Assembly: GCA_032718475.1 (NCBI GenBank)
Contig: JAUCBJ010008990.1
Location: 1 to 55,323, forward strand
Source: Nemertoderma westbladi
Taxonomy: Eukaryota; Animalia; Xenacoelomorpha
DNA: 55,323 nucleotides
Direction of reading: 5' to 3'
The position numbers were made by a program, and so were the translations under genes. The notes under the pieces are model-generated. The model had not been told where the DNA came from. It did no database searches and worked only from the letters and a program-made list of their open reading frames with translations. Positions 1 through 55,323 of the stretch are shown one piece after another (within the stretch, counting starts at the first letter, position 1; the number at the start of each line of letters is the position of its first letter).

Positions 1-204
1 ACTACTACTGGGTCAATCGGCTCGGTTGATACACTACACGATGGGGGTGCTACCATCTGGGATGGCTTCCGTTCCCGAGGATCTATATAGATCTTGAACC
101 CAGGATCATTCAGCTCGTCTTCCTCCTGTAACCCACCCAGGGGAGGCTGCGAATCCAGCGGTCTCGGGTGGTTTAAATCAGTCGACTCTGGGGGCATCCT
201 GTCT

Positions 205-910
205 CTATTCTATTATATGGAGGCAGGTCCGGCAGTGCCACTCTAACAGCTCTCTTTCGTCTGCCCCGAGAGTAGCTACCACCGTCACTAGCGTCGGTGG
301 AGTTTCCTTCATCCGACAAAGCATAAGTCCCTTTATTCGGTCTATCTCGTCCTCAGTTTGAACCCAACTTTTCCTTGTGCTGATTTTCACTTAATCTTTT
401 TAGTGCTATTTGATTTTGTAGAGCTATATCAGTCTAAGCGCTCGTTACTTTGCTGCTCACGCTTTAACTGTAACTCATTACGTCGTTGGTTTGCGTTTAA
501 CTGTAATTCCATTTCCAATATTTCCTTATCAGCTGCATGCTCTTCCACCTGTGCTTGCATGTCACACTCGGATGCAGAACTGCCATGGATTCTGGGCTAG
601 AGGGGGCTAAACCCTTTAACCTCCTACGTAGTTCAGCCTCTCCTACTATAGCTATGTAATTCTGTAGGTGTCGTGATATGGCATCCATTCTTTCACCTTT
701 GTCAGAATCTTCCGAGTCTGTGCACAAGTCTCGCGGTGCTACTGCACCAGAACAAGCCACATCTACACCCGGGGGAATGGTCGGCCCATGTAGCCTTTCA
801 AGGGTGAGTGCCTTCCCGGCTGTCACAGCTACTTCTGCTAACTGTCTGCCAACTATGGCAGCTAATTCGGCGTCATGATGTCTACTAGACACTTCCCAGA
901 AGGCGGACAA
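205..910 (-). pseudogene. Degraded ORF fragments, possibly a gag-like coiled-coil retroelement remnant
   Basis: Broken minus-strand ORFs (497..910, 205..390) with charged, helical-looking composition; no diagnostic motif recognised. Confidence 0.2.
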
Positions 911-1893
911 GACTAGTCGGATTCTGCAGACTGGTTCCTTAACTTAAAAGTATGCAGCTGGGTTAGTTCTAGGGTCAGGCTGCACGATTTGCAACTCATG
1001 TGTAAGGGTTCCTATGCGCTGATTAAATTCGGTCACGTGATCATAGACCAACGCGGATAGTTCTCCCGTGCTGCATGGGACTTGACAGTGATGGTGAACT
1101 TACTCCAACTTGTACAGGGCTAGTTGTAAGTGGTTCTATGTTGGGGTTATTCACAATCCCTCCAGTAAACTGCCTAGTTCTTATACGGGACCTGTTCCAA
1201 GATTTCTTACTAGGGATGGGTGGCGCAACTGGGTTAATCGTAGGGGGAATTTCAGTAATAGGGATAGTTATAGCTGGTGGACGTCGAGCAAATGGCCGAT
1301 CGTGACATGATGTTAAGTCAATCTAATATTTATACAAACTAGGTATAGTAGCTACAAATAGATTTTAACTAAGTATTATTTCTGTAAAGCAAAGAATTAA
1401 TCGTTAGTGGTATTTTCTATTTGCGCCACCTAGAGAATAAATAAGTTGACTGTTGTTGGGGATACAATGTTTTTTGCTCCCGCTGGGTGACTTTATTTTC
1501 AACAAACTAGAAGCGCCCTATAAAGGAAACGGGAGTAACAAGTATCGCAGAAGCTTTTATGCAATTCTAGTTTCTCCACTAGTAGTCGCTGTCTACAGTG
1601 ATTCCAGTAAATGCTGCCCGTTGCTGTCTATTTAGTGATGATATTCAAGAATGTCAGGTATAAATTATCGTTCAATGAAAGGTGGTGAGATCTGGATTCC
1701 ACGAATTGGATAAGTAATACAAGCCAATGAATGTAAGGGATGTCCAACCACTGTTGTATACTAATGGTGGCGGGGGTGTATTGCGTCTCAATACCCAAGG
1801 GGAGTTAGCAGCACCAATGATGGGAATGGAAAGTTATATGTCGCGATTAGGTAGGTTGAACATAGGAGTTTTATTCTGAGTTGAAGCCGTTCG

Positions 1894-3430
1894 GTGCCAA
1901 GCTGTCTGGAGTGGTATATCGTCGTGGGGAGAGATGTAAATCGCCTTAGGGTTGATTCAGCTGCAGCCGGCAGACTTCCAGACGTTCTAGCTCGGTTCGA
2001 GAAACTCCAGGTTCTCGGCCCCGAAGCAGGTTACTTCCCTGAAGCTACCAAGTGCTTCTTGGTTGTGGCCCCGGGATTAGTTGAGGAGGCGAAGAGGGTG
2101 TTCTCTGGGCGCAATATTAATATAGTAACCGGCCACCGTTTTCTGGGGGGTTATCTGGGAGAGAGGCTGTTCAGACCTCATTTGTAAGGGCCAAGGTCGC
2201 CGGATGGGTAGCCGCGGTGGATAAACTCGCCAAGATGGCAGAGACACAACCGCAAGCGGCGTTTTCAGCCATGGTTTATTCCCTGCAGCGTGAGTGGTTG
2301 TACCCATGCAGCGGGTAACACCAAACTGCAGCGACGAGTTTCAGGTGCTGGAGGACACCATCACCCAGCGCTTCCTTCCAGCCATCTTCGGGGCTGAGGT
2401 GTCAGCCAGCGAACGGAGTCTGTTCTCCCTGTCCCCACGATCAGGAGGCCTGGGCCTACGAGATCCTGTAGTCGAAGCCACACAAACACACACAGTGTCG
2501 CTTTCAGGAACGAGCCATGTTGGCCGAGCCATCCGAGGCGAGAAGGATTTCGTTCTTAGACTCCACACTAGCTGCCTCCAGGAAGCGCAGAATGTTGGGT
2601 TTGAGCAGCAGTGGTTCCGAGAGTCGGCCCAGTTCGAGGAGGCACTCAATGCAATGCTTATAAAACGACGGGAGACAATCCGCAGAGCCGCCGAGTTCAA
2701 GTGTGGCGGCTGGGTGTCGGCTCTCCCACTATCGGAACATCAGCTCGATCTCTCTCCTCGCGAGTTCCGTGATGCTCTCTCCATCCGGTATGGCCGCCCA
2801 CTGGTCGCTGTGCCCAGTCGGTGCGATTGCTGTGTGGCCGCCTTTGACCTTAACCATATCTCAACTGTAAAAAAGGCGGCCTCATTATCCAAAGACACAA
2901 TGAGCTGAGAGACGTCGTTGGGGACCTCGCGGCGTTGGCATTAGGGCCACGAAACGTGATTAACGAGCCCATAGTAAGGGAGCAGCAGGGGGTCGATGGT
3001 TATGCTGGACGCCGCTGCGACTTGGGGGTTCGGGGGGCCTTCAACAGGCAGACCCAGGTATTGTTTGATATGAAGGTAATAAACCTTGACGCCGGGTCCT
3101 ATGCCAACCGCCCCCGAAATCCATCCTCGAGTCAGCGGAGGACGACAAGAAACGCCTGTATGCCGAGGCCGTTGCAGAGCGACGGGCAGACTTCTCCCCT
3201 TTCATCGCATCATGTGATGTAGTGCTTGCCCCACAGGCCAACAACCTGCTCCGAGTGATCGCGGCGAAACTCAGTCATTCGTGGGGACGTTCATACAGCG
3301 TGGTTATGGGTTGGGTGAGGACTCAAGTGCAGTTTGCACTATTGTGTGGTGCTTCTCATTGCGTTCGTGGGTCGAGGGCCAAATTGAGGAGCGGTCTCGG
3401 TCTGTGTCTCGGTCGGTGCTGGGCTACCAT
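1894..3430 (+). mobile_element. 5'-truncated, frameshifted RLE-type (CRE-like) non-LTR retrotransposon: RT C-terminus, Zn motif and restriction-like endonuclease
   Basis: Motifs GYFPEATKC, FLGGYLG, RSGGLGL, GWVSALP, LSPREFRDALSIRYG, C-x-C...H..CKKGG..RH, EP, RCDLGVRG..FDMKV spread over ORFs 1894..2187, 2294..2908, 2935..3222 and 3222..3530. Boundaries approximate. Confidence 0.85.
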
Positions 3431-5789
3431 AGCAGGCAGGCATTTGGTAGTAAACAGTCCAGGCCCAGGGAAACTTCACAGACAGATGCAGAACAGTTTC
3501 CTGATTCAAACGACATGGCCCTGCAGTTAAACAGTTATTTGTTTATGTTTTGGCTGGTAGCCAAGCAACCTAATCAGCTGATAGGACAGTGTGGTGGTGG
3601 GAAGTATTCATTGTAATATGTAATGTTAAATGTTAGATATCCTCCTACAGTTTGATTATTTCAACTATTAATAATTTTCGACGGAATTGCTACTAATAAA
3701 ATATTCTCGATTAAAATGATATGGCCACTTAAAAATTAATAATATATAAAACCGGCTGGATAATTGTTATAGATTCAAAGGTGCTGAGTCCAAACACGTT
3801 GGTTTCAAAAAATTTGGATAAATATTAATGGACTAAGTAGTGTTTGTAGTGAAATATTTAATTCCGACACTCGCCGCTAGAGGGATACAAAAAATTTCCG
3901 CTCAAAAAATTTCTTAATTTCAATTTATTTAACATAATATGCAACATGATTTTTTATTTGTTAATATAATTGTCGGCTCGACTGACATACCCGATGAAAT
4001 GAAATAAAATCCTGCCCCTAACTCAATGGCCAGACTGGCCACATAGCCTTTAGTCACTTTATGGATTTACACTATATGGACCTGATGTATATCAGATTTC
4101 AGAAAAAGGCCACATCTCTGCAACATCCCCCCCCCCCCCTTGTGACTGCGAATCACTAGCTAGCTTTCCAGCTGTTCAAGCTACATGCCGTCTACAGTAG
4201 TCCTCAGGATAGCATAATTAGGAGCCCGCTCGACAGGCGGGATACTTACTGTAAAAATCTGCGGGATACTTACTGTAATAATCTCAGGATATATAACACT
4301 GACTGCTGCCTGGCGATTTTGTTGAAATTTTACAAGTAAATTGCTTTGGTGGTTCATAATCGCGTTACAAAATATCAGATCGATTCTATATGTGGTATTC
4401 GATATATTTCGTTTTTTTTAATTATTTGTCGCGAAATTAAAAGCATTGGTAAAGTAACAACGCCCTGAGCTGTTGCAGCAGCTAGCTGTGTAGGAATGGT
4501 TGCGTGCAGGGCTGCCTGAGGATAGAATTCCATCAAGGCAGAATTTCTTGACTACACCCCTCCTGCTGCTGGCTGCTGGCTGAGTCTACACATCCTTTAT
4601 CAGCTCTCAGGGATAGACAGAAAATAGCTGAGTTGTCAATAAACAAAATAAAATATACCACTGCAGTAGGATTATATAAAATTATTCCACAAATCATTGG
4701 GCTGATTATTTTGTATAGGATATATGTAGAATGTTCTTAAAAATAATATTCTTATTTTTTTATTACATAGGATTAGCATCATTTTTTAGCTGAAGCATTA
4801 ATAGGGTAAATTAATTTAATTATATTTAAATTCCATTGTATCCATTGTTGAATACTGTAATATAAGTGTTAACATTTCTTACAAATAGTGGTGCGAGCTT
4901 AAAACTCAAATCACGCAAATTTAAAAGAACAGGGTGTGTTGTCATAGCAAAGTTTCATTTTTTGTTATGTGGGACGAGCCGCAAAGTCAGCTAGCCACAC
5001 CCCACGCTTTACAGTTTTAGACAATTGTTTAGTTTCCTTACTGCTGACTGACAAGGTTTATTTGTAATAGTCTTGGCTAGGATTCTTCCCCAGGGCTCCT
5101 TCCAGCCAGCTTGCTGGCTTTCTAGTATTGCAAACGAGATAACTTGGTTATTTATTATTATTCTTCAATGGTTCTTTTTCGTTGTTTTCAACTTTGTCCC
5201 ATATTATCTCAATTAACCATAAAATAATTTGAAGTGCAATGTTAATTGTTGTATATGAGGAACAATAAAATTATTATCAGTTATTATCAGTTATCTCTAT
5301 ATATCATGGCCTTATGGTGTCGTTGTATATATATACCTATATATATGACACTCGGAAAAATCGTATTATACCCAAATTCGATTTTTGCCGTTTGCCGAGT
5401 TTTTCCGTTAATTTTTAACGAGTTGTATCGTGATCTGCGACATTGAAAACCAGCATAGCTTCAGAATTACCAAAAAATGGCAGTTTATTATTTTGTGCAT
5501 TCCAGGGCACCAGAATGGCACCACATTTGGGTTTGCATTACCAGAAATATTTATAACTAGTTTCCACATGATCAGCGAATTCGAAAACCCATATACCATC
5601 AAAATTGTAATTTTTGAGGCAAGATCTAAAAACTTTCTAAAATGAGCACCCCCCCCCCCCCCCCCCCCCCCAGGCCAAGTACGTCACAGGCCAATAAAAA
5701 CCCGGGCCGGATAGGGTTAACTTTTCATAAGTTTGTTGCGCATATAAACAACCTGCATAAAATAAAATAAAAAAAAATAAAATAAAACA

Positions 5790-6945
5790 ACAGCGTCTTG
5801 GAAAAACAAGGCATCAAAGATTAAGGAGGTTAGTGACACACTTATGGTGCGTGCATTAGACCATGCCTCTCATAAAGGCAATTCCTCTTGGCTAACAGCT
5901 GTTCCTCTTGATGCTGAAGGATTTGTACTAAATAGTAAATAAGTCGGACTTTCGAGATGCACTTGCAATGCGCTACAACTTGCCGATCACTGGCCTCCCA
6001 ACTACATGTGTTTGCTCAGCATCCTTTACCCCTGACCATGCCCTTATTTGCAAGAAAGGCGGTTTTATCGCATTGAGACACAATGAAACGCACGATATAA
6101 TTGCCAATCTGCTTAAGGAAGTCTGTGTGGATGTTGGTGTAGAACCTAGTCTGCTACCACTGACTGGCGAGGTATTAACACCTTCCTCTGGAGTTTCTGG
6201 AAATGAAGCTCGTCTTGATGTGTCAGCAACAGGTTTTTGGAGCCGCCACTCCAAGTCATTCTTTGATGTACGGGTATTCTATCCCAATGCTGCAACCTAT
6301 CTCCCGTCCACCATAGACAATTTATTAAAGAACCAAGAGGCTGAGAAGCGACGGAAATATAATGATAGGGTACTGAATGTAGAACGTGCATCATCTACTC
6401 CTCTCGTTTTTGCCTCTAGCGGTGCTGCAGGACCTGAGTGTGGCCGATTTTTAATGCATCTTGCTGGTCGTCTGGCGGAGAAGCGTGATTCCACATATTC
6501 ATCGGTTGCACATTGGTTGCGATGTCGACTTTCCTTCAGCTTACTCCGTACAACTGGGTTTTGCCTTCGAGGTCACGTAGTCCTCTTTCCTATGCCACCG
6601 TGCCAGCAGAGGATCCGCGGCTTACTTCCAACCTATGCCCCTCTTTTTCCTAAATGATTTTAAGGTAAATTAATGTTAAGTCTGTTATTGAAGGTATTTC
6701 TGTCTGTCTGTCAAACTATTAATGTTGAATTTGTGTTTATTTAAATTTGTGCTGAATTAGTATCGATGTTCATATCATAATTAATTATTTTTTATTCTAA
6801 TTTTACTACTATATGTCATACTCAGACTATGGTTATATCACTAACTACATTAATAATTGACAATATATTGACATTTGTATATAGTAAAAAAATAAAAATA
6901 AATAAAATAATATAAAATATAAAAAAAATAAAAATAATAATAATA
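5790..6945 (+). mobile_element. 5'-truncated RLE-type (CRE-like) non-LTR retrotransposon 3' end with an A/T-rich tail
   Basis: ORF 5968..6657: CVC..FTPDHALICKKGGFIALRHNETHD, VEP, ARLDVSATGFW..FFDVRVF, EAEKRRKY, PLVFASSG. Upstream SSWLTAVP. (AAAAT/AAT)n tracts on both sides. Confidence 0.85.
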
Positions 6946-7320
6946 ATATTTTACTGTACATATAAAATATAAACTGTAAATAAACACAGTTATGATACTT
7001 AATTAACTCGTGCTTTCATGTACCTCACTCTTTTATGCATTGGAAATAAGTCGTCAGACTTTGTGCGTAATCCCAGGACTAACGTCCAAAGAGTATTTAC
7101 TTTTTTTTTGCTCTCGAAAGAGTCAAATCAAGTCAAGGGTTCCAAATGCGAGTCGCAGGTTCGGAAAAACTTCTTAAAATGACAACCAATAAATAATAAT
7201 TGAAGGAAGCACGTTACAGAGACATATTTTCCTAACCTAAACAATAAACGATGTTGTTACAGCAATTGACATAGTATTTTTTCACGTGGATGTATAGATG
7301 ATTGTATTTAAATTATCATT

Positions 7321-7461
7321 AATTTAGCTGTTCGGTCCATTTCAGTCCATTTCGCCAAGTTTTAAATCCAGTTCTGTATTGTAGATCGTGCATTTTACAG
7401 TTTGGTGGAAAAATAATTGGAATGTACATTGCAGTTAGAATATATTAAAACTCTTGTGGTT
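7321..7461 (+). repeat. Left copy of the ~141-bp direct repeat (long TSD) flanking the RTE element
   Basis: AATTTAGCTGTTCGG...AAAACTCTTGTGGTT recurs at 10556-10703. Confidence 0.9.
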
Positions 7462-10400
7462 AAGACGCTTGTAGGAGTTGCGACCACAAGCGGTTTACCC
7501 CCGCAACTGAAAAATATGAGTATGAGAACCCTCCAGGAGAAATACCGGCTCGGTCGTCGCCCGGGTCAACAAGGACCGCGTCCCCAGTGGTACACCAGGC
7601 TGGGGTCGATAAATTGGCTACTGGAACAGAAGACCGATAAGAAAGAAGAACCAACCTGTTGAAATGTAAAAAGACACTAAAGATTGCTACAATGGACGCA
7701 CACACGCTGAAGGCACATAACAAACAGGGTGACATGGTCACTCTAGCAATGGAATATAACATCGACATCATCTGCATCCAAGAACATCGGATTTGTCATG
7801 AAGACACTGCCAGGAAGTACAGTGACATTGGAAATGGATGGACATTAGCAACAAGCTCAGCAGTAAGAACTCGGCCAATGCATCAATTGGAGGAGTAGGA
7901 ATTATGCTAAGTCCATTTGCACTTAAGACCCTAAACAACATCAAATCTATAAATTCCAGGGTTATGATAGCAACATTTGAGGGGAATCCCAAGACAACAG
8001 TAATGTGTTGCTACAGTCCAACCAATGCCTCAGAACCAGAACAAGCAGTCAAGTTTTATGAAGAACTGACTGGACTTATAAAGGACATTCCGAAACACAA
8101 TGTTAAAGTCATTGCTGGTACGTGAATGCCCGAATTGGCCCAGAAGACATCAAGGGTTACACCTATAACACCAGTTCTAACAGAAATGGGTACTTACTTT
8201 TAGACCTAATGGAAGAATGTGAATTGATACCAACAAACAACAGATTCGAAAAGAGTAAGGGGACGCTATGGACCTTTCAATACCCTAATGGAACCAAAGC
8301 ACAAATGGATTACATCCTCATAAACAAAAAGTGGAGAAACAGCATGATCAACTGCGAGGCATACAGCTCGTTCAACCTAATTGGTTCGGACCACAGAATT
8401 GTGACTGCAGAGATCAGACTCAGTTTGAGAGCCAGCAAACCCAGGACAAGCAAGCAAATCAAATATGACTGGGAAAAACTCAGAACTGACAATGCTGTAA
8501 AGGATGCTTATACAGTAGAAGTTCAAAACCGCTTTGAAGCACTTCAGTCAATGGATAAAGACCAATCCACCAATTCAATATACTAACAGCCCAGAGGGAA
8601 TCAGCTAAGAGGCATATCCCTCAGAAACCCAAACGAAAACAATATGTGCCATGGCAAAACTCTGAGGTTACTTGTAAGAGAGAAGATCTTAAGATAGCCT
8701 ACAAAGTTAAAACCGAACAACCAACAACCGAAAACATTAACAAGGTTGAGAAAGCTAAGGACGATCTTAAATTGGCCTACAACATCAGCCAGGAAAAGTA
8801 CATACAGGATAAAACTGAAGCAATTACAACTGCTCACATACAGCAACAATCAAGACTTACCTGGCAAACTGTAAATGAGGTATCTGGTCGGAAAAGTTGT
8901 GCAAAGGGGCGCCTCAAAGCCGATAGTCCTGAAGAACGTGTTGGGAAGTGGAAAAATCACTTCAGCAACTTGCTTGGGCCGCCACCAAACATCAAGGTCA
9001 GCCCTACAAGGAAAATATATGACAAGACACTACCTATAGAAACAGGGGACTTCACACCTGCCGAACTCCAAAGAAGCTTAAAAGCATGTCCAATAATAAA
9101 GCGAGTGGATTAGATGAAATCCCAGCGGAGGTATGGAAAACCGGAGTGCTAAACAGACCATTATTGGATGTTTGCAACCGGATGTTAAAAGGGGAAAAGC
9201 CACCACCAATTTGGACTAAAGGTCAACTAAAGCCTCTCCCCAAGTAAGGAGACCTCGGCATAACAACAAACTATCGTGGGATCTGTCTGCTTGTGGTAGC
9301 TGCCAACATATACAATAAAATGATTCTATATAGGATTAGGCCTCACATAGAGAAACTACTGCGTAAGAGCCAAAACGGATTTCGACCAAGTAGATCAACA
9401 ATAGCTCAGATACTTGCACTATGGAGACTGATTGAAAGAATTAAGTCAAAGAATCTCCCCGCTGTCATGACTTTTGTGGACTTTAAGAAGGCATTCGACT
9501 CCATCCATAGAGGTAAAATGCTTGAAATCCTAAGAGCTTATGGAATACCAGAAGTAATTGTTGCTGGCATTGGATTGTTATATTGTGACACAGAAGCGCA
9601 GGTACTCTCACCAGATGGTGAAACTGAGTTTTTCTCAATCCTGGCTGGCGTACTGCAAGGTGACACATTAGCACCATTACTATTTGTAATTGTGCTGGAT
9701 TACGCAATGAGGACGGCCACAAAGGGTGAAGACCTGGGATTCACACTTCAAGAACGCAGAAGTAGTAGATATCCGGCAACTACAGTCACAGACACCGACT
9801 TTGCGGATGACATCGCCCTGCTCTCTAATACCCTAGCAGATGCACAGCTTCTACTAAATAAAGTGGAGAGGGCTTCTAAGGAGGTTGGATTGCATATAAA
9901 TGCTACAAAGACCGAATTCATGACCTTTAATGTTGATGGAAACTTGACAACCATTGATAATAATCAACTAAGAAAGGTCAATGACTTCCAGTACCTTGGA
10001 TCATGGATAGAGAGTAGCAAAAAGGACATAAAAGTTAGGAAAGCAAAGGCTTGGGTAGCTCTATCAAAAATGGATACCATCTGGAAATCAGATCTCTCCA
10101 GGCACCTGAAGACTAAGTTCTTTCGAGCCACAGTGGAAAGTGTATTTTTATATGGGGGTGAGACCTGGACACTGACTAAATCGCTTGAACAACAAATTGA
10201 TGGTTGCTACACAAGACTACTAAGGGCAGCCCTAAACATCAGCTGGAGACAACACATGACAAACGCCGAGCTTTATGGTACAATACCACCTGTATCAACC
10301 ACCCTCCGTGAACGCAGATTAAGATTCAGTGGGCACTGCTAGCGAAGTAAAGACGAGGTCATATCAGATCTACTTTTCTGGCAACCAACTCATGGAAAGC

Positions 10401-10555
10401 GTAGTCGTGGACGACCGGCCATAACATATATAGATCAACTTGAAAGGGATACTGAACGAAATGAAACGAAATTGCGACAACTATGGAGAATCGGGAAGCC
10501 TGGAAGGATCTCATTTCCACTGTCCGAGTTCGCTCGACCTAGTAGTAGTAGTAGT
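7462..10555 (+). mobile_element. Near full-length RTE-clade LINE (APE endonuclease + RT), disrupted, with a (TAG)n tail
   Basis: APE motifs ICIQEHR, GGVGIML, CYSPT, NARIG, QMDYILI, SDHRIV; RT motifs QNGFRPSRST, FVDFKKAFDSI, GVLQGDTLAP, FADDIALL, FQYLGS, RLRFSGHC; ends CTAGTAGTAGTAGTAGT. Confidence 0.92.
9293..10342 (+). CDS. Reverse transcriptase domain of the RTE LINE (fragment of a disrupted ORF)
   Basis: QGD and FADD motifs in the 349-aa ORF; in-frame stops on both sides. Confidence 0.85.
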   Translation: MVAANIYNKMILYRIRPHIEKLLRKSQNGFRPSRSTIAQILALWRLIERIKSKNLPAVMTFVDFKKAFDSIHRGKMLEILRAYGIPEVIVAGIGLLYCDTEAQVLSPDGETEFFSILAGVLQGDTLAPLLFVIVLDYAMRTATKGEDLGFTLQERRSSRYPATTVTDTDFADDIALLSNTLADAQLLLNKVERASKEVGLHINATKTEFMTFNVDGNLTTIDNNQLRKVNDFQYLGSWIESSKKDIKVRKAKAWVALSKMDTIWKSDLSRHLKTKFFRATVESVFLYGGETWTLTKSLEQQIDGCYTRLLRAALNISWRQHMTNAELYGTIPPVSTTLRERRLRFSGHC

Positions 10556-10703
10556 AATTTAGCTGTTCGGTCCATTTCAGTCCATTTCGCCAAGTTTTAA
10601 ACCCAGTTCTGTATTAATTGTAGATCGTGCCTTTTACAGTTTGGTGGAAAATAATTGGAATGTACATGCATTGCAGTTAGAATATATTAAAACTCTTGTG
10701 GTT
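10556..10703 (+). repeat. Right copy of the long direct repeat (TSD) flanking the RTE element
   Basis: Matches 7321-7461 apart from a few substitutions and small indels; starts right after the (TAG)n tail. Confidence 0.9.
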
Positions 10704-10959
10704 TATAACCAAACAAACAAATTACCGGTATTATTGTGATAAAATGTGAGTACTAGTTGTTTCACACTTGTACAATATAATATTAAAATGACTTGGTGCA
10801 GTTCCGATATACAATGTGTACCATAATTCGTGGATTCTTTGGTCATTATCTCTTTATGTAAAAAAGATTCTCATTCTGTAAAAAAACGAAAATTAGAGGA
10901 AGTAAATATTATGCATCACTGAATTATATATTGAAAAGGAATCTGAAAAAGTAAGCATT

Positions 10960-12500
10960 AACCTGCATCACCCCTATGTGTACAACTCCCTATGCTTACC
11001 TTGATGATCACCCTCTATTGGTTGGGTTATCAGGTTGTCGACTTACAGGGATGGATAGTTTGGAGGGACTCATCACATTGGTAGTCGTTGTCGCATTGTT
11101 GCTACACCATTGGCATAGACTCTGTCTGGTGACAGCAGAGCACCAACACTGAGCATCTCCAACAATTCAGAGGAAGTTGGGAGTAGTGAGAGATGAGGCA
11201 GCGACGCCCACTGGCCTTCTTATTATAACTCTATATATCGATAAACTCTCACATATATAAGATAATGGACTTGATAGATGGGGATCTTGATATTAAGGAG
11301 AGATATACTCAACCTCTACAACCTCGATAGTCTATTAAGTGGTGATATTAGTAAACAGACTGCAGCAGATGATGAACTATACGTCGAGCCACCAATGACC
11401 AAAGAACGACTGCATCGCGAATTAGATTATCTAAAATTCACCTCGTACCTTTGAAGAGTGGAATCAGCTAGAGGAGAAGCATATCGTGATTGGCCCAGTT
11501 TATAGTTTCATGAGTGTTCCCCTCCATCCTTCCTTGGTCATCTATACCATATTTGAGAACACCGCATTTTCCGGATGGTTAGCCGATGTGTGCAACCGAG
11601 ATACATTCTCATCCCCTCATCTTGGGAACTATACTTCCCAAATACGAGCGTAATAAGAACATAATAAGTTCATTCGATTTGAATGTTTTAGGCGCTTTCT
11701 GACTCCATTTTGGAACATTGATATTCCTCTTAAAGATGGCGCGTTGATCAAACTCAGCCTCCGGGAAACTGCCACTGAGAAACTGGATAGCGCTGGGTTT
11801 GCTATCTTTAAATATGTTTGCACCCTGAAAACGCATTCCTCCATCCTGCAGAGATCAAGATACCCTCGGGACACTCAGTAATGGAGATTCAAATCGAAAA
11901 CCTGGAGAAAACGGAGAAAAGATATCGATTCGGGATACGTATATTCCCTATCTGATTTTTTAGAAGAAAAGCGACATCAATGTGACGCTAAGAATCAAAT
12001 GGGGGAGAGGCATACAGAGATACTACTCCACAAGAATCGGAAGAGATTTGCTCTTATTTTAAAGATCAACCGAGTATGGAGATTTATTGTGCTTATTACA
12101 GTATCAATAATAAGCATATCTTTGCGGTTTGTCCCCAATTCATGACACAATGCCATTATTGCCAGCTAAAAGGACACACTAGTTGGGAATGCCATTTCGG
12201 TTGAGACATCGGAAGTTTGGATGAGTATATCGTACTTCGATATATACGAGCGTGCGAAGCCAGCGCAGATCACCACTGCGAGTCGCGCCATCAGTATTAT
12301 CCAGGACATGCATACAAGGGAGTATATGCATTCCACCCCTACCTCTTCCCCCAGGTCGAACAGATAACTCGTATTCCCAGCTATGAATTAATTAAACGAG
12401 TCAGTGAATGTATTTCCACCAAATACGTCCAGAAATATTTGTGAAATATTAATCCGAACCATACTGAATCTTACCACTTAATCAGTTTTATTGGTAGAGA
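10960..12500 (+). pseudogene. Degraded homolog of the BEL accessory exonuclease/zinc-knuckle ORF
   Basis: FRRFLTPFWNID (11687-11722) vs FRRFLEPFYNSD; HIFAVCPQFMTQCHYCQLKGHTSWEC (knuckle 12151-12192) vs HTFYTCWRFMAQCTYCNIKGH*ASEC; YPGHAYKGVYAFHP..ITRIPSY vs FPMRAHLGFWAVNP..ISAMPQY. Boundaries approximate. Confidence 0.7.
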
Positions 12501-14447
12501 TTTTATAGGTAGTATGGTGTGACATTTGTAAACACACACCCTGTTCTAAAGGAGGTCCTCTGACGCCCCTACGAATACAGAGCAAGAGAACAGGAATTAG
12601 AAAGGATCACTAGACCACAGAAGTTCCTGACTACTCACAGTCTTCCTACAGTGGTCGTACAAACGATTAGAGCAGGGCCAGTACAGGCTGCTGTCCTGAG
12701 AAGGGCCTTAAAGGTTGTTTGCTCTCGATCCCTGGGGTCCTCAAACGAGAATACCGACATTGGAGCTAAGACAAAGGAAATAAGGGAATCTCCCATAGAT
12801 ATCGATCAATCGGTACCTCTACCAGCAGATACACCGACTGAAACCCAATCCCTCCAGATGCAATTATATTGCACCCTTCACCCAGGAGTTATAGCCCTCC
12901 TATTAAAGTGGACTTAAGTACCATTTTCTGGGAGCGGTGCAAAAGCTTTTGCAGCAAAATTGTGTCTTTTTGTGCAATACGCAAACTACTCTAAACACAA
13001 CAATATCTCAAGGAAGTTGAGAACATATAGACTTACCTATTGCTTTTAGTTTTGGTATAGAGTTCTGTTGACGAAATCATGCAAAAAACTGGTCCCTAGT
13101 TTCGTTGTCCCTGTAGTTCCTATGCTATCTAAACGTCCAATCAACGTATAATTTTTACTTTCCTGGCCATACAGAAGACAGAATTCCTTAGTTACAGCTG
13201 ACATGAATTCCTGGCCTCTGATTGGAGTTTTAGCATAATTCCACGGATTTCTGTGAGTTTCCACGAATCACATATGTTGACATATTTCTGTGTGTCGAAA
13301 ATTACAAAATCCTCCATTCTGCTAGTATTCACTATTCAGCCCAAGGACCAACAGTGGCATGAATTATTAAGCCTAAGTAAATTACCTGCACTGAATTTCT
13401 GCATCTCTACCCTTACTGCATTATCAACTGCATTTGTCACAGCAAACATCTGACTGCTAATTAACTGCCAACACTGCTGTTTTTATACTATTTTATACTG
13501 TTGTTCATTGTTGTTTGGTAACATATTTACTGGATGTTTATATTTGGAGAATACATACAAATAATCGATAATCCCAACTAACTTCCTTTATTATTGGGAG
13601 GTAAGCAGAAGAACTAGTAGAAGTACTAGAAGAAGCAGAAGTACTACTAACGATTTGGCTCAAATTACAGTGGTCTGTATGATATTTATGCTATTTCATA
13701 ACCCCAACATAAGAGAGCTAAATTTCTCCTTATACATAAACAAAATTGGTAAAAGTCAGCAAATCAGCGTGTTTCACTATTATTGTCAGTAAAGTGAGTG
13801 CGAGTGAATAAAACTACATTCCTGAAGAATGTAAATCATAGTGGCTCGATTAAACAAACAATCCGTTGTAATTATTGCAGGTTAAAACTCTGTCTGGTAT
13901 TTAAAGCTCAGCATCTAAAAGGAACTGTTAATATTACCCTGAAATTAAACATAGTTTTTGGAGATAATATAGTAGAGATCAATCGAATAATACAAATTAA
14001 CCTACTTTTCACGCCGATAGAATTCAGTCTCCCACACACGGTGGGTCATACGCCAACCAAAGACTGTCTTCTACTGTTATTTGTTTTTGTATGGGCTAAC
14101 AAATAATATAAGACACATAAATTAACAGGTTAAACTGTTAAAGGTCTAAAAGCGATAACAATTAGAAATGATGCAATACCTATTATAGATTAATTTAGTA
14201 TTTGTACTTAATATAGGCATGGCCTACTTACTATATGACGGCCTAAAAGAAATCATAAGAATCAGTGAGTCTCTGCTATGCTAGGCCTACATATTTTGAC
14301 TCATTCAGTCTAAGTCTAAGTTCAGTCTAAGTGCTAGGGCTACATTTTTATAATGAATTTATGTTTATTACATTAATGACTGAATTATATTAATTATGGA
14401 AATGGAAAGGGAAAATTTATTCAGACCGTGCCATTATTGTCATCTTT

Positions 14448-16350
14448 TATAGAATTATATTCTCATAAATGCCGTGGATTTTCAAAATTTTATTTTGTTG
14501 GAATTAACTTGCTATAAAGATTACATTAAGTCCTCATTTGCATTTACTATATCTATTTGTATAACATTTGTTTAAGTGGTTCAGTAGCTCAGTCGGTTAT
14601 GCGTTAGAAAATCGTGTAGTAGGTGTCGAGTTCGAATCCTAGCAAGTGTGAATTATTTTTTGTGCTAAGTTTCAACTCATTTGAATTGACTGCTACGATT
14701 TAATTGTATCTGCTTAAGGTAGATTAACCAATGCGATTGCAGTTATTAGATAGCAACCAATGTCGTGCAAGATACGTGTTTGCTGGACCAATGATTATCT
14801 TTAAAAACCTAGTAGAACTCATAGAACAATCTAGATTTATCTAGATTGTTGGCAGCACAAATTTGCTATAAAAGGTGCGATTTTGTTCATTAGTTATTAG
14901 ATATTATTAGATAATAACCAATTTAGATAGCGACATTATTTCTTACACACTTAGTATAACCTTAATCTTCTTGTTACATTTATTGTATATTAGTTATTGT
15001 TTATTTGTAATAAAGTTAGAAAGTATTTGTTACATCTGCTTTTACTATGTTTCACCACGGTGAACACCACTGAAAGACAGATGGCAAGCTAGACATCGGA
15101 TCGCGGCAATAGACGGGAATATCGGAGGAATTTAGAAAGGAGACAACCCGCAATACCCATTCTTAGTTATTAGCCCATCGCCTGAAAGGTTAGACAGCGT
15201 TCGATGCCTCGTTACCTAAGCGTAAGACCTAAGATCGAAGGTAGAGGTACTGACACGCTGTGCGCTAAAAATTACATTTAGGGACTGTACTGTCTTAATT
15301 CAGAAAAACCCGCAGTTGACCTTCACATTCCTACGGGAGGAGATCAGGCAGAGAGATACTAGTACACAGATAGGACACAGGCACACCAGTACAAGGCATA
15401 CACATTAGTAGGGTGCAGCAAACTGTACGCCTAACTCATTTGCTAAGTATAGGTGCGTCGGTGGCCCGTTTGTAGTACAACGGTGTCCATTTGCATTAGA
15501 TCTTGTAGGCCAGGAAGGGTTACTGTATTTTTACCTGAATTGAGATTGTACCATTCAGGCGGTAGGGCAGTTTACTGCTAGGCGCATATAAATTGAGGCT
15601 ATTAGGGATACTAACATCTACCGTGTCCCCGCCGACATTCTGATAGGAAGTTACCGTGCCCACCTAGGCAACCAAAATTCTAGATAGGACGCCAGGCTAG
15701 CTATTTTGTAACTGTATGCCTACTGTTGTAAACTAACACATTTCTTCTTAGTATTAGGGACCTGGTAAATTAAATTGCCGAATTCTGGGCGTAGTATTAA
15801 CCTTATGCCTGAATTTGAGTCCTGGAAATACACAAAAGGGGAAGGAGCCTTATCATTCGTGAGTATTGGACCTACAAGCTACAAAATTAGAATATTTGTA
15901 AAATGTACACCGGACCCAGTAATTATATATGTGAAGGATCTAAAACTGATTTTGACTGTTAGAATCAAGACACACGCGCGTTAGGAATTATTTACACCTC
16001 AAAATATATAAAATAATTTTTGTCCGTACTGCACTTTGCCCCCTAGTTAGACACCTAGCTAGCGCCTCTATTTCTCACCCACATATAAATCACACCGCGG
16101 CAAAGTATACGAGCGCCCTTAGTCCGTCAGTGAGTCAGCCCGATTTTAGGATTCGCTGCGCGGGATTTTGTTTTATCGAAGTTTGTCCGTTCGTAGACTG
16201 TTTTCTGCCTCACCGGTTATAAGAGACCAATACTGCAATAGATTTGCTTACTTAGAGTTTACTGTTTTGGTGAGAAGGTCGGATTACGTTTTGATTCACA
16301 GACTTTACAGTAAGATATTGCAGGGTACTTTGTTACTGTCTCTTCGAATA
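14448..16350 (+). repeat. 5' LTR (1903 bp)
   Basis: Direct repeat of 30791-32692, roughly 98-99% identical by eye; starts TATAGAA, ends TTCGAATA. Confidence 0.95.
14578..14661 (+). promoter_or_regulatory. tRNA-like Pol III cassette (A box, B box, T-run) in the 5' LTR
   Basis: TAGCTCAGTCGG (A box) and GAGTTCGAATCC (B box) at tRNA-like spacing, then TTTTTT; acceptor and anticodon stems do not pair well. Confidence 0.65.
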
Positions 16351-17178
16351 GTAGGAATGTGGTATTATTTAACATATTTCCTAAAATAGTAGGAATGTGT
16401 TTTACTGAACTACGGTTCAGTTTTTGTATTTTGAGGTAAAATTTTGTATTTGATTAGCTAAGTGCTAATATTTGAAATAAAATTTTAATTTGAACCGCGT
16501 GTAAAATAATTGGAATCGAATACCGGTGTTTAAAAAGGGTTTAAATACCATATTGTACCGGTACAAAATTTTTCGTAAAAGTAAAACCTAACTCTTTTGT
16601 TTTTCAGGATTCAGAACTCATTTCTAGACTGTAACGAGAGCAAGACCGTGTTTAGCAAGTTTGGGAGATAGATAACTCAACAACTTTGGTTGGGAAAATC
16701 GCACTTCGTCCGCAACGCTGGAAACGGAAAGGTTCACGTCCAGTTTGTATCTGGGAATCTGTTTTCTGGAGAATTATTGGAGGGGGTGAGTTTGAAAAGT
16801 TGCATAAATCAGTTAGGCATTACCGTACTAGTTAAAATTATTGTGGGTTCCACTGTCTCAAGTATTTATGCATTCCGTACGATTTCTTTGTTTATTGCTG
16901 AACTAGTCCGTTAATTATTTGTGTTTAATTTACCCTTTGATAACGTATATCGTTATCCGATTTTATTTGTTATAAAATTGGCCGCCAGGCTAATTATATT
17001 ATATACTTACTCCGTGACATTTATTTGTTGTAAAATTGGCCGCTAGGCTAATTTTATCCATTTACTATAAAATCGGCCGGTAGGCTAATTTTATATGACT
17101 GTAATTAATACCGTTTAGATACAAATACGGTAAGTTTGATACTTTGACACTCACTTTACTTGACTTACAACCACCGAA

Positions 17179-18864
17179 ATGAGTGACAAACAAGACTATA
17201 CGAAGAATACACCTACTGACTATGACTCATATGACGCGGATAAGTCAGTAGCGGAAGAACCACAGGGGAAGACTCGTGAGCCTACCGAACCTACACCATG
17301 CACGTCACCAGTACATCCAACGGGAGTACCGGATGCCGTAGTACGAGGCGACGGCAGGACTGAGGATTTTCTAACGGTCCCGCAACCTAGACACAGAGAA
17401 ACGGACATGGTAAGTTCAGTAGGAAGCCAGGAGAGCATTGTTAGAAGCGTCGGAGGATACATGGCGCATATCACCAGGAGCATTGGAGAAGGCCAACGCA
17501 TATTAGACGAGTTGACCGCTCCGATGTCCCGGTTCGAGTTCTACACCCTACAGGTTAGAGTACAGAGTAAAGTACATAAGTCCGTAGATAACCTAATCGG
17601 TCTACAAGATCTAGCTAGACAGAGACAGGATATGGACACTCAGCTTAGAATCCTCGAGAAATTAATAATCGCCAGGGAGAAACTAATTCAGTTTAAGACA
17701 ACCGTTAGACAGATACAACAGGAACAAGCGGACCAGTTGCTAGGTGAGTCGGTTTCTGACGAGTTATTACAGCCCGAGGAAGAACAGGAATTGTACAGAC
17801 TGGACGGACAATTGAAACATCTGACAGATCACTTACGTATGTGCGGCGAAGCCGTCGGAGATTTGGAAACCGTGCCGGAAGATACGAGGGAAACTTCACC
17901 CGTACAAATCGAACTGGCACCGGGAATACTGAATCAATCATTGGTGAGTATTCGCAGCGAAATTGGCGAGGTAAGTCTGGTAACGTCAGAAATTTCTCGA
18001 CAGCAACAACAGTACTACAGACAACAACGAGAAATTGAGGAACAAACTCAATTGTTAACGGTACAAGCGGCAGTAGAGGAAGAGAAACTACGCGTCGCAA
18101 ATGTTGCGAGAATCTCTCATTTGCAAGAAGCAGCCGAACTGGAAGCAGCTGAGATGGAAAGGTTAGAGCTAGAAATAGCACGGCGAACAGTGGCAGCTGA
18201 GTTAGCGCAACAAGCGGCAGCAGCTGAGTTGGAACGACAAGCGGCAGCAGCTGAGTTCGAACGACAAGCGGCGGCAGCTGAGTTAGCGCAACGAGCAGCA
18301 ACAGCTGATTTGGAGCGACGAGCAGCAGAATTGGAAGAACACAAGCGAGTTTCGGAAGCGAGAGCCGAGTTGAAAAAACGACAGATAAAGGCTCAATCAG
18401 CTATACGACTAGCGGAGTTCGAAGCACAACAACAACAGACGGAACAACGCAAGAAGGAAGTTAAACTTCATTTCGAACTCGAAAAGAAGGCGAGGGAATT
18501 AGCCAACGCCAAGGAAGATCTGGATCTTCAAGCCCGCGATCGATCGATGAGATCTCGAGACGGACACGTTCTAGACCGGATAGAGGTAAGACATCGTCAA
18601 ATTCAGGAACGAATGAAGGAAGGAAGCGTAGGAGCACCTGAGCGAGAACGGGAATTGGTTAAAGACTTATGTCAACGATTTCCTCAAGTAACTCCGATGT
18701 TCGCACCAATTACGAATAAAGGACCTGTTTCGATTGCTGGTAGTAGCAGTATATCTCCTATACACGATGCGACGGAATACAGGTATGTTATTCCGGACAA
18801 GTTTGTAACGCCAAGAGCAATGTCATCGCCTATTCCAAAGGTCAAGGTAAGTAACCGCCAATAA
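17179..18864 (+). CDS. BEL gag N-terminal region: long coiled coil with AAAAELERQ-type repeats
   Basis: 561-aa ORF at the start of the internal region; E/Q/R/A-rich; out of frame with the next ORF. Confidence 0.7.
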   Translation: MSDKQDYTKNTPTDYDSYDADKSVAEEPQGKTREPTEPTPCTSPVHPTGVPDAVVRGDGRTEDFLTVPQPRHRETDMVSSVGSQESIVRSVGGYMAHITRSIGEGQRILDELTAPMSRFEFYTLQVRVQSKVHKSVDNLIGLQDLARQRQDMDTQLRILEKLIIAREKLIQFKTTVRQIQQEQADQLLGESVSDELLQPEEEQELYRLDGQLKHLTDHLRMCGEAVGDLETVPEDTRETSPVQIELAPGILNQSLVSIRSEIGEVSLVTSEISRQQQQYYRQQREIEEQTQLLTVQAAVEEEKLRVANVARISHLQEAAELEAAEMERLELEIARRTVAAELAQQAAAAELERQAAAAEFERQAAAAELAQRAATADLERRAAELEEHKRVSEARAELKKRQIKAQSAIRLAEFEAQQQQTEQRKKEVKLHFELEKKARELANAKEDLDLQARDRSMRSRDGHVLDRIEVRHRQIQERMKEGSVGAPERERELVKDLCQRFPQVTPMFAPITNKGPVSIAGSSSISPIHDATEYRYVIPDKFVTPRAMSSPIPKVKVSNRQ

Positions 18865-18899
18865 CGGATCGTAGTAATTTATTAGTCGGACCTACATTA

Positions 18900-20021
18900 A
18901 TGACGACAAAACAGCTGAGTCAACCTTCGACACCTAAACCTGTGATACACTACGCAAACCCAATCGTATTCAGGCCTTCAAGGCCGTTAGACTCAAACGC
19001 CAACACGCGACCACAAATTCAGTTTACATCGCAATCTACGACTTCGAGGAAGACTTGTGAGCCTACCGAGCAACGGAGACCAGTAGACACGCGACCGTTT
19101 AACCAGTTTACATCGCAATCTACGACTTCGAGGAAGACTTGCGAGCCTACCGAACAACGGAAACCAGTAGACGATGTTTCTAAACGGAATGTTAGAATTC
19201 GGACAACCCAACGGACGCGAGCACGTCGGCCACCGTATCCAGGTGATAGTAGTACTTCGAGCGAATCGGATTACCCGGAACGCGAGGTGTTTAGAACAGG
19301 AGCGGCCGATGAATGCAAACGCGAGCGTTCAACTAATTCCTTTATAGATAATCCTCCACAAAATACACCAACACAGAAAGCGTTACAACCAACGGACGCG
19401 ATCAGTACACAACAATTCGCCGATATAATGCGACCAGTTGTTAACAAGTTGGCCCAGATCGAGGAACGCTTAGAGGAAGTTCAAACTGATAGTTCGAGAA
19501 ACACGGAATTCGAACATACTAGACACCCGAAGCATCCACAAAGGACGGTGCTTTCAGGGAATGTAGAGTATGAGAAAAGACGTCCTGGACAGGGAAAAAC
19601 AAACTCTATTGCTACCCAGGGACGCGAAACTTTGAATGTTGCAGAAGAGATAGCTAAATTCGCAGCCAGACAAGGATTACCGGCGCAGCAACCACCAAAG
19701 TTCTCAGGAAACTCAAAACATTGGCATACCTTCGTGGATTACATCGAATCTCAAATTGCGGCATGCGCTTTTACATCGAGGGAAAAGTTTAACTACCTGC
19801 TTCAAACGCTGACGGGAGAACCGAAACGTCTAGCAGTGACTTTCGTCGGTGTACCAGACGCCTTCGAATTAGCATACGATCGCTTAACTTCCATTTATGG
19901 AGGTACGGTAAGTATGGCCAAGTCAGTAATAGAGGAACTCTGTAAAGGGGGGGCCATTACGAAACCCGTGGACTTACTGAAATTAGCTGATGAAATTAAA
20001 AACGCCATTACGACACTATGA
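18900..20021 (+). CDS. BEL gag capsid-like region (DUF1759-like), ending at an in-frame TGA
   Basis: PPKFSGNSKHWHTF...EKFNYLLQTLTGEP...AYDRLTSIYG; same frame as ORF 20154..25754. Confidence 0.8.
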   Translation: MTTKQLSQPSTPKPVIHYANPIVFRPSRPLDSNANTRPQIQFTSQSTTSRKTCEPTEQRRPVDTRPFNQFTSQSTTSRKTCEPTEQRKPVDDVSKRNVRIRTTQRTRARRPPYPGDSSTSSESDYPEREVFRTGAADECKRERSTNSFIDNPPQNTPTQKALQPTDAISTQQFADIMRPVVNKLAQIEERLEEVQTDSSRNTEFEHTRHPKHPQRTVLSGNVEYEKRRPGQGKTNSIATQGRETLNVAEEIAKFAARQGLPAQQPPKFSGNSKHWHTFVDYIESQIAACAFTSREKFNYLLQTLTGEPKRLAVTFVGVPDAFELAYDRLTSIYGGTVSMAKSVIEELCKGGAITKPVDLLKLADEIKNAITTL

Positions 20022-20153
20022 TCAATTGGACAACTTGACTACGCAAACACTCCTACAGTCCTATTAAAAATAATAGGGAGACTACACCATCGACTTCGTA
20101 GGGAGTGGAGAAAGATCGAGTACCAGCGAGAAGAAACAGGTGGATTTTTAAGA

Positions 20154-23100
20154 TTGGAAGATGTGTACCTATTAATATCTAGGGAGGCAGTAGTAGAGAC
20201 TCGTTCGAACTACACGGATCAACACATTATAGCCGAAGGTATAACTTTGCCATCGACCAACCGACAAAAACCACAGACGACATCTACAAGGATGGTCACC
20301 TACGCTACACCGACGGAAACCCGACAATTTTCTGACGGTTATAACGTGTCCGCACCCATTGGAATCAAACAGACTAGGCAGCAACTAAATGCCGACTTCA
20401 GCTGTTGTCAATACTGCGAGCGGATAGGTAAGCGACACACTAGTCACAAGTTAAGGGGATGTCGACTATTTCGTGAGTTAAACTCAGAAGAACGAAGACT
20501 ACAGATACGATCATTGGATTCTTGTTGGAGGTGTACGCAACACGGACATGTCCGAAAGGATTGCACAAATACGGACACCTGTCCTTCCTGTGGACGCAAT
20601 CATGACGGTTTGCTCCACACCGATAGTCATACACCGACGAAACGCTTCACCAGGGAACACCCAGAAGCAGCAGCGAAGTGCAACACTGCGTACAAGACGC
20701 GAGAGTCAAAGACAACACCAACCTTTGTGACGCATATTCGGGATTGTTTCCCAGAACAATCCGGGTCTTTAGATGAAGAGTCAGAAGACGACGACGCTTA
20801 TTTCAACACTGGGGACGAACAACCATCGATTGCGCTTCTGACGCCTGATCAACTAAAGGGATTTAGCGTAATTCCCGTTAAGATTACGGGCACAAAAGGG
20901 AGCAAGCGGATCTACGCTATTTTAGATTCAGCCTCATCTCACAGCTATGTGGACGAGAAGGTAGCTGACGTCGTCACAGATCTTCAACAAGGTAAGCACG
21001 TCAGTTATACCGTAAGTAGTATGCATGGACAACGTACAATACCAGTGACAAGAGTTAAATTGAACTTAGACACTCTTCTTCCGAAATCGCAACATAGCGA
21101 AAAGGAGAGGTCTTTGTTACCCTTTAAGGATTTAACCTTTGCGGCAACTAAGGACTTTAGTAACCTACTGGGTCCAGTGCCAGAACAATCCTTAGAGGAC
21201 CGTAAGTATTTTAGACACCTTGGTGTACCTGAATGTCCTGTTAATTATAGGTCAGTAGCAATGCTGATCGGGACAGACCAATTCAACTTACATCAAGTGT
21301 GGGAAACCAGACCATCGGTAGTCGTAGCAGGAAACGCATACGCCTGCAGAACGCCGATAGGGTGGTATACTCGAGCGCCTGTGCGCACACTAGATATAAG
21401 TGACGAGGAAGATGATGTGCAAAGTACATGTAGTTTATTAACTACAACTTCGACTCATTCTTTTTCAAACGACATTGACTATACTACACGCCAAAATTCG
21501 ACAAAACACGACAAAGTGACAAGTACGACATGTGTGGCAAGTACAATAAGTCAAAGGGAGCAGAAACCACTTTACAAAGAGGTAAGTTTAGAGATTGGGA
21601 AGGAGACGCATCAGGCAGAGGATCCATCAACGATAGATGATAATGCCGGAAGGCTTGCGAGTCTACCTCAACCAATAACCTTATCAACACCTGTCGATGT
21701 CGACACATTAAGGAATTGTCAAGTGGAACAAGCTGCACTGGACAAAGAATTAACAGAGAAAACTATCAAGTGGTTGGAACAAGACACAGCCGAACCTGGT
21801 AGTTACGAACCATGCATGTCGGAACAAGAAAAACAATCCTTAAAGATCATGGAAGATACTATCCATCAGACGAAAGACGGACATTATGAGGTAGGGATGC
21901 TATGGCGTAACCAACGTCCTAAACTTATAAATAATTATCCGCTAGCCTTAAGACGTTTAAACTCAATACGACAACGTTTATTAAAGGACGAGAAAGCCCA
22001 TCTGCAGTATAATACTCAGATGGAGACGTATTTGACAAAAGGGTACGCTATCAGAATGACAAACCCAGAGATTGTGACAGACCAGACATACTATTTGCCA
22101 CATCACTACGTGAGACACCCTGACAAACCAGATAAGGTACGTGTAGTAAATGACTGCGCGGCTCTGTTTGAGGGAATGTCTCTCAATACGGAGTTGATGG
22201 ATGGACCAAACATGAATAATTATCTCATGGGGGTGATTATGCGCTTCCGTCAACGCCAAGTAGCATTTACTTGCGACGTCGAAGCCATGTTTCACCAGGT
22301 GCGAGCGTTAGAGCGAGACAGAGACAGTTTGAGGTTCCTCTGGTACCTGGATGGAGACTTAAGTCAACCACCGGCGACTTACCAAATGCAAGTTCGCGTA
22401 TTCGGTGCCAGAGACAGCCCAAATTGCACTATGTACGCCCTAAAGCAGACCGCTAGGGATCAGAAACATAAGTATGACCCAGAGGTAATCCAAGTAGTAG
22501 AACGAGACTTTTACGTTGACGATGGATTACAAAGTTGCGACACAGTAGAACGTGCCATTACAGTAGCACATCAATTACGGGACTGTTTAGCAGGCGGAGG
22601 TTTTAACCTCACCAAGTTTGCTTCGAACAGTACCGAATTAGTAAATTCATTCAAAACGACTGAACGTGGGGGTGGTGACATTGACTTGGAATTCGAACCA
22701 CTACCGACGACAAAGGTGTTGGGACTATTTTGGGACCCGAACACAGACAACTTTCGAGTGAAGGTAAGACTGGACGCTCAAGGAGATTCTCTGACAAAGA
22801 GGTCTTGCTTGTCAAAACTAAGTAGACTGTTCGATCCATTAGGTTTTATCAGCCCAATAATACTGCAAGCAAGAATATACATGCGCAGTATTTGGAAAGA
22901 TGGACTGACATGGGACGAACCGATCTCATCAGAACAAGTAGACTTATGGAAAACTTGGGAGGCGCAATTATCTTCGCTAGAGGATTATTCCATACCCCGG
23001 GTGTACTTTCCATTACAGACGACATTTCCTGACAACTTAGAATTACATTGTTTTTCCGACGCCAGTGACAACGGCTTTGGAGTGACAGCGTATTTGCGCA

Positions 23101-25754
23101 GACAAGTAGACTCAGACGAGTTTGATGTTTCGCTCATTACTTCTAAGGCTAAGACCATGCCTACTAAGTACATGACGACACCGCGTGCTGAGCTACAAGC
23201 AGCAACTCTGTCAACCACCATTGCAAACCTTATACAGACGGAACTACAGTCAAGTTTACAGATATTTTATTGGACTGAAGCGACGTTAGTTTTATTTTAT
23301 ATAAACAACGACACACTTGAATTTAAGACATTTGTAGCTAATCGTCGTGCAGAAATACTAGACCGTTCAATAAAAGACGATTGGCGACATTGTCCCGGAC
23401 CACAAAACCCAGCTGATATTGCGTCACGAGTAATGAAGCCTGAGGAGTTCTGTAAACCGGAGAACAAGAAATTCTGGCAACATGGACCACAATTCTTACA
23501 AAGAGCAACACAACATTGGCCGCCACTATACGATAACAAGTCTAACACTATCCCTAAGGACGCCGAAATTAAAAAGCCAAAGAAAGGGAAAGCAAAGAAA
23601 AAGACGACGGCGAAACTCAAGAAAAAACCAAAGGCGAAATGGAAAAATATAACTTACAAAGTTAAGACAGGAAGACTTGCGAGCCTTTCTACACCAGACG
23701 TATCGCCAGACGGTAAACCAGACACGTTACCAGACGGTCAACCAGACACGTTAGACGGTCAACCAGACATTTTGCCAGACATGTCACTAGACGTTTCGCT
23801 GGATTTTCCGCGAAACATTTTACCAGACATTTTACAAGATGTTCTACCGGACACTAGTAACATACTAACACATAGTAAAGCCGCAGTTTCCCTATTGGAG
23901 CGGCCTTCTATTGACAAAATACCAAATTTGACACTCTTGAGTAACCATAAGCACAGTGAAACCTCATGTATTACAGATGTGGGTAGTACCTACGCAAATG
24001 TAAATACAGGTGTTACTTTACGCTCAAGAGACATACCAACCTTACAACCTATGGTGAAACCTGGGATCGACACACAAAGTACTGACAATCAAGGTAAGAA
24101 GACGAAGAAGGACAAATTACTCGTAGACCCGGACAGATCAACAGTCAACAAGGGAATACCTACCGGCGGACCCGTGGGCCCATCTAGTAAAACAAAACCT
24201 TCAAAATTCATCATTGACTTACCTGATGACGTCATAATTACTTACGTCGACCGTATTGTAAATCTGACAGATTCTTGGACAAATGCGTGCCGAAAATTAG
24301 CGTGGATTGTACGTTTTGTACAATACGTTAAAGGCAAACGCGACTTTACACGTCGACTCACATTGACTGAAATTGACAGATGTGAAATTAAATTAATTCA
24401 CCATTACCAATTGCGATATTTCGCACGCGAATTCACATCCATAAGTCAAGGTCAACCAATCAAGTCGTCACCAATATTGAGTTGGAGTCCGATAATTTAT
24501 AATGGCTTAATTTGTCATAAATCTCGGCTTCAAAACATCGACTTTAATACTGATTTTAGGTACCCAATAATAATACCACAACATCACGAATTACAACGTG
24601 CAATGATACTGGACGCACATTTACATCTGAAACACGCTGGAAGACACCACTGTCTTTCCTACTTACGAACAAGATTTGTATTAATTAGACCCAGTAAAGC
24701 GCTAAGTTCAGTGACGCGCATGTGTATTATTTGTAAAAAGGTACATTCTAGAATAAGTACCAAAGAAATGAGTGAACTTCCACAAGCAAGACTACAGGCA
24801 TTCAGACCACCTTTCACAGAGACTGGAATTGACTGCTTTGGTCCCATACATACGAAACGTGGACGTATACTAGTAAAACGCTGGGGACAGATTTTCACAT
24901 GCATGTCCAGTAGGGCAGTTCATATTGAACGTGTGATGGATCTTTCTACCAACGCTTTTATACTAGCATTGCGGCGATTTATCGCTAGACGCGGACTAGT
25001 AAAATGCTTGTACTCAGACCAAGGTACAAACTTTGTTGGTGCTCGAAATGAAATTGCTAGAGCCTTTAAGAAATTAGATCATGATCAAATCTCAAACGAA
25101 CTACGTCCTTACAAGATTGTTTGGAGGTTTAATCCTCCAGATAGTCCATGGAGAGGCGGAGTCTGGGAGAGATTGATTAGATCTATAAAAACAGCCATGG
25201 CGAAAGTAATTCCAGTAAACCACATCTTGACAGACGACCAACTGACCACATTGTTTGTTGAAATCGAGGCAATACTAAATACTAGACCAATAGTATTAGT
25301 ACCCGATGACAAACAATCCCAGTTTGCTTTAACACCTGCACACCTGCTAATGCAGGCACCGACTTCATTGATGCCTATTTCTATTCCAATAGAAGGCGAT
25401 AGCTACGGTAGAAAAGCGTGGAAAATCACGCAACTACTGGCTAACAAATTCTGGGAAATATGGCAAAATCATTATTTACCCTCTATTTCTGCCAGAACTA
25501 CTTGGTACAACAATACTCGCGCTTTAAGAGCGGGAGATCACGTGCTGTTAGCAGAAGTGAATTTAAAAAGACGCTTCTGGATAACAGGTGTTATTTTAGA
25601 CGCACATCCATCTATGGATGGAGTGACAAGAACTGTGACGGTACGGACAATTGATGGTCGTACAGTAGACAGACCGACCCAACGTCTCGTACTTCTTGAA
25701 GAGACTCGAAACAAGTCTGGAGATTACAAGTCTCCAACTAATGTTAGTAAATAG
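20154..25754 (+). CDS. BEL/Pao gag-pol polyprotein (Zn knuckles, protease, RT, RNase H, integrase)
   Basis: CWRCTQHGHVRKDC and CPSCGRNHDGLLH; AILDSASSHSYV; YYLPHH, DVEAMFHQV, FYVDDGL; LHCFSDAS, TTPRAELQAA, NPADIASR; H..HAG..CIIC, GIDCFGP, YSDQGTNF, GGVWERLI. Confidence 0.95.
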   Translation: MEDVYLLISREAVVETRSNYTDQHIIAEGITLPSTNRQKPQTTSTRMVTYATPTETRQFSDGYNVSAPIGIKQTRQQLNADFSCCQYCERIGKRHTSHKLRGCRLFRELNSEERRLQIRSLDSCWRCTQHGHVRKDCTNTDTCPSCGRNHDGLLHTDSHTPTKRFTREHPEAAAKCNTAYKTRESKTTPTFVTHIRDCFPEQSGSLDEESEDDDAYFNTGDEQPSIALLTPDQLKGFSVIPVKITGTKGSKRIYAILDSASSHSYVDEKVADVVTDLQQGKHVSYTVSSMHGQRTIPVTRVKLNLDTLLPKSQHSEKERSLLPFKDLTFAATKDFSNLLGPVPEQSLEDRKYFRHLGVPECPVNYRSVAMLIGTDQFNLHQVWETRPSVVVAGNAYACRTPIGWYTRAPVRTLDISDEEDDVQSTCSLLTTTSTHSFSNDIDYTTRQNSTKHDKVTSTTCVASTISQREQKPLYKEVSLEIGKETHQAEDPSTIDDNAGRLASLPQPITLSTPVDVDTLRNCQVEQAALDKELTEKTIKWLEQDTAEPGSYEPCMSEQEKQSLKIMEDTIHQTKDGHYEVGMLWRNQRPKLINNYPLALRRLNSIRQRLLKDEKAHLQYNTQMETYLTKGYAIRMTNPEIVTDQTYYLPHHYVRHPDKPDKVRVVNDCAALFEGMSLNTELMDGPNMNNYLMGVIMRFRQRQVAFTCDVEAMFHQVRALERDRDSLRFLWYLDGDLSQPPATYQMQVRVFGARDSPNCTMYALKQTARDQKHKYDPEVIQVVERDFYVDDGLQSCDTVERAITVAHQLRDCLAGGGFNLTKFASNSTELVNSFKTTERGGGDIDLEFEPLPTTKVLGLFWDPNTDNFRVKVRLDAQGDSLTKRSCLSKLSRLFDPLGFISPIILQARIYMRSIWKDGLTWDEPISSEQVDLWKTWEAQLSSLEDYSIPRVYFPLQTTFPDNLELHCFSDASDNGFGVTAYLRRQVDSDEFDVSLITSKAKTMPTKYMTTPRAELQAATLSTTIANLIQTELQSSLQIFYWTEATLVLFYINNDTLEFKTFVANRRAEILDRSIKDDWRHCPGPQNPADIASRVMKPEEFCKPENKKFWQHGPQFLQRATQHWPPLYDNKSNTIPKDAEIKKPKKGKAKKKTTAKLKKKPKAKWKNITYKVKTGRLASLSTPDVSPDGKPDTLPDGQPDTLDGQPDILPDMSLDVSLDFPRNILPDILQDVLPDTSNILTHSKAAVSLLERPSIDKIPNLTLLSNHKHSETSCITDVGSTYANVNTGVTLRSRDIPTLQPMVKPGIDTQSTDNQGKKTKKDKLLVDPDRSTVNKGIPTGGPVGPSSKTKPSKFIIDLPDDVIITYVDRIVNLTDSWTNACRKLAWIVRFVQYVKGKRDFTRRLTLTEIDRCEIKLIHHYQLRYFAREFTSISQGQPIKSSPILSWSPIIYNGLICHKSRLQNIDFNTDFRYPIIIPQHHELQRAMILDAHLHLKHAGRHHCLSYLRTRFVLIRPSKALSSVTRMCIICKKVHSRISTKEMSELPQARLQAFRPPFTETGIDCFGPIHTKRGRILVKRWGQIFTCMSSRAVHIERVMDLSTNAFILALRRFIARRGLVKCLYSDQGTNFVGARNEIARAFKKLDHDQISNELRPYKIVWRFNPPDSPWRGGVWERLIRSIKTAMAKVIPVNHILTDDQLTTLFVEIEAILNTRPIVLVPDDKQSQFALTPAHLLMQAPTSLMPISIPIEGDSYGRKAWKITQLLANKFWEIWQNHYLPSISARTTWYNNTRALRAGDHVLLAEVNLKRRFWITGVILDAHPSMDGVTRTVTVRTIDGRTVDRPTQRLVLLEETRNKSGDYKSPTNVSK

Positions 25755-26419
25755 TGAGGAGTTTACAAATAGATTTCCACGTACCTGTACACTGTAGTAA
25801 AGACAGCGATAGAATTCCATTGTCTTTATATGTGAACATTGAGGGTAGTACCCTTATGTGTCACATAGGAGCGGGATTTGTAGGTATAAGAAATGGAATT
25901 CTACTTGGAACTCACAATATTGAGACATTTTCGAAATTTTAGACAATCCATTTGGATTTGAAAAATTTTAAAATTTTCTCCAGTGAATATATTTCAGGGT
26001 ACAGTCGGGTGGAACTTAAAATTAGAGAAACAAGAGAATGGAAGACTCGCGAGCCTTTCTTAAAATTTAATTAAATTTTACACGGTCTTGTTTCAAAAGT
26101 TACGTCAACAAATAGACTTCCCTATATTTATTACTAACTCTTGACTGCTTATTTTCTGATAATAGTTTGGGATCAAAAAGTGAGTATTTTAGACTCACAG
26201 CCAGTTTAGCCCAAATTCGTTTTTTATTTCGGCAAAAAAAAATTTTAGATAAGAAACAGTGTGTCATTAAAGAAACCCTAGATCTTAGGCTATGGGTAGG
26301 AGGTTAGAGCGTTGTCGAGCCAAAAGGGCAGACGAAAACTCTCACATCTCCTCACAACTAACAATAAACTCTGTTGTATTCCCTCTAGTAGTAATGATTA
26401 TGTAACCATACTTCCAATA

Positions 26420-29400
26420 ATGGCGAAAGGGATACATGGAGAGCCGAGATGAGATGATATCCAAGAGGAAGCAGCAGCTCCATTCAAAAGATTCGGTGCA
26501 AAGGATTACACCATATTCGGAATAAAGGATTTATCAGAAAGTACAGCAAAACTCGCAAAGACTAAATATTACTCGACGGTATTAAAGAGAAGGCAAAATG
26601 CGTTAAGTGAAAGGATCGAAAGTTTACGTAAAACCTTCAACGAACTTTATCCGTACGATGCTTTATGTGATATGGGAGATATCAGTGAAGACCCCGATAC
26701 CGAAATTAGTCGTTTGTATCATACCATGCAATACCTGAAGGCACATGAACGTATGCCTGCGGTACGCGATGAATTCGATGGAATGCATCTTTACAGACGA
26801 ACTCGAGGAGACAATAGAGAAACGAAGGAAGCCTTTTCAGTTTACAAACTTTATTATCAATGTGGTGCTTGTATGCGCGAACAACAAAAGGCGATTCCGA
26901 TGCATTTGAATAAGGAAAATCCCGAACCGATATTGGCGAGGTGTTCGAACCATCAACAACTACGCTACCAGGAAGGAGGGTATCCTTTATCTAATCCATA
27001 TCATTCATTTGCTATGTGTGGACCAAAGGCGGGAGAAATTGTCGTTTGTCCACCTAAGATTGTTGAACCCGATGCATTTGAACTTACGCTGGAAGAGGTG
27101 ACTCAGTCAACCCGCGAAAAGAAAGAAGCTCTTAGCCTATACAGAGCCTATAAGGCTTTCGAGAAAGGTGATATGGAAAAATGGGGCGGAAGACTCGCGA
27201 GCCTACCTTACCATTGGACGTTATTCAGAGACTACAGTTTGCATCCCTGGAAAGGACAAGAGAAATGCAACCGCATAGTACTTCGACTACGACACTCAAT
27301 TTCCCTATTAGTGTACCAGTTCGACAAGACACGACGTATGAAATACCTATTGTGGATCATCCGGAAATCATTTCAAACTTAGAGTTTCTTCCTGCAGTTG
27401 TTCTAAGTGATATGGTTAAGATATATGATTTACGTAGACATATTACGCAAAAGGTCGTGCATAATGTTCCGCCTCATATTCAAGACTTTAGGGAACTGGA
27501 TAGAGCTGGCGCTGATATAGCTCCGAGTAACTTAAGAGGATATCTGACCAGAACAATTCGTTTGTGGATCGGAACAGGAACCTTTGAGTCGGATACAGAC
27601 ATCGCTACGAACTGGCAAGGTAAAATCATTCGCTTCGAGGACGAGAAGGACATAGAGAAGATTTGGCAACCTTCGGAAGAATTATTGGACGAATGGAACA
27701 GAACATTTAGATCGTTTCAGGAAAATGGTTACATGTTTTATGACAACGAGGGCGGCAGCCATCAACAGAGTCTGACTTCCAAGACTATACAAATTAGAGC
27801 GGCAGACGGAGTTCTGCACGTTTTCAGTAGACAAAGGAGCGACAAGCGAATGCCGATACCTCCAGGAAATACCAAGCGGCACCATCTCATCACTAATATA
27901 ATAAAGAAGATGGACCAAGCCTGCGATATTGATGCTAGGATGTTACCGAAGATGGTCAGAAATATCATTTTAGATAAAACCGTTGTAAAGATTGGATCAG
28001 GAGTTAGAGAGGATTTAATTAGCGACTTTGCCAGCATGTCGGACAGTGACGACCGATTACCGACACCTTACGTCGACACCCGACCTCTTATACTGTGGTC
28101 CATAGAACAAGGATACTTCCGTGAGTATGATACTCAGAAGACCGGAACTGGATACATTTCCTACCTGATGTTTAATTGGGATTACAAGGAAAGTAAAAGA
28201 ACAAAGTATATCTAAACGTATGGAGAAGGTGATACTCCAGATAAAAACGAGTTTGAATCACAGCTCAAATGGAGAGGATGCGTGTATTGGGCTATTACTT
28301 CACCTCCAAGGGCGGTACTACAATATTATTTAGCGATAGAGTCATCGGTGAATGTTTGCTTGATCGCCGACATTGTGTCTCGGACTCTAAAACGACATCC
28401 ACTTTGCCTCGGAGAAGATCATACATTCTACGCGGAAGGGAGAATTCATACTGACGTGTTTAGACGATTTCTCGAACCCTTCTACAATTCCGACGCTCAG
28501 TGCAACGCCTTTACTCGAGCAGGATTTAGTATATTTCGAGACGTGTATCTTCGCTGTGCGGGATCTCTTATCGAAAGACCATCTATGTTTACAATATTAC
28601 CTTATGAAGGAGAACGTATCGTGGAGGTTATCGACGAATCACGGCAGACGCGCGCGCCTATCGGTCACTTAGGTGATGATTCCGACTTAACGACGACCAT
28701 CGATGATCCTCTAGAGGAACTTCTTGAGATTGAAAGGAACCTCCCGAAGAAATCTCAGATGGAGATTCGTCAACTTGAAGCAACAGATGCTGTAGTTTGC
28801 ATACAACCTTCTGAAACATACCAACCTATTGATCCAGACGATTATGACTATAGTGTGGGAGGAAGCGCTCGACCCATTGGAGATCTCATATATGAGTGAG
28901 TGTGGTACCCTGCCAATACGATGTGTGGTAAATGTGGTGTCGCTGGACATCATTCGACGAAATGCAGTGGAAACACATTACTACGACTCAACTGATTTGT
29001 GGATGGTGTGGAGATCAAGGGTCCCATACATTTTATACTTGCTGGAGATTTATGGCTCAATGCACATATTGCAATATAAAGGGACATTGAGCATCTGAAT
29101 GCCAACTGCGAGACATACCATACGAACACGAATCTGTAAAATTAGTGCGAAAACTGTTTGATGATTGGGAAGATTTGGCTGACGAACATGTATCGGCGCA
29201 AAGAAGACGGTTCCCAATGAGGGCACATCTTGGATTTTGGGCGGTAAACCCTCAAACTATGATGTCGGAAGGATATATCTCCGCTATGCCACAATATGAC
29301 GAACTAATCGAGGTAGTCGATATTTTGCCTCATGATAGTGGATTTAGAGTCGTGCGCGAATATTTGCTACAGATTCATCCCGATAATAAGAATACATGGA

Positions 29401-29855
29401 ACTTCCAGAAAGTCATTAATCGTATCACATATGGTGAATTCGATCGATTCCGAACAGAAAAGCGGAACAAGGGAGCTTGGTTAACCGTCGCATGGGCGTA
29501 CCGAGCCGCATTCTATTACAATCGTATACGAGCGAGCGTATTCGAGGAAGAGGAGATCCTAGAGGCGACCAACATACCAGCTACTCCGGTTGCGCCGTCT
29601 GCACGCCACCCTCGAGAGGACGGACAGAATAGGATTATAAGGGTTCAGAAAGTGAGCCAACAACTAAAGAAAACTATAAATGTTGAAGAACGAAGGGGAT
29701 ATGAACCGACTATTCGAGTTACTCGGGATATGGTATCACTTCCCAGAGAACCGCAAGGAGGATTAGGCCGCTTCCCGCGCGTTCCCAGACGTTTTGCCAA
29801 CAGTGGATACAACCAGTCGGTCACGAGGAGTCGGACGAGGATTTGGGATTACTAG
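26420..29855 (+). pseudogene. Disrupted accessory ORF of the BEL element: DEDDy-type 3'-5' exonuclease-like domain plus three zinc knuckles
   Basis: FYDNEG (ExoI-like, D 27742, E 27748), TIQIRA, LPKMVRNIILDKTVVKIGSGVRED (ExoII-like), YVDTRPL, W..PP...QYYLAIE (ExoIII-like); knuckles CGKCGVAGHHSTKC 28924-28965, CGWCGDQGSHTFYTC 28998-29042, CTYCNIKGH*ASEC 29061-29102; several in-frame stops and two frameshifts. Confidence 0.72.
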
Positions 29856-30103
29856 AAGGCGAGCTTGTGAGGAAATGGTCGTACCGTCTCCCAACGTCCA
29901 AGGTAAACCAGTGACTCGCCCCATAAGCCCTGTAGTACGAGCCAAGTCGCCTGTACGCAGTTTTCGAGGACGCGGCCGTGCTCAATCCACAAAACGATAA
30001 ATAAAGTGTTATACTTGAAAGGACTAATTATTCCGAACTCGTAAAACTTTTGTAAAGTGGGAAGGAAAGAGTGGACGGAAGACTCGTGAGCCTTTCTTAT
30101 GAT

Positions 30104-30330
30104 TAAATTTATGCAATTTATATTGTTCTAAATTTATGCAATTTATATTGTTCTAAATTTATGCAATTTATATTGTTCTAAGTTTATGCAATTTATATTG
30201 TTCTAAATTTATGTATTTTGTATTGTTCCAATTTTATGAAATTTAGAAAGTTTTATATTTAGAAGGAATTTTATATTTAGAAGGAATTTATATTTAGAAA
30301 GATTTACATTTAGAAAGTGTTATATTTGTA
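30104..30330 (+). repeat. AT-rich tandem repeats in the BEL 3' UTR (25-bp x ~5.5, then ~19-bp units)
   Basis: TAAATTTATGCAATTTATATTGTTC at 30104, 30129, 30154, 30179, 30204; then TTTTATATTTAGAAGGAAT-like units. Confidence 0.85.
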
Positions 30331-30790
30331 GTCATTCCAAACTTTCGCAATTTATTGTTTCGAATATTATGCAATTTATATTTTATAAAGAAGCAGTACT
30401 TGTATTCGCAGTAAATAGAAGGCAAGAGCAGACGGAAGACTTGTGAGCCTTTCTTGTGATTTCATTTGAAATTATTCCGAACTTATGCAATTTGTTTTAT
30501 ATTTAAGTAGCATTTGTACTTGTGATTGTTTGAGTTTATGCAATATTTGAGATGCAATAGATTTATATTGGTGAATTTAATTTAGATTTATATTGTACTT
30601 ACTTAATAAAGCCTTAAATACGTAAAGTTTGAATTTGTAATTATTTTGTATCGAATTATTATGTAAAGGTATTATTGTTAAGATTTAATTTGTAAATATG
30701 TAAGTACGTCCCAAGTATTCCATAATTTGATTTAGTATTGGTGAAAACCGTATATTTTATGCACGATAATATCCTGTTTTCATGGAGCGG

Positions 30791-32692
30791 TATAGAATTA
30801 TATTATCATAAATGCAGTGGATTTTCAAAATTTTATTTTGTTCGAATTAACTTGCTATAAAGATTACATTAAGTCCTCATTTGCATTTACTATATCTATT
30901 TGTATAACATTGTTTAAGTGGTTCAGTAGCTCAGTCGGTTATGCATTAGAAAATCGTTTAGTAGGTGTCGAGTTCGAATCCTAGCAAGTGTGAATTATTT
31001 TTTGTGCTAAGTTTCAACTCATTTGAATTGACCGCTACGATTTAATTGTATCTGCTTAAGGTAGATTAACCAATGCGATTGCAGTTATTAGATAGCAACC
31101 AATGTCGTGCAAGATACGTGTTTGCTGGACCAATGATTATATTTAAAAACCTAGTAGAACTCATAGAACAATCTAGATTTATCTAGATTGTTAGCAGCAC
31201 AAATTTGCTATAAAAGGTGCGATTTTGTTCATTAGTTATTAGATATTATTAGATAGTAACCAATTTAGATAGCGACATTATTTCTTACACACTTAGTATA
31301 ACCTTAATCTTCTTGTTACATTTATTGTATATTAGTTATTGTTTATTTGTAATAAAGTTAGAAAGTATTTGTTACATCTGCTTTTACTATGTTTCACCAT
31401 GGTGAACACCGCTGAAAGACAGATGGCAGGCTAGACATCGGATCGCGGCAATAGACGGGAATATCGGAGGAATGTAGAAAGGAGACAACCCGCAATACCC
31501 ATTCTTAGTTATTCGCCCATCGCCTGAAAGGTTAGACAGCGTTCGATGCCTCGTTACCTAAGCGTAAGACCTAAGATCGAAGGTAGAGGTACTGACACGC
31601 TGTGCGCTAAAAATTACATTTAGGGACTGTACTGTCTTAATTCAGAAAAACCCGCAGTAGACCTTCACATTCCTACGGGAGGAGATCAGGCAGAGAGATA
31701 CTAGTACACAGATAGGACACAGGCACACCAGTACAAGGCATACACATTAGTAGAGTGCAGCAAACTGTACGCCTAACTCATTTGCTAAGTATAGGTGCGT
31801 CGGTGGCCCGTTTGTAGTACAACGGTGTCCATTTGCATTAGAACTTGTAGGCCAGGAAGGGTTACTGTGTTTTTACCTGAATTGAGATTGTACCGTTCAG
31901 GCGGTAGGGCAGTTTACTGCTAGGCGCATATAAATTGAGGCTATTAGGGATACTAACATCTACCGTGTCCCCGCCGACATTCTGATAGGAAGTTGCCGTG
32001 CCCACCTAGGCAACCAAAATTATAGATAGGACGCCAGGCTAGCTATTTTGTAACTGTACGCCTACTGTAGTAAACTAACACATTTCTTCTTAGTATTAGG
32101 GACCTGGTAAATTAAATTGCCGAATTCTGGGCGTAGTATTAACCTTATGCCTGAATTTGAGTCCTGGAAATACACAAAAGGGGAAGGAGCCTTATAATTC
32201 GTGAGTATTGGACCTACAAGCTACAAAATTAGAATATTTGTAAAATGTACACCGGACCCAGTAATTATATATGTGAAGGATCTAAAACTGATTTTGACTG
32301 TTAGAATCAAGACACACGCGCGTTAGGAATTATTTACACCTCAAAATATATAAAATAATTTTTGTCCGTACTGCACTTTGCCCGCTAGTTAGACACCTAG
32401 CTAGCGCCTCTATCTCTCACCCACATATAAATCACACCGCGGCAAAGTATACGAGCGCCCTTAGTCCGTCAGTGAGTCAGCCCGATTTTAGGATTCGCTG
32501 CGCGGGATTTTGTTTTATCGAAGTTTGTCCGTTCGTAGACTGTTTTCTGCCTCACCGGTTATAAGAGACCGATACTGCAATAGATTTGCTTACTTAGAGT
32601 TTACTGTTTTGGTGAGAAGGTCGGATTACGTTTTGATTCACAGACTTTACAGTAAGATATTGCAGGGTACTTTGTTACTGTCTCTTCGAATA
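30791..32692 (+). repeat. 3' LTR (1902 bp)
   Basis: Direct repeat of 14448-16350; preceded by a short purine-rich GGAGCGG (PPT-like) and followed by TSD TCTTT. Confidence 0.95.
30920..31003 (+). promoter_or_regulatory. tRNA-like Pol III cassette in the 3' LTR
   Basis: Same A box, B box and T-run as 14578-14661. Confidence 0.65.
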
Positions 32693-33306
32693 TCTTTTGC
32701 TTTTAGTGAGTCAAGATCTGTATAATTATTAAATGGCTTAATATGCATACTACGGTATTAAAATTTACCCGATTTTCCGTTGCTGGTTCGTTGAACCTGG
32801 TCGGCGATCAATTTAGAGTTCATGCATATACAATATAATAAAGTTATATTACTACATTATAGCAATACAGTTTATAATATTTGTAAAATTATGTATAACT
32901 ACATAATTTCTCATTTTAGATAATTAGGTAATATATTTATTATTTATATATTGTCTAGCCAGCATGCTGCTACTACAGTACTAGTGTTAATGATCGGTAA
33001 CCAAATACAGTAGTAGGCCTATAAGTAAAGTATAAATATTCTCAAAATGCTCCTCCAGCTGATTCTTCATTGAGTGAACTGAACATTGTTGTACCGATCC
33101 ACCTCGTAAGTTAATATGAACAGAAATCATTTGAAACTATGGCTGACAGAGTAGCCTATGTGAGCTATGATGGTGATCTCTCACAAGTGTGACTCGTGGA
33201 ATTAAAAGGTTGAATATTATAATTTATAATATTATATTATTATTTATTATTGTGGTTTATTATGTGCAGCTACAACTGTACAGTATATATAAAATTACAT
33301 ATTTAC

Positions 33307-33510
33307 CTGGACATCCTGTCTCACAGTATCCCCAGTTATCTGCATCCGCGACTCCAGTGTATGCTCCACTCGCAGCGCCAGTTACGGTAATAGCACACCA
33401 ATATTTGTCTGCTACAGGTTCATGAAGACATTCATTGTAATCATTTGTATCAACCGTGTCAGCTTTGAATGGAAATACGCAATCATTTCCGCCTTCTGTT
33501 TTACAAATGA
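33307..33510 (-). CDS. Host exon encoding a fibronectin type II (FN2) domain, symmetric phase 1-1
   Basis: Minus strand tttgttacag|...|gtaaat, 204 bp, open: ICKTEGGNDCVFPFKADTVDTNDYNECLHEPVADKYWCAITVTGAASGAYTGVADADNWGYCETGCP (C-x-FPF, Y-x-x-C, WC, WGYC). Confidence 0.85.
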
Positions 33511-34761
33511 CTGTAACAAATAATAAAAATTATAGGCTTCCAATATCCAGTATTTGCTGACGAAGGGATGTTTTTGTCTCGCCTAATCAGACCAGGGGGT
33601 TTGTTGCAATAGCAACATGTTGTGAGCAGTTTTATATATCCGATCACAGATGTTTTATAATGTAATCCCCCATTACCATTCAAATACAGTATTAATGCAA
33701 ACCTACCGTAACTTCCTCGTGATAGGTTGAACTTGTGACAACACCTAAAAATGGTGACAACACTCAAGAAAATGTAAATGGCCACAGTCAATGTGAATTA
33801 CATTTTTTGGATGACCATTACCAAAATGGTCACCGTGGTCATCGTGGTTGTCTAACATCATATAATTACCACAAATGGCTGTTGTCAACATTCAATATTC
33901 TATAGCAACAGGCTTTGTCCCCAGATCAGCGTGATTAATATTAATTCTTAAGTACCTTCAGTACCTAATAGACGATTTGCTTTCTGGAAGGTCAAAGGAT
34001 GCGTTCTGGAACAGTCAAACAAAATAGAATACAGAGTACTACTTCATTTGGGAAACAATAATAATGATAATAATAATAAAATTGCACTTAGAACGCTAAA
34101 TCTACAGTAGATTGTACTCACGGCGAAGGCGCTTGTAGGAAGTAAAATGTTTGTTAAAACTTAAAAGATTACAATCACAATCCTATTTATATATTTTAAA
34201 GAAATATGATATAACTTTTAAGTATAATTTTCCAATCATAACGAGCCTCGGGGGCTGTCTTTAGGAATGTAGAAGTTCTGGGTGGATCTCGCATCACTCA
34301 TAATTCCCCTCCTCCCATAACTCTGGTTCTGTAATCTCCCCTCTTGATACAGTTACAGAGGTAGAAAGTGTAGGTGCACTGTGGGGTACCGGTTCGGTGT
34401 AACTTATAATATATTAATTTATATTATTTTTTTATAATTATATTTGTATTTTTTTATAATTATATTTTTATAATTATAATATAATGTAGTAAAAACATAA
34501 CAACAGCAGACGAGTGAACATATTATAAATGAATCCAGTTAATCAAAAGAATAATAAAAGTCAGTTAAGTCAGTTATTTGTTAAGTTTATTCGGAGATAT
34601 ATAACATCATCGGTTGGGTCAGCGAGACAAGATCTTAAAGAAGTACTCGAACTCGAGGTTGGCGTCATCACTAAATTCAGTACAATGCACCGCGTTCTAG
34701 ATCTTATCTTTCCCGATTCGAGCTTGCAATCAGTCAGGTTTCAGAATACGACAAATCTCCA

Positions 34762-37047
34762 TCACCAATCAACCCCATCAAACAGTCCGATGTAGTGGAA
34801 GGGTGTGTCCATGGTTCCCACCACCGACGCCGCGTTTCCCATGAGAATTGCCACCGCCAAGCGTTGCAGCAAAAACTGGTGCGACCGTTGCTCATGGGTC
34901 CGAGCATGAAGACGCGCCCCGACTTCCTGGAGGAAGCTGGCAGTCTCGGGTCCGGGTCGACCAAAGGTCTCAAAGGCCACGGGACTGAAGTAGCAGCGAC
35001 CACGCTCTACCAACTCGCTATACTTCCTAATCTTCACCCGCTCAGCCTCCTCAGCAGCACGGCCACCAGCGATGAGGGTCTGCTGGAGATGACTCGGGGC
35101 GAGGGGATCCGTTACGGTTGCGTCCCAGGCCAATGAGCGGCCGCGGTTCCAAGGCATCACTGTAACCCCGTCAACCCTCTTACCATCGCTCCGACAGAGA
35201 CCTGGGGGCTCAAGGATGGGGGACACCCCGCAGCTGACCAGCGCCCGCCTTACTATATCGTTCAACATAGCGTGGCGGGGATGCCGGCCAGCGCTCCTCT
35301 GGCAGCAGATACCATGGAGACCATCAGCAGCTACCAGGCTACCACAGCGACAGGTATGCGGCTCGACTACCTTACTTCCCAGCCGCATGGCAACGGCGAT
35401 GCGGAACTGGCTGTCATCCAGCTTCAGTCCCAACGACGAGATGGGTAGAGCACTGAGCCAGCATCCGGCAACTGGGTGGTCCAGGGAATTTAACCTAGCA
35501 AGGTCGACTGGGGATGCAACTAGACGCAGCGCTGCGAGGTTAGCCGAGTGGACTGGGGCCACCCACGCACTCTGAGCAGTCGTAGAGGGTAGAGTAGCGT
35601 CCGAAGGGAGGGAGGATATCCAGAACTCCCGGGCCAACTCGTTGGTTGGGCTCACCACCCCCACTGAGTGGAGCAGGCGGTCGGACAGAGAAGAACAGGC
35701 AGCCGCGGAAGCCAGGAAGGCGGATGGTGCGAGCTGCACTGCCGAACTCAGTCCGAGACCGCCCACCCGTGCGGGGAGGCAGGCCTGGTCCCAGGCTGGG
35801 TCGCTGATATTAGTGTTAGCGACTTCCTGCAGGGTACTTCGGAGGATATCGTCGTAGTTCTTAAGTGCTTCAGGGAATAGGAAGCACGGCGCTGTCCGGA
35901 GGAAATAGGTTAGCCGAGGTATGGCAAATGAATTCTTTAGGAGGAAGAAGCCGTGGTGGGCATCTAGTAGAGGTATGCGGCAGGCTAGGGTCGAGAGGTC
36001 CCCTATCTTTGATGCGAGGCAGGATGCTATAGCGGCATCACCAATGGGGGCACCCAGCATTGACAGCTGTTCAAGGGGTGGGTACTTGATACCAGGGCAG
36101 ACTGAGTTGAACTCCAACTGGATACGGGCGCGAGATTCCTCTGTCTCCGGCCCTAGGAAGAAAAGTTCACTCTTCCCAGGGTTTATCCTCAACCCGCACT
36201 TCCCCCCCTCAACAATCACTTCCCGCAGGTCCTGCAGAACCACATGGTAGTCATCCGCCAAGTTACCGTCATCAAGGTACCAGACATTAAAGCTGGACCG
36301 CCTAGCCTGGACGACGGGGTTTACGGTATCACCGAAGAAGGGCGGTCCGTCCGAGTCCCCCTGCTGCACTCCCTCGTCCGAGAGGAGAGTCTGGGATCCG
36401 TGGAGGAGGAAGGATGCCTCCCCGTAGGCCGCTAGAGTGTAGTTATACACGGAGGGGTGCTGGTCGTGGACGGTCTCCAACATGGTATCCCGGCGGATAG
36501 AATTAAAAGCGTTGCTGAAATCTATTTTCAGCAACACTGTCCCAGCCGGGTTCTCCCTCTCCGTCAACGCTCTCACAGCATGTTCTGCGGCTTCCGCTCC
36601 CAGTTTACAACCAATACCTACTTGCACCGACCCATAAGAATGGGTGCGATCCTCCCCCACCAGGCGCCCGGCAAACTTTGAACAGAGTCTCCGTAGAGCA
36701 ACTCCAACAGCGATAGGCCTGATGCCTCCTCCGGTCTTTGTGAACGCGAAGAGGTTCGCCCCGAAGAAGAGGGGACGGATGGCAACCGGCACATCCCCCG
36801 CAATAGTGACGTCCACGAAATGAGAGAGGGTGGAAAGCAGTCGCTCAGCAGCCCCGCCGTTCGTTGGGCTGACAACGTCTTTAAAGATTTGGGGACGCAC
36901 ACCATCTGGTCCTCCTGCACTACCGCAAGGGAAGGACGAAATCAACTTCCGCAGCACCGCGGGGGAGCATGGCTTCGCGGATGAGTTTACTGGCGGTGGG
37001 GGGTCTCTCCGGTCGACGGGCCTGATCGGGTGTTTATCCCGCAACAT
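34762..37047 (-). CDS. Reverse transcriptase + Zn motif + restriction-like endonuclease
   Basis: SAGGPDG, GIRPIAVG, KIDFSNAFNSI, GVQQGD, WYLDDG, GGLGL, CRC..H..C..RH, RVDGVT..PW..G..LAWDAT, E..KIRKY, PVAFETFG. Confidence 0.92.
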   Translation of the reverse strand: MLRDKHPIRPVDRRDPPPPVNSSAKPCSPAVLRKLISSFPCGSAGGPDGVRPQIFKDVVSPTNGGAAERLLSTLSHFVDVTIAGDVPVAIRPLFFGANLFAFTKTGGGIRPIAVGVALRRLCSKFAGRLVGEDRTHSYGSVQVGIGCKLGAEAAEHAVRALTERENPAGTVLLKIDFSNAFNSIRRDTMLETVHDQHPSVYNYTLAAYGEASFLLHGSQTLLSDEGVQQGDSDGPPFFGDTVNPVVQARRSSFNVWYLDDGNLADDYHVVLQDLREVIVEGGKCGLRINPGKSELFFLGPETEESRARIQLEFNSVCPGIKYPPLEQLSMLGAPIGDAAIASCLASKIGDLSTLACRIPLLDAHHGFFLLKNSFAIPRLTYFLRTAPCFLFPEALKNYDDILRSTLQEVANTNISDPAWDQACLPARVGGLGLSSAVQLAPSAFLASAAACSSLSDRLLHSVGVVSPTNELAREFWISSLPSDATLPSTTAQSAWVAPVHSANLAALRLVASPVDLARLNSLDHPVAGCWLSALPISSLGLKLDDSQFRIAVAMRLGSKVVEPHTCRCGSLVAADGLHGICCQRSAGRHPRHAMLNDIVRRALVSCGVSPILEPPGLCRSDGKRVDGVTVMPWNRGRSLAWDATVTDPLAPSHLQQTLIAGGRAAEEAERVKIRKYSELVERGRCYFSPVAFETFGRPGPETASFLQEVGARLHARTHEQRSHQFLLQRLAVAILMGNAASVVGTMDTPFHYIGLFDGVDW

Positions 37048-37714
37048 CGAACAATGTGTCTGGGGTGTCTGGCGCTATGGTGTCCCTGCAGGAAGCCAAC
37101 CGGATGGCCCGCTTTGACGTCACCATCCTCTATCTTCTCAGCAACGGCATTCACAGGCGCGTTGCCTCGACGTGGGCCTGCCTTCTGCGACCCTGCGGCT
37201 CCGGTCGCGGTGGACTGAACCCCACGCGAATGTAAACCCGGAAATCCGAAATCAGCTGGTTGACCTTGGAGGCCAAGGAACGATGATGTTTCTTCCCACC
37301 GTGGCTGGGCGCTGGTAGGCAACAATGCCAAACCAAGAGAAGACATGTCCAGTTGTGAACATTCGTAGGGTCGCCCGCGATTGCAGAGAACAGATCCGAC
37401 AGTAGATCCGCTAAATTGGCCCGCGACGCCTTTGGGATGTGCCGTAGCTGCCGGGTTCTCCAGCCCTTCAGCAGCGCGAGGACTTCCCACTCCGTGGTAG
37501 CGTCACTAACAGTGGGGGGTTACCACTACGTGGTAACCCCCCACTAGATCCCAGGACTGTTGGGGCCGCCCCTGGGGCACCATCTGAACCGGAATACCTC
37601 TGGGAGTGTTTCCCATGGACATGAAGAGGACCATTGAACTTTATCGAGATCATCTTTCCACAAACAGGGCATACTCCTCCGGGGGGACGTGGTCGATCAC
37701 TGGTGGACTAAATT

Positions 37715-40700
37715 AGGGGACCACGACCAGGGGACTGGGACACCCGACCTGGGGACACCATAGACACCCGACCTGGGGACCGGGACACCCGACATGGGGA
37801 CACCCGACTTGGGAACACCCGATCTGGGGACACCCGAATAGGCAACACCCGACTTGGGGACACCTGGCTTTGGTACAACCGATTTGGGGACACTCGCATA
37901 TGACTGGGGGAATCCCCACAAAGCAACTCGCGACCATAGGACACACGACCCGAGTCCTCCCACCTCACTTGACATGGAGACATGCGACCAGGGGACCAGG
38001 ACACCCGACCTGGGGTCACCCGAAATACCCGACCTGGGGACCGGGATGCCTGACCTGGGGATACCCGACTATGGGACACCCGACCTGGGGACCTGGACAC
38101 GAGACCAGGAGACCGGGCCACACGACCAGTGGACCTGGTCACGCGGCCTGGGGACATCCGGCCTGGGGACTGGGTGGCCCGACCTGGGGACACTCGACCA
38201 TGGGACACTCGACATGGGGATACTCGACCTGGAGACACTCGACCAGGGGACACTCGACCTGGGGACACTCGACCAGGGGACACTCGACCAGGGGACACTC
38301 GACCTGGGGACACCCAACTAGGGGGCAACTGACAAGGGTACAACCCACTAGGGGACACCCGTCTTGGGGGGGACACCCGAGTAGGGGCCTCCGGACCATG
38401 GGACACTCGACATGGGGACAGTCGACTTGGGGACACCCGACTTGGGGACACCCGACTTGGGGACACCCGACTTGGGGACACCCGAGTAGGGGCCTCTGGA
38501 CCATGGGACACTCGACATGGGGAGACTCGACCTGGGGACATTCGACCTGGGGACACCCGACAAGGGTACAACCCACTAGGGGACACCCGGCTAGGGGCCA
38601 CCCGACTTGGGGACACCCGAGAAGGGCCCTCCGGACCATGGGACACTCGACATGGGGACACACGACCTGGGGACACTCGACCAGGGGACACACGACCTGG
38701 GGACAACCGACAAGGGTACAACCCACTAGGGGACACCCGACTAGGGGACACCCGACTTGGGGACACACGACTTGGGGACACCCGACAAGGGTACAACCCA
38801 CTTGGGGACACCCGACTTGGGGACATCCGACTAGGGGACACCCGACTTGGGGACACTCGACCAGGGGACACACGACATGGGGACTCCCGACTAGGGGGCA
38901 TCCGCCAAGGGTACAACCCACTTGGGGACACCCGACTTGGGGACAGCCGAGTAGGGGCCCCCGGACCATGGGACACTCGACATGGGGACCGGGACACCCG
39001 ACATGGGGACACCCGACTAGGGGACACCCGACTTGGGAACACCCGATCTGAGGACACACGACTTGGGGACACCCGACATGGGGACACTCGGCCTGGGGAC
39101 ACTCTACCTGGGGACATTCGACCTGGGGACACCCGACTTGGGGACACACGACCTGGAGAAACCCGACTTGGGGACACTCGGCCTGGGGACACCCGACCTG
39201 GGGACACCCGGCAAGGGTAAAACCCACTAGGGGACACCCGACTTGGGGACACTCGACTTGGGGACACTCGGCCTGGGGACACTCGACCGGGGGACACCCG
39301 ACTTGGGGACACTCGACCTGGGGACACTCGACCATGGGACGCTCGACATGGGGACACTCGACCTGGGGACACTCGACCAGGGGACACTCGACCTGGGGAC
39401 ACCCGACCAGGGTACAACCCACTAGGGGACACCCGACTAGGGGCCATCCGACTTGGGGACACCCGAGTAAGGGCCTCCGGACCATGGGACACTCGACATG
39501 GGGACACTCGACATGGGGACACTCGACCTGGGGACACTCGACCTGGGGACACCCGACAAGGGTACAACCTACTAGGGGACACACGACTTGGGGACACCCA
39601 ACTTGGAGACACTCGGCCTGGGGACACTCGACCGGGGGACACACGACATGGGGACACCCGACTTGGGGACACCCGACTTGGGACACTCGGCCTGGGGACA
39701 CTCGACCAGGGGACACTCGACCTGGGGACACCCGACAAGGGTACAACCCACTAGGGGACACTCGACCGGGGGGACACCCGACCTGGGGACACCCGACAAG
39801 GGTACAACCCACTAGGGGACACCCGACTTGGGGACACCCGACTTGGGGACACCCGACTAGGGGACACTCTGCCTGGGGACACTCGACCGGGGAACACCCG
39901 ACTTGGGGACACTCGACCTGGCGACACTCGACCAGGGGACACTCGACTTGGGGACACTCGGCCTGGGGACACTCGCCCTGGGGACACTCGACCTGGGGAC
40001 ACCCGACAAGGGTAAAACCCACTAGGGGACACCCGACTTGGGGACACCCGACTTGGGGACACCCGACTTGGGGACACTCGGCCTGGGGACACTCGACCGG
40101 GGGACACCCGAGTTGGGGACACTCGACCTGGGGACACTCGACCAGGGGACACTCGACTTGGGGACACTCGGCCTTGAGACACTCAACCTGGGGACCCTCG
40201 ACCTGGGGACACTCGACCAGGAGACACCCGACTTGGGGACATCCGGCTTGAGGACACCCGACTTGGGGACAGGGACACCCGACTTGGGGACAGGGACACC
40301 GGACTTGGGGACAGGGACACCCGACTAGGGGACATCCGACTTGGGGACACTCGACCTGGGGACACTCGACCTGGGGACACTCGACCAGGGGACACTCGAC
40401 CAGGGGACACCCGACTTGGGGACACTCGACCAGGGGACGCTCGACTTGGGGCCACCCGACTAGGGGACATCCGACTTGGGGACACCCAACTTGGGGGTAC
40501 CCGACTTGGGGACATTCGACTGGGGGACACTCTACCAGGGGACACTCGTCCTGGGGACACCCCACCAGGGGACACTCGACTTGGGGACCCCCGACCAGGG
40601 AACACCCGACTTGGGGACACCCGCCTAGGGGATACTCGACCAGGGGACACTCGACCAGGGGACATTCGACTTGGGGACACCCGACTAGGGAACACCCGAC

Positions 40701-40830
40701 TTGGGGACACCCGACTAGGGGACACCCGACTAAGGGACACCCGACTTGGGGAGACCCGGCTAGGGGACATCCGACTTTGGGACACCCGACTAGGGGACAC
40801 CCGACTAGGGGACACCAAACTAGGGGAAAT
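37715..40830. repeat. ~3.1-kb GC-rich 15-bp minisatellite (GGGGACACYCGACYW) with higher-order variants
   Basis: About two hundred 15-mers; minus strand reads (RVSP[SG])n or (V[GE]CP[QL])n. Confidence 0.95.
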
Positions 40831-41352
40831 CCGACCAGCGAACAGGGACAAACGGGATGGAGAAACAGTAGCGGGGCCAGGATTACAATACGAAGAGTGC
40901 AATCCAAATCGGAGTCATCGAAGCCCGGTGTTAAAGTTACATCCATTACGTCGTCGAGTTCATCCAGAGTTGAATTCAAGCGCCCCTGCTCACCAACGAC
41001 AGTGGTCTTCCACCTGGGTGAGTGCGCGAGCAAGTAGTCCACGACGCCGTAACCCGAAGTTCGGCAAGACCCGCTGCGGCAAGTGCAGCAGAGCTGGGAA
41101 GGACCCATACGAGAATACTCGAGGTGAAACGTGGAACGAGTACGTGTCTCAACAGGAAATGCCGGCCGCCGGGGCCAGGTAGGTCAGAGAATCAACAAGT
41201 ACGAGAAGCAGATAGCTGACTCAGATTCGAGCAGTATTACCGGTATTATTATATTATTTATTTAATAATCTTATCCTACTTATCCTTAATCTTGAACTAT
41301 TATTATTTTATTATTATTTTTTATATTTTTATTAATATTTCTCTAATTAACT

Positions 41353-41747
41353 ATGTATGGTTTAAATATTGTTAGCTATAACTGTAACTCTGTAAGAACT
41401 GCTCAGTTAATGTCAATCATTAATGTCATTAATTCATTCTATGTAAGAAGTGCGACATTATGCTTCTTCAGGAGCTCCAATTCCCCAAACAAAGAACTTT
41501 CTTTTTTGAACACAATAAACAATGATTTTTGGATCGTGGGTTTTCTACTGCTAACTATTCAGATGGTCTGCGGGTAGGAAGGCCAGCTGGAGGATTAGGG
41601 TTTTTATGGCGAAAGTCCATAACTCACTCTTTTAATATTGTTGATTTTAATGACCCACCACGCATTTGTGGTGCCTCTATTGATCTTTTGAATGTTGGTA
41701 AGTTATTAATTTTTAATGTTTATCTGCCCCATTATTGCCCTGATAAT
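41353..41747 (+). pseudogene. 5' part of a LINE APE endonuclease domain, interrupted by a TIR element
   Basis: NIVSYNCNSVR, CDIMLLQE, GRPAGGLGFLWRK, LLIFNVYLP. Confidence 0.75.
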
Positions 41748-42422
41748 GATAGAGGGCTGTTGCGCTGTCAGTCAGAGAGGTAACAGCCCGTGGGGTAAGG
41801 ATTTACCTCTGGGACCTGTATTAGGCAAAATAGCAGTCGCTGTGTAGGCCCTCCAGTATTGTGCACGGTACAAGACACGAAATTTAGCCCACATCTGTTA
41901 ATAATACACGGTTTCGCGGTACAAGACCATATTAAATTAGACCACCATCTGTAAAATGCTCGCCTGAGTTCAGGAGTTGCACAGATGTCAGGATGTGCTG
42001 ATTCTATATCACCCACTTAGCCCTGGAACTAGACCACTACAAAAACTGATGCGACAGAGCGAGGTACCGTTAGCCTAACATTTCTCGGAGGCTGGTCCGA
42101 TAACACTCAACGCATTGTTTGGTTGGACATTGACATTATTGCATTACAGTGTACATATTACATAGGCCTACTGATTAGTATGGATTGAGAAATTTGATAT
42201 ATTTGGACGTCAATGGATAGGTAGGTTAGGTTTGAGAAACTAATATCATATCCATATTTATGAATATTTATTTATTTGTACTTCCCTCCTGTTTCACTCT
42301 AGCATACTTGAGGCCATTAGGTCCGCTGTTAGAGATAGAATATATGCAACTTAAGACTGCCCGTTCAATAGAAGTGGATTAGGTGGGACTTTGAGTGTCA
42401 GGGGCTAGTGGCTGAGCTGGTT

Positions 42423-42468
42423 AGCGCTACTGATGAGGCCTGTTAGGCTGAAACGTACTTATAGCGCT
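42423..42468 (+). ncRNA. Type I hammerhead ribozyme, unit 1 (variant: G.U at the base of stem II, UUA site)
   Basis: AGCGCTA CTGATGA GGCCTGTTAGGCT GAAAC GTAC TTA TAGCGCT. Confidence 0.75.
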
Positions 42469-42764
42469 GGTTCAACCCCCGGTGACGCGCTCTCATTTTT
42501 TCCACTTCTGAACAAACCCATTATATTACACCTTTAATTACAGTTGCAACAGCTCATCTCCAATTTATTTAATTAATATCACCTGGCAGCAATACTCGAG
42601 CTGAATATTTATTTATTTGTACTTCCCTCCTGTTTCACTCTAGCATACTTGAGGCCGTTAGGTCCGCTGTTAGAGATAGAATATATGCAACTTAAAGACT
42701 GCCCGTTCAATAGAAGTGGATTAGGTGGGACTTTGAGTGTCAGGGGCTAGTGGCTCAGCTGGTT

Positions 42765-42810
42765 AGCGCTACTGATGAGGCCTGTTAGGCCGAAACGTAC
42801 GTATAGCGCT
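42765..42810 (+). ncRNA. Type I hammerhead ribozyme, unit 2 (consensus)
   Basis: Stem I AGCGCTA/TAGCGCT, CUGAUGA, stem II GGCC(U)/(A)GGCC, GAAA, short stem III AC/GU with GUAC loop, GUA site; predicted cut after 42803. Confidence 0.93.
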
Positions 42811-43105
42811 GGTTCAACCCCTGGTGATGCGCTCTCATTTTTTCCACTTCTGAACAAACCCATTATATTACACCTTTAATTACATTTGCAACAGCTCATC
42901 TCCAATTTATTTAATTAATATCACCTGGCAGCAATACTCGATCTTAATATTTATTTATTTGTACTTCCCACCTGTTTCACTCTAGCATACTTGAGGCCGT
43001 TAGGTCCGCTGTTAGAGATAGAATATATGCAACTTAAGACTGCCCATTCAATAGAAGTGGATTAGGTGGGACTTTGAGTGTCAGGGGCTAGTGGCTGAGC
43101 TGGTT

Positions 43106-43151
43106 AGCGCTACTGATGAGGCCTGTTAGGCCGAAACGTACGTATAGCGCT
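43106..43151 (+). ncRNA. Type I hammerhead ribozyme, unit 3 (consensus)
   Basis: Core identical to unit 2; predicted cut after 43144. Confidence 0.93.
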
Positions 43152-43446
43152 GGTTCAACCCCCGGTGACGCGCTCTCATTTTTTCCACTTCTGAACAAAC
43201 CCATTATATTACACCTTTAATTACAGTTGCAACAGCTCATCTCCAATTTATTTAATTAATATCACCTGGCAGCAATACTCGAGCTGAATATTTATTTATT
43301 TGTACTTCCCTCCTGTTTCACTCTAGCATACTTGAGGCCGTTAGGTCCGCTGTTAGAGATAGAATATATGCAACTTAAGACTGCCCGTTCAATAGAAGTG
43401 GATTAGGTGGGACTTTGAGTGTCAGGGTCTAGTGGCTGAGCTGGTT

Positions 43447-43492
43447 AGCGCTACTGATGAGGCCTGTTAGGCCGAAACGTACTTATAGCGCT
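43447..43492 (+). ncRNA. Type I hammerhead ribozyme, unit 4 (UUA variant)
   Basis: Core intact; GAAACGTACTTA weakens stem III. Confidence 0.8.
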
Positions 43493-43787
43493 GGTTCAAC
43501 CCCTGGTGACGCGCTCTCATTTTTTCCACTTCTGAACAAACCCATTATATTACACCTTTAATTACAGTTGCAACAGCTCATCTCCAATTTATTTAATTAA
43601 TATCACCTGGCAGCAATACTCGAGCTGAATATTTATTTATTTGTACTTCCCTCCTGTTTCACTCTAGCATACTTGAGGCCGTTAGGTCCGCTGTTAGAGA
43701 TAGAATATATGCAACTCAAGACTGCCCGTTCAATATAAGTGGATTAGGTGGGACTTTGAGTGTCAGGGGCTAGTGGCTTAGCTGGTT

Positions 43788-43833
43788 AGCGCTACTGATG
43801 AGGCCTGTTAGGCCGAAACGTACGTATAGCGCT
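43788..43833 (+). ncRNA. Type I hammerhead ribozyme, unit 5 (consensus)
   Basis: Core identical to unit 2; predicted cut after 43826. Confidence 0.93.
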
Positions 43834-44138
43834 GGTTCAACCCCCGGTGACGCGCTCTCATTTTTTCCATTTTTTTCCACTTCTGAACAAACCCATTATA
43901 TTACACCTTTATTTACAGTTGCAACAGCTCATCTCCAATTTATTTAATTAATATCACCTGGCAGCAATACTCGAGCTGAATATTTATTTATTTGTACTTC
44001 CCTCCTGTTTCACTCTAGCATACTTGAGGCCGTTAGGTCCGCTGTTAGAGATAGAATATATGCAACTCAAGACTGCCCGTTCAATAGAAGTGGATTAGGT
44101 GGGACTTTGAGTGTCAGGGGCTAGTGGCTGAGCTGGTT

Positions 44139-44184
44139 AGCGCAACTGATGAGGCCTGTTAGGCCGAAACGTACGTATAGCGCT
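44139..44184 (+). ncRNA. Type I hammerhead ribozyme, unit 6 (one stem I mismatch)
   Basis: AGCGCAA CTGATGA GGCCTGTTAGGCC GAAACGTACGTA TAGCGCT. Confidence 0.85.
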
Positions 44185-44498
44185 GGTTCAACCCCCGGTG
44201 ACACGCTCTCATTTTTTCCACTTCTGAACAAACCCATTATATTACATTTTTAATCAAAGCCAGAATTCCAGTACTGGAACCACGATCAACAATTTCGGAA
44301 GTAAAGACTCCATCAACAACAGTCGGGGTTTAAAAAATACAATCGAGGGCAACATTTAACTGGGCGATCATCTATCTGATAGTTGGAAATGAGTGTCTGA
44401 CAGTTGGTATCAGAGTGTCTAATAGTTAGCACCCCATGGGTAAATCATTACCCTATGGGCTGTTACCTCTCTGACTGACAGCACAACAGCCCCTATAG

Positions 44499-44740
44499 CT
44501 GATAATCGCGATGAATATAAACTTTTATAAACGTTTATAAACTGACTTAGTGGGTACTTATATTATAACTTAGTGGGTAAACTAACCGCTCAATACTCAC
44601 AATGTTTATTGATTGATGGTGACTTCAATAATGACCCACCTCTTAATATCTATGTAGAATTTAAACAATGGTGCAGTAGTGTTAATCTCACCGCAGCTGA
44701 TGTAAATGTTGCCTAATAATAGTTACACTTCTGTAATGTT
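44499..44740 (+). pseudogene. Continuation of the interrupted APE endonuclease remnant
   Basis: Resumes after the TSD with DNRDEY and later GDFN (GGTGACTTCAAT). Confidence 0.65.
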
Positions 44741-45374
44741 CAATGTTCAGATGTTCAATTCAATTCAATTCTTCTTTGTATATTTAACACAAAATATATA
44801 AACATATATCAAGGTTCACTTGCACCAACCCAACAACTAGATAGATCACAAATACTACCTACCATAATATACTCCACCTACCAACATAATATTTAATAGC
44901 CAAAAGCTTACTTTACAAACAAGTTTAATAATATGTTCTTATTGAGATTAAACTTTATGTGAAGTTCAGATAACCTCCTATGCCACAGGGGAGAGATAAA
45001 AGTTACAGCAGAGTTAATAATATTATTCACTATTAAGTTTTTACTGGCTTGCAACCGAACAATAATACTGTACATTAATTCCGCATATCTGCTGCACAAT
45101 CCAGTAAGTAATTTGAGACCCACATTTGAGAAGCATTACAGTATTTGGGATAGCTCATCAATGTTCTAAATATATTATTATATGCTACCAACAATTTATT
45201 AATAGTTACTTTTTTGTAATTGCACTACCCAGTCAAAAATCCACATGTATGGGTGTGTATACGTGCATGCGTGTATGTCCGGTCAAAAAAGTGCGATACG
45301 CATGCGGACTGCACGTGTTTCCACATGCGAACTGCATGTTTGTCCGACTGAACTGCATGTGGACCACATACGTC

Positions 45375-46125
45375 CTCCTTCTCCAGCCTCCTTCTAGGCG
45401 CCTCCACTATGTCCTCCCTCTCCGGCGTCCTTATGGGCGCCTCCACACATCCTCCCTATCCGGCTTTCTTTTGGGCACCTCCAATATGTCCTCCCTCTCC
45501 GGCCCCCTTCTGGGCGTCTCCACTACGTCCTCCCTCTCCGGCCTCCTTCTGGGCACCTCCACTACGTCCTTCCTCTCCAGCCTCCTTCTGGGCGCCTCCA
45601 CTACGTCCTCCCTTTCCGGCCTCCTTCTGGGCGCCTCCACTACATCATCCCTCTCCGGCCTCCTTATGGGCGCCTCCAATACGTCCTCCCTCTCCGGCCT
45701 CCTTCTGCTCGCTTCCAATACGTCCTCCCTCTCCGGCCTCCTTCTGGGCGCCTCCACTACGTCCTCCCTCGCCGCCTCCTTATGGGTGCCTCCACTACAC
45801 TCCTCCCTCCCCGGCGTCCTTCTGGGCGCCCCTCCACTATGTCCTCCCTCTCCGGCCTCCTTCTGGGCGCCTCCACTACGTCCTCCCTCTCCGGCCTCCT
45901 TCTGGGCGCCCTCCACTACATCCTCCCTCTCCGGCCTCCTTATGGACGCCTCCACTACATCCTCCCTCCCTGGCCTCCTTCTGGGCGCCTCCACTACGTC
46001 CTCCCTCTCCTGCCTCCTTCTGGGCGCCTCCACTACGTCCTCCCTATCCGGCCTTCTTTTGGGCGCCTCCACTACATCCTCCCTCTCCGGCCTCCTTCTA
46101 GGTGCCTCCACTACGTCCTCCCTCT
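45375..46125. repeat. 39-bp pyrimidine-skewed minisatellite, ~19 copies
   Basis: CCTCCACTACGTCCTCCCTCTCCGGCCTCCTTCTGGGCG units; minus strand reads (EAPRRRPEREDVV)n. Confidence 0.9.
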
Positions 46126-47439
46126 TCTCTTCTTAGCCTGGAATCCTTCATGTTATGAAGGATTCCAGCTACTTGACTTTCTATTTCATATTTATTTGCA
46201 TTATTTAGGTTTGATAGGATGTCGATCAACCCCATTTTAATAAGATAATTCTCACTTTTCCCAACGCTATGTTTCGCGATATTACCAGTGAGGGATACCT
46301 CCTTAAGCCAACTGCCATATTAACTCCTCCAGCTGTCTTTTTATGGAATCTTTGAGGTTCTTTCCTTCGTGTTGTTTAAGTATTTCAATAATGTCCAGCA
46401 TTAATAGAATTTGTTTCAATTCGTCAATGGTTTGATTTTGAATAATTTGTCTAATATCAGTATTTTTTTTAATCTCCCCTTCTTTCCCCTTTTGATTTAA
46501 CTTTCTAGATATACTTTAGACCTCCCGTTTTAGTTAAATTATGAGGTTGAGACAGACATTAAGTACTTGCTGGTCACTTAACAACCCAATATCTTTCTGA
46601 ATTCCAGTGTACACCTGAACCTGGGTATGGGGAGTGGCATATTTCCTCTGGGCAATTAATTGCAGAACTACTTTTAGGTCTACATTGTTCTTGAACAGGT
46701 GAAAGATCTATTGATACTTGATCAGTCATGTCAATTGACTGATCTATCAGGTCAATCGATGATGTTGATTGTTTATCCTGGGATAGATTATTATTAAATT
46801 TAGAACCATATGTCGATTTCTTAGGAGTACTCGTTTTGGATCGTCTATTAGCAAGACTACTCTTTGTTTTCGTGACATCTACCTGACTATGTACAGATTT
46901 AGAAAACGGCCCAGGAATCGGCGTTGGTAAACCCTTGCTTTGAAAGGAAAGCCCCACTCTTTTATTAGCTTTTGTCCACTCATCACACGAAGAAATTACG
47001 GGTTGACTGATAAGTTTAACCGAATTTCACGTTTTAATTGTCAAAACGAGTACTTATATATTTCACTTCCCTGGCCTTGTCAAGTATTGCTTGAAAATTT
47101 ATATCTCTTAGATTTCTGTGGATATGACTTCAGCAGTATAGTACTCCCCAACACTGTACCGCACTTCATAATTCTCTTGCATCTTTACTGCGTCACGATT
47201 ATAATTGAGAACTTCTCACTTAAGCTCCACTGCCCAAATTTGGCAGTCATGACGACAATATACAATTCAATTTTAGTATTTAATCAGATAAACTGACATA
47301 TAAATAAAACTGTAAAAATGCGGCTACTAGAATCGCAGACAACGTTAAGAATAAATAAAATGTAATGTTCACAGTTAATAAACGATTTAGCCAATGCAAT
47401 GTAGTAGTAACAAAAGGTGCATTGTGGTATTTAATATTA

Positions 47440-47811
47440 TTACTCAAGAGCAATGTAGTATATGGAAAAGTACTCTATGATTGTCGAGTGTTTCGTTTCA
47501 AAATTTACACCCACTGTATCATAAATCCCCTTTACAAAATTTTTGCTTGCTACTTCTTTAATAGAGAGCGATCCATTTTTGATGTTTTCTAAAATTGTTT
47601 TGCTGTATTTGAGTTGTAGCATGGATTTCAGCGATGGACAGCGGAAATATTTCAAACATTTTGCAAATGTTGAAACCAAGCCTTGGTAAGTCGGAGACAT
47701 AAGTTTTGAGTGGTTAATCTGTAAGTTACTCCGTAGGACTGATTGAAGTATATGATTAGGTGTGTATTGCAGACGAATTAGTAGTCGCGCTGCGGCACGA
47801 AAACAATACAA
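47440..47811 (-). pseudogene. Possible C-terminal remnant of a LINE ORF2
   Basis: RLLIRLQYTPNHILQSV resembles IIVRLQASKNLIVNNI in ORF 44908..45123 and LINE ORF2 C-termini; weak. Confidence 0.25.
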
Positions 47812-48727
47812 ATGTTATTAGAAATGCTTACATAAATGATTGTACTGCGTAACTAAAATATAGGCCTGGCCTACTTGAATTTTCGGAACAAAATCATTGC
47901 AATTTAAAGAGAAGGGGGGGGGGGGGGGGGCAACTAAACTCAATGACGCAAATCCCACCTGCTGACCTGAGCAAATCAACATTGGTAATTATTTATGGAA
48001 AGAAACAGGTTACAGTGGCAGGCTATGGTGTCTCTAAAGGGTCAAATATAAATAATAAAAACCTCTATGAAACAATAAAATGCTGCAGTAATAAATATTT
48101 GTTACTACTTTATTGTTTCAGAGGTTTTTATTAATATTAATTTTACCCTTTAGAGTCGCCATAGCGGGCTATTATGCAAGCAATCAGCTATTATGTGCTT
48201 CGATTTTCCCTTGGAGATGGTTGAATTTTGTTTTGTTGATTGCGTCTAGAACCCCCCCCCCCCCCCCCCCCACATCTCTATTTTCGAGTTAGTACGGCTT
48301 TTGTTGAGTGGTGAATTTGGTGAGCACCAAAATTTACATTTACGCCTAAAAATAAGAGTTACAATGATCTGGAGCATTATAAAAATTATTCCATTAGAAT
48401 CAGCACTCCTAGACATTTTTTGGGTCTGATTCAGACAAGTAAATGATAAGGGAAGGGTAATATGGGTCAATGCCAACCATATTGACCAATGTCTCGGAAG
48501 TTATTTTTGAAATTATCAAAGCCAACCAACCATTCATTCTCGAATGATTTACATTTTTGTATATTTTGTGTCTCGTACGTGACTTGGTCAATGGTCAATA
48601 CGGTTGGCATTTAACATATACAACATTTACATCCATAATAATAAATAACCTGGTATATACTGTACTGTAGTTACGAGGGAGGTTTTTATTAAACGTAATA
48701 CATTCAAAACGTGACGCTACTGTTAGA

Positions 48728-49511
48728 ATAGTACTTAAGTCATATCTGAACCAATATGAACCCAATCTGAACCCAATCTGACCGAATCTACTGTATATAC
48801 CAAATCTGAATCTAAAATAGAAAGAGGGGCGAAAATTATTAATTTTTGGATTCACAATTTTGAAATTTGAAGAAATTTTACATATTTATTTTCATATTTA
48901 AATTTGCCGGCAGCCGCGCTACTACTGATGTGTTGGGGAGTGACAACATACCTCAGTCAGTCTGTACATAGGCTACCTACATTACAGTTCTTACACCTCA
49001 AGGCCTACTACAGTTACTGCTGTACTGTGTGTATTCAGTCGTTAGCGTTATACTATACAGTAGCTACAGTACCTGGCTAGGGGTAGGCAGCATGGTAGCG
49101 AAACTGAACTTCAACGAGTCCCGTAAATCTGTAGTTTGTCAGTTGGGCTACCGCCTACCGGTACAAGGTAGCTATGAGCTATAACGCCAACGACTGCATA
49201 GGCCTCCATACATTACAGCCTCAGTAAATGTAGTAGGCCTGCCTGGAGCTGTAAGAATTGTAATGTAGGTAGCCTATGTGCAGATGTATGATGTCAGCAG
49301 TAGTACTGCAGCTGCAGTACAAATACAAATGCCGCAATACAAAATTTAAATATGAAAAAAGATATGTAAAATTTCTTCAAATTTCAAAATTGTTAATGCA
49401 AAAATTAATAATTTTCACCCTTCTTTCTATTTTCGATTCAGATTGGGTTCAGATTTGGTATAATTCTTGAGATTGGGTCCAGATTGGGTTCAGATATGGT
49501 TTAAGTACTAT
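48728..49511. mobile_element. Foldback MITE with ~175-bp imperfect terminal inverted repeats
   Basis: 48728-48906 (ATAGTACTTAA..TCTGAACCCAA repeats..ATTTAAATTTG) is the reverse complement of ~49340-49511. Confidence 0.8.
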
Positions 49512-49639
49512 CCCTACTACAAAATAGTTACAAAATATGCATTATCATATGTATTCAACATCACGGGCACTGCAATGTACCATTTAAAACTTAGCAAATG
49601 CCCAGAGTAAGGACAACCCTTACTATAGTAACCCTCTCC

Positions 49640-50460
49640 ATATATGTTTGGTTCAAACAAGGAACAATATATGTCAGAAATAAAATTTAGTTTTGATCCA
49701 ATGATTATAGAATTATGTTCTAAAAAACTGGAAACCAAAATAATAATGTTACCAATTAAGATGAAATCGCCCTTTTACAGTGGTCTGTCTAGTTCTTCTA
49801 CAGCACCAACCACTAATCCATTGGATTTCGATTTCGCCTCTTGCACTATTATTCTTGCATCCCGAGAGTTATTTGAACGCTTAAGCTTGTTCATGAAGGA
49901 CTCAAATTTGAATGCAGCCCAATCAATACAACTATATCGTTTGCAAAAGGGTGGAATATGTGTTAATAATTGCATGATAAATGTCAGGGCGTGTTTGGTG
50001 TACATTTCGCTCAACTGCCAGTGAAAGTTGCTAATGGGCATATTGTAGATATATGTCATCCTCACAGAGCTGTTGTGAAGCAAGAATCTGAACTGCAACA
50101 TGTAAACTCATAAGATGCTCGAAGTATCGCTTTGGTACGTAATATGTCTTTCATCAATGGAGATGTATATAAAATGAAGGTCCTGAACTCGGTGGCTTTG
50201 TAGTAATCAATGGAATCAAAGCCCCTTAGTTTTCTGTTAAATAAAAAAAGTTCAGGCTTAGCCTTCCTAGTTTGTAAGGATGCCATTAGCTATCTTCTTC
50301 AAACTCGGCGACAAACAACACGATAATGGAGTATTCCGCAATGATGATTTATTACACCAATATCGAATGAGTTGCTTTACACACCCCAAACAAATGCAAT
50401 GCATATAGTCAGGGGGGATACCAGTCGATATGGGCAATATTGTTGCACAACTACAATACC
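49640..50460 (-). pseudogene. Degraded CACTA/EnSpm-type transposase
   Basis: PPDYMHCICLGCVK, FNRKLRG...YKATEFRTFILY, IYNM, AFKFESFMNKLKR across three frameshifted ORFs. Confidence 0.8.
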
Positions 50461-50496
50461 AATTATTCGCTGTTACCAATTATACTAATTATTATG

Positions 50497-50608
50497 TAAC
50501 TTTTTGTTGGGCACAGCTTTTGCAAAGTCGGCAATGACGTCCAGGTGGGATCGAACTGGTGACCTCCAAGTTGGAAGTCTGACGCTCTAACCATTCAGCT
50601 AGCGGCTC
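50497..50608 (-). mobile_element. tRNA-derived SINE head
   Basis: Minus strand GAGCCGCTAGCTGAATGGTTAGAGCGTCAGACTTCCAACTTGGAGGTCACCAGTTCGATCCCACCTGGACGTCA: A and B boxes present, acceptor stem unpaired. Confidence 0.7.
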
Positions 50609-50841
50609 AGGTAAAAGATAGACCAGGAAATACTATCTGATACATTGTATGTCCGCAATTTACATCCTGATGGCCTCACAACTGTCAATATGTTGCCACT
50701 GCGCTCAACCCTATCGTACCAGTATCTCACTAGTTCGATCCCACCTGGACGTCATTGCCGACTTTGCAAAAGCTGTGCCCAACAAAAAGTTATAATAATA
50801 TGAAACCACTTATTCACCACTTAATATGAAAACACTTATTC

Positions 50842-51395
50842 ACTACAATACCAATTATTATGTGTAGCAGAACTACATTACCAATTATTATGTGTAGCAG
50901 AACTACAATACCAATTATTATGTGTAGCAGAACTACAATACCAATTATTATGTGTAGCAGAACTACAATACCAATTATTATGTGTAGCAGAACTACAATA
51001 CCAATTATTATGTGTAGCAGAACTACAATACCAATTATTATGTGTAGCAGAACTACAATACCAATTATTATGTGTAGCAGAACTACATTACCAATTATTA
51101 TGTGTAGCAGAACTACAATACCAATTATTATGTGTAGCAGAACTACAATACCAATTATTATGTGTAGCAGAACTACAATACCAATTATTATGTGTAGCAG
51201 AACTACAATACCAATTATTATGTGTAGCAGAACTACAATACCAATTATTATGTGTAGCAGAACTACATTACCAATTATTATGTGTAGCAGAACTACAATA
51301 CCAATTATTATGTGTAGCAGAACTACAATACCAATTATTATGTGTAGCAGAACTACAATACCAATTATTATTATGTGTAGCAGAACTACAATACC
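50842..51395. repeat. 30-bp near-perfect tandem repeat, ~18 copies
   Basis: ACTACAATACCAATTATTATGTGTAGCAGA units; A-to-T variant at 50878, 51088 and 51268. Confidence 0.97.
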
Positions 51396-51399
51396 GTAT

Positions 51400-51534
51400 A
51401 TTATTACCCTGTTATTTTGTTATTTTTCCGGATATTTTAACCCGAGGAACAGGAACTAGCCGAGGCGCAGCCGAGGCTTTCCTGTTCCGAGGGTTAAAAT
51501 ATCCGGAAAAATAACAAAATAACAGGGTAATAAT
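51400..51534. repeat. 135-bp palindrome/hairpin, probable terminus of the Crypton-like element
   Basis: 56-bp arms 51400-51455 and 51479-51534 with only a GA/GA mismatch; centre GCCGAGGCGCAGCCGAGGC. Confidence 0.85.
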
Positions 51535-52749
51535 CAAGTTGTTACTCACTAATCCCGGAAAAATAACATCATTACATGTCGTTATTATACATTATTATAT
51601 ATTTACTTCATTGAATTCCGTTTCTAACTTCAAGAAGCTAAATGTTTCTAAAAGGGTTCTGTTTTGGGGAGAGGAAGAAAAAAGGGGCGTGGAAGTTTTG
51701 GGGGTTAAAAATATAAATAAATATTAATATTTATTCTTATGGTCCTTCTTAGGTCTAGACTTGTTTATTAGAATGACCCCCAGAGTTGGTTAAAGTTACT
51801 ATATTATAATAAACAATATGGCTAAACCTCAATAGCACGAACTTTTATTCGAAATGTTACATAACTCCGTATTTAGAACGTGATGTAGAAATGATGAGAC
51901 AGATGAAATTGTTTAGTAAGATAATTCGGTTAGTCCAATAGGTACCGGTCATTCATCTAAAGTTCCTCTTTGATTATAATTGCTTCTATAAGTAATTATC
52001 AATTCACGTTTATAATTATAAAGCATAAGAGAATAAGTGCGCACATGTTAGTTAATAGTTGCCACGTGTTACTATGACGTTGCCAAGGGACAATTTTCGC
52101 GTGGGCAGATTGTTAAAAAACAACCTGGGTTTTTTAAATTACCACGAAAAAATCAAACCCAGCGATATGGGAACCTGATTTAATATTATAGTTTGGGAAA
52201 CAGGATGAAAGGGTAATTCAATTTTTTCAATATATTCTGTCTGGTTGATAGTCGATCTTGTTGACTTTTTTGAGTTTTAATATTTATTAGGCCTATCTAT
52301 TTTCGTCGTTAGATAACGATTTAATTTTCGAATAACTCGTAGCCCAAGGCGTAATCGTAATCCAGCACTTCATAAGATTACAAGGCTTGTAGTAGTTATT
52401 AGTATAATATTTGTATCAATTGAAAATATTTGCTTGTTACATGGGTATTTAATTTGCATGTTTCAAGTTAGTTCAAGAGAAATCAAAGACAGATTAATTA
52501 TAATAACAAAAACCGTAACTGTAACTGTAAACCAAAACACAAATGTTAAAGAAAACAGTAGTTAAGTAGAAAAATATTAAATCGTTAAATCGATGAAAGA
52601 CTAAAAATAAAAAATATACACTTTCACAAATTAAAAAGTATTTAAGATTACAACAAAAATTTATATAGAAAAAAAGACATTGATAACTTTATTTTCTCTC
52701 TTAATTTCTTATCTTATTAAATTAGTTTGGTGAACTGGAACTTAGATGT

Positions 52750-54157
52750 TTAAGACTTATTATTGAAAATAATATTGACAGGCGCGTGAAACTGTGCCCC
52801 CTGCAACAAGCTACTCATGAATTCAGACTTTGTTGACGGAATCTCGATATTCGTTTCTTGACGAACTGTATCGACTACTTCGTGACTCTCATTTCCTCCG
52901 CTACTCTTCGAAACTTCTCGCCCTGATACACATTGACTCAATATCGTACTCAAGGATCGCTGAGTAGTAGTCGATGGTCGGATGTAAGACGTTGTTGTTC
53001 CCAGATTCGCATGTCCCAACTGTATTTGGGCAAAATTGGATGGCTGTCCAGAATCAACTATAGCCTGCGCCGCCGTCTTCCGATAACTCATCAGTGTAAT
53101 CTTTCGATTATCTGTTGTCAATCCTGCACGGCCGAACAGATCCCTTAATATAGTAGGGAAGGTGTGTTTTCCAACCGGTTGCATGGTGTACCAACTATCA
53201 TCACGATTGGCCGGTACGGTTGGTTTGGGACGAACCCAAAATGGTGCTTCCTTGTCCATCTTCCCATCTGGAAATCTATGTTTAATGTAACACTCGAATA
53301 GAGTCACAGGACAACAAGTGCAATCTTCGGGAAACTCGAAAGCTTTCACAGGGAATTTTCTAGGAGCAGTAATACCCTTTCGAGCCTTCGTTATCCGCTC
53401 TTTCAACTGAAGATAGAACTTATCTTCTTGGATGCAATAATGTTTCGTAATGTCTTTGACACGCATTTGGCGCATTTCTACGCCAGGTCTTGTCCCAAAC
53501 TGAGTAGTAAGAACTAGATACAGTGTATCACGCAGCTGAAAATCCAAGTAATCCTTTGTCCTTCAATAATCTGAAATCCGACGCCTCTAATGGGTCACTC
53601 GAGTTAGCAAGGTTTCCTTTGCCCGATGCTTTTATTTGGGATAGACGGGCCCGGAGAATTTCTTTGGAACGGCTAAATTCTGGTAATTTAAGGACATCGC
53701 CATGCCCCAAGTCTTTAAAATGACGCAGCAAACCATAGAAGTAACTTCGTAGAGAAGTTGTCTCTAACTTTTCTCCATTTTTCTTCTTGTATTTACGAAT
53801 AAACCCATGAAAATTTATAGCCAGCACTTGAACAGATTGTTTATCTATATCTTCTGAGCATTTAACCAGATGAAGATAATTCTGAAAGGCAGAAACTGAT
53901 TGCCGAGTTGACTCAGTTGTGTTATGATTATGCGTTTCCATTAGATACTGGTCATCATCATCATTGTTTTGAGATAGGCGATTGCAAAAACGATCATCAG
54001 ATGAATTGTGCGGACCACTGACAAGGGGATATGTTTGAGTTTGACTCGCATCTTGATCTTCGACATCCGCTGAAAACATTGCTTCCAAATCACCCAAATC
54101 TGGACACTCGAAGCCTAGGCCTATTAAATCACTAGGCCTAAGCAATTGCGATTCCAT
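52750..54157 (-). mobile_element. Crypton-type tyrosine recombinase (DUF3504-like), with one frameshift near 53530-53547
   Basis: SLRSYFYGLLRHF; FGTRPGVEMRQM (R), RITKARKG (K), CPVTLFECYI, WYTMQPVGKHT, ITLMSYRKT, LGHANLGTTTSY (H, Y); no RT nearby. Confidence 0.82.
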
Positions 54158-55112
54158 CGATTTAACAAGAATTAGACAAAAGAAGTACCGGTACAGGTGG
54201 GCTTACTTCTTTCCTGTAGCCTATTCACTTCGAATCTAACTCTTAACTCTTGGTACCGTACTAACCCAGTAACCAGAGTAGCCTATCAACTCAACACTGC
54301 AACAGCACAACAGGTACCGACCGGTAGGCCTAAAGGCTAGCTTATTTATAGAAGTACAGTCAGTACACAGTAGATATGAAGTAGGCTATATATAGCAGTA
54401 TGCAGTACAGCAGTAGACTGGTAGAAGCATGGCTGCCTGTAAGTGATGAAGTGTGCAGAGTGCCAGTAGTGTGCAGAAGTGTGTACAGGTGTAATGTAGC
54501 CTATTGTGCATAGCATAGTGTTGTAGTGCAGTGTAGGGTTGAATATTCGGGAGGGGGTCTGAATTTTGACTGTCTAGTTTTTTAACGTAATTGTTGGTTG
54601 CTATCGCTTTCGTCCTTCTGGGCTCCTCCCGGAGGCGCACACACGAGGTGGACGTGTTCCCACCACCCTTGGGGCCAGTCCAACTGATGTTTCTTATCAG
54701 ACCATGCCGGAGGGTGGTCCGATGCTTCCCGGGTTCAATTTTCAATCCCCCGATCGCACTGGCACAGCTCGTCGCATGTGTAGCCAGATGGTCGGCTACT
54801 GTCAACTTACTGTGGCCTGACTGTACATTGAGCCAACTCAGAGAGTCAACCGGCAGGTGGACCAGTAGTTAACGACAAGGTGGTCAACATTCGAAGACAT
54901 TGAAAACAAGATATGTAGTCATGCTGAATGCATGAAGATTGATATTCTTAAGGATTTTGATGATCTATTTATCGCTGTTGTCGACCTAGAACGCAGGTTT
55001 AAAATCCTTACAGTTGAATATGAAGAAATGAAAAATGCTGCAGTGGCGAGGGATAATATACCTCAACTACAGGTAGCACAACCTGCAATTAGGGCTGAAC
55101 GCCCAAAATTAA

Positions 55113-55323
55113 GGAATAGAGAAGATGAAAGCTAGAGCACGAGAACTTTTCTATTGGCCTGGACTTGGAGATGACGTTGAACGAGTGGTGAATGAGTGTC
55201 ATGCATGTCAAAGATCTAGACCAGCACTTCCGGCTGAACCACTCACTCCCTATCCTTGTGCAACAAGGCCAATGGAGGTATTGTGCACGGACTTTGCAAA
55301 GTATGGGGGCCAAGAATTTCTCA
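55113..55323 (+). mobile_element. Ty3/Gypsy integrase N-terminus, running off the window edge
   Basis: GIEKMKARARELFYWPGLGDDVERVVNECHACQRSRP..EPL.P....RPMEVLCTDFAKYGGQEFL, open to the end of the window. Confidence 0.85.

Follow-up and report, generated by a model that had tools for sequence, protein, structure and literature searches.

The window analysed here, a 55,323-nt stretch of the Nemertoderma westbladi genome (GCA_032718475.1, contig JAUCBJ010008990.1, forward strand), contains a full-length 18.2-kb LTR element whose single LTR pair and TCTTT 5-bp target duplication enclose a third open reading frame, ORF3, downstream of pol (Table 1). Because the gag-pol region matches DUF1759 (E 2.7e-08), Peptidase_A17 (E 4.7e-42) and DUF5641 (E 5.1e-20), all above the Pfam cut-offs, and lies within an LTR pair with a target duplication, the element belongs to BEL/Pao (Belpaoviridae); YVDD and integrase motifs are visible in the pol translation, with the integrase last in the domain order. 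Gag-pol is interrupted twice, by a change of frame near 18860 and by a stop at 20019, and the LTRs are 98.6% identical. This is a young and unusually large BEL/Pao element. The ICTV describes Belpaoviridae as 4.2-10 kb long, tRNA-primed and bearing LTRs of 0.2-1.2 kb (PMC8742986), and by that reference the element is about twice the usual size. It shares with the family the set and order of its pol domains and its LTRs, and certain members also have a third, env-like gene (PMC8742986, and the available text of PMC3118150), but it differs in its 18.2-kb length, 1.9-kb LTRs, TA...TA ends, candidate self-primer and non-env ORF3. Searches with ARAGORN and Rfam found no match.

Table 1. Features of the BEL/Pao element and its ORF3 (coordinates refer to the window)
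Feature	Coordinates	Strand	Remarks
5' LTR	14448..16350	+	1903 bp; ends TAT...ATA, not TG...CA; TCTTT flanks
Candidate self-primer, 11 nt within 5' LTR	15324..15334	+	perfectly complementary to 16351-16361; transcript start presumed
Primer-binding position	16351..16361	+	no TGG start; pairs with 15324-15334
GTAAGT donor-like site	17130..17135	+	49 nt upstream of gag ATG; the element has 18 GTRAGT sites in all
gag-pol	17179..25754	+	DUF1759, knuckle, Peptidase_A17, Integrase_H2C2, DUF5641
17-nt motif GGAAGACTYGYGAGCCT, 0-1 mismatch	17267, 19048, 19132, 23670, 26040, 27188, 30077, 30434	+	
17-nt motif GGAAGACTYGYGAGCCT, 3 mismatches	21648, 28643	+	motif span overall 17267..30450
Branch point, pyrimidine tract and AG acceptor (predicted)	26356..26388	+	32 nt upstream of ORF3 ATG
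ORF3, env position (after pol)	26420..30000	+	~1,190 codons, end presumed; broken by 3 frame shifts (the third presumed) and 4 stops
ORF3 N-terminal region	26420..27600	+	several cysteines; no family assigned
WRN/EXD-like DnaQ-type exonuclease domain	27700..28400	+	stop at 28213 inside
Exonuclease motif residues	ExoI D 27742, E 27748; ExoII D 28012; ExoIII Y 28327, E 28339	+	
Acidic linker	28600..28896	+	24 D/E in 99 residues
Three CCHC knuckles	28924..29102	+	CX2CX4HX4C, CX2CX5HX4C, CX2CX4HX4C; shift 28973/4 and stop 29088 within
150-residue region, probably helical	29112..29561	+	Atlas: no family; AlphaFold pLDDT 40 (unusable)
R/G/S/P-rich basic tail	29767..30000	+	frame ending at TAA 29998
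3' LTR	30791..32692	+	27 mismatches to the 5' LTR over 1902 aligned bases

BEL/Pao elements typically carry an 18-nt site complementary to tRNA-Arg or tRNA-Gly (PMC8742986). The position following the 5' LTR here pairs with a stretch of the LTR itself, a complementarity of 11 nt that was reached by 12 of 5000 simulated LTRs and whose duplex has an energy of -15.6 kcal/mol. In the available text of PMC7175516, Tf1 self-priming also uses 11 nt and the primer is made by RNase H alone; Tf1-type self-primed elements share the arrangement of 11 nt 3' of the LTR complementary to a stretch within it.

ORF3 starts at the ATG at 26420 and is a broken gene, with in-frame stops at 26450, 28213, 28897 and 29088 and frame shifts at ~27220-27310, 28973/4 and ~29760-29770. 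A preliminary description of this locus had reconstructed the protein through stops and two frameshifts, and although the broken gene stands, there are three shifts and four stops. In contigs of other copies the difference in length leaves precisely the remainder needed to join the frames, in all four of the records chosen (27220-27310, one; 28973/4, two; within 29592-29763, one), and the shifts are therefore a property of the present copy or its lineage; among the differences listed, other copies also differ inside the first ORF3 stop codon (26450). The third shift opens an RG-rich frame that closes at TAA 29998-30000, with an extra stop in the same frame at 29764 adjoining the presumed shift, and contig joints gather at 29997-30001, the point at which other copies cease to be similar. 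The end of ORF3 is therefore placed at this TAA, probably giving a gene of ~1,190 codons. The start previously proposed is retained, but the extent of ~3.4 kb and ~1100 amino acids, up to 29855, is probably too short, and its final ~30 codons were likely read in the wrong frame.

That the BEL/Pao element carries a third gene after pol other than env, as first described, is borne out by the LTR pair, the Pao-type pol domains and the hydropathy of ORF3. Identity as env is ruled out by the absence of a membrane segment (the highest hydropathy over 19 residues is 1.39), and ORF3 has two N-glycosylation motifs in total. A nested foreign insertion was also rejected, with no inner LTR or duplication listed and with a 17-nt motif common to ORF3, gag, pol and the UTRs. 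Just two positions of the element, 26388 and, in the leader, 16607, show a branch point together with a pyrimidine tract and AG, and the ORF3 ATG is in good context. The predicted donor and acceptor are laid out like those of a spliced env mRNA, and ORF3 is likely expressed from a separate spliced mRNA.

Within ORF3 the exonuclease motifs lie where they had been reported, with FYDNEG at 27736-27753, KIGSGVRED at 27988-28014, YVDTRPL at 28069-28089 and QYYLAIE at 28321-28341. ExoI and ExoII are canonical; ExoIII is Y-x3-E and not Y-x3-D, confirming the glutamate (28339) previously noted at the usual aspartate position and giving the acidic set D-E-D-E, and insertions of ~30-40 residues interrupt the domain. 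In the ESM Atlas, 25 of 30 matches to the unbroken frame 27601-28212 fall in eukaryotic PF01612 clusters, with scores of 0.93-0.94, 175-178 of 256 features shared and a recognition of 2628; shuffled proteins reach scores of at least 0.9 in 4-10 of 100 cases, and the PF01612 annotation is carried by 11-31% of the members of the top three clusters.

For comparison by sequence we used a WRN-like profile of 83 bacterial enzymes (80 loci plus three Bacteroidota genes; seed against WRN, E 1e-17); a search from one bacterial enzyme returned near-identical Acinetobacter proteins only. A chain of eight ungapped profile blocks with free loop lengths scores 26.6 on the domain and -1.5 on the reversed sequence, and none of 250 shuffles reaches this value (mean 0.3, sd 5.4, maximum 20.4), with the blocks chosen with the query in view and ExoII giving most of the score. 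Unaided, the chain finds the register of the preliminary description in seven of the eight blocks, misplacing the YVDT block and recovering in order YMFYDNE, SKTIQIR, VLHVFS, the ExoII block, the GTGYISYLMF helix, VYWA and VLQYYLAIE. ExoI, ExoII and two further blocks are at rank 1: the ExoI D-x-E block ranks first of 304 positions, and the ExoII Asp, in a K-x-G-x-G-x3-D block, first of 287 with 20.5 bits. The ExoIII block scores -1.2 bits (rank 6 of 298), and the strict Y-x3-D feature failed. An initial chain without gap penalty scored above all 400 shuffles, but misplaced ExoI and ExoIII. HMMER with the same profile ranks the exonuclease region top among 1104 pieces from a six-frame translation of the window, yet with only 4.5 bits (E ~1), and the ExoII Asp is placed in the same register as in the block chain.

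Conventional searches gave little. The sole NCBIfam match over the domain is DNA polymerase III epsilon, a DnaQ enzyme, at ExoI (E 0.089). The preliminary description had proposed Pfam and AlphaFold as checks of the repaired domain; Pfam returned neither PF01612 nor any other family for it, and a single-sequence AlphaFold prediction made with no alignment is unusable (pLDDT 32). ORF3 had no PHROG match, and a PDB sequence search gave no exonuclease, only MAD2 at E 1.3. No match at E 0.001 was found among 1.84 billion representatives, nor any at E 10 among the 126 candidates that 5.8 billion proteins yielded for the exonuclease region. Plasmid and phage searches gave no ORF3 match, the viral contigs no locus with pol, and the metagenomes nothing that carries ORF3 or integrase. 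When a six-sequence WRN-like alignment was compared by BLASTP and by hhalign, neither found the correct register, that of hhalign being wrong. We nonetheless consider DnaQ ancestry of the domain very likely, and the WRN-like ancestry suggested earlier is upheld by the Atlas matches and the block chain. Because Y-x3-E fails the strict Y-x3-D feature, the domain is classed, on its motifs, as DEDDy-derived and not as a canonical member.

The remainder of ORF3 is less readily assigned. The N-terminal 390 codons have no family or homologue in Pfam, NCBIfam or PHROG, and none of 2151 candidates among the longer proteins of the 5.8 billion set is a homologue. The three CCHC knuckles reported previously were located at 28924-28965, 28998-29042 and 29061-29102, with zf-CCHC_3 at E 0.035, below the cut-off.

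The 17-nt motif occurs at ten places, all inside the element interior and none elsewhere (0.09 matches expected). It is found on the + strand, the three reverse-strand matches being the same near-palindromic sites, and is spread over gag, pol, ORF3 (two reading phases) and non-coding DNA including the UTRs; the two reading phases and non-coding occurrences rule out an origin at the protein level. A short hairpin with a Y-G-Y-G loop retains six pairs in all ten copies, and in two of them both sides of a pair are changed, the predicted hairpin being marginal (-0.4 to -4.9 kcal/mol, pair probability at most 0.1). Loop variants comprise nine T and no A (p 0.004; 0.03 with two local duplicates merged), suggesting a single-stranded signal rather than CpG decay. 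The motif might be a tag read by the ORF3 knuckles, a suggestion that we hold weakly, and the Gag knuckles would be an equally likely reader.

Other copies of the family were sampled from four DNA runs of one organism, from three studies, and many are diverged; contigs matching 25700-30200 number 138 to 3082 per run. Median contig depth, which does not equate to copy number, is 16,662 over the nuclease part and 31,005 over the knuckle part in X1, and 290 and 1,989 in X4. The preliminary description had proposed a selection test among copies, and this shows the exonuclease domain to be under purifying selection: 40 of the 76 differences between copies over 27720-28350 were listed, of which 31 are synonymous and 9 non-synonymous, 29 lie at third codon positions, and 27% would be expected to be synonymous, giving a pN/pS of ~0.11. 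None of these 40 touches the six motif codons; the remaining 36 of the 76 include one G-to-T place, and the ExoIII glutamate may not be family-wide. Elsewhere in ORF3 the synonymous to non-synonymous counts are 9:7 (N-terminal), 5:4 (middle) and 4:4 (C-terminal), from 33 rows scored among the 40 of 539 differences listed, after dropping four non-coding, one stop-codon and two duplicate rows.

In the present copy ORF3 has decayed in excess relative to gag-pol. From the LTR divergence ~1.2 stops since insertion would be expected in ORF3 and ~2.7 in gag-pol, compared to four and one seen (p 0.03), and counting all breaks the numbers are seven and two (p 0.004), or six and two without the third shift (p 0.01). 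Deletion-type contig joints from 26562-26578 to 28475-28616, with shorter sides of 26-50 letters, remove the N-terminal part together with the nuclease, and are present in all four runs and all three studies. ORF3 therefore decayed in a lineage that was still transposing and can be dispensed with in cis, yet across the family it stays under selection; this combination fits a product acting in trans.

Our preferred reading, which we put forward tentatively and with rather less than even confidence, is that ORF3 encodes a trans-acting, RNA-binding 3'-5' exoribonuclease that trims the ends of element-derived RNA and so weakens small-RNA silencing. Its mRNA would be made by env-style splicing into the acceptor before the ORF3 ATG; the CCHC knuckles and RG tail would hold RNA, the presumed substrate by analogy with TbRND; the D-E-D-E nuclease, if catalytic with a glutamate in ExoIII, would trim the ends of element RNA; and the protein would act in trans on family copies, whose trimmed RNA ends would weaken silencing, the presumed purpose. 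The preliminary description had suggested an RNA-binding nuclease for processing RNA or cDNA ends or for countering silencing. The non-env third gene, its ancestry, the knuckles and the selection are supported; catalytic activity is a supposition, ExoIII being non-canonical (-1.2 bits), as are RNA as substrate and the anti-silencing role. The ORF3 evidence does not separate an anti-silencing from a replication role. A more elaborate counter-defence, in which the knuckles read the YGYG-loop hairpins, the exonuclease cuts the ends and transcripts escape piRNA production, seems to us improbable; if true, the family would offer an RNA-level equivalent, in an animal, of VANC anti-silencing, with its benefit shared in trans and nuclease-less copies profiting from it. 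We think it somewhat unlikely that the protein serves replication, packaged in particles and trimming the self-primer, strong-stop DNA or cDNA ends, or proofreading 18-kb reverse transcription. In favour are the DNA exonucleases within the WRN class, the Tf1-like self-priming site and the length of the element, roughly double the 4.2-10 kb that is usual (PMC8742986). The available texts describe nidovirus ExoN as accompanying genome growth (PMC7968707) and propose 3'-end processing for the rotifer and Dada domains (PMC5408684; PMC3706591); however, ORF3 decayed before gag-pol in a lineage still transposing and nuclease-less variants exist, arguing against a need in cis, and Tf1, in the part of PMC7175516 available, needs RNase H alone for its primer.

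It is also unlikely that the D-to-E change weakened or ended catalysis and left a protein that only binds RNA, for transport, packaging or mimicry of the piRNA pathway, like EXD1 or Maelstrom. The non-canonical ExoIII, the ~30-40-residue insertions that break up the domain and the dispersed 17-nt motif as a candidate RNA tag are in keeping with such an adaptor, as are the inactive DEDD derivatives that function in piRNA biology according to the available text of PMC5408684, but all four positions are still acidic, the tyrosine is kept, and the active-site codons are untouched by the 40 of 76 differences listed. That the motifs match by coincidence and ORF3, though a real gene, has another fold we regard as very improbable: every E-value search is negative and there is no usable structure model, yet two unrelated methods agree on a PF01612/WRN-like domain with its motifs ordered and in register.

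The locus bears on the question of whether animal retrotransposons encode active counter-measures against small-RNA silencing. To the preliminary description the present analysis adds the env-like splice signals, the nuclease-skipping deletion variants, the apparently strand-specific 17-nt motif and the candidate Tf1-like self-priming site. Exonuclease ORF3s had been described from rotifer elements only, and the present case provides a second superfamily, a different nuclease subtype and built-in predicted RNA-binding modules. The family has many copies, selection that can be measured, naturally occurring variants that lack the nuclease and a candidate cis motif, which makes both activity and target directly testable.

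The rotifer Juno and Vesta lineages are gypsy-type. They and the Athena/Terminon elements are described as having DEDDy ORF3s whose acidic set is DEED (available text of PMC5408684 and PMC6431247), consistent with the earlier statement that such ORFs occur in bdelloid rotifer retroelements. The Juno/Vesta ORF3 is likewise a predicted DnaQ-type exonuclease gene that follows pol, replaces env and lacks membrane segments, but in the text of PMC5408684 the lineages are not described as BEL/Pao, which the host element is here; the acidic set is DEED there and D-E-D-E here; and the present ORF3 has ~1,190 codons, three knuckles and two unassigned domains, a distinction drawn from descriptions and not from sequences. 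The word 'exonuclease' is absent from the available text of the BEL/Pao survey PMC3118150, and in titles and abstracts, with most subscription journals and Repbase outside the search, we found neither an exonuclease ORF nor a WRN-like ORF3 for BEL/Pao; at that level the architecture, which the preliminary description did not know from BEL/Pao, has no published precedent in this group.

Among cellular enzymes, the WRN exonuclease, EXD2, mut-7 and plant WRN-like proteins (PF01612; PDB 2fbt, 6k17, 7jw2) share the ExoI DxE, the L..I..D..V.K.G.G...D ExoII and the order helix-W-ExoIII, and the nearest Atlas clusters are eukaryotic PF01612, but the ORF3 domain differs in its ExoIII glutamate, its large insertions, its scores below every HMM cut-off and its location on a transposon. 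TbRND of Trypanosoma brucei has an exonuclease and four CCHC fingers that bind RNA (PMC7797062, available portion; PDB 7c42). As predicted for ORF3, tandem CCHC fingers come after a DEDD exonuclease, and those of TbRND bind the RNA being trimmed; TbRND is however a cellular enzyme of the RNase D type and has four fingers, and the likeness would be one of layout only. An arenavirus exonuclease is described as suppressing innate signalling (PMC7968707, in part). The Dada DNA transposons of Laccaria and Ectocarpus also carry a transposon-borne DEDDy domain, but, as the available text of PMC3706591 describes it, within the DDE transposase and with all four DEDD residues rather than as a separate retroelement gene. 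The VANC proteins of Arabidopsis VANDAL elements similarly combine an accessory transposon protein with a short repeated sequence, but in the portions of PMC5735166 and PMC10398659 available they bind non-coding DNA of a plant DNA transposon, whereas the candidate motif here also lies in coding frames and appears to be strand-specific.

Two further splice-like signals lie within the BEL/Pao element, and the acceptor in the leader may permit splicing-out of the primer site. In pol, a long K-rich insert with PD repeats separates RNase H from integrase, and the RNase H domain carries the motif WTEA at a position where WTDS is usual. Both LTRs contain what we take to be a tRNA-like pattern of A-box and B-box; neither ARAGORN nor Rfam gave a match to these regions. 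A 17-nt motif with a YGYG loop occurs ten times across the element, within coding sequence as well as outside it, always on one strand.

Features of the element and of the surrounding window
Feature	Coordinates	Strand	Location or evidence
Second strong acceptor	16587-16607		leader of element
GTAAGT donor	18847		at gag frame change
K-rich insert	~23600-24300		pol
Presumed A-box/B-box	~14576-14640, 30918-30985		LTRs
17-nt motif (n=10)	17267-30450	one strand	element
25-bp tandem repeats	30079-30278		3' UTR of element
Candidate self-primer, 11-nt complement	15324-15334 vs 16351-16361; LTR copy again at 31666		5' LTR; sequence match
Non-LTR element, fragmented	8107-10339	+	RVT_1, E 5.7e-32
Reverse-transcriptase ORF	34765-37074	-	RVT_1, E 3.6e-10
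GC-rich 15-bp tandem array	37718-41180
341-bp tandem array	42155-44368
39-bp tandem array	45361-46203
30-bp tandem array	50722-51491
MITE-like inverted repeat, 107-nt arms	48799-49448
ORF with DUF3504 and phage-integrase	52753-54202	-

Outside the element, the GC-rich array lies next to the minus-strand reverse-transcriptase ORF, and its own minus strand is open across 1014 codons. The DUF3504/phage-integrase ORF is presumably Crypton-like.

Both LTRs are bounded by TAT...ATA (14448, 16350, 30791 and 32692) rather than TG...CA. The 11-nt site directly following the 5' LTR is predicted to form a hairpin, and a second copy of it is present ~38 nt further downstream. Its complementarity to a segment within the 5' LTR makes it a candidate for self-priming resembling that of Tf1.

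Follow-up and report, generated by a model that had tools for sequence, protein, structure and literature searches.

The 55,323-nt stretch of DNA analyzed here (the window: contig JAUCBJ010008990.1 of the Nemertoderma westbladi assembly GCA_032718475.1, forward strand) contains a tandem array of hammerhead ribozyme units lying inside a DNA transposon, which in turn interrupts the endonuclease region of a LINE. This arrangement raises the question of whether the ribozyme array is cargo spread by a DNA transposon, one of the two options put forward in the initial annotation, or whether the array entered a single transposon copy on one occasion. The nesting of LINE, MITE, and array is directly observed, as are the form of the MITE family that continues into non-array sequence at the right junction, and the presence in each unit of a hammerhead core together with an A box, a B box, and a T run. 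The cargo option was not borne out by the public sequencing runs that were compared with the window, and the readings in which the nest arose once are, taken together, highly probable.

The outermost layer is the host LINE. Its 5' part, a segment of a decayed ORF2 APE endonuclease on the + strand (41353..41747), starts at an ATG at 41353, contains one frameshift and one stop, has homolog matches, and ends with NVYLP. The 3' continuation of the same decayed domain (44507..44713, + strand) carries GDFN at 44618, two stops, and two small local duplications. Searched alone, the four LINE fragments gave no Pfam family and no PDB match, and they gave an Atlas lead to Exo_endo_phos (0.91, 21% of members). 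The host sequence is identified as an APE-type LINE endonuclease through its homologs: the 74-aa stretch to the left of the TIR element matches 198 proteins at E ≤ 0.001, and Exo_endo_phos was present in all seven of the homologs scanned, accompanied by RVT_1 in five. When the 30 best homologs were compared with the flanks by tblastn, 28 matched the left flank and six the right one, and the homologs matching both flanks resume within a few residues (for instance, P0004 with residues 7-107 and then 111-161, and P0010 with 23-124 and then 127-181). Furthermore, the LINE reading frame is kept when the TIR element and one target-site duplication (TSD) are removed. This continuity of frame and homologs across the site bears out the early reading that the insertion splits the APE motifs, with NVYLP before it and GDFN after it. 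The two motifs are 48 codons apart in the window, compared with 37 codons in 73 of the 86 homologs that have both (150 were examined); the 11 extra codons correspond to two short stretches duplicated locally in the right flank, one of 10 bp and one of 23 bp, which make up the 33 additional bases. With a total damage of one frameshift and three stops, the LINE copy is dead, and neither a LINE ORF nor a reverse transcriptase follows the endonuclease part within the window.

The middle layer is a TIR element of 2,751 bp, which consists of a 513-bp left arm (41748..42260, no strand assigned), the 1,986-bp array, and a 252-bp right arm (44247..44498, no strand assigned); both arms were delimited with the run contigs, in which the left arm belongs to a high-copy family. 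The element is bounded by two copies of the 8-bp TSD CTGATAAT, located by exact-repeat comparison at 41740..41747 and 44499..44506 (unstranded), which are identical at 8/8 positions and abut the TIRs on their outer side. The probability of an exact 8-bp TSD by chance is about 5e-5, or 0.002 when offsets of ±3 are allowed at both ends. Inverted-repeat alignment places the left TIR, of 66 bp, at 41748..41813 (+ strand) and, together with the run contigs, the right TIR at 44433..44498 (- strand). The pair aligns over 65 nt at 89% (E 2e-17), a second alignment gave 60 nt at 90%, and the outermost six bases are imperfect and unlike between the two ends. The imperfect TIRs of about 60 bp, the 8-bp TSD, and the share of the element taken by the array, given at the outset as about 72% (1,986/2,751 bp), all hold. 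The longest stop-free stretch in the element is 82 codons, no transposase was found in the element or the window, and no second copy of the element was found elsewhere within the window. The element has the traits of a non-autonomous, MITE-like TIR DNA transposon, namely, TIRs, a TSD with a clean empty site, and many copies with other flanks, and judged from its sequence it is probably a non-coding transposon of this type.

The superfamily was considered on the basis of the termini. The hAT terminal consensus is Y-A-R-N-G, and that of the P superfamily is C-A-N-R-G with a TSD of 7-8 bp. The ends defined by the TSD start with GATAG and CTATA, which do not agree with the hAT consensus, though the 8-bp TSD fits; compared with the P consensus, the left end is one change away and the right end needs a gap. 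Ends shifted inward to match hAT termini were rejected, as the TSD is then lost. With non-autonomous hAT and P elements, the element has in common an 8-bp TSD, TIRs some tens of bases long, a high copy number, and an apparent lack of coding content, whereas its two ends are unlike in the outer 6 bp. Neither terminus exactly matches the consensus of either superfamily, so the sequence of the ends does not allow a choice between hAT and P.

The innermost layer is a tandem array of 5.8 units of 341 bp, of the non-LTR retrozyme type, delimited by repeat analysis at 42261..44246 (+ strand). It has 43% GC, and its units are 1.2-2.4% apart in pairwise comparisons. A hammerhead core occurs in 6/6 units, at 42430, 42772, 43113, 43454, 43795, and 44146. 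Taking unit 3 as the example, a tRNA-type A box (43092..43103, + strand), recognized by its consensus sequence, precedes a minimal type I hammerhead motif (43104..43153, + strand) with a predicted cut after 43144, and this is followed by a tRNA-type B box at 43152-43161 and a T6 run at 43179-43184 (together 43152..43184, + strand); the A box, the B box, and the T run are each found in 6/6 units. The hammerhead motif is composed of CUGAUGA, a 5-bp stem II, GAAA, and a palindromic stem III, the last of which is intact in 4/6 units and is predicted to fold as a double-hammerhead dimer. The assignment draws on this motif, on the dimer fold, and on weak Rfam matches: Hammerhead_3 was matched below the gathering score on 5/6 units (E 0.6-5.7), and at the gathering score Rfam gave no match on the array. 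The order of A box, B box, and T run appeared in 0/5000 shuffles, a count to be read with the caution that the pattern builds on a general consensus and was written after the unit had been inspected; ARAGORN found no tRNA genes. The hammerhead sits between the A and B boxes, at the place of the tRNA anticodon arm, and the predicted cut would part the two boxes. No rod-like or tRNA-like fold is claimed, because neither the 341-nt circular monomer (z +0.76) nor the 116-nt RNA from the A box to the T run (z -0.07) folds better than shuffles. The hammerhead unit pattern had no match in the metagenome or viral contigs scanned, and the TIR pattern had none in the metagenome, genome, and viral contigs scanned.

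Information on other copies comes from the Logan contigs of public runs, here called X1 to X5, which were aligned to the window: X1, X2, X3, and X5 for its left half and X1, X2, X3, and X4 for its right half. X1 and X2 are from the same sample, X4 may be a cDNA library and was counted for presence only, all runs were used as assembled contigs, and the best-covering run may be the source of the window. No RNA run was listed among those that contain part of the stretch, which says nothing about its expression. The contig depths that follow are a rough guide rather than a copy number, with matching long contigs differing 0.44- to 3.5-fold between X1 and X2; contigs drop rare variants, and the loose ends are those of the listed contigs. 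The right half of the window copy is missing from X2-X4 and its left-arm letters from X1, an absence that carries no weight in filtered contigs. In X1, the left flank has a depth of 18, the left arm of about 8,000-22,000, the TIR of 55,000-78,000, and the unit of 140,000-330,000. Both the MITE and the unit are high-copy families, because these depths far exceed that of the unique left flank. In addition, the terminus of the element is confirmed, because other contigs of X1 and X4 leave the match at 44497-44499 and continue into different flanks. In X5, a wrap-around contig of 371 nt (341+30) is equally compatible with a circle and with a collapsed tandem array.

The evidence on the junctions comes from the right side, the left junction (42255-42289) having been masked in the left-half comparison. 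At the junction of array and right arm, family letters make up about 94% of the depth in X1 and 100% in X2, X3, and X4, as exemplified by position 44278, where the family letter has 3277/3493 of the depth in X1, 3119/3119 in X2, 1117.5/1117.5 in X3, and 608/608 in X4. The contigs of X2, X3, and X4 begin to match at 44247 and have other sequence upstream (20, 19, and 109 loose letters, respectively); 30 of the 109 letters were compared, and this family sequence is not array and is missing from the window. The depth of the right arm in X1 climbs from about 3,500 to 11,000-16,000 after 44349, and most copies differ from the window upstream of that position. The array-joined form of the right arm, on the other hand, is represented by a single X1 contig of depth 216 (6%). 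The right arm thus mostly enters non-array DNA, and the array was not found to be common to copies at independent insertion sites at this junction, which counters the proposal that the transposon spreads it. The other option of the initial annotation, insertion of the array into a pre-existing MITE of about 770 bp, stands with regard to the insertion, for which both the family form at the right junction and the age comparison below speak, but not with regard to the length. Family copies keep sequence upstream of 44247 that is lost in the window copy, so that the empty element exceeds about 770 bp; it measures at least 765 bp plus about 30 bp.

The divergence of the two inner layers gives their relative age. 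Of the 252 positions of the right arm, 11 depart from the family majority (4.4%; 9/186 without the TIR), whereas the units depart from their own majority at 21/1975 (1.06%; Fisher P=0.0005). Judged by this, the array appears to postdate the MITE copy, provided that the copy started out with the majority sequence of the family and that no homogenization of the array is under way. It is also possible that gene conversion has made the units more alike and that the MITE copy arose from a rarer source. Unit pieces are also present without any listed arm piece in contigs of 374-3385 bp, at 84-90% identity, and in X1 and X2 alike, 10 contigs run out of the unit at 44246 into long flanks that do not resemble one another. 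This suggests that units disperse independently of the TIR element. Furthermore, the letters at 42391 and 42522 are common to all six units, while 93-99% of the run-wide depth has another letter at these positions, which argues for the origin of the six units from one template.

On balance, the hammerhead array probably goes back to a non-LTR retrozyme multimer that inserted later, and once, into a single MITE copy, a reading held with moderate confidence, and the order of events was most likely LINE first, MITE next, and array last. According to the history that we propose, a transposase acting in trans would have placed the MITE into the LINE, and with age the MITE copy would then have come to differ by about 4% from the family majority. 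Elsewhere in the genome, Pol III would have read through a tandem locus, dimeric hammerheads would have released a 341-nt monomer, and the monomer would have been circularized, after which a borrowed reverse transcriptase, probably Penelope-like, would have rounded one template about six times. The resulting multimer would have entered the AT-rich interior of the MITE, replacing at least about 30 bp with no target duplication, and its units would since have drifted by about 1% each. The steps from read-through to borrowed reverse transcription follow the route proposed for retrozymes (PMC7761336; 10.64898/2026.07.22.740005). No later transposition of the loaded element was seen in the contigs compared.

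A missing TSD, loss of sequence at the junction, and microhomology are typical of repair-type joins. The array has no TSD around it (the longest word common to its ends is 4 nt), family sequence has been lost at the right junction, and the unit and the arm share a 6-nt match, TTTAAT, two bases off that junction. These observations speak for a different one-off nesting, at the DNA level: one or two units would have entered the MITE copy, or would have been copied into it from another array while a break or an excision gap was repaired, and unequal exchange would then have enlarged or homogenized the array in place. The four variable columns in which two units deviate point in the same direction, as does the preference of a 2026 preprint for local amplification of retrozyme arrays by unequal crossover (10.64898/2026.07.22.740005). 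However, the 5.8 units with their mostly private changes (13/17 variable columns are private to one unit) and their common rare letters fit one-step copying at least equally well, and the right end of the array coincides with the end of many dispersed units. An origin by repair and unequal exchange is possible, if somewhat unlikely.

Transport of the array by cut-and-paste within a MITE subfamily would explain why both TIRs and the TSD are intact around it, with the window copy belonging to a small loaded subfamily or having lost a spacer that separated the array from the right arm. There are precedents for internal tandem arrays in MITEs, foldback elements, and Helentrons (PMC4079207 for the TIR case). 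In X1, moreover, the depth of the array-joined arm exceeds that of the left flank about 11-fold, and the unit has 10- to 30-fold the depth of the arm, enough for many elements; with the left junction masked and 30/109 upstream letters compared, the array may also lie deeper inside family copies. Yet the high array-joined depth equals that of the flank of the window locus itself: after the array junction, X1 has a depth of 190 for the arm of the window copy and of 203 for the TIR end joined to the window LINE flank. The array-joined depth does not stand for many insertions, because independent insertions would give separate flanks of low depth. This link of arm to flank relies on the matching depth and on the window assembly, with no contig bridging them directly, and the short sides of the two junction contigs of X1, at 30 and 27 letters, fall below the 31 letters of the bridging rule. 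The step in X1 from 18 in the left flank to about 200 in the right half, for which a one-off insertion does not account, could reflect a duplication of the right half and its flank or a library bias, the latter being conceivable given the variation of matching contigs between X1 and X2. Other points also speak against transport by the transposon: the private left-arm letters of the window copy at 41838 and 41859 are at single-copy depth, with 26.5 compared with a flank of 25.2 in X2, and 9.0 compared with a flank of 5.8 in X3; the junction of array and right arm is missing among the listed contigs of X2, X3, and X4; units occur without listed arms; and the arms appear to be about four times as old as the array. 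Dispersal of the array as cargo is accordingly considered improbable. Taking the depth of about 200 in X1 as eleven transposed copies was rejected, as the flank is equally deep (203).

The insertion of a retrozyme multimer, which we prefer, can be set beside known systems. Animal non-LTR retrozymes, according to Cervera and de la Pena 2020 (PMC7229834), form tandem units of 150-450 bp with less than 45-50% GC and one type I hammerhead each, and their TSDs are optional; Li, Clavereau and Pollet 2026 (10.64898/2026.07.22.740005) is a further source on retrozymes. The window array is like them in the size and GC of its unit, the few units per array, the thousands of dispersed relatives, and a minimal stem III that would need a dimer, and it differs in sitting inside a MITE with no TSD of its own. 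Another difference is that its units carry A and B boxes, while metazoan retrozymes seem to be promoterless according to one review (PMC7761336). The window unit fits an animal non-LTR retrozyme, its cleavage, circles, and Penelope partner being predicted by likeness.

The schistosome repeats Sm-alpha and Sj-alpha are described as SINE-like hammerhead repeats with Pol III boxes A and B (PMC6765202, PMC2576457, PMC8490949). The window unit shares with Sm-alpha a length of about 335-341 bp, the type I hammerhead, boxes A and B, and the need of tandem copies for propagation. In Sm-alpha, the promoter comes first and the hammerhead follows, whereas in the window the hammerhead lies between the boxes and has a minimal, palindromic stem III, the two having been likened by description. 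The window unit resembles Sm-alpha and is a putative Pol III type.

Among DNA elements, DTC84 of Donax is said to contain an internal tandem array, and oyster Helentrons reportedly bear tandem arrays as well. Tetris/TIR-220, another non-autonomous element of DNA type, has an interior made up largely of a tandem array (PMC4079207). All three are like the window element in being non-autonomous and filled by an array, which in them is a regular part of the family; the right arm of the window family, in contrast, is mostly array-free at the junction compared, and its repeat belongs to an independent ribozyme family.

No TIR element with a hammerhead array inside it was found in the literature searched, which took in neither most subscription journals nor Repbase, and a prior description may exist. 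The nest of LINE, MITE, and retrozyme array is most likely a chance nest of known kinds and not a system. If the array were cargo after all, retrozymes would gain a route of dispersal at the DNA level that does without reverse transcription, and no such route is described in the literature searched. As a three-layer nest, the site would, given knowledge of the intact interior of the family, offer a rare view of the sequence that preceded the insertion of a retrozyme array, and it would indicate how such an array enters DNA, in this case with target sequence lost and none duplicated. The position of the hammerhead between Pol III boxes is arguably a more interesting feature than the nesting, and it is directly testable.

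Within the 2,751-bp element with terminal inverted repeats (TIRs) that splits the decayed LINE endonuclease (41748..44498), each TIR contains a short inverted pair of its own, GGGCTGTT ... AACAGCCC, located at 41754-41789 in the left TIR and at the mirror place in the right one. This pair is possibly a hairpin or, alternatively, a set of paired transposase sites. In the left arm, between its TIR and the hammerhead array, a short subterminal sequence is also directly repeated, once around 41869 and once around 41919.

Other information was obtained from public sequencing runs, seen as assembled contigs with their depth. In run X1, depth was 190-216 over the right half of the locus and its flank (44217-44575), as opposed to 18 on the left flank (41200-41775), a step that may reflect either a duplication of the right half or a bias of the library. 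In run X4, a contig with a depth of 411 (record 32) begins inside the right TIR (window 44457-44497) and exits into a different flank; the 21 letters that precede its TIR part resemble a cDNA template-switch adapter. X4 may be a cDNA run, and at another locus the TIR may contain an outward-facing transcription start.

Directly upstream of the LINE fragment, a 15-bp motif is repeated about 177 times (38178-40838), and several frames of this array are open across hundreds of codons. Further upstream, an LTR retrotransposon (14448-32692) is bounded by 1.9-kb LTRs with 98.5% identity and includes a long pol-like ORF, presumably of BEL/Pao type as judged by motifs, and about 3.4 kb of additional ORFs at 26453-29855. 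On the other side, a 75-bp inverted pair (50488-50799, 96% identity) overlaps a minus-strand region of tRNA-like, SINE-type sequence (around 50540-50610), and is adjoined by a 30-bp tandem array (50842-51395). Judged by motifs, three minus-strand ORFs resemble a reverse transcriptase with a restriction-like endonuclease (34762-37519), an EnSpm/CACTA transposase fragment (49775-50107) and a Crypton-like tyrosine recombinase (52750-54202).

As for the 341-bp hammerhead unit itself, run X5, which is labeled as another organism and is presumably RNA, holds a single wrap-around unit contig of 371 nt (record 25, about 97% identity, window 42290-42601), and its contigs, compared with the left half of the locus, include no arm sequence. 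Both a circle and a collapsed array fit this contig.

The unit is arranged in the order A box, hammerhead, B box (42409-42501), at the same place in every repeat, so that the hammerhead occupies the position that the anticodon arm has in a tRNA. The predicted cut would release a monomer that starts with the B box and ends with the A box, and because of this order the whole promoter would exist only where units are in tandem or a copy is permuted. Downstream of its B box, every unit has a T6 run, which transcription would need to read through.

Follow-up and report, generated by a model that had tools for sequence, protein, structure and literature searches.

The window analyzed here is the complete 55,323-nt contig JAUCBJ010008990.1 of the Nemertoderma westbladi assembly GCA_032718475.1. 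On its forward strand we identified a tandem array of 5.8 units of 341 bp (42261..44246), delimited by TRF and by alignment of the units. TRF placed the array at 42261-44254 (period 341, 5.8 copies, 96% matches); the final base common to the array and the unit is 44246, 69 nt past a ribozyme cut, and TTTAAT at 44249-44254 is compatible both with the unit and with the target. A type I hammerhead motif is present in all six units, and the tandem hammerhead array of ~341-bp units described in the initial annotation was recovered with its six cut positions exactly as given there (after 42461, 42803, 43144, 43485, 43826, and 44177), the spacings from cut to cut being 342, 341, 341, 341, and 351 nt. 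The G+C content is 0.42-0.44, and the array is non-coding as previously proposed, with no overlapping stop-to-stop frame of at least 100 aa. Across 268 compared positions, each of the 15 unit pairs shows 4-6 differences, a star-like pattern. A LINE reverse transcriptase is found as a neighbor of the array within the window.

The hammerheads contain the CUGANGA / GAAA / UH core and helices I-III, with an open helix I. The corresponding descriptor matched no other site in the window and none of 20,000 dinucleotide shuffles of the unit. With Rfam, nothing in the full window reached the gathering score, and a 3.5-kb search gave only weak matches to Hammerhead_3. In a 131-nt search Hammerhead_1 (RF00163) matched unit 3 at 43107-43150 with 23.3 bits (E 7.8e-4); the Rfam search suggested earlier as a check thus returned the expected family, but below its gathering score of 34. 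Unit 2 (42765..42810, cut after 42803), unit 3 (43106..43151, cut after 43144), and unit 5 (43788..43833, cut after 43826) have a fully canonical core, and unit 3 is the only one unchanged between the A box and the B box described below. In unit 1 (42423..42468, cut after 42461) helix II reads GGCC/GGCU, with a G10.1-U11.1 pair, and position 16.2 is a U; this ribozyme is predicted to be impaired. U16.2 is also found in unit 4 (43447..43492, cut after 43485), and in both units the C15.2-G16.2 pair of helix III is lost. In unit 6 (44139..44184, cut after 44177), helix I contains an A.A mismatch beside the core. The claim of a full core in every unit therefore stands for the motif, but the canonical form is limited to units 2, 3, and 5. 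In contigs from run X1 most of the depth at both variant positions of unit 1 supports the canonical letter (G 99.5% and C 67% of contig depth), and the core changes of unit 1 thus belong to this array copy. Four of 71 positions are variable in the ribozyme cassette compared with 15 of 270 outside it. The array copy has decayed neutrally, and the cassette is unprotected and mutating as fast as the remaining unit.

Helices I and II form in the 102-nt folds, corresponding to the predicted transcript, of most units. An extension of stem I through UGAGCU/GGUUCA had been proposed from the sequence. It is part of the minimum free energy structure in four of the six 116-nt folds, but its pair probability is only 0.00-0.03 in five of the six 102-nt folds, and units 2 and 5 each disrupt one of its G-C pairs. 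In these models UGAGCU/GGUUCA is one among several competing pairings. The bulge after 7 bp and the UGUUA loop II appear in some folds, and the distal register for a loop 1-loop 2 contact is unstable. Helix III is a 2-bp stem capped by GUAC; the sequence ACGUACGU is palindromic. The calculated energy is +2.4 kcal/mol for the hairpin and -11.8 kcal/mol for the self-duplex, or -8.1 kcal/mol for a duplex with one U16.2 partner. The same palindromic helix III layout is found in animal type I hammerheads acting as dimers (excerpts of PMC4209133). Given the weak palindromic helix III, cleavage is expected mainly as a dimer, and from these energies and the published layout we consider the dimer route likely, although not certain. 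Coral and mussel retrozyme monomers are described as cleaving alone (excerpts of PMC7229834), and eight of nine dimers of frog retrozymes did not cleave (excerpts of 10.64898/2026.07.22.740005). The earlier prediction of cleavage at all six sites was overstated, since three of the six units are changed beside the core and helix III needs a dimer. Circular monomers are predicted to be 52-61% paired, which is no better than shuffled sequences (z -0.76 to +0.56 against 40 shuffles each); published retrozyme circles are given without a shuffle control for comparison.

In each unit the ribozyme is placed between candidate A and B boxes of a Pol III promoter, all on the forward strand. The A box of unit 1, TGGCTGAGCTGG, matches the consensus at 42409..42420, and those of units 2-6 start at 42751, 43092, 43433, 43774, and 44125. 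The B box of unit 1, GGTTCAACCCC (42469..42479), matches GGTTCRAnYCY at 11 of 11 positions and begins 8 nt past the cut; in units 2-6 it starts at 42811, 43152, 43493, 43834, and 44185. An optional extra base at position 17 is known from tRNA D loops. When this position is allowed for, the A box scores 12/12 in all six units, compared with 10/11 against the published 11-nt consensus (A and B box consensus from excerpts of PMC10137851). A T6 stretch, a candidate Pol III terminator, follows 16 nt past the B box at 42496..42501 in unit 1 and at 42838, 43179, 43520, 43861, and 44212 in the other units, with a duplicated T7 at 43870. T6 is the only run of at least four T in the unit. The remaining 335 nt are without T4, which is a weak signal because 2062 of 40,000 shuffles achieve the same. 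The spacer between the boxes is 48 nt in all six units, longer than the 32-34 or 41-43 nt of human tRNA genes and shorter than the 52 nt of 7SL (excerpts of PMC10137851).

The boxes were spotted by eye ahead of the statistical testing, in which a zero-mismatch pair of A box (11 or 12 nt) and B box occurred in one of 150,000 shuffles and in none of 154 real tiles from the remaining window. When the ribozyme was kept fixed and only its flanks were shuffled, the pair was seen in 0 of 200,000 cases. Allowing up to two mismatches, the A+B descriptor picked up only three further positions in the window (14585, 30927, and 50601), each a tRNA-like head. A tRNA cloverleaf was not called in the unit by ARAGORN at the default or 95% score, and Rfam gave no tRNA match in the 131-nt search. 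At the 90% score unit 1 passes, as do 13 of 2000 shuffles, and at 85% all six units pass, together with 128 of 2000 shuffles; the calls at 85-90% have a different D arm and are only at pseudogene level. The A and B boxes are probably real and were probably once functional. With the boxes and T6 in place, the RNA to be expected would differ from simple 341-nt monomers. In the literature consulted, partly as excerpts, we found no hammerhead between A and B boxes; older papers or the supplement of an invertebrate retrozyme study could already contain the layout or the family.

The abundance of the unit was assessed from contigs of public runs (three studies) aligned to two stretches, where summed depths give a rough order and no copy number. 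In X1 the left flank has a depth of 25 and the unit a summed depth of 67,000-258,000; in X2 the corresponding values are 5.8 and 14,000-117,000. The unit family is highly abundant at other genomic sites, and its contigs hold many unit variants and unlike flanks. Among the at least 21 variants listed for the unit, five fall between the A and B box. Two of these are unit 1's own changes, and the other three are a G-to-A change at a purine position of the A box, a change in loop II, and a change in loop III that retains self-pairing. All of those listed sit where both the promoter boxes and the ribozyme tolerate change, although as support this is weak. An abundant contig of run X4 (1108 of 4149 depth) carries a 4-nt insertion in helix I, and broken subfamilies therefore exist. 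Two letters found throughout the array differ from 94-97% of the contig depth in the unit family, and units 1 and 4 share a letter found in ~0.5% of contig depth. A 371-nt contig from X5 (depth 5.5), consisting of a unit with a 30-nt overlap, was rejected as evidence of a circle, since a tandem array gives the identical shape; X5 is a run under another organism label, and its RNA nature is only a guess. The hammerhead core pattern was present in 0 viral contigs. One metagenome contig was dismissed as a relative because only 26 nt of the core were in common and the contig is GC-rich microbial DNA, and a viral contig matching the core-plus-B-box pattern was set aside for want of a convincing hammerhead fold.

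The array is located in a non-autonomous inverted-repeat DNA transposon, recognized by its arms, a likely target-site duplication, and its many copies. The left terminal inverted repeat (41748..41813, forward strand) contains a 60-nt core (41754-41813) that is 90% complementary to the right arm (44433..44498, reverse strand), and both ends of the element are multi-copy in the contig alignment; among the pieces listed for other copies, the end points are 44492, 44494, 44497, and 44498. Outside the arms, CTGATAAT is present on the forward strand at 41740..41747 and again at 44499..44506 as the two copies of the likely target-site duplication. An 8-bp direct repeat at this position has a chance probability of 0.23%, and if the element ends at 44497 the repeat becomes 9 bp with one mismatch. 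The interior of this multi-copy element lies at 41814..42260 on the left of the array and at 44247..44432 on the right, neither part with an assigned strand. In the common transposon copies the right interior is preceded by other, non-array sequence, which is absent from the window and reaches a contig depth ahead of 44247 of 1117 in X2 and 608 in X4. In X3 the junction between array and transposon is bridged at a depth of 215.7, close to the 216.4 and 203.2 of the flank contigs; in X1 and X2 the left and right flank depths differ, and the single-copy baseline is approximate. Because the common copies differ at this site and the junction is at single-copy level, we conclude that the array entered one transposon copy, of which part of the interior was lost. 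A dip in depth at the left junction (42241-42281) was rejected as evidence, since the reads are cut at 42255-42289. No retrozyme inside a MITE was found in the literature consulted, partly as excerpts, and older papers or an invertebrate retrozyme supplement could already show the family.

These arms raise the question of whether the ribozyme array belongs permanently to the transposon and is propagated along with it. The array is flanked by two intact arms and an intact likely target duplication, as would be expected from such a fixed association. In contrast, the common copies carry a different sequence at the site, X3 covers the junction at the depth of a single copy, and the unit family greatly exceeds the transposon interior in abundance. 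A standing association is thus largely refuted, and we regard it as very improbable.

The array breaks off where the unit is AC-rich; the target is AT-rich, and TTTAAT is common to target and unit. In X1 and X3, which derive from one sample, 10 contigs each exit the unit just past 44246 into long unlike flanks, and 20 (X1) and 11 (X3) contigs continue in the unit past this position. One contig of X2 and one of X4 stop at cut +70, where the reference continues. Among the few copies listed, ends lie at cut +69 to +75, both here and in other contigs. At the ends of the array there is no target duplication of at least 5 nt, and inverted pieces next to it do not exceed 8 nt at this locus, so that a second arm is lacking. 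Opposite-strand joints in other copies of the unit are a hint of two-armed insertions at other sites. A purified Penelope protein begins reverse transcription within its own RNA, at an AC-rich stem-loop and AT-rich DNA, and by subtraction of the published numbers the start point lies 85-92 nt past the hammerhead cut; hammerhead cleavage is dispensable for insertion in vitro (PMC11167929). By analogy, the fixed end near cut +70 common to other copies likely points to a Penelope-type insertion, although no Penelope coding frame adjoins the array. The star-like divergence together with the two shared letters that are rare in the family fits one copying event from one template.

The assignment of the array to the non-LTR retrozymes made in the initial annotation was borne out, and we hold this class assignment to be very probably correct. 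The array has the corresponding layout of 5.8 tandem 341-bp units without LTR, including the consecutive canonical units 2 and 3, and in its hammerheads, 42-44% G+C, non-coding character, and abundance it fits the published class (excerpts of PMC7229834). The interpretation given at that stage had missed the Pol III boxes, T6, the palindromic helix III, the host transposon, and the neutral decay. Within this known retrozyme class, what is new is that a candidate Pol III promoter encloses the ribozyme and a putative terminator follows. Taken as a whole, we lean slightly toward a Pol III-driven, dimer-cleaving retrozyme that was pasted by a Penelope-type enzyme into a transposon copy. Pol III initiation is predicted ~11 nt upstream of the A box (near 42398), and most transcripts would stop at T6, giving a ~100-nt RNA that contains little beyond the ribozyme. 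Polymerases passing T6, or an outside Pol II, would encounter no further T4 over 335 nt and arrive at the next ribozyme, where a second cut would release a 341-nt monomer to be closed into a circle by a host ligase. A linear monomer released by the cut would carry the B box near its 5' end and the A box near its 3' end; as the promoter is split in this way, only a circle or a tandem copy would restore the A-B order. Reverse transcription would then start in the AC-rich stretch ~70 nt past the cut, at an AT-rich target, and by circling the template several times a Penelope-type reverse transcriptase likely inserted a tandem array in one step into the copy of the DNA transposon, followed by neutral decay. 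The 341-nt monomers would need read-through because T6 would mostly stop Pol III, and T6 argues against efficient monomer production by this polymerase.

A further-reaching reading is that of a self-driving retrozyme, in which the hammerhead replaced the anticodon arm of a tRNA-derived Pol III gene. We advance this only tentatively and put its probability somewhat below even. Each unit would then be a ~100-nt self-cutting RNA gene, from which leakage at T6 gives rise to the 341-nt circle, and the identical bases would serve as promoter boxes in the DNA and as the outer ribozyme helix in the RNA. The tandem organization would be explained as well, since the split promoter regains activity only through circles or tandem copies. 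According to a review, animal retrozymes are seemingly promoterless and dependent on read-through (excerpts of PMC7761336). If the reading is true, retrozymes would be tied to tRNA-derived SINEs, and a naturally occurring Pol III cassette would be available for producing RNA circles; should the boxes be inactive, the array would just add to the list of ordinary retrozymes. The unit family offers a precise test, with defined boxes and a predicted start, terminator, and fragment sizes.

The array could also be such an ordinary, promoterless non-LTR retrozyme transcribed by outside read-through, its boxes being relics of a tRNA or SINE or mere helix I sequence. All features but the boxes match the published class (excerpts of PMC7229834), retrozymes are viewed as apparently without promoter (excerpts of PMC7761336), no cloverleaf was recovered, and T6 hinders the production of monomers by Pol III but not by Pol II. 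Set against this are the 11/11 B box, the near-perfect A box, and T6, which occur in tRNA-gene order in 6/6 units and are very unlikely to arise by chance, and the instability of the alternative helix of the box bases in five of six short folds; a promoterless retrozyme is accordingly rather unlikely in our judgment. We consider it improbable that the unit is a Penelope-like pLTR, or a satellite expanded in place by unequal crossing-over, with the ribozyme as a passenger and no circle. Frog retrozymes derive from pLTRs (excerpts of 10.64898/2026.07.22.740005), the letter common to units 1 and 4 at ~0.5% of depth suggests some recombination after insertion, and the array shows neutral decay, all of which would suit a pLTR or satellite. 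Yet the star-like divergence of all unit pairs and the shared copy end are better accommodated by a single insertion, and a Penelope frame beside the array is absent.

Compared with known systems, the array most closely resembles the non-LTR retrozymes of coral, mussel, and axolotl, which have tandem units of 150-450 bp with one type I hammerhead each (excerpts of Cervera and de la Pena 2020, PMC7229834; Li, Clavereau and Pollet, 10.64898/2026.07.22.740005), a G+C content below 50%, high copy number, neither LTR nor coding frame, and a 2-bp helix III with a tetraloop (excerpts of PMC7229834). It differs from them by the A box, B box, and T6 flanking the ribozyme, since these retrozymes are described as promoterless (excerpts of PMC7761336), by the lack of target duplication at the array ends, and by circles that are no more structured than shuffles. 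The SINE-like Sm-alpha and Sj-alpha repeats of Schistosoma share a tandem unit of similar size, a type I hammerhead, and a Pol III promoter that in one unit serves the next (excerpts of PMC6765202, PMC8490949). In these repeats the entire promoter lies upstream of the ribozyme, and the monomer carries it at its 3' end (excerpts of PMC6765202), whereas the ribozyme described here lies between the boxes, its cut splits the promoter, and T6 follows directly. Newt satellite 2 and axolotl HHR_Amex1/2 likewise have a ~330-350-bp unit, a weak palindromic helix III, and cleavage as dimers (excerpts of PMC7229834, PMC6765202), but the transcripts of newt satellite 2 are Pol II products (excerpts of PMC6765202) and the boxes found here are candidates for Pol III. 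Penelope-like pLTRs have a hammerhead with palindromic helix III (excerpts of PMC4209133) and a fixed copy end downstream of the cut in AC-rich RNA at an AT-rich target (PMC11167929); the present hammerhead is canonical and not minimal, and neither an RT nor a GIY-YIG frame adjoins the array. In tRNA-derived SINEs the A box, B box, and T6 occur in the same order, as a type 2 Pol III promoter (excerpts of PMC10137851). Unlike these SINEs, the units lack a LINE-derived tail, an A-rich tail, and a target duplication, and are tandem and circularly permuted, with the ribozyme in the place of the anticodon arm.

Both arms of the host transposon, the inverted-repeat DNA transposon copy that contains the hammerhead array, begin with a hairpin of their own, GGGCTGTT ... 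AACAGCCC, which is followed in each arm by a second short hairpin (41754-41789 and 44457-44492). Shortly beyond the right copy of the likely target-site duplication lies an AT-rich perfect palindrome of 18 nt (44516-44541). The flank contigs from the public sequencing runs X1 and X2 match the window only from position 44536 on and carry a different sequence ahead of it, perhaps representing another allele or locus. Further long inverted repeats were identified at 48022-48165, 48728-49511, and 50488-50799, and these are probably other MITE-like elements.

A BEL/Pao-type LTR retroelement (14448-32692) has direct repeats and frames corresponding to DUF1759, Peptidase_A17, and DUF5641. The direct repeats (14448-16350 and 30791-32692; 98.5% identity) are of an unusual length, 1.9 kb. 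Four additional frames in the element, at 26453-29855, were without a Pfam match, and for 27172-28212 the atlas gave a weak lead to 3'-5' exonuclease clusters, with recognition below threshold. The A/B box descriptor located tRNA-like heads at 14585 (+), 30927 (+), and 50601 (-); the first two fall inside the 1.9-kb direct repeats of the retroelement and have a T6 past the B box.

Other coding sequences include a LINE reverse transcriptase fragment (9248-10342, plus strand) with thousands of relatives, the best matches listed showing 53-65% identity, as well as a Crypton-like frame with DUF3504 and a tyrosine recombinase (52750-54202, minus strand). A 770-aa frame on the minus strand (34762-37074) gave a weak match to RVT_1, and its C-terminal part may be similar to the restriction-like endonuclease found in CRE-type non-LTR elements. 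Minisatellites with repeat units of 15 bp (177 copies; 38178-40838), 39 bp (45364-46125), and 30 bp (50842-51395) give rise to long open frames on both strands.

Outside the window, the core pattern matched a hammerhead in GC-rich microbial DNA, on the minus strand of metagenome contig L001 (1277-1301). It shares 25 of 26 core bases with the 341-bp array family and is otherwise unrelated. Small repeated frames were observed downstream of it.

Follow-up and report, generated by a model that had tools for sequence, protein, structure and literature searches.

Metazoan non-LTR retrozymes are described as tandem, non-coding units in the 150–450 bp range with a GC content below 50% and many genomic copies, each unit carrying one type I hammerhead ribozyme, which in the invertebrate form has a 2-bp helix III with a tetraloop, and their RNA is circularised by RtcB (PMC7229834). 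The terms 'Pol III', 'A box' and 'B box' do not occur in the main text of that paper, and a review, in its accessible sections, describes retrozymes as seeming to lack promoters and relying on read-through (PMC7761336). In the Sm-alpha repeat of Schistosoma the promoter precedes the hammerhead and comes to lie at the 3′ end of the cleaved monomer (PMC6765202), and the Sm-alpha head was read by tRNAscan as ~1,100 tRNA-Gln genes (PMC2770079). Hammerhead satellites of newt and axolotl consist of 330–350 bp tandem units with a palindromic helix III and cleave better as dimers; the transcripts reported for them are Pol II transcripts, and A and B boxes are not described in the available text of the two sources (PMC7229834, PMC6765202). 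Palindromic stem III and cleavage as a dimer are already known (PMC3088659; PMC7229834), and GUA has been named as a natural hammerhead triplet (PMC1636495). Satellites borne by MITEs (Xstir, miDNA4, pearl) and satellites related to tRNAs (Xenopus satellite 1, Hy/Pol III) are also on record, with no ribozyme mentioned in the parts of the source that were available (PMC9659126).

The repeat analysed here lies in a window of 55,323 nt of Nemertoderma westbladi DNA (contig JAUCBJ010008990.1), to which all positions refer unless another contig is named. It resembles non-LTR retrozymes in its tandem non-coding units, their size and GC content, one type I hammerhead per unit with a 2-bp helix III and tetraloop, a palindrome that allows dimers, and many genomic copies (PMC7229834). 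It differs from them in a full layout of A box, B box and terminator-like T6 run, retrozymes being described as promoterless (PMC7761336), in a predicted 341-nt circle that is not self-paired, unlike the highly self-paired circles of retrozymes, and in the position of the array inside an inverted-repeat DNA element. With the SINE-like repeats Sm-alpha and Sj-alpha it shares a tRNA-derived Pol III promoter and a type I hammerhead within one repeated unit, and a need for tandem copies to give a usable promoter. Sm-alpha had been cited as precedent in an earlier note on this DNA; the combination of promoter and hammerhead agrees, but the order differs, the promoter standing before the ribozyme in Sm-alpha (order taken from a review, PMC6765202), whereas here, in 6/6 units, the cut site comes before the B box and the cut splits the promoter. 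Compared with Sm-alpha by description rather than by sequence, the repeat also differs in that the ribozyme replaces the anticodon arm and in that T6 follows within 40 nt of the cut. Unit size, palindromic helix III and preference for dimers recall the newt and axolotl satellites, and a tandem array in an inverted-repeat element and tRNA-derived tandem units recall the MITE-borne and tRNA-related satellites, respectively.

A natural hammerhead between A and B boxes was not found in the available portions of the literature, in which published invertebrate retrozyme sequences may contain one unremarked. In engineered cassettes for Pol III expression a hammerhead is set into the anticodon region, flanked by the A and B boxes; these are synthetic and trans-acting, whereas the repeat described here is natural, carries its cut site within itself and no longer has the cloverleaf. 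Because it departs both from the Sm-alpha order and from the self-paired circle, it is treated as a variant and not as a plain retrozyme or a member of Sm-alpha; judged by its sequence, it is a known type of ribozyme-carrying mobile repeat in rearranged form, with known parts in an unusual nested order.

Array and module structure

The tandem array occupies 42261..44254 on the forward strand (5.8 copies of a 341-bp unit, 96% matches, GC 42–43%) and is taken as non-coding, since no reading frame of at least 120 aa was present in it. Both of its ends fall in the spacer, away from the cut site, and a target duplication, which in retrozymes is longer than 4 bp when present, was not found at either end. 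Six modules were delimited on the forward strand, at 42401..42501, 42743..42843, 43084..43184, 43425..43525, 43766..43876 and 44117..44217 (units 1–6). All six hold, in this order, an A box (offsets 9–20 of the module), a type I hammerhead with the core CUGAUGA at offsets 30–36 and a predicted cut after offset 61, a B box (offsets 69–79) and T6 (offsets 96–101), as the earlier note had claimed for every unit. The A-box and B-box starts are 60 nt apart, and the terminator, which had been placed about 20 nt beyond the B box, is present at a measured 16 nt from its end. The start sequence proposed as common to the units holds except in unit 4, which starts GGGT. Cleavage of a 101-nt module is predicted to give pieces of 61 and 40 nt.

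Three of the six units (2, 3 and 5) carry an intact ribozyme. Unit 2 is the predicted 101-nt Pol III transcription unit described in detail below (A box, hammerhead, B box, T6), unit 3 served as reference for the alignment of contigs, and in unit 5 the T-run is doubled by a 10-nt duplication. In units 1 and 4 the cut site reads UUA instead of GUA, with loss of the stem III C–G pair, unit 1 having in addition a G–U pair at the base of stem II. In unit 6 the second pair of stem I is mismatched.

Hammerhead ribozyme

In unit 2 (forward strand), the 5′ strand of stem I (42765..42771) coincides in part with the 3′ side of the tRNA's D arm, and is followed by the type I core, a 5-bp stem II, GAAA, and a 2-bp stem III with a 4-nt loop (42772..42803), with the predicted cut after 42803 (GUA), and by the 3′ strand of stem I (42804..42810), which completes a helix of 7 bp. 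The type I features present are the CUGANGA core, GAAA, an NUH triplet, three helices and an open stem I, and stem III with its loop forms a perfect 8-nt palindrome. A scan of the window with Rfam at gathering level gave no matches; below that level, Hammerhead_1 (RF00163) aligned over its full model length to 42766–42809 at 23.3 bits (E = 8.4e-4), short of the gathering score of 34.

Promoter boxes, terminator and tRNA ancestry

On the forward strand of unit 2, the A box lies at 42751..42762 (tRNA positions 8–19), the B box at 42811..42821 (tRNA positions 52–62), and the Pol III terminator-like T6 at 42838..42843, which is the sole run of at least four T in the unit with both strands checked. 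The boxes were searched with generic consensus motifs, and their layout was compared with dinucleotide shuffles: it was found in 0/100,000 shuffles of the 341-nt unit and 0/200,000 of the 101-nt module. On neither strand of the remaining ~53 kb of the window did a B box occur. Taken by itself, the A-box pattern is loose, with 27 matches in the rest of the window and in 3.5–6.7% of shuffles. A full type 2 Pol III layout with terminator is supported by the sequence, and the layout likewise supports the proposal that a ~100-nt Pol III RNA, predicted to cut itself into ~61 and ~40 nt, could be made from each unit.

Of 100 IMG/VR matches to a 16-mer pattern around the A box, 25 lay inside same-strand tRNAs called by ARAGORN, at an offset of 5–7 within the tRNA in the 24 cases tallied, which marks the 16-mer as a D-arm signature of tRNAs, and 20 letters of unit 2 are identical with the D arm of one fetched tRNA. 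In tRNA register the hammerhead does replace the anticodon arm, as had been proposed, but it replaces the variable loop as well, its 37 nt standing for the 22 nt of tRNA positions 27–48. The description of the unit as tRNA-like fits the D-arm and T-loop sequence but not the fold: no tRNA was called by ARAGORN, the Rfam tRNA model gave no match at E≤10, the pairs kept in tRNA register amount to 3–4/7 in the acceptor stem, 2–3/4 in the D stem and 3/5 in the T stem, and the cloverleaf and anticodon are gone. A tRNA-like fold was rejected, and the module is read as a tRNA-derived promoter rather than as a tRNA fold or mimic. In common with tRNA-derived SINEs, A and B boxes stand in a tRNA-derived head; a SINE body and a LINE-derived or A-rich tail are absent from the predicted Pol III transcript, in which T6 comes 16 nt past the B box, no run of at least four A occurs in the unit, and the spacer showed no likeness to a LINE tail in comparisons within the window.

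Predicted RNA folding

Stem III is seldom formed in the predicted monomer (p = 0.02), and unconstrained co-folding of two 101-nt RNAs gave a double hammerhead with both cores free, at −74.2 kcal/mol vs 2 × −31.6 kcal/mol; a pair of 101-nt RNAs is predicted from this model to adopt the active double hammerhead. The 101-nt RNA is no more stable than its shuffles (z = +0.24 to +0.66), and the same holds for the 341-nt circle (z = +0.38 and −0.36 against 100 shuffles each, without published retrozymes folded likewise as a control). Extra folding stability was rejected for the 101-nt RNA and for the 341-nt RNA in linear or circular form.

The earlier note had the A and B boxes pairing as distal stem I. 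The pairing is short, 3–4 bp between the end of the A box and the middle of the B box, and likely in 4/6 units, where the three outer pairs have p = 0.58–0.89, but it falls to ~0.25 in unit 5 and to 0 in unit 4. The paired positions are invariant in the contigs described below, so that no covariation signal is possible. The letters left free by the B-box consensus are those that the pairing needs, a combination found in 0/43 fetched tRNAs, a biased comparison set of prokaryote and phage tRNAs picked by motif. It is plausible on these models that the boxes are used twice, as promoter in DNA and as distal stem I in RNA.

Abundance and variation in public contigs

Units aligning to unit 3 were found in 2,512 contigs of run X1, 1,302 of run X3 and 119 of run X5, all DNA-type runs. 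The summed depth of the module in X1 and X3 was ~12,000–18,000× that of the unique flank, a rough figure that is inflated by overlapping contigs and is no copy number; it is, roughly, 20–30× the depth of the body of the enclosing element, against 6 units at the studied locus. No substitution at a frequency of at least 6% was found in T6 or in 43141–43167, a stretch that takes in the cut site, the 3′ strand of stem I and the B box, and the only A-box variant at this level was G>A at position 15, which keeps the purine, the 5′ half of the A box, outside hammerhead stem I, having no common variant. The common variants in the ribozyme are in loop 2 (40% in X1), a G–U wobble (27%) and a change in loop 3 (14%), which keeps the palindrome through G–U pairs; extra minor variants in the core and stem II (7–10%) were seen in X5 only. 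To judge from the sequence, the ribozyme variants mostly keep the fold.

Diverged copies retain mainly the module from A box through hammerhead to B box. All eight diverged X5 pieces listed span A box to B box, one of them beginning 3 nt into the A box, and in three of the eight the likeness is confined to ~43077–43174, with unlike sequence on either side, apart from 41 nt of likeness further upstream in one of these three when aligned to another unit. Among the loose-end consensuses listed behind the B box, 5/6 keep a T6–7 run. Contigs of 2.3–2.6 kb at single-copy depth contain one diverged module, which indicates that copies of the module are also dispersed. Some variants in X3 and X5 are without the A-box GG. 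In X5, a contig with 22% of the depth at its place carries 4 additional nucleotides in stem I.

Variable sites were counted at a threshold of at least 6%, with 20 nt dropped at each edge and without three sites at which the window alone differs (43046, 43074 and 43205). The proposal that the boxes are more conserved than their surroundings came out differently with the reference: they vary less than their immediate flanks (1/23 vs 12/36 sites, one-sided p = 0.008, for regions picked once the data had been seen), but no such difference holds against the full spacer (1/29 vs 11/200, p = 1.0; consensus-breaking sites, 0/23 in the boxes, p = 0.29). A block of the spacer downstream of T6 (43217–43300), in the same phase in each unit, likewise has no substitution of at least 6%, and within it a depth peak at 43220–43255 is as high as that of the module; this block may be a second functional element, for instance a promoter or a protein site.

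In run X4, assigned to RNA by guess only, one contig of 371 nt represents one unit closed on itself (341 + 30 nt). Its reading as a circle was rejected, since a DNA tandem gives the same and the contig break at 43141 follows the polymorphic site 43140 and not the cut site.

Pattern scans for a hammerhead core followed by a B box gave 6 viral and at least 118 metagenome loci. Among the 124 listed, 4 passed a loose stem filter, none of them with an A box, and 5 had an A box, all of which failed the stem filter. By blastn the 341-bp unit had no match of at least 24 nt in 224 loci. A junction motif had 5 viral matches, none with a hammerhead or B box by eye, and the terminal repeat of the enclosing element had 0 matches in the same collections; these collections are mostly prokaryotic, and the negative results say little about other animals. 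Separately, probable complete hammerheads unrelated to the 341-bp family, with all three stems passing the filter, were noted in a phage contig and a metagenome contig (L005, ~401–457, and L066, ~2001–2051, both on the reverse strand), and in two metagenome contigs (L012, ~1960–2080, forward; L024, ~1980–2100, reverse) a stretch resembling a hammerhead core with a good stem II is followed by a T-loop-like motif, stems I and III being weak and an A box not clearly present.

Enclosing element and the rest of the window

The array lies within a non-coding DNA element bounded by terminal inverted repeats at 41753..41813 (forward) and 44433..44494 (reverse), ~60 nt long and 90% complementary between 41754–41813 and 44433–44492. 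Together with a candidate 4-bp target duplication (41749–41752 and 44495–44498) the element spans 41749..44498. An 8-bp duplication (41740–41747 and 44499–44506) is the alternative; one X5 contig matches up to 44494, which favours the 4-bp duplication. The first 36 nt of each terminal repeat (41754–41789, 44457–44492) form an imperfect palindrome with 8-bp arms at its ends, after which a second short hairpin follows. Without the array the element measures ~750 bp, and it has the features of a MITE or non-autonomous element with terminal inverted repeats, namely the repeats themselves, no coding frame and many copies. Summed depth in X1 rises from ~25 outside the element to 5,000–13,000 in its body, and the element stands at 300–1,000× flank depth.

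Other copies of the element have different sequence just left of 44247. Since they differ there, and since the array ends in spacer without a duplication, the array is regarded as cargo in at least the studied copy. It is improbable that the element accounts for all of the family, because module depth is 20–30× body depth and single diverged modules stand in single-copy contigs. Spread of the array need nonetheless not go through RNA, given that it sits inside a high-copy inverted-repeat DNA element. The earlier statement that amplification needs read-through or Pol II was accordingly too strong, as it holds for RNA-mediated spread only and the DNA element offers another route.

The window as a whole is repeat-rich eukaryotic DNA with two non-LTR reverse transcriptases, a BEL/Pao element and a DUF3504 tyrosine recombinase, a content that points to an invertebrate animal. 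A search with the RTE-like protein gave no named matches. One non-LTR reverse transcriptase frame of 770 aa (Pfam RVT_1) occupies 34762–37074 (reverse), and fragments resembling, by eye, the C-terminal part of the same kind of element were seen at 2294–3530 and 5932–6657. The BEL/Pao element (Peptidase_A17, DUF5641) and the same-strand frames that follow it at 26453–29855 extend over 17164–29855 (forward); two frames scanned within the latter stretch (309 and 347 aa) matched no Pfam family. At 38178–40838, adjoining a reverse transcriptase, 177 copies of a 15-bp unit form a GC-rich, strongly A-skewed array with long open frames on both strands. Pieces of a Crypton-like tyrosine recombinase (DUF3504, Phage_integrase) lie at 52750–54202 (reverse), for which a homologue search returned nothing at E≤0.001. 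Long nested inverted repeats of up to 107 nt at 93% (47905–48280, 48728–49511, 50497–50792 and 51400–51534) and an array of 18 copies of a 30-bp unit at 98% (50842–51395) are probably further non-autonomous DNA elements.

Discussion

From its sequence, the repeat is likely to make a short self-cutting RNA. The account we lean towards, with modest confidence, is that of a very abundant repeat of the retrozyme or Sm-alpha type in which the ribozyme motif stands between A and B boxes and from which two kinds of RNA arise, a short Pol III product and unit-length pieces of read-through transcripts. TFIIIC would bind the two boxes, which are 60 nt apart, and transcription by Pol III would run from ~42742–42743 to T6, giving an RNA of ~100 nt. 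A cut after GUA would split this RNA into pieces of ~61 and ~40 nt, which stem I would keep paired. Cleavage would be easiest in a homodimer, as a double hammerhead formed through the stem III palindrome, and the cut ends would be of the kind that RtcB ligates, as at a tRNA splice site. The short product cannot carry a whole unit, so that RNA-mediated spread calls for transcripts that include two cut sites. Array-long transcripts, made by Pol II from the flank or by leakage through T6, would be cut into 341-nt monomers with the B box first and the A box last. Because the cut falls between the boxes, the promoter is made complete only in a circle or a tandem, in keeping with the tandem arrangement of the repeat. 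The monomer would be ligated into a circle and reverse-transcribed by a borrowed non-LTR enzyme into tandem copies, where the two promoter halves would be reunited; Penelope is the candidate reverse transcriptase of the literature. The array would have been captured by, or have landed in, the non-autonomous inverted-repeat element, which with unequal exchange would add a DNA route.

This account is favoured by the layout, present in 6/6 units and in 0/300,000 shuffles, and by the Rfam type I match. Metazoan non-LTR retrozymes, in the available description, agree with the repeat in unit size, in a GC content under 50% and in a helix III of 2 bp capped by a tetraloop (PMC7229834), and the variation among contigs, the retention of the module in diverged copies, the T6–7 runs, the dispersed copies and the dimer co-fold point the same way. 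Against it stand the folding of the 341-nt circle and 101-nt RNA, no better than that of shuffles, the array ends, which lack a target duplication and do not coincide with the cut site, and T6, which 40 nt past the cut would stop the very transcripts that retrotransposition needs. Box conservation that is not significant against the whole spacer, a spacer block (43217–43300) as substitution-free as the module, the loss of the A-box GG in some X3 and X5 variants, the stem I insertion in X5, ribozyme defects in 3/6 units and the fact that no Penelope element was seen in the window count in the same direction.

A more elaborate version, which we consider speculative and improbable, makes the repeat a chimera of tRNA and ribozyme. 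The hammerhead would have taken over the anticodon arm, the same bases being boxes for TFIIIC at the DNA level and forming distal stem I once transcribed, and an abundant ~100-nt Pol III RNA would dimerise through the palindrome, nick itself at the place of intron excision in a tRNA, with ends ready for RtcB, and act in trans as a maturase on the read-through transcripts of its own family, the split promoter being rebuilt only by circularisation.

A different possibility, which we hold to be unlikely, is a satellite with the ~100-nt self-nicking RNA as its sole product, multiplied only as DNA, through unequal exchange and through carriage within the inverted-repeat element, with circles and reverse transcription no longer involved. 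The terminator in 6/6 units, kept in diverged copies, an unstructured 341-nt circle and array ends without target duplication are what such a satellite would show; the element reaches 300–1,000× flank depth, and MITE-borne and tRNA-related satellites are on record in the available text of PMC9659126. It does not sit well, however, with a module depth that is, roughly, ~12,000–18,000× that of the flank and 20–30× that of the element body when only 6 units are present here, with element copies whose different sequence left of 44247 shows that the array is no fixed part of the element, or with diverged modules standing singly in unique sequence.

The boxes might instead be the fossil of a tRNA or SINE ancestor in an ordinary retrozyme without Pol III transcription, kept through the youth of the family and because part of each box lies in stem I, an explanation that is doubtful to us. 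Conservation that is not significant against the spacer, the lost cloverleaf, the occurrence of variants without the A-box GG and the contact of both boxes with stem I agree with it, as does the description of retrozymes, in the available part of the review, as promoterless and dependent on read-through (PMC7761336). Yet the 5′ half of the A box, which lies outside hammerhead stem I, has no common variant, the A-to-B spacing is within the working range, and the only T-run of the unit sits at the place of a terminator and is kept in diverged copies. Finally, chance likeness of the motifs to Pol III boxes in a GC-rich ribozyme region is barely credible and refuted as far as shuffles can refute it, for although the A-box pattern is loose (27 matches elsewhere in the window, 3.5–6.7% of shuffles), the A-to-B layout arose in 0/300,000 shuffles, the B box is found 0 times elsewhere in the window, and 20 letters agree exactly with the D arm of one fetched tRNA.

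The polymerase responsible for retrozyme RNA in animals is an open question, promoters being seemingly lacking in the review's available account (PMC7761336). A Pol III layout wrapped around a ribozyme, with its own terminator, makes this question testable on a 101-nt construct, the predicted species being 101, 61, 40 and 341 nt long. Should the boxes prove silent, the repeat would be an ordinary retrozyme with visible tRNA ancestry. If the account of a short Pol III RNA beside unit-length read-through pieces is true, a selfish ribozyme repeat would have gained a promoter by invading a tRNA gene, one sequence would be under DNA and RNA constraint at once, and ribozyme arrays would have a route of spread inside DNA transposons.
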